Positions 1 through 37,485 of a DNA stretch of 37,485 nucleotides are shown here, piece by piece. Location: assembly GCA_018900975.1 (NCBI GenBank), contig JAHIFK010000234.1, positions 1-37,485 of the forward strand, given 5' to 3'. How positions within the stretch are numbered: the first letter of the stretch is position 1; every line of letters starts with the position of its first letter. The notes beneath the pieces are model-generated. The model was not told the origin of the DNA and made no database searches. It saw nothing but the letters and a program-made list of their open reading frames with translations. The translations under genes were made by a program, and so were the position numbers. This stretch comes from Methanobacteriota archaeon (GTDB lineage Archaea > Halobacteriota > Methanosarcinia > Methanosarcinales > Methanoperedenaceae).

Positions 1-8
1 AGGGAACT

Positions 9-1163
9 ATGATCGAGAGGAAGGAGATAACAGACATATTATCCGGATATGACCTGAACGAAACCACCATCGGCGTCCTGGCATCGCACTCTGCGCTTGA
101 TGTGTGCGACGGCGCCGTGGAAGAGGGGTTCAGGACTCATGCTGTGTGCGAAAAGGGACGCGAGAAGACCTATACAGAGTACTTCAAGGCACAGAGGCAG
201 GACGGGAAGCTTATCCGCGGCATCGTGGATACCGCAGATGTGCATAATAAATTTAACGAGATACTAAAGCCCGATAACCAGAAGAAACTGCGCGACAATA
301 ATATTATCTTCATCCCAAACCGTTCTTTCACGTCATACTGTTCGATAGACGATGTGGAAGATAAGTTCAAAGTCCCGATGTTCGGAAGCCGCAACCTGCT
401 CAGGAGCGAAGAGCGGGGCATCGAGAAGGATTATTACTGGCTTCTTGAAAAGGCGGGGCTTCCATATCCTGAGAAGATAAAAAAACCAGAGGATATAGAC
501 AGCCTTGTGATGGTGAAACTCCCTCATGCAGTAAAGAAACTTGAGCGGGGTTTTTTCACAGCAGCCTCGTACGATGAGTTCAAGCAGAAATCCGGTGCGC
601 TCCTGAAGCAGGGCGTTATCACCAGAGAAGCGCTTGCAGAAGCCAGGATCGAGAGATATATTATCGGACCTGTCTTTAATCTTGATATGTTCTACTCACC
701 TCTTGAGGAAGAGATGAGTAAAATTGAACTGCTGGGCATCGATTGGCGATTCGAGACAAGCCTTGATGGGCACGTGCGCCTGCCTGCGCCGCAGCAGATC
801 ACACTGAATGAGCGTCAGGTCACTCCAGAATACACTGTTTGCGGGCACAACTCTGCCACCCTGAGAGAGTCGCTGCTTGAGGATGCGTTCGAGCTTGCTG
901 AAAAATACGTGAAAGCTACCCAGAAATATTATAAACCCGGCATTATAGGGCCCTTCTGCCTCCAGACATGTGTGGATAAAGACCTGAATTTCTATGTTTA
1001 TGATGTGGCACCGCGTGTGGGCGGAGGTACGAATGTCCACGTTTCAGTTGGTCACCCTTACGGCAATACCCTGTGGCGAAAACCAGTGAGCACAGGCAGG
1101 CGCGTGGCTATGGAGATAAGGCGCGCTATAGACCAGGAAAGAGTAGAAGAAATAATTACGTGA
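9..1163 (+). CDS. purP: PurP-family formate--phosphoribosylaminoimidazolecarboxamide ligase (ATP-grasp, DUF1246/DUF1297)
   Basis: ASHSALD, FIPNRSF and IIGPFCLQ...YDVAPRVGGGTN motifs typical of archaeal PurP/PurP-like proteins. Confidence 0.88.
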   Translation: MIERKEITDILSGYDLNETTIGVLASHSALDVCDGAVEEGFRTHAVCEKGREKTYTEYFKAQRQDGKLIRGIVDTADVHNKFNEILKPDNQKKLRDNNIIFIPNRSFTSYCSIDDVEDKFKVPMFGSRNLLRSEERGIEKDYYWLLEKAGLPYPEKIKKPEDIDSLVMVKLPHAVKKLERGFFTAASYDEFKQKSGALLKQGVITREALAEARIERYIIGPVFNLDMFYSPLEEEMSKIELLGIDWRFETSLDGHVRLPAPQQITLNERQVTPEYTVCGHNSATLRESLLEDAFELAEKYVKATQKYYKPGIIGPFCLQTCVDKDLNFYVYDVAPRVGGGTNVHVSVGHPYGNTLWRKPVSTGRRVAMEIRRAIDQERVEEIIT

Positions 1164-1184
1164 GCTTCCGAGCTTCACGTTTAT

Positions 1185-1808
1185 TCAGGATATCTTTTCG
1201 AGGAATTCAGAGAAGGCAAGGTTTCCTGTTATCTTTTTTATTTTTATCTTGACAATATCCCCTTTTGCTGTACTGGGCACATAAATGGTATATTTATCCT
1301 TCTTAGCGATACCGTCACCTTTTCTTCCTACGGCTTCTATTCTTACCTCGTAGGTTTCACCCTCTTTCAGAGCCTCTTCTTTGACAAGATGAACTGCTGC
1401 CGCCTGTTTCGAAACAGGTCTATGAGCGCCGCATGCATCACAACGCAGCGCCAAAAACCTTTCAACCTTTATCAGATGCGTATCTGGTCGCCCGCACTCA
1501 GAACATGTCACATAATCCTTAATATACGCATCAACAAGCTGGAAGAACACGCTTGAACTGAACTTTCCCTGAAATATCACCCTGTTCCCATCACGTTTGC
1601 CTGCAGTACCAAGTTCACGTAAGAGAAATTTGAAAACATGCTCAGGAGCCCGGTTCAGTTTATCTACGATCACTGCGAAATTTTCAAGTACTGTCGTCTT
1701 ACCTTCTGTAAGTAGCTTTGGCTCCGGGACTACAAAACGCTCCCCTGTACCTTTAATTTCGGGCAGTTTAGAAAGAGCCCTGTCCAGATTTACGAGGTAA
1801 TCGTTCAT
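1185..1808 (-). CDS. eif2b: Translation initiation factor aIF-2 beta subunit with C-terminal TRAM domain
   Basis: LLRELGTAG motif, CSECGRPDT...CDACGA zinc ribbon, C-terminal TRAM (GETYEVRIEAVGRKGDGIAK). Confidence 0.95.
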   Translation of the reverse strand: MNDYLVNLDRALSKLPEIKGTGERFVVPEPKLLTEGKTTVLENFAVIVDKLNRAPEHVFKFLLRELGTAGKRDGNRVIFQGKFSSSVFFQLVDAYIKDYVTCSECGRPDTHLIKVERFLALRCDACGAHRPVSKQAAAVHLVKEEALKEGETYEVRIEAVGRKGDGIAKKDKYTIYVPSTAKGDIVKIKIKKITGNLAFSEFLEKIS

Positions 1809-1812
1809 GAAC

Positions 1813-2334
1813 CTAACTTAAGACCAATTCCTGACCTTTATCAACAACCAGTCTTATGGATGTTGGCAATTTGTACCCTGCGGAAACCAGACATTCCTTT
1901 GCTAATTTGAACTTGTCTGGATTTATCGATAAAGTCATTATTTTCTGACCTGCCTTCACCTTTGCTGCTGTACCGATCGGTTTCCCGAAAGCATTGCGCA
2001 TTCCCTGGGATACACGGTCTGCTCCGGCCCCGGTAGCCTGTTTGTTCTCCCTGAGGACTTCGTGAGGGTAAACTCTTATCTTAAGGTGATAACCGTTAGG
2101 TCCTGCACCTTCAAGTAAGGGCTTGTTTGCTGCGATACGTGCTGATTCAAGAGCGCTGTGGCGTATATTGCATGATTCTTTTGCTATTAGAGATACTTCA
2201 ACTGGAAACTCGCCATTTAAATTCCCGATGTCAAATGTTACTATTTTGCTACCCGGGACACCGCCCATGTATTTCCGTCTAGTATATGAGCGTTTGGTGA
2301 GATTCCTGTACATTCTTGCTGGTTTTCTTGCCAT
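1813..2334 (-). CDS. rpl10e: 50S ribosomal protein L10e (uL16)
   Basis: [10 protein letters not shown]...[11 protein letters not shown] and [25 protein letters not shown] motifs. Confidence 0.97.
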
Positions 2335-2418
2335 TGGATAATCCTCCGATAATTGTTATGTGCGTATATAGAATACGATTTCGATTCCACATGACTTTAA
2401 TGCTTATAAACTTTATCG

Positions 2419-2474
2419 AATAGATAAGGTTTATTTATTGAGATTAGTTTTATTTATTTAATAGATAAGGTTTA
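2419..2474. repeat. 15-bp direct repeat AATAGATAAGGTTTA (2419-2433, 2460-2474) in the divergent rpl10e/tRNA promoter region
   Basis: Two identical copies 41 bp apart; the second runs into the TTTAAA box upstream of the tRNA. Confidence 0.7.
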
Positions 2475-2479
2475 AATTA
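2463..2479 (+). promoter_or_regulatory. Probable BRE/TATA promoter of tRNA-Ile
   Basis: Purine-rich AGATAAGG followed by TTTAAATTA about 30 bp upstream of the tRNA. Confidence 0.6.
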
Positions 2480-2505
2480 CATGCCGTTATATTGGCGGTA
2501 TTCTC

Positions 2506-2579
2506 GGGCCCGTAGCTTAGGCAGGTGGAGCGCTCGGCTGATAACCGAGAGGTCTTGCGTTCAAATCGCAACGGGCCCA
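2506..2579 (+). tRNA. tRNA-Ile (GAU), no intron, CCA not encoded
   Basis: Acceptor GGGCCCG/CGGGCCC plus A discriminator; anticodon arm CTCGG-CTGATAA-CCGAG (GAT at 2540-2542); T arm TTGCG-TTCAAAT-CGCAA. Confidence 0.96.
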
Positions 2580-2593
2580 TGGAATACAAACCG

Positions 2594-2609
2594 CTTTTTT
2601 TGTTGCTTT
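2594..2609 (+). terminator. Oligo-T archaeal terminator after tRNA-Ile
   Basis: CTTTTTTTGTTGCTTT about 15 nt downstream of the tRNA. Confidence 0.5.
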
Positions 2610-2717
2610 AGATGTGTGTCGAAATACATATATATGAGCATGTTCATGACAAATACTTATATCAATTAATCATTAAAAAGGAGCGAGCAGTGGGGCGATG
2701 AAACTCCTTGTGGATAG

Positions 2718-3071
2718 TTGATACTGTACTGTTTGTCTAAAAACGAAGGTGGTGTTAAAACGTTAATTTGCGAGTGTGGAGAAATTATAAAAAGTGGTAC
2801 TTTCAGGGATTACATAAGAACATCCGCAGGTCCGTCAACTTCAACGATCGGACATGAAAAGTGCGGGCATATTTTTAATTTTATTGATTTAAAGATGCCC
2901 AAAAAGTATTCTTCCAGGACGGAACTCAAGAGCCTGGCTATGAGGTTTGCAGAGAAAAATAAACTGGAGAGCGCAGATGTCGAAAAGTTCCTTGTTGAAG
3001 TGGATCGGCTGAAGTCGAGCGGGAATCTGAGTGATTATGACATACTGGTTGCGGCATTAAAAAGGCTGTAA
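2718..3071 (+). CDS. Hypothetical protein with probable N-terminal zinc ribbon (start codon uncertain)
   Basis: ICECGE...GHEKCGH Cys/His pairs followed by a helical C-terminal part. Confidence 0.6.
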   Translation: MILYCLSKNEGGVKTLICECGEIIKSGTFRDYIRTSAGPSTSTIGHEKCGHIFNFIDLKMPKKYSSRTELKSLAMRFAEKNKLESADVEKFLVEVDRLKSSGNLSDYDILVAALKRL

Positions 3072-3139
3072 AATAAAGGACATACTATTTAACATAAGAT
3101 TATTTCCGGGGCTCAATATTGAATTTGCTTGAAGGTAAT

Positions 3140-5302
3140 ATGGCAATATATGAAAACAACCTTGAACATCTGCTAGATGAATTGCAGCGAATTCACTTGA
3201 TGCTCAGCCTCAACTTTAAAAAAAGGATGGCAGAACAGGGCGAATGTAATAATGATTTTCAGGGCTTATGCATCTCAGAAAATGAAGTTAATACAATTTT
3301 GCAAACACCTCTTTATGAAATCAAGACGGATATTCTCTCAAATTCTGAACTTGAAACAATCGAAAATCTTGCCGGGGAAATTCATGGAAGAGAAATTGAA
3401 AGTTTAAACAATGGAAAAAAGTTGCGCCTTTGCGTCCTGTCTGAACTCTTCCATCTTTCGCCCTTTGAAAGGGATGCCCTCTTAATAAGTCTGGCACCAG
3501 AACTGGATATTCGATACGAAAAAATCTACTCCTACCTTCAGAACGACGTGACAAAAAAGCGCCCCACTGTTGACCTGGTGATTAAACTGCTCAGTTCATC
3601 AATCGAGGAAAGGTTCATGGCAAGGGAGTACTTTTCATCTATTGAATCACTGATAAAGGACCGCCTTGTCTATCTTATGGGCGTTGGAGCAGAAGAACAG
3701 ATTCCGCTTTTGTCTAAGTCGATCAAGGTTGATGAGAGAATAATAGATTTCCTCCTGGGTATCAATAGAATTGACCCGAGAATACAGAATTTCTCCTCAA
3801 TATTAGAGCCGAAAAGGTCTTTTAACGACCTGATCTTAGGTGAAAATCAAATAACATCGTTAAAGGAGGTGGTGAGAAGACATTCGGGTTTGAACAAGCC
3901 TCTAATATTCTTTTTCCATGGGCCATACGGCACTGGAAAAAAGATGACTGCAGAAGCTGTTTGCATGGAACTGAAAAAACCACTGCTCATTGTGGATTCA
4001 AAGGTATTGCTGAAAGACGACTCCATTGAAACCCTAAAACTCATTATACGTGAAGCCCTGTTACAAAATTCCTGTGTGTATATTGAAGGGATCGATGCCC
4101 TGTGGAAAGAGAAAGGTACAGGAATTACCCCTGCAAATATGATCAGGGAGCTGGACAGCTTTCCAGATTGGGTTTTTCTGTCAGGCGAACTGTCGTGGGA
4201 GCCCGCAGGGGTATTGAAAACACACGGTTTTATAAACATCGCCTTTCCAATACCCGCTTTTTCGCTTCGCAAAAAGTTGTGGAAATCTTACCTGAATGGC
4301 GAAGATGCGGATATCGATGCCCTTGCAAATAAATTCAAGTTCAGCGGGGGTCAGATAAAAGATGCCATATTCACAGCACATAATGTCGCTTCAGCGAAAA
4401 GCGTTTCCAACTTATCAATGGATGAACTCTATCATGGTTGTAAGGCTCAGTCAAACAGGAATCTTTCTGTCTTTGCCAGAAAGATCGAACCTCACTATAC
4501 CTGGGACGATATAGTTCTCCCGGAGGATATAGAAAAACAGTTAAAAGAAATATCAAGTTATATCAAATACAGGGGTGTTGTATTTACAGATTGGGGTTTT
4601 GATAAGAAATTCTCAATTGGCAAGGGACTTACTGCTCTTTTCTCCGGACCTTCAGGCACAGGAAAAACAATGTCTGCTGAGATTATCGCCAGAGATTCGG
4701 GACTTGACCTTTATAAAATTGACTTATCTAATGTGGTCAGTAAATATATTGGCGAAACTGAAAAAAACCTGAGCAATATCTTCAAGGAGGCAGAGACAAG
4801 TAATGCCATCCTGTTTTTTGACGAGGCAGATGCGCTGTTCGGAAAACGCTCTGAAGTTAAAGACGCTCATGACAGGTATGCCAATATAGAGATAGGATAT
4901 TTGCTTCAGAAAATGGAAGAGTATGAGGGGGTCGTTATACTTGCCACTAATCTTAGTAAAAACATCGATGATGCTTTTTTAAGAAGGATGCAATTCGTGA
5001 TCGAGTTTCCTTTCCCAGATGAAGATCAGAGAAAGATCATATGGACCCGAATATTCCCAAAAAGTGCCCCACAGGCAGGAGACATAGATTATGAATTTTT
5101 CGCTGAGAGATTGAAACTTGCCGGTGGAAATATCAAGAACATTGCATTATCTTCGGCATTTTATGCAGCAGAGGAATCCTGTGATATAGGAATGCACCAT
5201 ATCATGCGTGCAGCCATGAGGGAACACATGAAGATGGGGAAACCTTTTTTGAAAGAAGAACTTGAGCCTTATTACAAAATGATAGAGGGAGATGAGAAAT
5301 AA
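3140..5302 (+). CDS. eCIS AAA+ ATPase (Afp15/Pvc15-like)
   Basis: N-terminal APELDIRYEKIYSYLQNDVTKKRPTVDL domain; two AAA modules (GPYGTGKK with degenerate Walker B; GPSGTGKT...FFDEADALFGKRSEVKDAHDRYAN); ATG at 3140 preceded by GAAGGT. Confidence 0.9.
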   Translation: MAIYENNLEHLLDELQRIHLMLSLNFKKRMAEQGECNNDFQGLCISENEVNTILQTPLYEIKTDILSNSELETIENLAGEIHGREIESLNNGKKLRLCVLSELFHLSPFERDALLISLAPELDIRYEKIYSYLQNDVTKKRPTVDLVIKLLSSSIEERFMAREYFSSIESLIKDRLVYLMGVGAEEQIPLLSKSIKVDERIIDFLLGINRIDPRIQNFSSILEPKRSFNDLILGENQITSLKEVVRRHSGLNKPLIFFFHGPYGTGKKMTAEAVCMELKKPLLIVDSKVLLKDDSIETLKLIIREALLQNSCVYIEGIDALWKEKGTGITPANMIRELDSFPDWVFLSGELSWEPAGVLKTHGFINIAFPIPAFSLRKKLWKSYLNGEDADIDALANKFKFSGGQIKDAIFTAHNVASAKSVSNLSMDELYHGCKAQSNRNLSVFARKIEPHYTWDDIVLPEDIEKQLKEISSYIKYRGVVFTDWGFDKKFSIGKGLTALFSGPSGTGKTMSAEIIARDSGLDLYKIDLSNVVSKYIGETEKNLSNIFKEAETSNAILFFDEADALFGKRSEVKDAHDRYANIEIGYLLQKMEEYEGVVILATNLSKNIDDAFLRRMQFVIEFPFPDEDQRKIIWTRIFPKSAPQAGDIDYEFFAERLKLAGGNIKNIALSSAFYAAEESCDIGMHHIMRAAMREHMKMGKPFLKEELEPYYKMIEGDEK

Positions 5303-5875
5303 ATGGCAGTTTTAAAAGACATTGGAGAATCCTTGAAAGAGTTCCTTCGAAGCAACATCTCTGAACTCAAGCCTGTCAATTCGATCGTCTTTGATTCACC
5401 GGCAGATATTGAACCAACTGGAAATCCAATACTTTCTGTATTCTTATATCAGATAATTGAGAATGGTAATTTAAGGAATGTCCCCCCAGAACCAATAGAT
5501 ACAGATAAGATGAAATATCCTCCACTTATTCTTGATCTATACTTTATTTTCACCCCTTACTCTAAAAACAAAGAAACCGAACTCATAATCATAGAAAAGC
5601 TCATGCAGTTATTTTATGATAATTCAGTTCTCAGGAAAGACATGCTTATAGGGGGTCTTAAGGCATCCGGAAATGATGAAATACGAGTCATTCCCAATAA
5701 TCTTTCATTTGAGGAAATAAACAAGCTATGGGAGAGATTTCCCAACAAGCCTTTCAAGCTTAGCGCTTCTTACATTCTGAGCCCTGTCAGGATCCCATCC
5801 GGAAAGCCGATCGAGATGATCAAGAGAGTTAGGGAAAAGAATATTGACGTATACAGGAAGGAACTACAGTCATGA
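5303..5875 (+). CDS. DUF4255 / Afp16-Pvc16-like tail terminator (cap) protein
   Basis: LSVFLYQIIEN...LRN, PPLILDLYFIFTPY and LW...FKLSASY pattern; abuts the ATPase. Confidence 0.85.
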   Translation: MAVLKDIGESLKEFLRSNISELKPVNSIVFDSPADIEPTGNPILSVFLYQIIENGNLRNVPPEPIDTDKMKYPPLILDLYFIFTPYSKNKETELIIIEKLMQLFYDNSVLRKDMLIGGLKASGNDEIRVIPNNLSFEEINKLWERFPNKPFKLSASYILSPVRIPSGKPIEMIKRVREKNIDVYRKELQS

Positions 5876-6438
5876 TATTTCTTGAAAGGAAAAGAACCGT
5901 TCTGACCCTTGCCGTAATGCTGAAGGATGATTTTTTGCCCGACAAGAAAACCATCGGGGATGTGTTCCTGAAAGCCACAGGAGTGAGGAGAGAAATTATC
6001 AAACACAGCACAGGATATTTCCTCCTGGTGAACCTTCCTGATGGAGAACATGTCCTCACTGGCAGTGGCAGGTACTACAAACCTGTGAATTTGACAATAG
6101 ACACAAAATCTATCGACCCCAAACAGCCCTTTGCAGAGCTGACTCTTACTCCAAAATCAAATTATCCCTTTCCCGACGGGTTTACAGTCCTTAAAGGAAA
6201 GATCATTGATATGGACTACAGGCCACTTTCTGATGTATCAATAAATATTAAGCTCATGCCCCAGAGCACAACTTCAGAAGAGGATGGAGGTTTTTTCATC
6301 CATTTCACCAGCAGAGATGATGATGAAAATATAACACTCACAATTAATAAAAATGGATATATATCAAGAGATGTTCCGGCTCTTTTGAAGAAGGATATCA
6401 CTACCCGCATTGAGCCGATCATACTTGCTAAACTATGA
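5872..6438 (+). CDS. Carboxypeptidase-regulatory-like (beta-sandwich) domain protein of the eCIS
   Basis: LTPKSNYPFP..TVLKGKI and STTSEEDGGFFIHF motifs; ATGA overlap with the DUF4255 gene. Confidence 0.7.
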   Translation: MIFLERKRTVLTLAVMLKDDFLPDKKTIGDVFLKATGVRREIIKHSTGYFLLVNLPDGEHVLTGSGRYYKPVNLTIDTKSIDPKQPFAELTLTPKSNYPFPDGFTVLKGKIIDMDYRPLSDVSINIKLMPQSTTSEEDGGFFIHFTSRDDDENITLTINKNGYISRDVPALLKKDITTRIEPIILAKL

Positions 6439-6645
6439 ATGGAGGTGTGACAACTAAATTTCAAATCAGATAAATTGGATTTAAAGCTGGTGAAATATTG
6501 AATTTTCGCAGAAGGCAGCACAAAATTCACGTGAAATTAGTTAAACCTGATGCAGAATATGGTATTTCAAGATTATAATAATGAAAAGTTAATGAAAATT
6601 TAGATAAGACGTAATAAAAATGGAATATTTTAGATTTGAGGTTTT

Positions 6646-6861
6646 ATGCCTGTAATACGAAATAAATTGAACCAGAGAATTATAATCAATTTGAAAAGCG
6701 GGAAGAATATTGACCTTTTTGCTAAAAGCACAGCAGATGTTTCAGATCAGGACTTATCATCATCACATCTGCAGACCCAAATTGCAAAAGGTGAAATTGT
6801 TGTCATGGAAGGGGTAGCTGAAAAGACAGAATCCAGGAAAATCATAAGAAAAGGAAGATAA
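6646..6861 (+). CDS. Small hypothetical protein upstream of the sheath
   Basis: GAGGT SD just upstream; globular-looking 71 aa; co-oriented with the operon. Confidence 0.6.
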   Translation: MPVIRNKLNQRIIINLKSGKNIDLFAKSTADVSDQDLSSSHLQTQIAKGEIVVMEGVAEKTESRKIIRKGR

Positions 6862-6901
6862 AAGTAATCGAACGATCAAAATTTTATAAAGGAGGTATAG
6901 T

Positions 6902-8410
6902 ATGACTGAATATCTATCACCAGGAGTATATGTTGAGGAGAAATCCTCTGGGGCAAAACCCATTGAAGGCGTAGGCACTTCGACAGGGGCATTTGTCGGG
7001 ATCGCTGAGAAAGGACCAATCGGAGAGGCAAAGCAGATAGCGAACTGGACACAGTTCGTAAATACATTCGGTGCCTATATCGCCAATGGGTATCTTGCAT
7101 ACGCCGTATATCAATTCTTTTCGGAAGGAGGTACGCGGTGTTTCGTGGTCAGGACCTGCCATTACACAGATATAACAGACCCTGTGAAAAAGACAGCTTT
7201 GGCTTCATCAGGAACAATGAATGATGACGCTGACGCCGCCTCGATAAAAGCCATGGCAGTTTGGGAAGGGACCTGGGGGGATAAAATATCCGTCGAAGCA
7301 AAAGACGCTACTGATACAACTCTGACGAATGGTTTCAAGCTGGTCGTAAAATATGGCGGTGTTGAAAAAGAGTCCTTCGATAATCTTACGATGGATACTA
7401 TTGAAGATGCAATAGATAACATATCAGCGTATATCAAAGTGGATAAACAGGGACTAAATCCAAATCCTCCCAAGAAAGCTACGCCATTAACCCTTGCTTC
7501 CGGCAATGATGGACTTTCGGATATCTCGGAAACAGATTTCGAAGGTGATGGAAAAGCGCTGAACGGTCTTCATGCATTCGATGTCGTCGATGATATAAAC
7601 ATCGTTCTTATGCCCGATATGTCAGGAAACAGAGATGCTATTATAAAAGGAATGACTTACTGCCAGAATAGAAAAGACTGCTTCTTTATTGCAGACCCGC
7701 CCAAAAGTCTGGATCCGACTGCAATTAAATCCTTTAAAGAGGGAACCGGTACTTATAAAGGAAACGCCTTTAACTCCTCGTATGGTGCGCTTTACTATCC
7801 ATGGGTAATTGTAAGTGATCCTCTGAATCCGAAAAAGAAAAAATATGTTCCTCCATCAGGTGCGATCGCAGGATCGTATGCACATACCGATTCGGTGAGG
7901 GGTGTACATAAGGCGCCTGCGGGCATATCAGATGGTTATCTCGATTCGGTAAGCGATATTGAAAGGATCATAACAAAAAGCGAACATGATGGATTAAATC
8001 CCGTGGGGATCAATGTCATCCGTTCTTTCCCAACCTCTGGCATCGTGATCTGGGGAGCAAGAACTCTCTCTGCCGACCCGGAATGGAAATACATCAATAT
8101 CAGACGGCTCTTCCTATTCCTTGAGGAGTCCATTGACAAAGGTACTCAATGGCTCGTATTTGAGCCGAACTCCCCGGCTCTGTGGGGCTCAGTGATCAGG
8201 AACATTACAGCGTTTCTGCTGAGGGTCTGGAGAGATGGTGCATTGTTCGGAAGCACGCCTGAAGAAGCATTCTATGTCAAGGTCGATGCTGAGAACAACC
8301 CGCCGGAAGTAAGAGATGCCGGGCAATTGATCATCGAGGTCGGGGTGGCGCCCGTGAAACCAGCGGAGTTCGTAATAATAAGAATACAGCAGAAGACATT
8401 GTCAAAATAA
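6902..8410 (+). CDS. Contractile tail sheath protein (Afp2/3/4-like)
   Basis: YLSPGVYVEE, ALYYPW, PPSGAIAG, RGVHKAPA, WGARTL, WKYINIRR, FEPN and GVAPVKPAEFVIIRI motifs; strong SD AAAGGAGGT. Confidence 0.97.
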   Translation: MTEYLSPGVYVEEKSSGAKPIEGVGTSTGAFVGIAEKGPIGEAKQIANWTQFVNTFGAYIANGYLAYAVYQFFSEGGTRCFVVRTCHYTDITDPVKKTALASSGTMNDDADAASIKAMAVWEGTWGDKISVEAKDATDTTLTNGFKLVVKYGGVEKESFDNLTMDTIEDAIDNISAYIKVDKQGLNPNPPKKATPLTLASGNDGLSDISETDFEGDGKALNGLHAFDVVDDINIVLMPDMSGNRDAIIKGMTYCQNRKDCFFIADPPKSLDPTAIKSFKEGTGTYKGNAFNSSYGALYYPWVIVSDPLNPKKKKYVPPSGAIAGSYAHTDSVRGVHKAPAGISDGYLDSVSDIERIITKSEHDGLNPVGINVIRSFPTSGIVIWGARTLSADPEWKYINIRRLFLFLEESIDKGTQWLVFEPNSPALWGSVIRNITAFLLRVWRDGALFGSTPEEAFYVKVDAENNPPEVRDAGQLIIEVGVAPVKPAEFVIIRIQQKTLSK

Positions 8411-8436
8411 ATAAGAAATTATAGGAGATAAATAAC

Positions 8437-8880
8437 ATGGCAACAGGAGCAAGGAGCGATCCGTACAGGAATTTCAGGTTCAGAGTTGAGATAGGCGGAA
8501 TTCAGACGGCAAGTTTTGCAGAAGCAACGATCCCGGATTCTACCACAGACTCGGTTGATTACAGGGAAGGGACAGATTTACCCTTCCAGAGAAAGCTTTC
8601 TGGTCTGACCAAGTACGGGAACATAACTCTGAAGAAAGGACTCACAGACTCAATGGAGCTTTATGAGTGGAGAAAGTCGGTTGAGGAGACCGGGGCGATC
8701 AAAGCAAGAAAGAATATTTCCCTGGTATTGATAGACGAGGAAGGAAATGATAAGGCCAGATGGGATATTATGGAAGCCTGGCCCACAAAATACGACCCGT
8801 CGGATTTCAGTGCAAAGGCGAACGACGTGGTTATAGAGACACTCGAGCTAGTGCATGAAGGTGTAAAGAGGACGAAGTAA
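8437..8880 (+). CDS. Tail tube protein (T4 gp19-like, Afp1)
   Basis: DPYRNFRFRVEI, YREG, KLSGLTKYGNITLKKG, AWPTKY and IETLELVHEG motifs. Confidence 0.95.
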   Translation: MATGARSDPYRNFRFRVEIGGIQTASFAEATIPDSTTDSVDYREGTDLPFQRKLSGLTKYGNITLKKGLTDSMELYEWRKSVEETGAIKARKNISLVLIDEEGNDKARWDIMEAWPTKYDPSDFSAKANDVVIETLELVHEGVKRTK

Positions 8881-8905
8881 TATGGATTAGACAAAAGGAG
8901 ACGAA

Positions 8906-9274
8906 ATGGGAATTTTACAGACAGAGCATGACTTTACTTTGCCCATGGGATATGTGGATGAAACAGGAACTCTTCACAGGGACGGCAAGATGAGGCTGGC
9001 CACTGCTGCTGATGAGATACTACCCATGAAAGACCCGAGGGTCCAGAATAACCCGGCATATTTGACCGTCATCCTTCTCTCCAGGGTAGTTACAGGCCTG
9101 GGCAGTTTGAAGATGGTAAACCCTAAGGTCATTGAAGGGCTTTTTGCCGGGGACTTCGCGTATCTTCAGGAAATGTATACGAGGATCAACCAGAACGGTT
9201 CGAATGTGATCAAAGCGATCTGTCCGAAGTGTGAGCATAAATTCGACGTCGAGGTACAATCTCTGGGGGAATAA
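8906..9274 (+). CDS. Tail assembly chaperone (lambda gpG-equivalent)
   Basis: FTLPMGYVD..G.LHRDG.MRLATAADEI.P..DPRV motif; C-terminal CPKC; ends at G GGG GAA TAA. Confidence 0.85.
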   Translation: MGILQTEHDFTLPMGYVDETGTLHRDGKMRLATAADEILPMKDPRVQNNPAYLTVILLSRVVTGLGSLKMVNPKVIEGLFAGDFAYLQEMYTRINQNGSNVIKAICPKCEHKFDVEVQSLGE

Positions 9275-9453
9275 TAGGCTACCCCCACGAGCGCCTCTAC
9301 GAGGAGGTAGCCTTTCTGGCTTACCACTTTCATTGGGACTATGATACAGTAATGAACCTGGAGCATAGGGAGCGGCAGCAATGGTGCAATGAGGTAAGTA
9401 AAATAAATACAAAACTCAATTCGGAAGGATCGAAAAACCTTTTTGAAGTATAG
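9265..9453 (+). CDS. DUF6760-like ORF (gpT-equivalent), probably reached by -1 frameshift; absent from the ORF track
   Basis: The -1 frame reads GGIIGYPHERLYEEVAFLAYHFHWDYDTVMNLEHRERQQWCNEVSKINTKLNSEGSKNLFEV*; no ATG/GTG/TTG before the conserved LYEEVAFLAYHFHW motif. Confidence 0.85.
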   Translation, partial: GGIIGYPHERLYEEVAFLAYHFHWDYDTVMNLEHRERQQWCNEVSKINTKLNSEGSKNLFEV

Positions 9454-9461
9454 GAGCAATA

Positions 9462-9887
9462 ATGGCAGTCGGGAATAGGAAAGACCCTTATGGCGTCTTT
9501 AGATTTCGCGTGGAAATAGAAGGCATCATCGCAGGTGGATTTAGTGAAGTTTCGGGATTGAGCATTCAGACCGAAGTCGAATCAATAAGAGAAGGTGGAG
9601 TCAATGATTTTGAGTATAAGCTTCCCAAGGGAACAAAATACTCGGACATAACATTAAAGCGTGGGCTTACTGACTGGGAACTGTACAACTGGTACATGGA
9701 CGTGATAAACGGGAAGATCGAAAGGAAAAGTGGTGCGATCTACCTTCTTGACCAGGAAGGAAAACAGGTGATGGACTGGTATTTCTTTGAAGCTTTTCCC
9801 GTAAAATGGGAGGGTTCGGCATTGAATGCAGCAAGCAATACGGTTGTAAGTGAAACCCTGATATTGACCCATCATGGTCTGGTGTAA
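9462..9887 (+). CDS. Second tail tube protein (Afp5-like)
   Basis: DPYGVFRFRVEI, FSEVSGL, REGGVN, KLP...KYSDITLKRG and AFPVKW motifs; paralog of 8437-8880. Confidence 0.93.
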   Translation: MAVGNRKDPYGVFRFRVEIEGIIAGGFSEVSGLSIQTEVESIREGGVNDFEYKLPKGTKYSDITLKRGLTDWELYNWYMDVINGKIERKSGAIYLLDQEGKQVMDWYFFEAFPVKWEGSALNAASNTVVSETLILTHHGLV

Positions 9888-9929
9888 TTAGAGGAAGCAG
9901 AATTTGCAGCAAGGATCAATTTAAAAAAC

Positions 9930-11915
9930 ATGAAATTCGACTTAAATTCTCATCTTTTTCAGAAAGAACTATCAGCTAAGGCTCTAGGACTTGGAGGTTT
10001 CAATTTTTCTAAGCGGATAGCAGGCAAATATGGCATCTTTAGAAAAAAAGGCAGGCTTCCTTCACTGATATTCCTGAGATTATCAGGTGTAAGATCGATG
10101 AACAAAGAATCAGGCACAGTTCATAGAATATCGATCAGCAATTTCCTGAAATTCCAGTTCAGCTTCTATTTTGAATTCATCAGGCAGTTGATAAAAAAAC
10201 CGGATAATTACCATCTTCAGAAACTCCATAACTTCATAAATACCAGGAAGGAGAGGGTTTTACCACATACGAATGAGAGGATTTTACAGCATACGAATCA
10301 GAGGTTTTTACCGAATACGAATAAACGATCCATCGAGATTATGAAAATATATGGTGAAAAATTCAGGATCGGGGTTCCATATAAATCAGTCTCATACCTG
10401 AATGTCCCTGGTTTTTTTAGACGGTCCTTGCGAGGCGCTGAATTCAAGGGGGACATCGAATATCGATCACATGTTGGACGATCCACAGACCTGATCAATG
10501 AGGGTCAGCAACGAAGTGGCTTACAATTCCTTAATAAATCAGCAACTCACCAGAGAGACCGGACATCTCCACAAGAAGAAATTCCTTCGGGGTATTCAAG
10601 CGCAATAATAAATGTGAAACCTCCAAAAGGCACTAATACTTTCCAAAAAGAAATAACAGCATCGAATGAAGATTATAAACATATAACAGCATCGAATGAA
10701 GATCATGAACATATTCCGGGAGAGTCTGTCATTTCAGGCAGGAATTTCTTAACCACTCGTTCATATTCGATAATCCAGCCAATTAGAATGGTCACGTATA
10801 CTGTGAATGTGACTATGAGCCATTCGCAAAGAATACCAGATACCTGGAATTTTGGTTCTGGAAGCTCTCAAATCGGTTATCCTCTTGTATCCGGTAAACA
10901 ACCTTATGAAAGAAGGTCTTTTCCTGCAGGAATAATGAACTCACTTTCGGTTGGTAAAGATGCACTACCTGCAAAGCCCAATTATCCATTACACGTTCAA
11001 AATGGAGTGGTAACGGACATAAGCTATGAAAATATATCTCCGGAAAAAGGGGCTGGAAATAACTTTATTTTCACCCGCCGGCATCTGATAGCAAGATCAG
11101 CCAATATTGCTCTGATATACTCAAACCCTGAGATCAATAGTTATCTAAACAAAATCAGAGAAACTTCAGAACCGGCACTCACAGGAGTGAGCGGTCATCC
11201 AGATGACAAAAGTGTGTTACCCCAAAGGATGAATGAACCTGAAATAAGCTACAGGAATATCCCCGAGGAAGACGGGAGAACTGGAAAAAATCTCGTCGGT
11301 CCACGTCTGATAAGTATGCCTTTCAAAATGATCTCAAATCTCGGGAATACTGTAAATTTGGGATATTTTCAAAGATTTTTCAATTCCATGAACATGGTAT
11401 CAAAAAGTGATCGCAGCATCCAGGACATGAAAGAAAAAGGCACAGAATCATTCCGACAAAACGGGACTATCACAAATACATATTATGAAAATGGTATCAC
11501 TGAATATGGAATCGCAGGAAGAAAAAATATGATCATATCATATCGGGGAGGAAATATATTGAAATCGACTGATGATCATTTTTCCGAAATGGTTTTTGCT
11601 CTGGAGGATAACGATCAGAAATATGGAACTCTTAATCAGGGAATGAAAACACTGATTGGAGCTTCAACTGGCGATATTCCCCATAACTTCTCTTCTGACC
11701 TGATCCTTAAAAAACCTGCAGTACAAAATACGCAGATCAATTCAGAAAATAAGGCAACGGTAGAAAAAACAGCTTCACAAAATATAAATGAAACTTTTAT
11801 TAGGGGATCCTTTAAAGAAAAACCATCCCATGAGATCAACAGGATCGCAGATACCGTGTACAAGATCATTGAAAAAAGGATTATGATAGAGAAAGATCGA
11901 CGGGGGTTATTCTGA
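9930..11915 (+). CDS. Putative tape-measure-like protein
   Basis: Long, disordered-looking, internally repetitive; between tube and LysM genes; C-terminal helix EINRIADTVYKIIEKRIMIEKDRRG of the type seen at this position in CIS loci. Confidence 0.55.
   Translation: MKFDLNSHLFQKELSAKALGLGGFNFSKRIAGKYGIFRKKGRLPSLIFLRLSGVRSMNKESGTVHRISISNFLKFQFSFYFEFIRQLIKKPDNYHLQKLHNFINTRKERVLPHTNERILQHTNQRFLPNTNKRSIEIMKIYGEKFRIGVPYKSVSYLNVPGFFRRSLRGAEFKGDIEYRSHVGRSTDLINEGQQRSGLQFLNKSATHQRDRTSPQEEIPSGYSSAIINVKPPKGTNTFQKEITASNEDYKHITASNEDHEHIPGESVISGRNFLTTRSYSIIQPIRMVTYTVNVTMSHSQRIPDTWNFGSGSSQIGYPLVSGKQPYERRSFPAGIMNSLSVGKDALPAKPNYPLHVQNGVVTDISYENISPEKGAGNNFIFTRRHLIARSANIALIYSNPEINSYLNKIRETSEPALTGVSGHPDDKSVLPQRMNEPEISYRNIPEEDGRTGKNLVGPRLISMPFKMISNLGNTVNLGYFQRFFNSMNMVSKSDRSIQDMKEKGTESFRQNGTITNTYYENGITEYGIAGRKNMIISYRGGNILKSTDDHFSEMVFALEDNDQKYGTLNQGMKTLIGASTGDIPHNFSSDLILKKPAVQNTQINSENKATVEKTASQNINETFIRGSFKEKPSHEINRIADTVYKIIEKRIMIEKDRRGLF
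10251..10322 (+). repeat. 24-bp in-frame tandem repeat x3
   Basis: Encodes ERVLPHTN/ERILQHTN/QRFLPNTN. Confidence 0.9.
10653..10712 (+). repeat. 30-bp in-frame tandem repeat x2
   Basis: Encodes ITASNEDYKH/ITASNEDHEH; 28 of 30 nt identical. Confidence 0.9.
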
Positions 11916-12523
11916 TGGTTTCAAAGGCTCAGATAATTGTTCTTGACACGAAAGAAACTATCGATGTAATGTTCAATCCAAAGGAATATTCCGTCTCCAC
12001 CATTGCAGAAACAGAAGGTGAAGGCTCATCGCTGAGTTTCAATAAAGTAAATATTTCGGATTTCCCAGTTACATTGCTTTTTGATACCTATGAAAAACAA
12101 TCCGATGTCAGAGAAAAAATAGAAAAAATAACCTCACTGGTTATGCCTTCGGTTGAGGGAAAAGAAACAAAACAACCTCATATTTGCTTATTTAGCTGGG
12201 GGAAATTCATTTACAAAGGGATCATATATAAACATGACCAGAAGTTCACACTGTTTCTCCCGAACGGGATACCTGTGAGAGCGGAACTTACAATAACTTT
12301 CAAGTCTGTTGTAACAACCGAAGAAGACGCGAAGTTCAAAGGAAAAGATGCCTGCAGGAAATTGTGGACTGTAAAAAGCGGGGACAGACTTGACCTTATC
12401 GCCGACAAGGCGCTAAAGGATGTATCTTTATGGAGGAAGATCGCTGACGAAAATCATATTGTTAATCCGCTCGATTTCCCAAACGATGATGACATTGGAA
12501 GGATCTTAATAATTCCTGATTAG
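11915..12523 (+). CDS. CIS tube initiator with LysM domain (Afp7-like)
   Basis: VMFNPKEY, LLFDTYE, FSWG, FTLFLPNGIPVRA motifs; LysM (VKSGDRLDLIA...LWRKIADENHI.NP). Confidence 0.92.
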   Translation: MVSKAQIIVLDTKETIDVMFNPKEYSVSTIAETEGEGSSLSFNKVNISDFPVTLLFDTYEKQSDVREKIEKITSLVMPSVEGKETKQPHICLFSWGKFIYKGIIYKHDQKFTLFLPNGIPVRAELTITFKSVVTTEEDAKFKGKDACRKLWTVKSGDRLDLIADKALKDVSLWRKIADENHIVNPLDFPNDDDIGRILIIPD

Positions 12524-12536
12524 GGGGTCTTGCCTG

Positions 12537-13586
12537 ATGGACGCCAATATAATAAATGTCGCCAAATTCAAGCTGCTCCTGAATGGAAGTGAGTTATCAA
12601 ATGAGTTATTGTCTGCCGTGGATGGGGTAACCGTTGAAGATGAGATCAATCTACCAACAATGTTTACTATCAAACTAAACACGGTTGATTTTTTTAAAGG
12701 CGATTGGAGAGGTGTTGATCTTAAGGCCTTCAAGGTCGGAGACATTGTGAAAGTCTTCATGGGAATAGACAGCACGGTTGAAATGATGATAGGTGAGATC
12801 ACTTCCCTTGATTATACATTCGGTGATTCTTCCTATGTTGAGATAAGGGGTTATGACAGGCTTCACAGGTTCAGGTTTGGAACAATGAGGCGATCGTTCA
12901 AGGATATGAAAGATAGTGATATCGCATCAACGGTCGCGTCTGATGTCAGTCTTTCACCCGATGTCGAAGATACTGGAACTATCCAACCGTACATATTCCA
13001 GAATAACCAGACAAACTATGAATTCCTACTCGAACGCGCAAACCGGATCGGTTATGAAATGTTCGTTGATGATAAGACTTTTATTTTTCGAAAATCGCAA
13101 GAGGATAAAACTCCAGAGATAACACTCCAATACAGGATAGACCTGCAGAGTTTTTCAGCTCAGATAAGAACTCTAACCGAAGGGAGCGAAATCGAGGTCA
13201 GGGGCTGGAACGTTAAAGACAAGGAAGAGATAACTTCCACAGCTTCAAAAGGAAGTGAGATATCAAAAATGACAGGGAAAGAATCAGGATATGAAATGTC
13301 TGAAAAAGCCTTCAACGCATCTGGTATTGCTCTGGTGGACTATTCAATTATAGATTCAAAAGACGCTGAAAATATTGCAAAGGCGAAGTATAATATGTTT
13401 CTTAAAGAATTTTTAACAGGCGAGGGAGTCTGCGGAGGGAATCCAAAAATACGGGCAGGTAAAACCATAGAGATCAAAGGTCTGGGAGAAAGGCTCAGCG
13501 GCGCATATTACATTGCCTCTACTATTCATTCTATCGACCAGGGGGCATATAAGACCACATTCAAGGTGAGGAGAACAGGAATATGA
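12537..13586 (+). CDS. Baseplate hub (phage late control D / gp27-like N-terminal half of VgrG/Afp8)
   Basis: IRGYDRLHR, QNNQTNYEFLLERANRIGY, VRGWN and GNPKIRAG...GLGERLSGAYYI motifs. Confidence 0.9.
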   Translation: MDANIINVAKFKLLLNGSELSNELLSAVDGVTVEDEINLPTMFTIKLNTVDFFKGDWRGVDLKAFKVGDIVKVFMGIDSTVEMMIGEITSLDYTFGDSSYVEIRGYDRLHRFRFGTMRRSFKDMKDSDIASTVASDVSLSPDVEDTGTIQPYIFQNNQTNYEFLLERANRIGYEMFVDDKTFIFRKSQEDKTPEITLQYRIDLQSFSAQIRTLTEGSEIEVRGWNVKDKEEITSTASKGSEISKMTGKESGYEMSEKAFNASGIALVDYSIIDSKDAENIAKAKYNMFLKEFLTGEGVCGGNPKIRAGKTIEIKGLGERLSGAYYIASTIHSIDQGAYKTTFKVRRTGI

Positions 13587-14221
13587 GCATTACTGGAATT
13601 CTTGAACAGGGAAAGAAACACGACTCTAAAATTTATGGGGTTGTGGCTGGTATCGTCACTGATAATAAAGATCCTGATGGACTTGGCCGCATCAAAGTGA
13701 TAATACCCCGCATAAGTGGTGAAGATGAATCTAACTGGGCAAGGGTTATTTCATTCATGGCAGGAAAAGAGCGAGGCGCATTTTACTTACCTGAAGTTGA
13801 CGATGAAGTTCTCTTGGCGTTCGAATATGGCGATATAAATATCCCGTATGTAATTGGTTCATTATGGAACGGCAAAGATAAGCCGCCTATTACGAACGAT
13901 GATGGTGAAAATAATATCAGGATCATTAAATCGCGAAGCGGCCATATCATACGGCTTGACGATACAGATGGGAAAGAAAAGATCGAGATAGTGGATAAAA
14001 CCGAAAAAAATTCGATTATCATTGATTCAAAGGAGAACAAGATCTCTATAAAATCCGAAAAGGATATTGAAATATCAGCGCCAAACGGGAAAGTAACAAT
14101 AGATGCAAAAGACATTGAAGCAAAATCGTCTGCATCAGCAAAGATCGAAGCATCATCGAGTATGGATCTCAAAGCTTCAGGAACATTGACTGTAAAAGGG
14201 GCTACGGTGAATATTAATTAA
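13583..14221 (+). CDS. Spike protein (baseplate assembly protein V / gp5 OB-fold)
   Basis: GIVTDNKDPDGLGRIKV, WARV, LPEVDDEVLLAFEYGD...PYVIGSLWNG and SRSGH motifs; beta-helix tail. Confidence 0.93.
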   Translation: MSITGILEQGKKHDSKIYGVVAGIVTDNKDPDGLGRIKVIIPRISGEDESNWARVISFMAGKERGAFYLPEVDDEVLLAFEYGDINIPYVIGSLWNGKDKPPITNDDGENNIRIIKSRSGHIIRLDDTDGKEKIEIVDKTEKNSIIIDSKENKISIKSEKDIEISAPNGKVTIDAKDIEAKSSASAKIEASSSMDLKASGTLTVKGATVNIN

Positions 14222-14223
14222 TT

Positions 14224-14619
14224 ATGGGACAACCAGCAGCGAAACAGGGAGACCAGATCATGGCAACGGATATCCATATAATTATGATACCAGCGGTACC
14301 GTCGCCAATTCCGACACCATTACCACATCCGTTCACAGGTATCATAGACGGGAACCTCAGTTCTGATGTCAATATAATGGGAATGCCTGCAGCTACTGTC
14401 GATTCCACCGCTTCCAATACCCCGCCCCACATTCCTCAGGGTGGGCCTTTTCAGAGCCCTCCATCGAACAAGGCTACTATTAAGTTAGGGAGTACTACGG
14501 TGAAAATAAACGGGAAAATGGCAGCAAGAAATGGAGATATGGCAATGACATGTAATGACCCTGCAGATCTTCCGTCTGGAACAGTAATGGCCGTTGGTAC
14601 TGTTCTCATTGGAGGATAA
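14224..14619 (+). CDS. PAAR-domain spike tip (Afp10-like)
   Basis: PAAKQGD, PAATVDS and GSTTVKINGKMAARNGD...C...TVLIGG motifs. Confidence 0.93.
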   Translation: MGQPAAKQGDQIMATDIHIIMIPAVPSPIPTPLPHPFTGIIDGNLSSDVNIMGMPAATVDSTASNTPPHIPQGGPFQSPPSNKATIKLGSTTVKINGKMAARNGDMAMTCNDPADLPSGTVMAVGTVLIGG

Positions 14620-15021
14620 ATGACAGAAGCGGATTTCTTAGGTAGGGGCTGGAAGTATCCGGTATCTATAGAAAACGGAAAGATAATTTCCTCTGAAGGT
14701 TACGATTCTATACGGGAATCCATAATGATCATACTGGGCACTTCCAAAGGGGAACGGGTCATGAGACCGGATTTTGGATGTGGGATCAATGAGCTTGTTT
14801 TTGCACCGAACAATACCTCAACTGCTACCCTTATAACATTTTATATAAAAGAAGCTTTGCTGAAATGGGAGCCACGAATTGAATTGCTGAAAGTGAACGC
14901 ACAGCCTGATGAAACAGAACAGAACAAACTTATCATAACTATAGATTACATGGTAAAGACAACAAATACAAGGGATAACCTGGTATATCCATTTTATCTT
15001 GAGAGAGGGGGGATTTCATGA
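14620..15021 (+). CDS. gp25/GPW baseplate protein (Afp9-like)
   Basis: FLGRGW.YP, IRESI.IILGT..GERVMRPDFGCG, WEPRI and NLVYPFYL motifs. Confidence 0.95.
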   Translation: MTEADFLGRGWKYPVSIENGKIISSEGYDSIRESIMIILGTSKGERVMRPDFGCGINELVFAPNNTSTATLITFYIKEALLKWEPRIELLKVNAQPDETEQNKLIITIDYMVKTTNTRDNLVYPFYLERGGIS

Positions 15022-18000
15022 CAACAGCCCCACCTAAGATCGACTCAAGGGACCAGCAGATGCTGTATGAACAGGTAAGAGATCTGGCTCTTTACTATTG
15101 TCCCGAATGGATAGAGGAGGATGTGATCGGGTCGGATAAAAATGCCGATGCCCTTATGCGTATATTCGCCAGGATGATGGAGATAATTATCCAGCGGTTG
15201 AACAAAGTCCCTGATAAGAATTTTCTGGCTTTTCTGGATATGGTGGGAACAAGCTTATTTCCTCCCAGAGTGGCCAGAGCACCTCTGACCTTTACCATGG
15301 CAAAAGGGGAAACTAAATACAGGAAAATATCAGGCAGGACCCAGGTAGCTACTGCCCAGACAAAGGAAAAAGAAGCCATCGTTTTTGAAACCGCAAAAGA
15401 CCTCACTATTATCTCTCCAAAACTGGTCGGGGTTGTAAGTCTTTCACCGGATGAAGATAAATGGATGGATCAATCCACTATTCTATCTGGTAATACAAAA
15501 GAGGCTGTTGTCCTTTTCAAAGGGAAAGAGCTTGTTCCTCACCGTCTTTACATAGGTGACAGTGATCTTTTCAGTTTTAAGGAAAAAGCTGTCATTAAAC
15601 TTGATATTACTTTCAATACAAGTATAAAGGGTAATGTTCCCTGGAACGTGAAGTGGTACTACTATGATGTAAATTCAGTTCCAAAATCCCTGGATGTTGC
15701 AGACATTACTTTTCAGGATGTTTCAGCTAAGAATGACAAAAAAGTTACCAGCCGTTTGCAGATAGCAAGTATTACTTTTACACCAGTTGGGGGAATTTCG
15801 GAAAATACCCTGATGGAAAAGGCTCAAAAGAAAAGCTGGACAAAGCACTGGTTATATGCAGAATTGAACGCTCCAATTCAAAAAGATAACCTGCCTTTGA
15901 TCAATACGATAAGAGGGAGTGTTTCGATAGCCCCTGGTTCTCCTGTCCCTCCGGATGTGGCTTTTTTCAATAATTTCCCGATTGATCTGACGAAGGATTT
16001 TTATCCTTTCGGAGAAAGACCAAAATTCAATGATACTTTTTATATTGGCTCAAAGGAGGTCTTTTCTAAAAAAGACGCAACGATAACATTGGCATTCACA
16101 CTTTCAGAAGGAGTGGATAAACCTGAACCTGAAAAAATAAAACTTCGATGGGAATTCTGGAACGAAGATCGCTGGGAGCTGATAGGAGAAACTACAAAGG
16201 AAGGCTCAAAAACAGAAGGTTTCACAGACGGGACAAAGGCTTTCACAAACAATATTGCAGGGCAGCATGAAGTCAGTTTCATTTGTAAAAAGATCGAACA
16301 GCTTGAAATCAATGCGCAAGAGAGCCACTGGATCCGGGTGCGCATCATCGAAGGCGATTACGGCAGGGAGGCAAAATATTATGAACAGACCGCAGGCACT
16401 CACAATCTGGTTGAGATCATCAATGGGATCAAACAAAAAAAGGTTGTGGGAAGTGATGGAGAAATAACCTATACACCCCTGAGCGATGAAAAGACCGAGT
16501 GGATAGTCAGCCCACCCACCTTCAAGCCACCATCCATAAAGAATTTTACCCTGAACTATTCTTTTGATGTAAAAAATAAAGAACCGCAGGTCGTTCTTAA
16601 ATACAATGATTTCACCTATCGCGATGAAACTGTAGCGTGCATGGATGACAATAGTACATTCACCCCATTCCAAACTGTGGCTGATACCCAGAAGGCAGTC
16701 TATCTGGCATTTGACCAGGATATTTCAACACTGCCGGTGACCATATTCTTCCCGCTCCTTGAAAATATGTTCACTGCTGTCATGGATCCTGCTTCTTACA
16801 GCCCTCCGGTCCTTGCATGGGAATACTGGAACGGGAAGACCTGGTCCCTTCTGAGCGCTGAAGATGGAACCAGGAATCTGACTAAAATGGAGATGATACA
16901 ATTCCTCGCACCAAATGATGTGAAAAAGAGATACTGCTTTGATGTCGAAACGGAATATTACTGGATGCGGGCGAGGCTGGATAAAGGCAATTATGAGAAC
17001 TTCCCCCGGTTGAGAGGCGTCTACACCAATACTGTCTGGGCATATAATCACATCACGGTTGACAGTGAGATCCTGGGTTCAAGCAACGGGAAAACCAGTC
17101 AGGTTTTTAATTTTTCCCGTTTCCCTGTTTTGCCAGGACAAAAAGTCATGGTGCGTGAGATCTCACTTACAGAAAAAGAGAAATCGACTATCCGCTTTGA
17201 GGAAAGAAAGGATGCGATAGAAGAGATAAAGGATGATGACGATAATGTTGTTGGGTACTGGGTGCGATGGCATGAAAAGAACCATTTTTACTCTTCAGGT
17301 CCTCACAGCCGGCACTATATTATTGACCGCAACAAAGGGACGATAACCTTTGGTGATGGCGAAAGGGGCATGATCCCTCCTGCAGAAAAGGATAATATCA
17401 GGTCAAGTTACCAGTATGGGGGAGGAGTGAAAGGGAATTTTGTGGGTGCGCGATCCATAGCAAAGCTCAGGACGGCTTTTCCTTTTGTTGAATCAGTCAC
17501 CAATCATGAAGATTCCGATGGCGGTGGGGACCAGGAGAATTTTGACCGGCTCAGGGAACGAGGTCCGCAGACCATCAAGCATCGAGATCGGGCAGTTACG
17601 TACGAGGACTTTGAATGGCTGGTAAGGGAGGCTTCCCCCAAGGTCGCCAAGGTCAAATGTATGGCTACCACGGATCCGGGCAAAAATTTCAGACCAGGCT
17701 GGATAACTATGATCATTGTCCCGGATGAACGTGAAAAACCAAAACCTATCCCAACCCAGGGATTGATCAACGAAATCCAGGACTATATATTTTCCAGGAC
17801 GTCCACATACCTCACAACTTACCCTTCACAGATCACTCTTATTGGCCCGGGCTATATTCAGGTGGGAGTAGAGGTGAAGGCGCATTTCATATCGATGGCG
17901 GATGCAAAAATCATCGAAGGAAGGATCATCGATAATCTTAAGCGGTTCTTTCACCCGCTCATTGGCGGCCCGGAAAAAAAGGGATGGAACTTTGGAAGAA

Positions 18001-18818
18001 AAGTATACATATCAGAAATTTATGAAGTCATCGAAAATACAGAAGGTGTGGACTATGTAGGAGAGCTATTTCTTAATGCTTCGATCCAGGTATATGAATT
18101 GATCTTAGAGGAGAAAATAAATATTACTGGAACCTACCCTGAAAACAGCAGGATAGAAACAAGCGATGGAAAAATCTCATTTTCCCTCGCTGAAAAACTT
18201 CAGGAAGGAACGATAGATACGCTGAATGTTGTGGGTTTTAAGGAGGGAGATAATATCATATTGAGCAATAAGGACAGGAGCACAACCCTTGTAATAAGGT
18301 CAGTATCCCATGAGAGGCTTGGTGATATCCTTGAATGTGAGCCATCCCAGATCGATAATGCATATCCTGTGCGCAGTATAGTTAAAACATCTGATGGGAG
18401 GATAAGATCTTTCAGTCTCAATGAAGTTCCTGCAGGCGATATAAGTCTTAATCCTCTTAAGATATCGATCCTTAAACAGGGCGAAAGTTTTGGACTGACC
18501 CTTAAAGATGATCCTTCTAAACAATTGACCGGAAAAATAAAAGCAGTGAGTGACCGGGTTGAAAAAATATTCGTTGAGATGAACTACCTTGTTTATTCAG
18601 GTGAGCATTCAGTGAACACAACAGTAACTAGAGGATCCGTATATCCGTATCTAATGAATAACAAAACAAAGGAAATACACGATCTGAACAATGAACAACC
18701 AAACTGCAAACTGGATGACATAAAGAAAGACAATATGATTTTTATCAGAACTCTCGATAATATCGATAAATACGATTACTGTCGATGGTGCTTTGGACAA
18801 GAAATGTCAAAACGTTAA
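15018..18818 (+). CDS. Large baseplate J-like wedge protein (Afp11/12-like)
   Basis: IDSRD, RLNKVPDKNFLAFL, LGSSNG, ITFGDGERGMIPP, RDRAVTYEDFEWL and FFHPL.GG....GWNFGR motifs. Confidence 0.9.
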   Translation: MTTAPPKIDSRDQQMLYEQVRDLALYYCPEWIEEDVIGSDKNADALMRIFARMMEIIIQRLNKVPDKNFLAFLDMVGTSLFPPRVARAPLTFTMAKGETKYRKISGRTQVATAQTKEKEAIVFETAKDLTIISPKLVGVVSLSPDEDKWMDQSTILSGNTKEAVVLFKGKELVPHRLYIGDSDLFSFKEKAVIKLDITFNTSIKGNVPWNVKWYYYDVNSVPKSLDVADITFQDVSAKNDKKVTSRLQIASITFTPVGGISENTLMEKAQKKSWTKHWLYAELNAPIQKDNLPLINTIRGSVSIAPGSPVPPDVAFFNNFPIDLTKDFYPFGERPKFNDTFYIGSKEVFSKKDATITLAFTLSEGVDKPEPEKIKLRWEFWNEDRWELIGETTKEGSKTEGFTDGTKAFTNNIAGQHEVSFICKKIEQLEINAQESHWIRVRIIEGDYGREAKYYEQTAGTHNLVEIINGIKQKKVVGSDGEITYTPLSDEKTEWIVSPPTFKPPSIKNFTLNYSFDVKNKEPQVVLKYNDFTYRDETVACMDDNSTFTPFQTVADTQKAVYLAFDQDISTLPVTIFFPLLENMFTAVMDPASYSPPVLAWEYWNGKTWSLLSAEDGTRNLTKMEMIQFLAPNDVKKRYCFDVETEYYWMRARLDKGNYENFPRLRGVYTNTVWAYNHITVDSEILGSSNGKTSQVFNFSRFPVLPGQKVMVREISLTEKEKSTIRFEERKDAIEEIKDDDDNVVGYWVRWHEKNHFYSSGPHSRHYIIDRNKGTITFGDGERGMIPPAEKDNIRSSYQYGGGVKGNFVGARSIAKLRTAFPFVESVTNHEDSDGGGDQENFDRLRERGPQTIKHRDRAVTYEDFEWLVREASPKVAKVKCMATTDPGKNFRPGWITMIIVPDEREKPKPIPTQGLINEIQDYIFSRTSTYLTTYPSQITLIGPGYIQVGVEVKAHFISMADAKIIEGRIIDNLKRFFHPLIGGPEKKGWNFGRKVYISEIYEVIENTEGVDYVGELFLNASIQVYELILEEKINITGTYPENSRIETSDGKISFSLAEKLQEGTIDTLNVVGFKEGDNIILSNKDRSTTLVIRSVSHERLGDILECEPSQIDNAYPVRSIVKTSDGRIRSFSLNEVPAGDISLNPLKISILKQGESFGLTLKDDPSKQLTGKIKAVSDRVEKIFVEMNYLVYSGEHSVNTTVTRGSVYPYLMNNKTKEIHDLNNEQPNCKLDDIKKDNMIFIRTLDNIDKYDYCRWCFGQEMSKR

Positions 18819-18827
18819 GGTGTAAAG

Positions 18828-20549
18828 ATGTCATTACCATTGCCAAACCTGGATGATAGGAACTTTGATGACCTGATGAAGGAAGCACGCTCCCTCATAC
18901 CTGTATATAATAAGGAGTGGACAAACTATAATCCATCAGATCCAGGAATAACCATGCTTGAGCTTTTTTCATGGTTAAGTGAAATGTCAATCTACCGTAT
19001 CAATAAGGTTCAGGAAGAGAACTATCGAAAGTTCCTGAAACTTCTCGATATTGAATATCTGTTCAGGTGGAATGAGATCCCTGGGGAGGATATGAATGAT
19101 CTAATTGATTTTTTTATAGAGACATATGGCTTCAACTGGATAAAGATCGCACAAATTGAAAAAATCGATGGGGGCAGGACTGCCAGGATCTATATTGAAA
19201 ATGAATTTGAAAATAAATCTATTCTTCTCAAACTTAATGATAAAGATGATAAAGTAACGATCATATTAGATAATGGAGGCACCCACGACTTAAATGTTAA
19301 AAAAGAACTATGGATTTACGAGAACCAGAAATCAGATTATTTATTTAGATGGGATAACGTCCCCGGGAGCGACAAAGACAGACTTATAACTTTTTTAACT
19401 CAAAGAGATAATGAATCTCTATGGATAAAAAATGCAAACCTCGAAAAAACCGATGATGGTAGAACTATAAAATTCTTTAATGAAACGCAATTTATTCTTC
19501 TGCAGCTCATTGTTGAAGATAATAAGGTCCTACTATATATGGGGACAACTTCTGGGATCCGTGAGAAAAAGTATGAATTTGATGTGATAAAGGACTTGAA
19601 AATATATGAAACCATCGAGTTTGATATCCGCAGAGGTCTGGAATCCATATCACAGCGCTACAGAGCGATAACGTCTGATGATTTTGAGTTTCTGGCTAAT
19701 CAATGTATCGAGACATTACAGAAAGGACTTTCTGGAAGAGCAATTTATGTTAATAACAGAGACCTTGAATATGGTAAGGTCACAAGTGAGGAGACTCAAC
19801 CCGGGCATGTTTCAGTTATCATCATTCCAGGTATTGAAAAACCTGTATTCAGCTGGGATGACATCCCGGGAAATGATAACATCCGGCTTATTGAATTCCT
19901 TGCGCAGACCTGTGGAGGGGAGTGGATAAAAACAGCCAGGATCGAAAAATCAGGTGGCAATATTATAAAAATTTTTGAGGTCACCGGCATTGCACCTGCT
20001 CCCGAAAGTGCCAGGTCTATTTCGCTCAAATTAAACGCGACACAGGATAAGGTAATTCTGGAATCACCATTCTACATTTCTTACGAATTTTCATTGAAAA
20101 AGGAGAAGGGAAAATTAAACGTATATTGTTATACAGTAGACGGTAAGCCATCTGAACTGCTAAAAGACCAGGTCAAGAAATATCTGGCTAAAAGAAAACT
20201 CGTCACGACCAGATTGCACATTGTGGGCCCGGATTATTACAAGGTGACTCTGGATGTGTACATTTCATTAAAAGATAACACTCTGGAAAAGACCGTTATT
20301 GATGATCTGGAAAAGAGCATAAGGGAGTATTATGACCCTCTTGCAGGTGGAAGAGAGGGTAAAGGATGGCCTCTTGGAAGGGATCTTTATCGTTCTGAGA
20401 TATACCAGCTTATTGAAAGCATACAGGGCGTTGATCATGTGGAAAAAATCGAGATAACCAGTTCTAATGTAGAATCTGTTGAGTTGGAAGAATATCAATT
20501 GATATGGCTGGATCAAAATGCAATTAAGATAAAGGTGCATTATGAATAG
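18828..20549 (+). CDS. Baseplate J/gp47-like protein with three inserted ~90-aa repeats
   Basis: LPLPNLDDR.F.DL..EA, WTNYNPSDPGITMLELFSWL, RAITSDDFE and DPL.GG..G.GWPLGR motifs. Confidence 0.9.
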   Translation: MSLPLPNLDDRNFDDLMKEARSLIPVYNKEWTNYNPSDPGITMLELFSWLSEMSIYRINKVQEENYRKFLKLLDIEYLFRWNEIPGEDMNDLIDFFIETYGFNWIKIAQIEKIDGGRTARIYIENEFENKSILLKLNDKDDKVTIILDNGGTHDLNVKKELWIYENQKSDYLFRWDNVPGSDKDRLITFLTQRDNESLWIKNANLEKTDDGRTIKFFNETQFILLQLIVEDNKVLLYMGTTSGIREKKYEFDVIKDLKIYETIEFDIRRGLESISQRYRAITSDDFEFLANQCIETLQKGLSGRAIYVNNRDLEYGKVTSEETQPGHVSVIIIPGIEKPVFSWDDIPGNDNIRLIEFLAQTCGGEWIKTARIEKSGGNIIKIFEVTGIAPAPESARSISLKLNATQDKVILESPFYISYEFSLKKEKGKLNVYCYTVDGKPSELLKDQVKKYLAKRKLVTTRLHIVGPDYYKVTLDVYISLKDNTLEKTVIDDLEKSIREYYDPLAGGREGKGWPLGRDLYRSEIYQLIESIQGVDHVEKIEITSSNVESVELEEYQLIWLDQNAIKIKVHYE

Positions 20550-21210
20550 CGGGGAAAAAGAAAGTAAATACATCAAATACCTTCCCTCTATTTACCAGAG
20601 GGATAAGAACGATCCGTCTTCGGCTTTCCTGGGGAATTTCCTGAAAGCGTTTGAAAAAGTACTTTCAGGTATTGAAGATGGGGTAAGCATAGATGGCAAA
20701 CCGGTTAAAGGGATCGAAGAGATCCTGGACAATATCCATAATTACTTTGATCCGCATGAAACCCCGGCGGATTTCTTGAACTGGCTCGCAGGCTGGGTGG
20801 CACTCATCCTTAAAGAGGGTGAAACATGGAGTGAGGAAAAAAAACGGGAACTTATTTCCAGGATAGTTCCGCTGTACCAGAGGCGAGGCACCCGGGAAGG
20901 TCTGGAGGAATATCTGAAAATATATGTGGGCGAGGGTGTGAGCGTTTTTGACGACCTTGGTCCTTTAAGGGTGGGTGTCAGTTCCAGGGTGGGTGTAGAT
21001 ACGGTGATCGGGGGACTACCTCCATATTTCTTCATCGTGGAAGTAACATTCCCTTCACCGAACCCCAGGCTAATTGGCGAGAAAAAAAAGGCTATCAAGG
21101 AAATAATAGATATAGAGAAGCCTGCACATACGTTTTACCGGATAAATATTAACATAACAACGTTTAGGGTCGGCTATTCAAGAGTGGAACTGGACTCGCT
21201 ATTGTGGTGA
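20542..21210 (+). CDS. P2 gpI-like phage tail/baseplate protein
   Basis: YLPSIYQ, FLKAFE, YFDP..TP.DFLNWLAGW, LYQRRGTREGL and EKPAHT motifs. Confidence 0.9.
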   Translation: MNSGEKESKYIKYLPSIYQRDKNDPSSAFLGNFLKAFEKVLSGIEDGVSIDGKPVKGIEEILDNIHNYFDPHETPADFLNWLAGWVALILKEGETWSEEKKRELISRIVPLYQRRGTREGLEEYLKIYVGEGVSVFDDLGPLRVGVSSRVGVDTVIGGLPPYFFIVEVTFPSPNPRLIGEKKKAIKEIIDIEKPAHTFYRININITTFRVGYSRVELDSLLW

Positions 21211-21234
21211 TAATCAGGAATTTAGGAGGAAAAT

Positions 21235-23874
21235 ATGGCAATGAAAAGATTGAATTATTTTAAAGGTGAGTTTTTAAATAAAGACGACTTCGAAGAAGAG
21301 CAGAATTATCATGTGGACATGCTCAGAAAACACAATGAGAACCTGCATAAAGGGGGCATTGCGGCAGGACTTGAAGTACCGGAAACCTTTGAAGATGGAA
21401 CTGCTGTAATTGGCGGGACAGACCTGTTAATTAAACGGGGTACGGCCATCGATGATTCAGGAAGACAGATAGTATTAACAGAAGATAAACGGATCACTGC
21501 TTCCACAATTATTCCTGCTGGTAGCATACAGGCAACATTTTATCTAATAATATATTACCATGAAGAACCGACTGACCCGAGGGAGGACAATCCAGGAAAA
21601 CTTGAGAATTCGCGGGTAAAAGAGGAGCCGGTGATTACCTTTGTCGAAGTTCTGCAAGCTAATGATCCGAAAAAGCCTCTCATTCTTGCAACAGTAACTT
21701 TAGATTCTAATAAAAAAATTACTAAAATCGATATAAATGGCAGGAAATATGCTTCTTCCAGGATCGCTGATAGATCCATCACATCCATAAAGATCGATAG
21801 TGGAGCCGTGAAAAAAGAGCACCTTAACATTGATATTTTTAATAACCTCCTGTCTTCTCCCGATGGCACCATTGGCATCCAGGTTGACAGTCCCAACAAA
21901 ATTATTAAATTAACGTCTCAAGTCGCAACCGGAGTGGTGGAGTTTTCAGGATTTACACCATCTGTTAAAAACGTCTCGGGATTGATCGATCCCGGATTTG
22001 GACCTGGACCCATATCGGTAATTATGGGTCTTGATGAGACACATACTTCGAACAAACAGGTGTTCATTGGCGCTTCTGAGGCTTCTGGATTTTTTAATTT
22101 ACCCGATGTTTTGCTTGGAGCCCTTGTGGATACGTCGACAGGCAATTTCAGAGTAGGAATGCGTGTAAATGGAACGGCAACATCTCCTATCCGGGTAAGG
22201 TGGTGGGCATTCAAACCCGGCCAGGACAAGGGTACATTGGTTGTGGTTTCGGTTTCGATCGATCCATTCAATCCCAGTTTGCGACCAGGAAGGACTCTTC
22301 AATTTGAAGCTAACGTGACAGGAACTGGCAACAAGGCGGTCGACTGGAGTGTACAGGAAACTGATGGTGGAAGCATAACCAATACAGGTCTCTATACAGC
22401 CCCGATAACTCCGGGGACATACCATGTAATTGCCACAAGCCATGCAGACGCAACTAAGAGCGGAATGACATCTGTTGCGGTCACCGAAGATATCACAGTA
22501 TCCATAGCTCCGGCAACGGCCAGGGTTTTTGCAGGCGATCAACAACAGTTCAAAGCAAGCGTGACAGGCAGCTCAAATCCTGGAGTAACCTGGAGTGTGA
22601 AGGAAACTAAAGGTGGCACAATAGATAACACAGGTCTCTATACAGCTCCGGCAATAGCGGGAACTTATACTGTCGTAGCAACAAGCAAAGCAGATAATAC
22701 CAAAACAGCAACAGCACAAGTAGAGGTACAACCTAAAGTGGCTGTGACTATCAGCCCTGCAGAAGTCAACCTTTTCTCAGGTAAGCAGCAACAATTCAAG
22801 GCTAACGTAACTGGCAGCGCCGATACCGGTGTAATATGGAGCGTACAGGAAGGGTCCGGGGGCGGAACCATAGATGGCACAGGTCTGTATACAGCACCAT
22901 CAGGGATTATCCGAGTCCTAGAGCCTATAATGGCCCCCAGTATATCGGAACCCAGACTTTCCCCAATAGTGACAGGGACTGGTCTTACCCCCATTACACC
23001 TCCCACTACCATTATAACTCCCATAACTCCTGTTTTATCCCCTGGAATCATAGGAACGTATCATGTTGTCGCTACAAGTAAAGCAGATCCCACAAAGACG
23101 GCTGTGGCGATCGTTACTGTGACAATGGCTTCTGTTTCTATCAGCCCGGCACAGGTAACCATTTTACCGGGTAGGACCCAAAAGTTCACAGCAACAGTTC
23201 TGGGTGTACCCGATACCAGAGTGAACTGGAGCACAACAGGTGGAACTATAGATGCCACTGGCCTCTATACGGCTCCAGTAACGCCAGGAACATATCAAGT
23301 GGCAGCCACAAGCGTTGCCGACTCGACCAAAACAGCCACATCATCTGTAACTGTTACGCCCGGTATTTCCGTGTCTATAAATCCTGCGTCTACAACTGTA
23401 GAAATTAATAAAGGAGTACAGTTTAGAGCGAATGTAACAGGGACGACCAATACCGCTGTAACCTGGAGAGTCCAGGAAACAAACGGAGGCAGCATTAACA
23501 CGACTGGTTTATATATTTCCCCGGGCACTCCTGGAACGTATCATGTAGTAGCCACAAGCGTTGCTGACACGACCAGGACAGCCACATCAACTGTTACAGT
23601 AACTTCAATAAAGACAGATCTAGAAAAGTTGATCGAAAAGGCAAAAGATACAGATAAAATAGCTAAAGAATTAGAAAAGGCAAAAGATGCGGATAAAACT
23701 GCTGAAAAGTTAGCCAAAGAGATCGAAACCGGAGGAGGAATTACTCCCATAATAAACCCTGGCCCTATAATGTCCCCCGAGGGAGGTTCCACTTTCGATG
23801 GTGTAACAAACGGACGTGCTTTTATCCGCCCGGAAGAACGGCCTGATATAGGGACGATAACGCAGCCAAAATGA
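21235..23874 (+). CDS. Putative tail fibre/adhesin with five Ig-like repeats and a charged C-terminal tail
   Basis: N-terminal baseplate-anchor motif RLNYFKGEFL...DFEEEQNYH...GI..GLEV...GTAIDDSGRQIVL; five V.I.P...Q.F.A.V.G.....V.W...GG.I...GLY..P...GTY.V.ATS repeats; follows gpI. Confidence 0.8.
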   Translation: MAMKRLNYFKGEFLNKDDFEEEQNYHVDMLRKHNENLHKGGIAAGLEVPETFEDGTAVIGGTDLLIKRGTAIDDSGRQIVLTEDKRITASTIIPAGSIQATFYLIIYYHEEPTDPREDNPGKLENSRVKEEPVITFVEVLQANDPKKPLILATVTLDSNKKITKIDINGRKYASSRIADRSITSIKIDSGAVKKEHLNIDIFNNLLSSPDGTIGIQVDSPNKIIKLTSQVATGVVEFSGFTPSVKNVSGLIDPGFGPGPISVIMGLDETHTSNKQVFIGASEASGFFNLPDVLLGALVDTSTGNFRVGMRVNGTATSPIRVRWWAFKPGQDKGTLVVVSVSIDPFNPSLRPGRTLQFEANVTGTGNKAVDWSVQETDGGSITNTGLYTAPITPGTYHVIATSHADATKSGMTSVAVTEDITVSIAPATARVFAGDQQQFKASVTGSSNPGVTWSVKETKGGTIDNTGLYTAPAIAGTYTVVATSKADNTKTATAQVEVQPKVAVTISPAEVNLFSGKQQQFKANVTGSADTGVIWSVQEGSGGGTIDGTGLYTAPSGIIRVLEPIMAPSISEPRLSPIVTGTGLTPITPPTTIITPITPVLSPGIIGTYHVVATSKADPTKTAVAIVTVTMASVSISPAQVTILPGRTQKFTATVLGVPDTRVNWSTTGGTIDATGLYTAPVTPGTYQVAATSVADSTKTATSSVTVTPGISVSINPASTTVEINKGVQFRANVTGTTNTAVTWRVQETNGGSINTTGLYISPGTPGTYHVVATSVADTTRTATSTVTVTSIKTDLEKLIEKAKDTDKIAKELEKAKDADKTAEKLAKEIETGGGITPIINPGPIMSPEGGSTFDGVTNGRAFIRPEERPDIGTITQPK
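22246..23604 (+). repeat. Five tandem ~80-aa Ig-like (Big_2-type) domains
   Basis: GLYTAP x4 plus GLYISP; GTY.V.ATS.AD.T(K/R) x5. Confidence 0.9.
23635..23712 (+). repeat. 39-bp in-frame tandem repeat x2 in the fibre C-terminus
   Basis: Encodes EKAKDTDKIAKEL / EKAKDADKTAEKL. Confidence 0.85.
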
Positions 23875-24605
23875 ACAAGAAGATCCTTGTCGTTGCGAAT
23901 AATAGTGACCTGCAGGCAAAAGAACTTGTTAAAAGATGGAGTTTTCAGGGTGCATGCCTGCTGACCCCGGAGAACCTGTCCGTGGAAGGCTGGCGATACC
24001 ACACGGGAGACATTGATAATGGTATTGCAATTGTAGATGGACTTCCATTTTTTTCGCACGATATCATCGGGGTGCTCACAAGGATGCACTGTGTTATTGA
24101 GAATGATCTGCGTCATATTGTCCCGACTGACAGGGCATACGTTGCCTCAGAGATGAGCGCCTTTTTGCTGGCATGGTTGTTTTCCCTCAAGTGTCCCGTA
24201 CTTAACAGACCTACACCAACCTCCCTTTCAGGGCCATACTGGAGGCATGAAAAGTGGATTTTTACTGCAGCCAGGCTCGGTATCCCGGTCGCTCCATCCC
24301 ACAGGAGCGTAATTTTTCAGGCAAATCAAATTTTGACTCCTGAAAGTGGAGGGGTTACCGTAACCATTGTTGGTAGTAAGCATTTTGGGAATGTTGATAA
24401 GGTTCTGATAGGACATGCACGTAAACTTGCCGACACCGCAGGAGTCGATCTTCTTTCGGTCAGATTTAGCGGGCATGGACCCGACTCCGTTTTCATGGGT
24501 GCCAATCTTGTAACTGGTTTTGTTCCTGAAGATATGGCTGATGCAATATTCGAGTACTTCCAGGGCAAAGCTGACCGTGAAAATCGCCAGGAGATGGAAG
24601 GTTGA
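23871..24605 (+). CDS. Degenerate ATP-grasp-like protein (probable non-catalytic partner)
   Basis: YVASE....L.AWL.SL.CPVLNRP...AARLGIPV matches the N-terminal half of RimK/MvdD-type ligases; central lid region missing; ExN replaced by GAN; ATGA overlap with the fibre gene. Confidence 0.65.
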   Translation: MNKKILVVANNSDLQAKELVKRWSFQGACLLTPENLSVEGWRYHTGDIDNGIAIVDGLPFFSHDIIGVLTRMHCVIENDLRHIVPTDRAYVASEMSAFLLAWLFSLKCPVLNRPTPTSLSGPYWRHEKWIFTAARLGIPVAPSHRSVIFQANQILTPESGGVTVTIVGSKHFGNVDKVLIGHARKLADTAGVDLLSVRFSGHGPDSVFMGANLVTGFVPEDMADAIFEYFQGKADRENRQEMEG

Positions 24606-25534
24606 TCTTACTATGGGGACTTCTTCAGGATAGACCTCTTTCAGCCGTATATGATGCCCTTAAAAGGAAGGGGTCGAATGTGATTTTCCTTGACCAGATG
24701 AAAGTTCTTGAGACACAGGTAGAACTTTATGTGGATTCCGATATCCGGGGTTTCCTGCATACTTGTGACTGGACAATTTCACTTGAAGCGATAACAGCAG
24801 TTTATATACGGACATACGACTGGCGACAGTTGCCGGAAATCAAAAAAGGAGGATATGGCAGCCCGGCATGGAATCATGCTATGCTCCTGGAAGATGTTCT
24901 GTCTTCATGGCTTGAGATCACACCCGCACTTGTTGTGAATCGTTTGTCGGCTATGTCTTCAAATAATTCCAAACCTTACCAGGCTTCGCAAATCAGGGCA
25001 TTTGGTTTTGGTATTCCTGATACACTTATCACTACAGACCCCTCTGCAGTGCTTGAGTTCCTGGAAAGGCATGGGGAAGTCATATACAAGTCTATTAGTG
25101 GTGTCCGAAGCATCGTCTCACGCCTGACAAAGGAAACCCTTTGTCGCCTTGATGATATCCTCTGGTGTCCGACCCAGTTCCAGGAGTATATACCGGGTAA
25201 TGATTATCGTGTCCATGTGGTGGGGGATGATATATTCCCATGCGAAATAGTCTCCGAAGCTGACGACTACAGGTATGCTGCAAGCAAAGGAGCTGGGATT
25301 ACCGTGCGCCCCTGTGAAATTCCACAGGATTGCATAGATCGGTGCAGGGCACTTTCTAAGGCGACGGGACTTATATTTGCCGGGATTGACCTGCGGTTCA
25401 CGCCAGAAGCCAAGTGGTATTGCTTCGAGGTCAATCCATCCCCGGGATTTACTTATTATCAGAACATGACAGATCAGCCAATTGCCGATGCTGTTGCCAG
25501 GCTTTTGGTGAAAGGTGCGGGAAATTATAGTTAG
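24602..25534 (+). CDS. RimK/MvdC-MvdD-type ATP-grasp ligase
   Basis: VVNR...NNSKPYQ, IPDTLITTDP, VIYKSISG, PTQFQEYIPGNDYRVHVVG, DYR, FAGIDL and FEVNPSPG motifs; TTGA overlap with the preceding gene. Confidence 0.92.
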   Translation: MILLWGLLQDRPLSAVYDALKRKGSNVIFLDQMKVLETQVELYVDSDIRGFLHTCDWTISLEAITAVYIRTYDWRQLPEIKKGGYGSPAWNHAMLLEDVLSSWLEITPALVVNRLSAMSSNNSKPYQASQIRAFGFGIPDTLITTDPSAVLEFLERHGEVIYKSISGVRSIVSRLTKETLCRLDDILWCPTQFQEYIPGNDYRVHVVGDDIFPCEIVSEADDYRYAASKGAGITVRPCEIPQDCIDRCRALSKATGLIFAGIDLRFTPEAKWYCFEVNPSPGFTYYQNMTDQPIADAVARLLVKGAGNYS

Positions 25535-25565
25535 CTGAATTTGTTCAACTGGAGATCATGGAAGT

Positions 25566-25587
25566 AAAAAAAAGCAATTATTTATTC
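25566..25587 (+). promoter_or_regulatory. Possible BRE/TATA promoter for the effector genes
   Basis: A-run followed by AATTATTTATT about 60 bp upstream of the ATG at 25648. Confidence 0.3.
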
Positions 25588-25647
25588 AATATATTAGTCG
25601 GGAAACCGAATATGGCTGGACTATGAAACGAAAATGTGGAGGTTCCA

Positions 25648-26862
25648 ATGAGTGAAAGATTAAAATTGGCAATAAGAAAACAGAAAATGAAAGATATGGA
25701 TTCGCCAAAACTAAATGTCACAGTTTCCCGATCCATCAGATCGGCTGCAGACAAAATTATGTTCCTTCAACAAACAATAGGAAATCAGGCTGTTCAGAGG
25801 CTGATGAGGTCAGGAACTTTGCAGGCAAAACTCAGGATAGGCGCACCGGGAGATGTTTACGAGCAGGAGGCTGACAGGGTGGCGGATGCAGTGATGAGGA
25901 TGCCGCAGCCGCAGGCAGTATCCGGTGGTACACCCTACATCCAGAGGGCTTCCCCGAAATGTGAAGAGGAGGAACTGAAGAGGCAACCGATAAAAGAAGA
26001 GGAGGAAGAGGAGAAGCTGCAAAGGAAACCTGTAGAAGAGGAGGAGGAGCTTCAGGCGAAGGCAACATCAGGTAGTATTTCTGAAGTAAATCCTGATATC
26101 GAATCAAATATCCAGTCTCTCAAAGGCGCAGGACAAACATTGTCCCCACCCGAAAGGGCATTCTTTGAACCGCGTTTCGGGGCTGATTTCGGAAACGTGC
26201 GCGTGCACAACGACACGCGGGCAGCCTACCTGGCTCAGTCAGTCAATGCTCGTGCTTTTACCCTCGGGAACGATGTGGTGTTCGGCGCCGGGCAGTATGC
26301 TCCGGGGACTAGCGAAGGGCGATGTTTGCTGGCACATGAATTGACACATGTTCGCCAGCAGCGATCTTCTTCGAATAGCTTATTAATCAATCGCTACCCA
26401 CGGGGGGCATTGGAAGAACTGGCGATTAACAGAGGAACAAAATCGGGAACCAAGACCAGAACAGCTGTCGGGTCTGGTGTTAAAATATGTTATGTTCCTT
26501 TATCAATTTTTCCTAATTGGCTACCTAATTGGGCAGCGCCAGCAAACCATGCATTTATAGAGTTCGACGATGGATGGTCTGCAGGTTTTACAATGCTGGA
26601 AGGAGAAAGTAAAGAAGATGCCAGGGTAATCTCTCCAGAGCCGAGACGAAATGACTCGCGAAAATGGTGCTTCAATGCAGAAAGAAAAGATTCTGAAGAA
26701 TGTCAGTCAAAACCGATCAATGATATAAAGAGTTGTATTAAAGCAGAAGCAAGAAAAAATCCTGGTAAATACCATCTCATTAGAAATAACTGTGGAGATT
26801 GGGTAAAAAGAACTTTTGATAATTGTTGCTTAAAACCAAATACTCCCTGGCATATCTATTAA
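25648..26862 (+). CDS. DUF4157 (eCIS core) effector 1 with C-terminal permuted papain-like (NlpC/P60) domain
   Basis: LQQTIGNQAVQR, QAKLRIGAPGDVYEQEADRVA and EPRFGADFGNVRVH...LLAHELTHVRQQ motifs; C-terminal NHAFI...YHLIRNNCGDWV; ATG at 25648 after GGAGGT. Confidence 0.85.
   Translation: MSERLKLAIRKQKMKDMDSPKLNVTVSRSIRSAADKIMFLQQTIGNQAVQRLMRSGTLQAKLRIGAPGDVYEQEADRVADAVMRMPQPQAVSGGTPYIQRASPKCEEEELKRQPIKEEEEEEKLQRKPVEEEEELQAKATSGSISEVNPDIESNIQSLKGAGQTLSPPERAFFEPRFGADFGNVRVHNDTRAAYLAQSVNARAFTLGNDVVFGAGQYAPGTSEGRCLLAHELTHVRQQRSSSNSLLINRYPRGALEELAINRGTKSGTKTRTAVGSGVKICYVPLSIFPNWLPNWAAPANHAFIEFDDGWSAGFTMLEGESKEDARVISPEPRRNDSRKWCFNAERKDSEECQSKPINDIKSCIKAEARKNPGKYHLIRNNCGDWVKRTFDNCCLKPNTPWHIY
25993..26360 (+). 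repeat. DUF4157 block nearly identical to ~28390-28760
   Basis: KEEEEEEKLQRKPVEEEEELQAK...LLAHELTH conserved at DNA level between effectors 1 and 3. Confidence 0.85.
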
Positions 26863-26879
26863 ATTTCAAGGAGATAACA

Positions 26880-28316
26880 ATGAGTGAGGCAGTCAGAGCA
26901 TCGGTCAAAGCAACCGACACAAAAAAAGAGAATCAAGTTTCACAGGTGCAGAAGGGTAATTTTAAACAGCCACTCAGTTCACCTGTTGAGCAAATTCTCT
27001 TTCTTCAAAGAACCTTAGGCAACCAGGCAGTCCAAAAATACATGAAGTCTGGAGCGCTTCAGGCTAAACTCAAGATAGGCGCACCTGACGATTTTTACGA
27101 GCAGGAGGCTGACAGGGTGGCAGACGCAGTTTTGAGGATGCCGCAGCCGCAGGTTTCTGAAGTTGTACATTCGGACAGAACCAGGGGTATTCAGAGGCAG
27201 TGTCCCAGATGTACGAAAAAGAATGCAAAGGAAGAAGAAGTGATACAGACCAAAGTAGCTGCCGGACATACCCCAAAAGTCACACTAGATGTGGATAACA
27301 GCATCCGCGGTATCCGCGGCGGTGGGCAGTCCCTGCCTGAATCTGTTCGCAGTTTCTTCGAGCCGCGTTTCGGTCATGATTTCAGCCGCGTGAGAGTGCA
27401 TAATGATGTAAAGTCATCCGAATCCGCACAAATGCTCAATGCAAAAGCGTATACACTTGGCTCTGATATAGTGTTCGGAGCAGGGCAGTATGCTCCGGAT
27501 ACGGCTGAAGGTAAACGTTTGGTGGGACACGAGCTAGCTCATGTTATCCAGCAGGACAGGGATCGGAATAACATTATACGCAGGTACACTGCTGCAGAAC
27601 GCACAACATGTCCATGCCTTGACTGGTCTCTTATTCGAATGAATACGACTGCCAGATTGATGCAAACAGGCGGTGAATTCACAGGCAGGGTTTATGCCTC
27701 AGCATTCATGCGGCGTTATCTGGACGGGATCAGCAGTGATGCATACGTGAATTTCTATGATTTTAAATCAGATACGGGAGGTGCTGCCGCGTTGACTTCA
27801 GCCAATAATGATCTGAGCAACCTGTTCCTTGCCGAGGCAGATAGCTTACCCTGTAGCGGTTCACGGAGCGGTTTGACAAAGAACGTGACGGTTCCTGGAC
27901 ACTTTACACATGGCACAGACCTTTTTTATGCAATGGGCGGATTTTCACTGGAAGCCCGTGGCACAGGTTCTGTCGAAAAAACCTGTGATGACACCGGAAC
28001 CTGTACGGGTATTACGGCAACAATAGATATCCGTTACCGTGTCAATGACCTGTATGACTGGAAAGCAGACCCCGGAGGCTGCACGCCAAGTACAGGGGAA
28101 TCAGGCTGCACTGCAAACACAAAAACAGTTACATTGCCTGTCATCGGGCTTATTTGTGATGAATGCCTGAACCGGCTGGCCATCCACGGGTGGGCAAGTG
28201 AGTTCATGGTCAAGGTGCGGGGAAGTGCAAGTGGTTATACCATTAGGGGCCCCTGTGGTTTCCGAAATCCCACGACCGAACCTAACACCAGGGATAATCA
28301 GCGTGGAGATGCTTGA
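26880..28316 (+). CDS. DUF4157 effector 2 with Cys-rich C-terminal domain of unknown function
   Basis: Same leader motifs and HELAH; ATG at 26880 after AGGAGA; unique C-terminal ~243 aa. Confidence 0.85.
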   Translation: MSEAVRASVKATDTKKENQVSQVQKGNFKQPLSSPVEQILFLQRTLGNQAVQKYMKSGALQAKLKIGAPDDFYEQEADRVADAVLRMPQPQVSEVVHSDRTRGIQRQCPRCTKKNAKEEEVIQTKVAAGHTPKVTLDVDNSIRGIRGGGQSLPESVRSFFEPRFGHDFSRVRVHNDVKSSESAQMLNAKAYTLGSDIVFGAGQYAPDTAEGKRLVGHELAHVIQQDRDRNNIIRRYTAAERTTCPCLDWSLIRMNTTARLMQTGGEFTGRVYASAFMRRYLDGISSDAYVNFYDFKSDTGGAAALTSANNDLSNLFLAEADSLPCSGSRSGLTKNVTVPGHFTHGTDLFYAMGGFSLEARGTGSVEKTCDDTGTCTGITATIDIRYRVNDLYDWKADPGGCTPSTGESGCTANTKTVTLPVIGLICDECLNRLAIHGWASEFMVKVRGSASGYTIRGPCGFRNPTTEPNTRDNQRGDA

Positions 28317-28386
28317 ACATGAAATAATATGATTCATTGCAGAGGGACAGAGATGAGAGAAAAGATAAGTTACAAAAACAGAACCC

Positions 28387-29256
28387 ATGAAAGAAGAAGA
28401 AGAGGAGAAGCTGCAAAGGAAACCAGTGGAAGAGGAGGAGGAAGAGCTTCAGGCGAAGGAAACATCAGGTAGTATCTCTGAAATAGATCCTGATCTCGAA
28501 TCAAATATCCAGTCCATCAAAGGCGCAGGGCAACCATTGTCTGCGTCTGAAAGGGCATTCTTTGAACCGCGTTTCGGAGCTGATTTTGGCAAAGTACGCG
28601 TGCACAACGACACGCGGGCAGCCGATGTGGCTCAATCGGTCAATGCCCGTGCTTTTACACTTGGACACGATGTGGTGTTCGGTGCAGGACAATATTCTCC
28701 GGGAAAGGGTGAAGGGAGACGTTTGCTGGCACATGAATTGACACATGCGGTACAGCAACAGGGGTTGAAATCCAGGGCAGAAAATCATGAAAGCAGAAAA
28801 AATATTGGTGCCGCAGGAATGACCGGACCGATGTTCCATAACATGAAAGATGGCACACTGCAGAAAGCGGCGCCAGCAATCGGAATTGGTGCCCTGGCGG
28901 GAAAGTGCATCATCGGCGCGATTATTGGAGTCCTCTTAGACCTCGGCATACAGGGCGCATTGCACATGTGGAAGAAGCGGACATGGCGTTTCTGGAGAAT
29001 GACCGTAGATTATTGCTCCCTCATACTCTCTGCTGTTTTGAGTTGCATCGGCGGAATTGCAGCAGCTAAATGGCTTGAGCCATGGATAAACAGTGCATTA
29101 GGTGGCAGGCTGGGGGGAATAGGGGGTACGTTACTTGGCAGAATTCTTATATTTATCGCCAACAAACTTGGTATCGGAGTTCCGAAATTCATTTTAAAGA
29201 CGTTGCTGAAATTAAACTGCATCAGCAAAGATCAGGCGAAAGTTATCGGAGGATAG
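28387..29256 (+). CDS. 5'-truncated DUF4157 effector 3 with hydrophobic Gly-rich C-terminal domain (possible orphan cassette or pseudogene)
   Basis: Starts inside the acidic linker; lacks the LQRxxGN/EQEAD leader; HELTH intact. Confidence 0.75.
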   Translation: MKEEEEEKLQRKPVEEEEEELQAKETSGSISEIDPDLESNIQSIKGAGQPLSASERAFFEPRFGADFGKVRVHNDTRAADVAQSVNARAFTLGHDVVFGAGQYSPGKGEGRRLLAHELTHAVQQQGLKSRAENHESRKNIGAAGMTGPMFHNMKDGTLQKAAPAIGIGALAGKCIIGAIIGVLLDLGIQGALHMWKKRTWRFWRMTVDYCSLILSAVLSCIGGIAAAKWLEPWINSALGGRLGGIGGTLLGRILIFIANKLGIGVPKFILKTLLKLNCISKDQAKVIGG

Positions 29257-29397
29257 GGAAATCTTTAGGTTCCTCCCTCCGAAGTATCCGTAACAAGTTT
29301 CGATGATGCACGGATCCATGAAAACGAAAAGCCGCTTGATCAGTGTCATACGTATTCGATTTTGAACTAAACATGTTAACATGAAAAATTAATTTTT

Positions 29398-30072
29398 ATG
29401 CAAACAGAAACTCAGAATAAAAATAAAGAGGTATTGCGTGAAGAACACAAGGAATTAGCCGAAGGTCTGCTCTACACCCACACCCGCATCAACGCCAACA
29501 CCAAAAAAACATTAGAATCAACCTCATTCCTCTACGCTCTCATCGAACTGCTCAGCGAAAAGGGATTGATCTCGATCGAGGAACTGGACAAGCGGAAAAA
29601 TCAGGTGGCAGAGAGGTTGGTAAAGAAGTTCGTAGAGAGCGGCATGGGACTTATGTATCAGGATCCTGAGGAAGACAAATATACGTTCGAACATGAAGCC
29701 TGTGTGGACTGCGGGAGCAGGATGCAAACATGCAAGGCTATGTGCTGCAAATTCCCGTTCGCCCTGTCTAAACAGGATGTGGACGAGGGTATCATCCGCT
29801 GGGAGTTCGGGAGACCATATCTTATCGCACATGATACTGATGGTTACTGTGTTCATATGGATAGGGAGACGTACCACTGCAAAGTGCGCGACCACCGCCC
29901 TGTGCCGTGCAGGGGTTTTACCTGCGAGAATAATGAAAAATGGCATGTCTGGAATGATTATGAGGCAATGGTCATTAACCAGGAAATGATGGAAAAGATC
30001 AATCAGGATAACAAAAAAATTTATGCGATTTCAAAGACAAAATCAAATGGAGGAGAGGCTGGAAGTTCATAG
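29398..30072 (+). CDS. YkgJ/CxxCxxCC-family cysteine-cluster protein with N-terminal helical extension
   Basis: DC..R...CKAMCC, GYCVH, YHCKV...RPVPCRGFTC motifs. Confidence 0.85.
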   Translation: MQTETQNKNKEVLREEHKELAEGLLYTHTRINANTKKTLESTSFLYALIELLSEKGLISIEELDKRKNQVAERLVKKFVESGMGLMYQDPEEDKYTFEHEACVDCGSRMQTCKAMCCKFPFALSKQDVDEGIIRWEFGRPYLIAHDTDGYCVHMDRETYHCKVRDHRPVPCRGFTCENNEKWHVWNDYEAMVINQEMMEKINQDNKKIYAISKTKSNGGEAGSS

Positions 30073-30108
30073 AATAGTCTTCATCCTTTTATTAGCAGTT
30101 TGTTGTGT

Positions 30109-30124
30109 TAAAAGTTATAATACA
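30109..30124 (+). promoter_or_regulatory. Probable BRE/TATA promoter of effector 4
   Basis: AAAAG-TTATAATA about 40 bp upstream of the ATG at 30160. Confidence 0.45.
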
Positions 30125-30139
30125 TATATTTAAGATCAT

Positions 30140-30425
30140 TTAATTTCAAGGATATAACAATGAGTGAGGCAATCAGAACAGCGGTCAAAGCACCTGAGAT
30201 AAAAAAAGAGAATCAGGGTTTGCAGGTACAGAAAGACAATTTCTACCAGCCACTCAGTTCACCTGTTGAACAAATTCTTTTTCTTCAAAGGACAGTCGGT
30301 AACCATGCTGTGCAGAGGATCATGAAGTCGGGAGCGATGCAGGCTAAACTCAGGATAGGTGCGCCGGGCGATGTTTATGAGCAGGAGGCTGACAGGGTGG
30401 CGGATGCAGTGATGAGGATGCCGGA
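30140..30425 (+). repeat. 5' UTR plus leader block highly similar to ~26860-27145
   Basis: ATTTCAAGGA(G/T)ATAACAATGAGTGAGGCA...CAGCCACTCAGTTCACCTGTTGA...GAGCAGGAGGCTGACAGGGTGGC shared by effectors 2 and 4. Confidence 0.85.
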
Positions 30426-32631
30426 GCCAAATGCGGTTTCTGGAAAGACATCAGATAATCCCGTCCAGCCCGCATGTCCGAAGTGCTCAGATCGGCGCCT
30501 GCCGGAAGAGCAAGATATCTTGCAGCTAGAAGAAGTCCCGGGCTCGACTCTTGAAATCAAGCAGGGAATGGAAACCGATATTAATGCCATCAGAAGCGGT
30601 GGTCAACCATTGCCTGAATCTGCGCGGGTTTTCTTTGAGCCTCGTTTTGGACTGGATTTCAGCGGAGTGAGGGTGCATACGGATGCGAAGGCGGCGGATG
30701 CGGCGCGAGCAGTGAATGCGCGGGCGTTTACGGTGGGAAGGGATGTGGTGTTCGGAAAGGGAGAATATGCGCCCATGACAGAAACCGGAAAGACCCTGAT
30801 GGCGCATGAGTTGACACATGCAGTGCAGCAACGATCAGCCCCTCTTCTTGATAACATTCAACGTTTCAGTTACGGTGAACATCAATCAGTAGGTGATATC
30901 GGTTCTGGAGGGAAATATGTTATCCTTTTTGAGGGAAGGGGGGGTTTACCTGAATATAAGATCAGTTACGGAGAGATGGTAGCCCTGGCAGGGGACTATT
31001 TTGGGTCTCTGGATGAGATGAAAAGGCTTGCTTCCACTGCATCAGGACAGCGTAAGCTTGATTATGCCCGTTCAAAAGGGGGCGCAGTTAATGAGCCTAT
31101 TGGTATTACTGAAGAAGAAAAAAAAGAAATTGATGACCTCTATTTTAGATTAAATCTGAGTAATTTTCACCACTTTTCCCGAACTACGACCCACGACAAT
31201 AACCTGAATTATTACCTGAAAGGGCATGAAAAAGCCTTGAATGAAGCATTCATGGCAAAGATGAGAGGTAAATCCATTGATGAAGCGGTGCTTATAGAAT
31301 CTTTCCATACTCATTTCCTTACCGATGCTTTTACTGGGGGACATATCACTTCACCAAGACAGGAAGCTTCAGAGTATTGGGGAAAAATTTATCCGCTCTT
31401 TGTGGAGAACTTCTTCAATCATTTAGCAGAGCATATGGCCACTCATATTAATGATAACACGATCATAGCCGGGACGTTCAAGACCATTGCCGGACTTAAA
31501 TCAATTATTATCAGTGAGGTTAAGAGCCTGGCTCCGGCAGGGGTTAACGGATACTCCCTGGGAGGGCTCATCTCCATAGCTATTCATGACTGGTATAATA
31601 AGACAGGGCTTGATGTTGTGTCTGAAGTGGATGCAAATGGAAAGCAGGTAGAGGGGGGATACAAATGGAAGGCATTCGGTGAGATAACTAAACTGGATGA
31701 AAGAGTGGCCCAGGATCAAAAGCAGATGGTCGTTTCAGCAGTCAGGGCAGGACTCGAAGAAATATCCGTTGCCCATGAATGTGAAAACATAGAATGTTTT
31801 AAGGGAATAGGTTCAAATTCCAAGGTGGCAAAATTTGTCCCAAAAATTGATCCAACATCGAAGAGAAATATTGACTTTAAATGGAAGTTTACAACCGTTG
31901 ATGGTGTTATAAATAACAATGATTTGATGACTGCGATATCGGAGACGATAGGACCTAATGGTGAGATTGGCAAATTGTTAAGTGGAGCTGCAAAGAAATT
32001 GTCCACTTCAAAGCAGGGTACGAACCCACAGGCTGCTTTCGAAGACTGGCTATCCAGATTAAGGAATAATACAGGACTTGTATTAAAGGAAATAGCCAAT
32101 TATGTACCCGGTGGAGTCGGCCACCACTTTTCAACAGACACAATGAGCAGGGACTATATCGAAGACTTGATGAAAAATGGAAGGCTTGAGGAGCTTACTA
32201 CCGTCCAGATGGTAGGGTTTATTAATAAAATGTTAAAAGGTGCAACCGGGAATGCGGATGAACAGGCGATCCTTAAAGTGCTCCGGGCTGCTAATAAAAA
32301 GGGGAATGTTTATGAAGTTGTAAATAATGTTGGCGGGTTCTGGCGTTTAGAAAAAGACTTCCAGGGGGAAGAATGGCATCTGCTCCTCAATGTGCTCACA
32401 GAAAAATATTTCCGTATATTGCCTAATAAAACAGATTTTGTTAGATGGCTTGTTAATAACACATACAGAGAATGGGGCGAAGAGGCATGTATCACTGTTT
32501 TAAATGCTGCTAACAAGTCTGAATTCACGGACATTGTGAAAAATATTACTAAGAAGAAATTGGACAGTTTTCTAGATGGAGCCGAGCAGAAGCGATTCGA
32601 TGAGCTATTAATTATACATAATTATATTTAA
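30160..32631 (+). CDS. DUF4157 effector 4 with Zn-dependent phospholipase C-like domain and annexin-like helical C-terminus
   Basis: Leader and HELTH; then F..GEH...GD, YGEMVALAGDYF, N..HF, H..AL, FHTHFLTDAFTGGH and HD..N..GL motifs; C-terminal GATGNADEQAILKVL. Confidence 0.8.
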   Translation: MSEAIRTAVKAPEIKKENQGLQVQKDNFYQPLSSPVEQILFLQRTVGNHAVQRIMKSGAMQAKLRIGAPGDVYEQEADRVADAVMRMPEPNAVSGKTSDNPVQPACPKCSDRRLPEEQDILQLEEVPGSTLEIKQGMETDINAIRSGGQPLPESARVFFEPRFGLDFSGVRVHTDAKAADAARAVNARAFTVGRDVVFGKGEYAPMTETGKTLMAHELTHAVQQRSAPLLDNIQRFSYGEHQSVGDIGSGGKYVILFEGRGGLPEYKISYGEMVALAGDYFGSLDEMKRLASTASGQRKLDYARSKGGAVNEPIGITEEEKKEIDDLYFRLNLSNFHHFSRTTTHDNNLNYYLKGHEKALNEAFMAKMRGKSIDEAVLIESFHTHFLTDAFTGGHITSPRQEASEYWGKIYPLFVENFFNHLAEHMATHINDNTIIAGTFKTIAGLKSIIISEVKSLAPAGVNGYSLGGLISIAIHDWYNKTGLDVVSEVDANGKQVEGGYKWKAFGEITKLDERVAQDQKQMVVSAVRAGLEEISVAHECENIECFKGIGSNSKVAKFVPKIDPTSKRNIDFKWKFTTVDGVINNNDLMTAISETIGPNGEIGKLLSGAAKKLSTSKQGTNPQAAFEDWLSRLRNNTGLVLKEIANYVPGGVGHHFSTDTMSRDYIEDLMKNGRLEELTTVQMVGFINKMLKGATGNADEQAILKVLRAANKKGNVYEVVNNVGGFWRLEKDFQGEEWHLLLNVLTEKYFRILPNKTDFVRWLVNNTYREWGEEACITVLNAANKSEFTDIVKNITKKKLDSFLDGAEQKRFDELLIIHNYI

Positions 32632-32634
32632 ACG

Positions 32635-33681
32635 CTAGATAACATCCTTCAATAACTCCACATTCCCTCCAACATTCCATCTGAACAGATACACTCCGCT
32701 CTCATCTATATAAACAAAGGTATTATGGGTATAATCTTTTTCAATCACCCACGAACCTGAATTCACGAATAACATCCTGTAATCCTTGTCGTTTTTGTGG
32801 AAAGTATGCTCATATATCTCAGGCACATGCGTGTGCCCGAAGACGAAGTTCACATCATCTCCGGTCTTGTCCTTGTCAAAATCGTAATATTTCTTTTCAA
32901 TTATCGTTTCTACATCGCTGTACTTCGGTCTGTCCTCGACGTACCATTTGAGCCTGCTCCACACTTTATCCTGCAAATACGTGAATAGCCTCGGTATTGA
33001 CAATAAAAATGAACCGACTGAAATAGTTAGAAGTATGTCATTTTTCCATATCATGTATGCGGCGCTGGAAATAACAAATAGCACAACGATCGACCAGCCG
33101 TTCATCGGAAAGATATTAGAGAATGCGCCTGATATTTCAGCAGTTTTTGTTGGGATTTTTGCCAGAGGTCCAACAAGAAGGAACATTTTATCGAACTGTT
33201 GTCCGTGCAGGAAAAAATATTTTCTCGCTCCGACCTGCAAAAATCCTTTTTCTTTATCATGCGGATCTTCCGGATAATGCCGGTTTATTAATGTAAAATT
33301 TTTTTTGATCCCAAAACTATGCTTATAAACAGGATAATCTTCTCTCAGTTTAAATTTATCAAGATATTTTGAAACATTCTCATCATGATTGCCTAGCACA
33401 AATATCTTCTCACATTTGAGGTTCATGAGTTTCGTGAACGGCTCAATAGCTTCCTGGACAGTATATTTAATGTTATTATCCTTTGGGGCCCATAATTCAA
33501 GGATGTCACCGAGCAAGATGAGCTTTTCAGGAGGGTTCAGTCTAACTTCTTTTCCTCCTGACCTGATGCTCTCTCCACCTTTTTTTTCAAGTTCAGCCAA
33601 CCAATCTAAGAACTTCGAGAAATCATCATGTTTTGATGATTCGCTACCCAGATGAATATCTGATACAACAATTATGCTCAC
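32635..33681 (-). CDS. Calcineurin-like metallophosphoesterase (LpxH-like) with two predicted TM helices
   Basis: SDIHLG, LLGDI, GNHD, HG..FD, FGHTH and NSGSW motifs; hydrophobic segments WSIVVLFVISSAAYMIW and ILLTISVGSFLLSI. Confidence 0.88.
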   Translation of the reverse strand: MSIIVVSDIHLGSESSKHDDFSKFLDWLAELEKKGGESIRSGGKEVRLNPPEKLILLGDILELWAPKDNNIKYTVQEAIEPFTKLMNLKCEKIFVLGNHDENVSKYLDKFKLREDYPVYKHSFGIKKNFTLINRHYPEDPHDKEKGFLQVGARKYFFLHGQQFDKMFLLVGPLAKIPTKTAEISGAFSNIFPMNGWSIVVLFVISSAAYMIWKNDILLTISVGSFLLSIPRLFTYLQDKVWSRLKWYVEDRPKYSDVETIIEKKYYDFDKDKTGDDVNFVFGHTHVPEIYEHTFHKNDKDYRMLFVNSGSWVIEKDYTHNTFVYIDESGVYLFRWNVGGNVELLKDVI

Positions 33682-33775
33682 TCATACCACTGTTTTATTC
33701 ATGGAAACCCTGGTATATATACATTTTCCAGATGCAAAATGATAAATTTTTTTCTGCTACATCCTCTTATATTTT

Positions 33776-34948
33776 CTACCCCATCTTCTTATACATCCTC
33801 GCCTGGAACCCATGATACTTGCAGACCCCTTCAGCATCCTTCTGGTCTATCGCCTTGCTGTCAAAAGACGAAAACTCAGCAGAGTACAGCGCATACGGTG
33901 AACTCCTTGCCACGACCTTTGCGCTTCCTTTGTAGAGCCTTAACTTAACAGTCCCCGTAACCCTCTCCTGCGAATTATCAATAAATGCATTCAGGTCAGC
34001 GAATAGAGGCTCATCCACCAGACCCTTGTAAGCAAGCTCGCTCCAGGTCTCATCCACCAGCGACTTGAACCTGAGTTCGTCCCTTGTGAGCACAAGCCTT
34101 TCAAGGTCCTTATGCGCAGTCAATATAATTGTTGCAGCAGGATGCTCGTAATTCTCCCTTGCCTTAAGACCCAGGACCCTGTCCTCCATCATGTCAGTGC
34201 GCCCCACGCCGTGAGCGCCGCCGATCCTGTTAAGTTCTTGAATAAGTAAAACGCCATCCATCTTCTTCCCGTTCACAAACACAGGCACGCCATGCTCAAA
34301 ACCGATATCGATCTCTTCTGCGTCTCCTGCTTTCTCAGGCGATACTGTCCACTCGAATATCTCCTCAGGCGGAACAAAATCAGGTTCTTCAAGCCGCCCG
34401 CCCTCGATGCTTCGGCTCCAGATATTCTCATCCACGCTCCAGGGCTTTGACTTCGTGACAGAAACGGGTATCCCGTGCTCCTTTGCATATTCCATCTCCC
34501 ATTCGCGCGTGAGGTTCATGTCCCTCATGGGCGCAAAAACATCAAGCGTCGTGCTTCGGAACACTGTCTCGAACCTTAACTGGTCGTTACCTTTGCCAGT
34601 ACAGCCGTGCGCCAGCGCATGGGCATTTTCTTTCTTTGCGACTTCTACTACTTTCTTCGCTATTAGCGGACGAGCTATCGACGTGCCCAGCACATAACCT
34701 TCATAACTGCCATTGGCTTTGATGAGAGGGAAGATATAATCCTTAACGAACTCATCCTTCGCGTCAATAGTGATATGTTTCTGGCTGATCAACGCGGCTT
34801 TTTTCTCAGCCATCTCTATCTCTTTTTCGGGCTGCCCCACGTCCACTGTGACCGTGACCGCATAATCGCAGCCGTAATGTTCCTTCAAAAGGGGGATGCA
34901 CACCGAGGTGTCAAGCCCGCCAGAATAAGCAAGTACTACCTTTTTCAT
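33776..34948 (-). CDS. argG: Argininosuccinate synthase
   Basis: [32 protein letters not shown] and SVDENIW motifs. Confidence 0.97.
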
Positions 34949-34971
34949 ACCCGCGTTAATAAGTGCGGAAA

Positions 34972-34990
34972 GATTAATAGTTTTTGTTCT
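34972..34990 (-). promoter_or_regulatory. Probable BRE/TATA promoter of argG (leaderless-type spacing)
   Basis: Minus strand reads AAAAAC-TATTAAT about 25 nt upstream of the ATG. Confidence 0.45.
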
Positions 34991-35004
34991 TGAAAATGAG
35001 AATT

Positions 35005-35074
35005 AGTCCGAGGGGGGATTTTCACCCCCGATTAGCAACAGAAGAGCAACCCGTAGGAGGTAGCGGGCTCGGAC
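35005..35074 (-). ncRNA. tRNA-like structured element (acceptor stem plus T-arm mimic, no anticodon arm)
   Basis: Minus strand: GTCCGAG-CCCG(CTACCTCCTA)CGGG-20 nt-GGGGG(TGAAAAT)CCCCC-CTCGGAC-T; three perfect stems in an AT-rich intergenic region. Confidence 0.55.
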
Positions 35075-35097
35075 ACATGTAAATATACACCACTATA

Positions 35098-35124
35098 AAT
35101 CATTGTAATCATTATAATCATGTA
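35098..35124. repeat. 9-bp imperfect tandem repeat x3
   Basis: AATCATTGT AATCATTAT AATCATGTA. Confidence 0.6.
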
Positions 35125-35154
35125 CGCCTCCAATATATATTACGGAGTGCCATC

Positions 35155-35170
35155 ATATATAAGGCTTTCG
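35155..35170 (-). promoter_or_regulatory. BRE/TATA promoter with no downstream CDS (may drive the tRNA-like RNA)
   Basis: Minus strand reads CGAAAGCC-TTATATAT, a close match to the archaeal consensus. Confidence 0.55.
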
Positions 35171-35198
35171 CTGTCGTATTATTAAAAATATATTTAAT

Positions 35199-36062
35199 TT
35201 ACTGCATATTTTTAAGTATCCTGACTATGTCATCAGGACTTCTGCCCACAGTTATGCCGGCGCGTTCAAATGCCTGGATCTTTTCAAGCGCAGTGCCGCC
35301 GCCCGACGATACTATTGCTCCTGCGTGCCCCATGGTCTTACCCGGAGGCGCGGATACACCCACCACATAAGCGATTACGGGCTTACTCATCTGCTTTATA
35401 AGATCGATAGCGTCCTGCTCTGCTGTTCCCCCTATCTCCCCTACCATCACGACAGCGTGTGTTTCCGGGTCTTCCTCGAACAATCTCAATATTTCAACAA
35501 ATGAAGTTCCTGCTATCGGGTCGCCTCCTATGCCCACGGACGTTGACTGGCCTATCCCGCCTTTTGATAGCAGGTCTATTATTTCGTATGTTAGAGTCCC
35601 GCTCCTTGAAACAAGCCCCACGTTCCCGGGGCGGTGAATCGGGTTTGGCATTATCCCTGTTTTTGATACTCCGGGAGTGGTTATTCCAGGGCAGTTGGGG
35701 CCAATTAGCATGCACGATGACTTTTCAAGATAGGCGCACACGCGCATCATATCATGCACCGGGATGCCTTCAGTGATGCACACGATAAGTCCTATGCCGC
35801 TGTCGCAGGCTTCGTAAATAGCGTCAGCAGCGAACTTAGGGGGAACAAAAATGACGGAAGCATTCGGCTTTTCCGCGTCGACCGCCTCTGCAACAGAGTT
35901 AAAGACCGGAACCCCATTGAACTTACTTCCACCCTTTCCAGGTGTTACGCCTGCTACAACATTCGTCCCGAAATCAAGCATCTGTTTTGTCTGGAAAGAC
36001 CCTACGCTGCCAGTTATTCCCTGTACAAGAAGCCTTGTTTTCTTATCAATCAGGATGCCCAA
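35199..36062 (-). CDS. sucD: Succinyl-CoA synthetase alpha subunit
   Basis: [41 protein letters not shown] and MGHAGA (phospho-His) motifs. Confidence 0.95.
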
Positions 36063-37140
36063 GAGCTACCGCCTCCTTCGCTGCTTCTTCAGATGTTGAC
36101 GCAAGTATCATGCCGTGTTCTTCAAGCATCCGCTTTCCTTCCTCCTCGTTAGTCCCTGTTAGCCTGATGACTATTGGTAATTTAACCCCTGAATTGATTA
36201 TCCCGCGTGCGACTTCGTCGCATTTTGTGATGCCTCCGAAGATATTGATCACTATAGCCTTCACGTTCTTGTTGGAAGATACAAGACGCATCGCGATCTT
36301 CATTTGATCTTCGTTCGCCCCTGCCCTTACGTCCATAAAATTAGCAGCTTCGCCGCCATAGTGTTTTATCATATCAAGCGTTGCCATAGCAAGACCGGCG
36401 CCGTTGACGATGCACCCTATATACCCATCAAGTCCCACATAGCTCATTCCGTTCTTCCTTGCGGTCGCAGATGGCGTGTCCTCTTCTTCCTCTTCGAACT
36501 CTTGCCTGAACATGGCATTATCGTCAATATTCATTTTTGCATCAAGCGCCAGAACGCCCCGCGCGGTCAGAGCAAGCGGGTTTATTTCAGCGAGCGTACA
36601 GTCGTGGTCAGTAAAGACACGATACAGTTTTTTAATTATATCTGTAACTACGGTGTTCCCTTTATCAAGGAACTGTGAAAGTCCTCTTGCCTGGTAATCA
36701 TGAAGTCCTGTCAGTGGGTCGATGTGCAATCTCATGATCTTTTCAGGCGATGTCCTTGCGACCTCTTCGATGTCCATACCGCCTTCAGAGCTTGCTATAA
36801 TTATGGGGCGGCGCTTCTTGCGGTCGATGGTAATTCCAAGGTACATCTCTTTTTCCGGTTTTACGTATTCCTCGACAAGGAGCTTTTTCACCCTGAGTCC
36901 TTTTATGGACATGCCCAGGATGCGACGCGCGCTCTGTTCAGCTTCCTGCACAGTTGCAGCTGTGAGTATTCCTCCAGCTTTCCCGCGCCCGCCTGATGCG
37001 ACCTGCGCTTTAAGTACAACTTTTCCCAATTTCCAGGCGCGGTCTTTTGCCTCTTGTGCATCTACTATCAGGCTGCTTTGCGGCACAGGTATCCCGTACC
37101 TTGAGAAAACCTCCTTGGCAGCGTGTTCATGCAGCATCAT
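36046..37140 (-). CDS. sucC: Succinyl-CoA synthetase beta subunit
   Basis: [22 protein letters not shown]...[17 protein letters not shown] and [10 protein letters not shown] motifs. Confidence 0.95.
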
Positions 37141-37250
37141 GGTTTCCCCTTTCCAAATAACATTAATACCTTATATGGCTTTATGGAAAAGTAATTTAAA
37201 TAAGTATCTACAATAACAAGACAGATTAATTAAAATGGAGCAACCTGATT

Positions 37251-37485
37251 TTGCCATCACATCTATTATCTATTGCTGATATATCATATACCGACATCAT
37301 TAGCCTGCTTGATACCGCATCTGACCTGAAGGGAAAAAGAACGAGGGGGAAAGCATCCGCTTCATTAAAGAATAAAACTCTTGGAATGCTGTTTGAAAAA
37401 TCTTCAACACGCACTCGCATTTCTTTCGAAGTGGCGATGACAGAACTTGGCGGGCATGCGATATATTTGAACTACAGGGATAGCC
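37251..37485 (+). CDS. argF: Ornithine carbamoyltransferase, 5' part (runs off the window; not in the ORF track)
   Basis: From the TTG at 37251 (GGAG upstream): PSHLLSIAD...[35 protein letters not shown]. Confidence 0.92.

Follow-up and report, generated by a model that had tools for sequence, protein, structure and literature searches.

What is the function of a pair of ATP-grasp genes that overlap the end of an eCIS tail fibre gene? In the window (the whole stretch of 37,485 nucleotides that was analysed), Pfam matches place this fibre gene in a full eCIS locus, directly after Tail_P2_I. The structural genes comprise an AAA ATPase, Pvc16_N, the sheath, two tubes, CIS_tube, the hub, the spike, PAAR, gp25, two baseplate J proteins and Tail_P2_I; with the eCIS_core matches downstream, the sheath, tube, hub, spike, gp25, baseplate J, AAA ATPase, Pvc16_N and eCIS_core are all present (Table 1). 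The four eCIS_core genes likely encode cargo and are context, outside the module discussed here. A sequence-only reading of this DNA had described a fibre with five Ig domains, a charged repeat, a Gly/Pro spacer and a compact end motif, followed by two overlapping ATP-grasp genes. The coordinates, composition and Big_2 matches bear out this description, and the ATGA and TTGA overlaps lie at 23871-23874 and 24602-24605. Because one contig from run X3 (study P3), a different run from the possible source run, spans positions 21000-25890, with 13 differing letters and one insertion, the gene arrangement is real and an assembly artefact was ruled out.

Table 1. Coordinates of the features in the window, with the basis of each assignment
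Feature	Position	Strand	Basis
eCIS structural locus	3119..21210	+	Pfam matches
Tail fibre, 879 aa	21235..23874	+	ORF list, Pfam, position after Tail_P2_I
Five Big_2-like Ig repeats, residues about 337-790	22243..23604	+	Pfam and repeat analysis
Lys/Asp/Glu repeat, predicted modified core, 40 aa, residues 792-831	23608..23727	+	composition, family periodicity
Gly/Pro spacer, 28 aa	23728..23811	+	family median 37 aa
Motif G-R/Q-A/S-F-I-x-x-x-E-R-P-x-V/I-G, predicted follower recognition sequence	23812..23853	+	family conservation
Degenerate ATP-grasp partner, 244 aa	23871..24605	+	predicted model, fold comparison, conservation
Graspetide-type ATP-grasp ligase, intact, 310 aa from a TTG start; same clade as predicted graspetide group 32	24602..25534	+	profiles, conservation, tree
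Four eCIS_core (DUF4157) genes, C-termini variable	25636..32631	+	Pfam

The fibre N-terminus is probably a baseplate anchor of the eBAP3-like kind, judging from its position after Tail_P2_I and the absence of DUF6519; residues 5-139 matched CIS13_fam at 47 bits, far below the cut-off of 370. The five Ig-like repeats begin near residues 340, 422, 504, 634 and 713, and the protein ends in the Lys/Asp/Glu repeat, the Gly/Pro spacer and the motif GRAFIRPEERPDIG. The 40-aa repeat contains 11 Lys, 7 Glu, 5 Asp and 3 Thr, including eight K-x-x-D/E pairs, as compared to 15 Lys across the 454-aa Ig part. When the 2.44-Mb genome was translated in six frames, a looser pattern of the motif gave a single match, in this fibre. 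Similar composition was found across the tag family: Lys is followed by Asp or Glu 1033 times in 100 family repeats, compared to 454 times in shuffles, with a period of 3 residues, and at least 6 Lys occur in the 30 aa directly before the motif in 80 of 99 carriers but elsewhere in the same proteins in none of 94. The repeat is nevertheless loose, as 48 of 142 carriers have a weak K/E/D-core score. While K-x-x-D/E is the preferred spacing in this fibre, adjacent K-D/E is preferred across the family, and therefore no one ring pattern stands out.

As in graspetide systems, the gene adjacent to the ligase gene encodes a product with both donor (K/T/S) and acceptor (D/E) residues as well as a recognition motif. 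The canonical graspetide precursor is short and has an N-terminal leader, whereas the motif of this 879-aa fibre is C-terminal. Only beside sister ligases (loci L164 and L165) does a similar motif occupy the N-terminal leader position, on small repeat peptides, as expected if the recognition sequence works on either side.

Comparison of the ligase with its solved relatives gave 118 bits for PsnB, 105 for CdnC, 104 for MdnC and 40 for RimK, placing it closer to PsnB and MdnC than to RimK. Against NCBIfam models it scored far higher with graspetide synthetases than with RimK, yet under every cut-off (TIGR04187 GRASP_SAV_5884, 130.7 bits, cut-off 350; TIGR04184 MvdD, 86.2, cut-off 475; TIGR04185 MvdC, 85.7, cut-off 425; rimK_fam, 54.5, cut-off 143.4). 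In a quick tree, for which type labels were assigned in this analysis, the ligase clade groups with graspetide-type enzymes against RimK-type enzymes (SH-aLRT 92). Membership in the RimK family was rejected on the rimK_fam score; membership in the microviridin family was rejected on the MvdD and MvdC scores, the absence of the core TxKxPSDx(D/E)(D/E) from the fibre tail and a partner without catalytic residues. In all 67 ligases compared, K124, Y162, K163, F193, R203, D222-Y223-R224, E276 and N278 are invariant. With PsnB residues mapped by an inferred tag offset of 20, R203 corresponds to PsnB Arg213 and R182, kept in 61 of the 67 ligases, to PsnB Arg192; D222-Y223-R224 forms a DFR-type loop in which Tyr replaces Phe, so that equivalents of both Arg213 and the D(F/W)R loop are present. 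Judged by residue conservation, the graspetide catalytic set is retained. Thus, of the RimK/MvdC-MvdD-type ligase proposed earlier, the intact, graspetide-type enzyme stands, while the RimK and MvdD/MvdC assignments do not hold.

The product of the first ATP-grasp gene, already described as degenerate in the sequence-only reading, is in its predicted model (pLDDT 92) an MdnC/PsnB fold without the lid segment, the DYR loop and the ATP/Mg residues, that is, a graspetide-synthetase fold stripped of its catalytic parts. Fold comparison gave Z scores of 18.0 for MdnC and 17.1 for PsnB, against 14.6 for RimK. The partner family comprises 707 clusters at 50% identity (E up to 1e-30); a longer, fused partner form was not seen among 2442 candidates, a null result of little weight.

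The motif and the enzyme pair were found together across many phyla, as the sequence-only reading had proposed to check. The partner lies beside the ligase in 80/80 genome loci (the best 80 of 361), and the motif, counted if in the last 110 aa, ends the gene that directly precedes the partner in 68 of these and in 74/80 metagenome loci (the best 80 of 460). These counts overstate independence because only the best loci were surveyed and many of them are Nostocales near-copies. Among 3675 other ORFs, 17 matched the motif, of which 12 are further true tags and 5 appear chance-like; six loci have more than one tagged gene. Contractile-tail loci, mostly with DUF6519 fibres, account for at least 22 of the best 80 of 361 genome loci, and in 44 of the same 80 the tag occurs without an eCIS match (two of these later proved to be tail loci), so an eCIS-specific system was rejected. 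Other carriers include proteases, tyrosinases, Kelch proteins and bare repeat peptides, and in four loci (L025, L050, L054 and L079) the pair accompanies a divergent short peptide without a K/E repeat. The tag, partner and ligase travel together on unrelated carriers, and the tag is portable.

Within the family to which this genome belongs, the ligase was found in 2 of 53 genomes and the sheath in 33, and the tag and enzyme pair are absent from the fibres of 11 relatives. In one phylum only 3 of 301 sampled genomes carry the ligase; the strict motif pattern was found in none of these three and in one ligase-free genome, and three positives are too few to make the comparison informative. The strict DNA pattern of the motif had no matches in viral_contigs, where a ligase scan yielded two loci: a DUF6519 tail locus and one with a tagged S8 protease. 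An atlas search with a cyanobacterial carrier returned hypothetical proteins only.

Taken as a whole, we consider it slightly better than even (probability about 0.52) that the ligase staples the portable tag through Lys-to-Asp/Glu isopeptide (lactam) bonds, probably with help from the catalytically dead partner. The motif Phe would dock in a pocket equivalent to the PsnB pocket for leader Phe15, the ligase would make an acyl phosphate on Asp or Glu, and a Lys amine would attack it, with several such links formed along the repeat. In the dimer usual for such enzymes, the partner may take the place of the second subunit. The reaction would be cytoplasmic and precede particle release, and the modified tail would remain on the fibre, giving a rigid, protease-resistant fibre tip.

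Other functions of the pair were considered. RimK extends the acidic C-terminus of its substrate, and a similar addition of free amino acids or amines to the tail, without cross-linking, would agree with the weak RimK family matches and the plentiful acceptor side chains; the low rimK_fam score, the tree and the in-register Lys and acidic residues of the tags, which provide donor and acceptor in cis, as well as a fibre ending in TQPK rather than in acidic residues, make this improbable. Of the three chemistries that the sequence-only reading put forward, glutamylation is the weakest. We also doubt strongly that the tag serves for docking or assembly without being modified, with the pair having a chaperone role or a different substrate and the repeat being a mere charged helix. 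Some tags are nearly repeat-free and the repeat of this fibre could, by eye, form an amphipathic helix, but many repeats (KDTKE and KEKEKD types) lack a hydrophobic face, Lys enrichment next to the motif is retained on unrelated carriers and the catalytic residues of the ligase are invariant.

The same isopeptide chemistry could also act between chains, locking the fibre trimer at its tip or tying fibres of neighbouring particles together. In many tags a helix between repeat and motif, amphipathic by eye, resembles an oligomerising coil; one of the 11 relatives (L207) has a fibre in the same slot that ends in an S74 chaperone instead of the tag; the 3-residue period would suit in-register chains; and ThfB is able to cross-link assembled chains, according to the accessible text of PMC12291112. 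However, this fibre has a Gly/Pro spacer rather than such a helix, the links in characterised graspetides are intrachain and the tag also occurs on bare repeat peptides without a folded carrier (L005, L047 and L117), and interchain linkage is thus considered unlikely here. That the tail is cyclised and then cut free, the fibre being merely a carrier, would match ordinary graspetides, which are released peptides, the stand-alone repeat peptides of the ligase clade and the diverse proteases that group 32 is said to adjoin in the text available for PMC13097080. Yet no protease or peptide transporter family was found among the 30 scanned ORFs of the window, the tag family has no conserved cleavage site before the repeat, and in loci L058 and L210 it is the protease that carries the tag, leaving release with only a slim chance.

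If intramolecular stapling of the tail is correct, RiPP-type macrocyclisation would finish large structural proteins and enzymes, beyond small peptides, through a short C-terminal tag and a dedicated pseudo-enzyme. A post-translational step would be added to eCIS fibre biogenesis, the precursors assigned throughout an entire predicted graspetide group would need correcting, and a natural tag and ligase tool for protein stapling would be at hand. A bolder suggestion, unlikely but not far-fetched, is that the repeat plus FIxxxERPxVG is a natural portable cross-linking tag by which any carrier is welded by the ligase/pseudo-ligase heterodimer, with injection machines locking fibre trimers covalently or tying particles into arrays, like a self-encoded transglutaminase.

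Among known systems, the ligase clade is already listed, in the accessible part of PMC13097080 (Carter et al. 2026), as graspetide group 32, a predicted and uncharacterised group. Assignment of the fibre-locus ligase to this similarity cluster is indirect, through homologs 53-55% identical to it in loci L022, L023 and L042, which sit at group 32 rows. The precursors given for these three loci in the group 32 table are small, unrelated ORFs instead of the tagged proteins of 277-430 aa; by our own count a peptide with an FI..RP motif is listed in 15 of 50 rows. The main text available for that paper does not refer to fibres, to a follower or to a dead partner for group 32, no characterised member of the clade was found in the accessible literature, "grasp" and "RimK" do not occur in the main text of PMC12923769 on eCIS fibres, and the motif strings are absent from 11 supplementary files of Makarova et al. 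2022. The proposal of an undescribed RiPP-eCIS hybrid is thus partly upheld: the link to contractile-tail fibres recurs, but the module is not eCIS-specific and its ligase clade was already listed.

The fibre itself is similar to eCIS fibres with eBAP3 or eBAP5 (DUF6519) anchors (PMC12923769) in its gene position after Tail_P2_I, Ig-like modules and swappable tips. The closest solved relatives of both ligase and partner are PsnB (plesiocin), MdnB/MdnC (microviridin), CdnC and PruB. Equivalents of Arg213, the DFR-type loop and the leader-Phe pocket of PsnB-type enzymes are present in the ligase, but PsnB/MdnC-type substrates are short precursors with an N-terminal leader, whereas in the present system a 790-aa fibre bears the core and the motif is C-terminal; and while MdnB and MdnC are both active, one of the two genes here is degenerate. 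Tandem KxxE lactams, as formed by MyxF, and partner-dependent synthetases, such as MirB, are found in the myxomiditide (MyxF/MyxD1/MyxD2; PMC12848669) and rosaritide (MirB/MirC; accessible text of PMC13097080) systems. Their substrates are small peptides with leaders, unlike the fibre, and MyxD2 is catalytic and MirC SurA-like, neither being a lid-less pseudo-ligase. Engineered ThfB still works when its leader is relocated to the C-terminal end (PMC13003496), and it can cyclise whole proteins or cross-link them (PMC12291112), the links being Thr-Asp esters; the fibre system would be a natural counterpart, with a follower in place of a leader and Lys amides.

The fibre gene, the partner and the ligase were found as the sequence-only reading had described them: three ORFs linked by ATGA and TTGA overlaps, the fibre carrying five Ig-like repeats, a 40-aa charged repeat and the terminal motif (G-R/Q-A/S-F-I-x-x-x-E-R-P-x-V/I-G). 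Repeat and motif are here called the tag. The ligase alignment matched 361 genome loci and the partner alignment 460 metagenome loci, and from each set the 80 best were retrieved. In the genome set the partner was always present (80/80) and the motif ended the gene upstream of it in 68; in the metagenome set it did so in 74. By comparison, 17 motif matches occurred among the 3675 other ORFs of these loci, 12 being further tags (two of them from the window and the related genome G041) and five chance-like. A profile derived from the tags themselves recovered 147 of 162 loci, six with several tagged genes. Among the loci that it missed are some at contig ends, two with weak variants and four whose divergent peptide lacks the repeat. 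Among 127 distinct segments, F and R of the motif were invariant and I, E and P nearly so. The loci are not independent trials, since many are kin (27 cyanobacterial carriers fall in one cluster). The predicted association recurs in genome and metagenome loci. In a sample of 301 genomes of one phylum, with too few positives to gauge one-to-one linkage, three had the ligase and one other matched the strict motif pattern, with no tag-profile match; in this sample the motif is rare. In L025, L050, L054 and L079, the pair accompanies a short divergent peptide without a K/E repeat, and in all of these except L054 an APH-type kinase gene and a HopA1-family gene come next, perhaps reflecting a different modification.

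Complete tagged proteins range from 63 to 1438 aa. DUF6519, the eBAP5 fibre anchor (PMC12923769), was found in at least 22 of 56 scanned carriers, others being Kelch, tyrosinase, papain, lysyl oxidase and Ig/TIG proteins and bare repeats. The cyanobacterial carriers (L009-L032, L061-L080) form a 250-330-aa family without a Pfam match, tagged in 27 loci. Tail structural genes, sought with profiles from the window and these loci, were found in 22 of the 80 genome loci retrieved, 18 of which have a tagged protein starting with a fibre anchor, and in 20 of the 80 metagenome loci, many of them short; L072 and L075 also resemble tail loci, with a tagged mini-fibre. Glycosyltransferase (and methyltransferase) genes lie 3' of the ligase in some tail loci (L004, L078) and could possibly decorate the fibre further. 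L117, L118 and L132 have no eCIS genes; there, a single pair is preceded by a tandem array of tagged bare repeat peptides, two or three in number.

Coordinates of tagged genes, sister systems and neighbouring features
Feature	Locus	Position	Strand	Remark
S8 protease as carrier	L210	1-1878		tag on protease itself
Papain-type protease as carrier	L058	6107-7312		tag on protease itself
Sister system	L164	4244-6653	-	degenerate partner, ligase, then small K/E/D repeat peptide(s)
Sister system	L165	7102-9662	+	degenerate partner, ligase, then small K/E/D repeat peptide(s)
Genes 3' of ligase	L004	9055-13077
Genes 3' of ligase	L078	8960-11266
Tandem tagged peptides and pair	L117	2449-4419
Four eCIS_core (DUF4157) genes	window	25636-32631

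The archaeal origin of the window is indicated by PurP-type, eIF2-beta/TRAM and L10e/L16 genes. Its eCIS locus is full, running from an AAA ATPase to Tail_P2_I. Downstream of this come the fibre gene and the pair, then four eCIS_core genes, which are likely cargo and whose C-terminal domains are unrelated. The loose motif pattern matched once in the whole genome, in this fibre, and one contig of sequencing run X3 spans fibre and pair. The near-identical strain in X3 has a ~318-base insertion inside the repeat at window ~23679, in frame by record coordinates and including a copy of Ig-repeat sequence. Among 53 genomes of the family, the sheath was found in 33, a fibre-anchor homolog in 20 and the ligase in two. 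Eleven of 12 fetched fibre regions carry other fibres and neither tag nor pair; the twelfth, from G041, has an Ig fibre 68% identical that is truncated where its contig stops, while tag and pair lie on a separate contig (joining inferred). By this distribution, fibre, tag and pair act as a single swappable cassette. In several relatives (L197-L202), translations read by eye place nitrogenase-like and molybdate transport genes beside the eCIS fibre genes.

The partner had no match in Pfam or NCBIfam. Its model (pLDDT 92) best matched MdnC, PruB, AMdnB and PsnB (Z 18.0-17.1, rmsd 4.0-4.4, ~220 residues aligned), versus Z 14.6 for RimK, and the distant partner in L165 scored above the cut-off of the MvdD pre-ATP-grasp Pfam family. 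In a weak match to the ligase profile (E 0.012), it lacks the lid stretch bearing K163 and the DYR loop and does not retain the R203 and E276/N278 positions. With fourteen invariant columns across 79 sequences and a total of 707 clusters within an E limit of 1e-30, it is a conserved family and not a decaying gene. By analogy with graspetide dimers, partner and ligase may form a heterodimer.

Graspetide maturases ranked first among profiles matching the ligase (GRASP_SAV_5884 131, MvdD 86, MvdC 86, RimK 55 bits), which lies under every curated cut-off; a profile from 67 homologs scored PsnB, CdnC, MdnC and PruB at 118-92 bits versus 40 for RimK. Aligned with PsnB, R203 is equivalent to Arg213 and D222-Y223-R224 to the DFR loop, while Y162, R182, L183 and F193 align with the pocket for leader Phe15 (PsnB features from bioRxiv 2021.03.09.434688; numbering assumes a tag offset of 20 residues, deduced from where the DFR loop lies). 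The quick tree of 61 proteins grouped 44 follower-clade ligases (SH-aLRT 98), with eCIS and non-eCIS ligases intermixed and only two changes forced by well-supported branches.

The trio is real and conserved, and likely functional. In the explanation that we favour, at a probability of about 0.52, the ligase would dock on the motif as a follower, ATP would activate Asp/Glu of the repeat, Lys lactams would be closed along it with help from the catalytically dead partner, and the tail, once stapled, would be retained on the fibre. In 100 distinct cores of at least 12 aa, chosen for K/E/D richness, K followed by D/E occurred 1033 times versus 454 in composition-keeping shuffles, K recurred at +3 and T/S sat two residues ahead of an acid. 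At least six Lys preceded the motif within 30 aa in 80 of 99 carriers, versus 0 of 94 elsewhere in these proteins; the K/E/D core score was weak in 48 of 142 carriers. Since Lys outnumbers Thr/Ser, amides would be favoured. In the window repeat, K-x-x-D/E pairs occur eight times, K-D/E four times and K-x-x-x-E three times. The foremost alternative, though an unlikely one, is welding between chains.

Three further outcomes appear less probable still, and about equally so: release of the tail as a peptide, addition of free residues to it, and a tail left unmodified. The quick tree placed the follower clade with graspetide enzymes and apart from RimK types (SH-aLRT 92), and R203, the DYR loop, K124, K163, Q194, D263, E276 and N278 were invariant in 67/67 ligases. 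For lactam stapling, we would guess that the modified tip is stiffer and protease-resistant, its role in the particle being the weakest step of the explanation. The spread of the tag across enzymes and small proteins favours a general stabilising or assembling role over target binding.

Two of the three ligases in the one-phylum sample belong to sister systems (L164, L165), both with a degenerate partner. Their one or two small repeat peptides have an N-terminal motif-like stretch (likeness by eye) and a C-terminal helix, a layout that fits a recognition sequence which one clade uses as leader and another as follower.

The literature searched, most subscription papers being outside its reach, yielded no description of an ATP-grasp/RimK-eCIS or tail-fibre isopeptide hybrid. 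The enzyme clade itself is already catalogued, as predicted graspetide group 32 of Carter et al. 2026 (PMC13097080), whose supplement si_004 lists motif-bearing peptides (15 of 50 rows by our count). Three rows lie in L022, L023 and L042, where the precursors named are small unrelated ORFs and not the tagged proteins. In the main text, group 32 is named once, for its diverse protease neighbours, which tagging of the proteases themselves (L210, L058) may explain. The supplementary figures of that work may show the motif. In the literature searched, no description was found of the substrate logic, in which a pseudo-ligase accompanies large proteins, often eCIS fibres, that naturally bear a follower tag.
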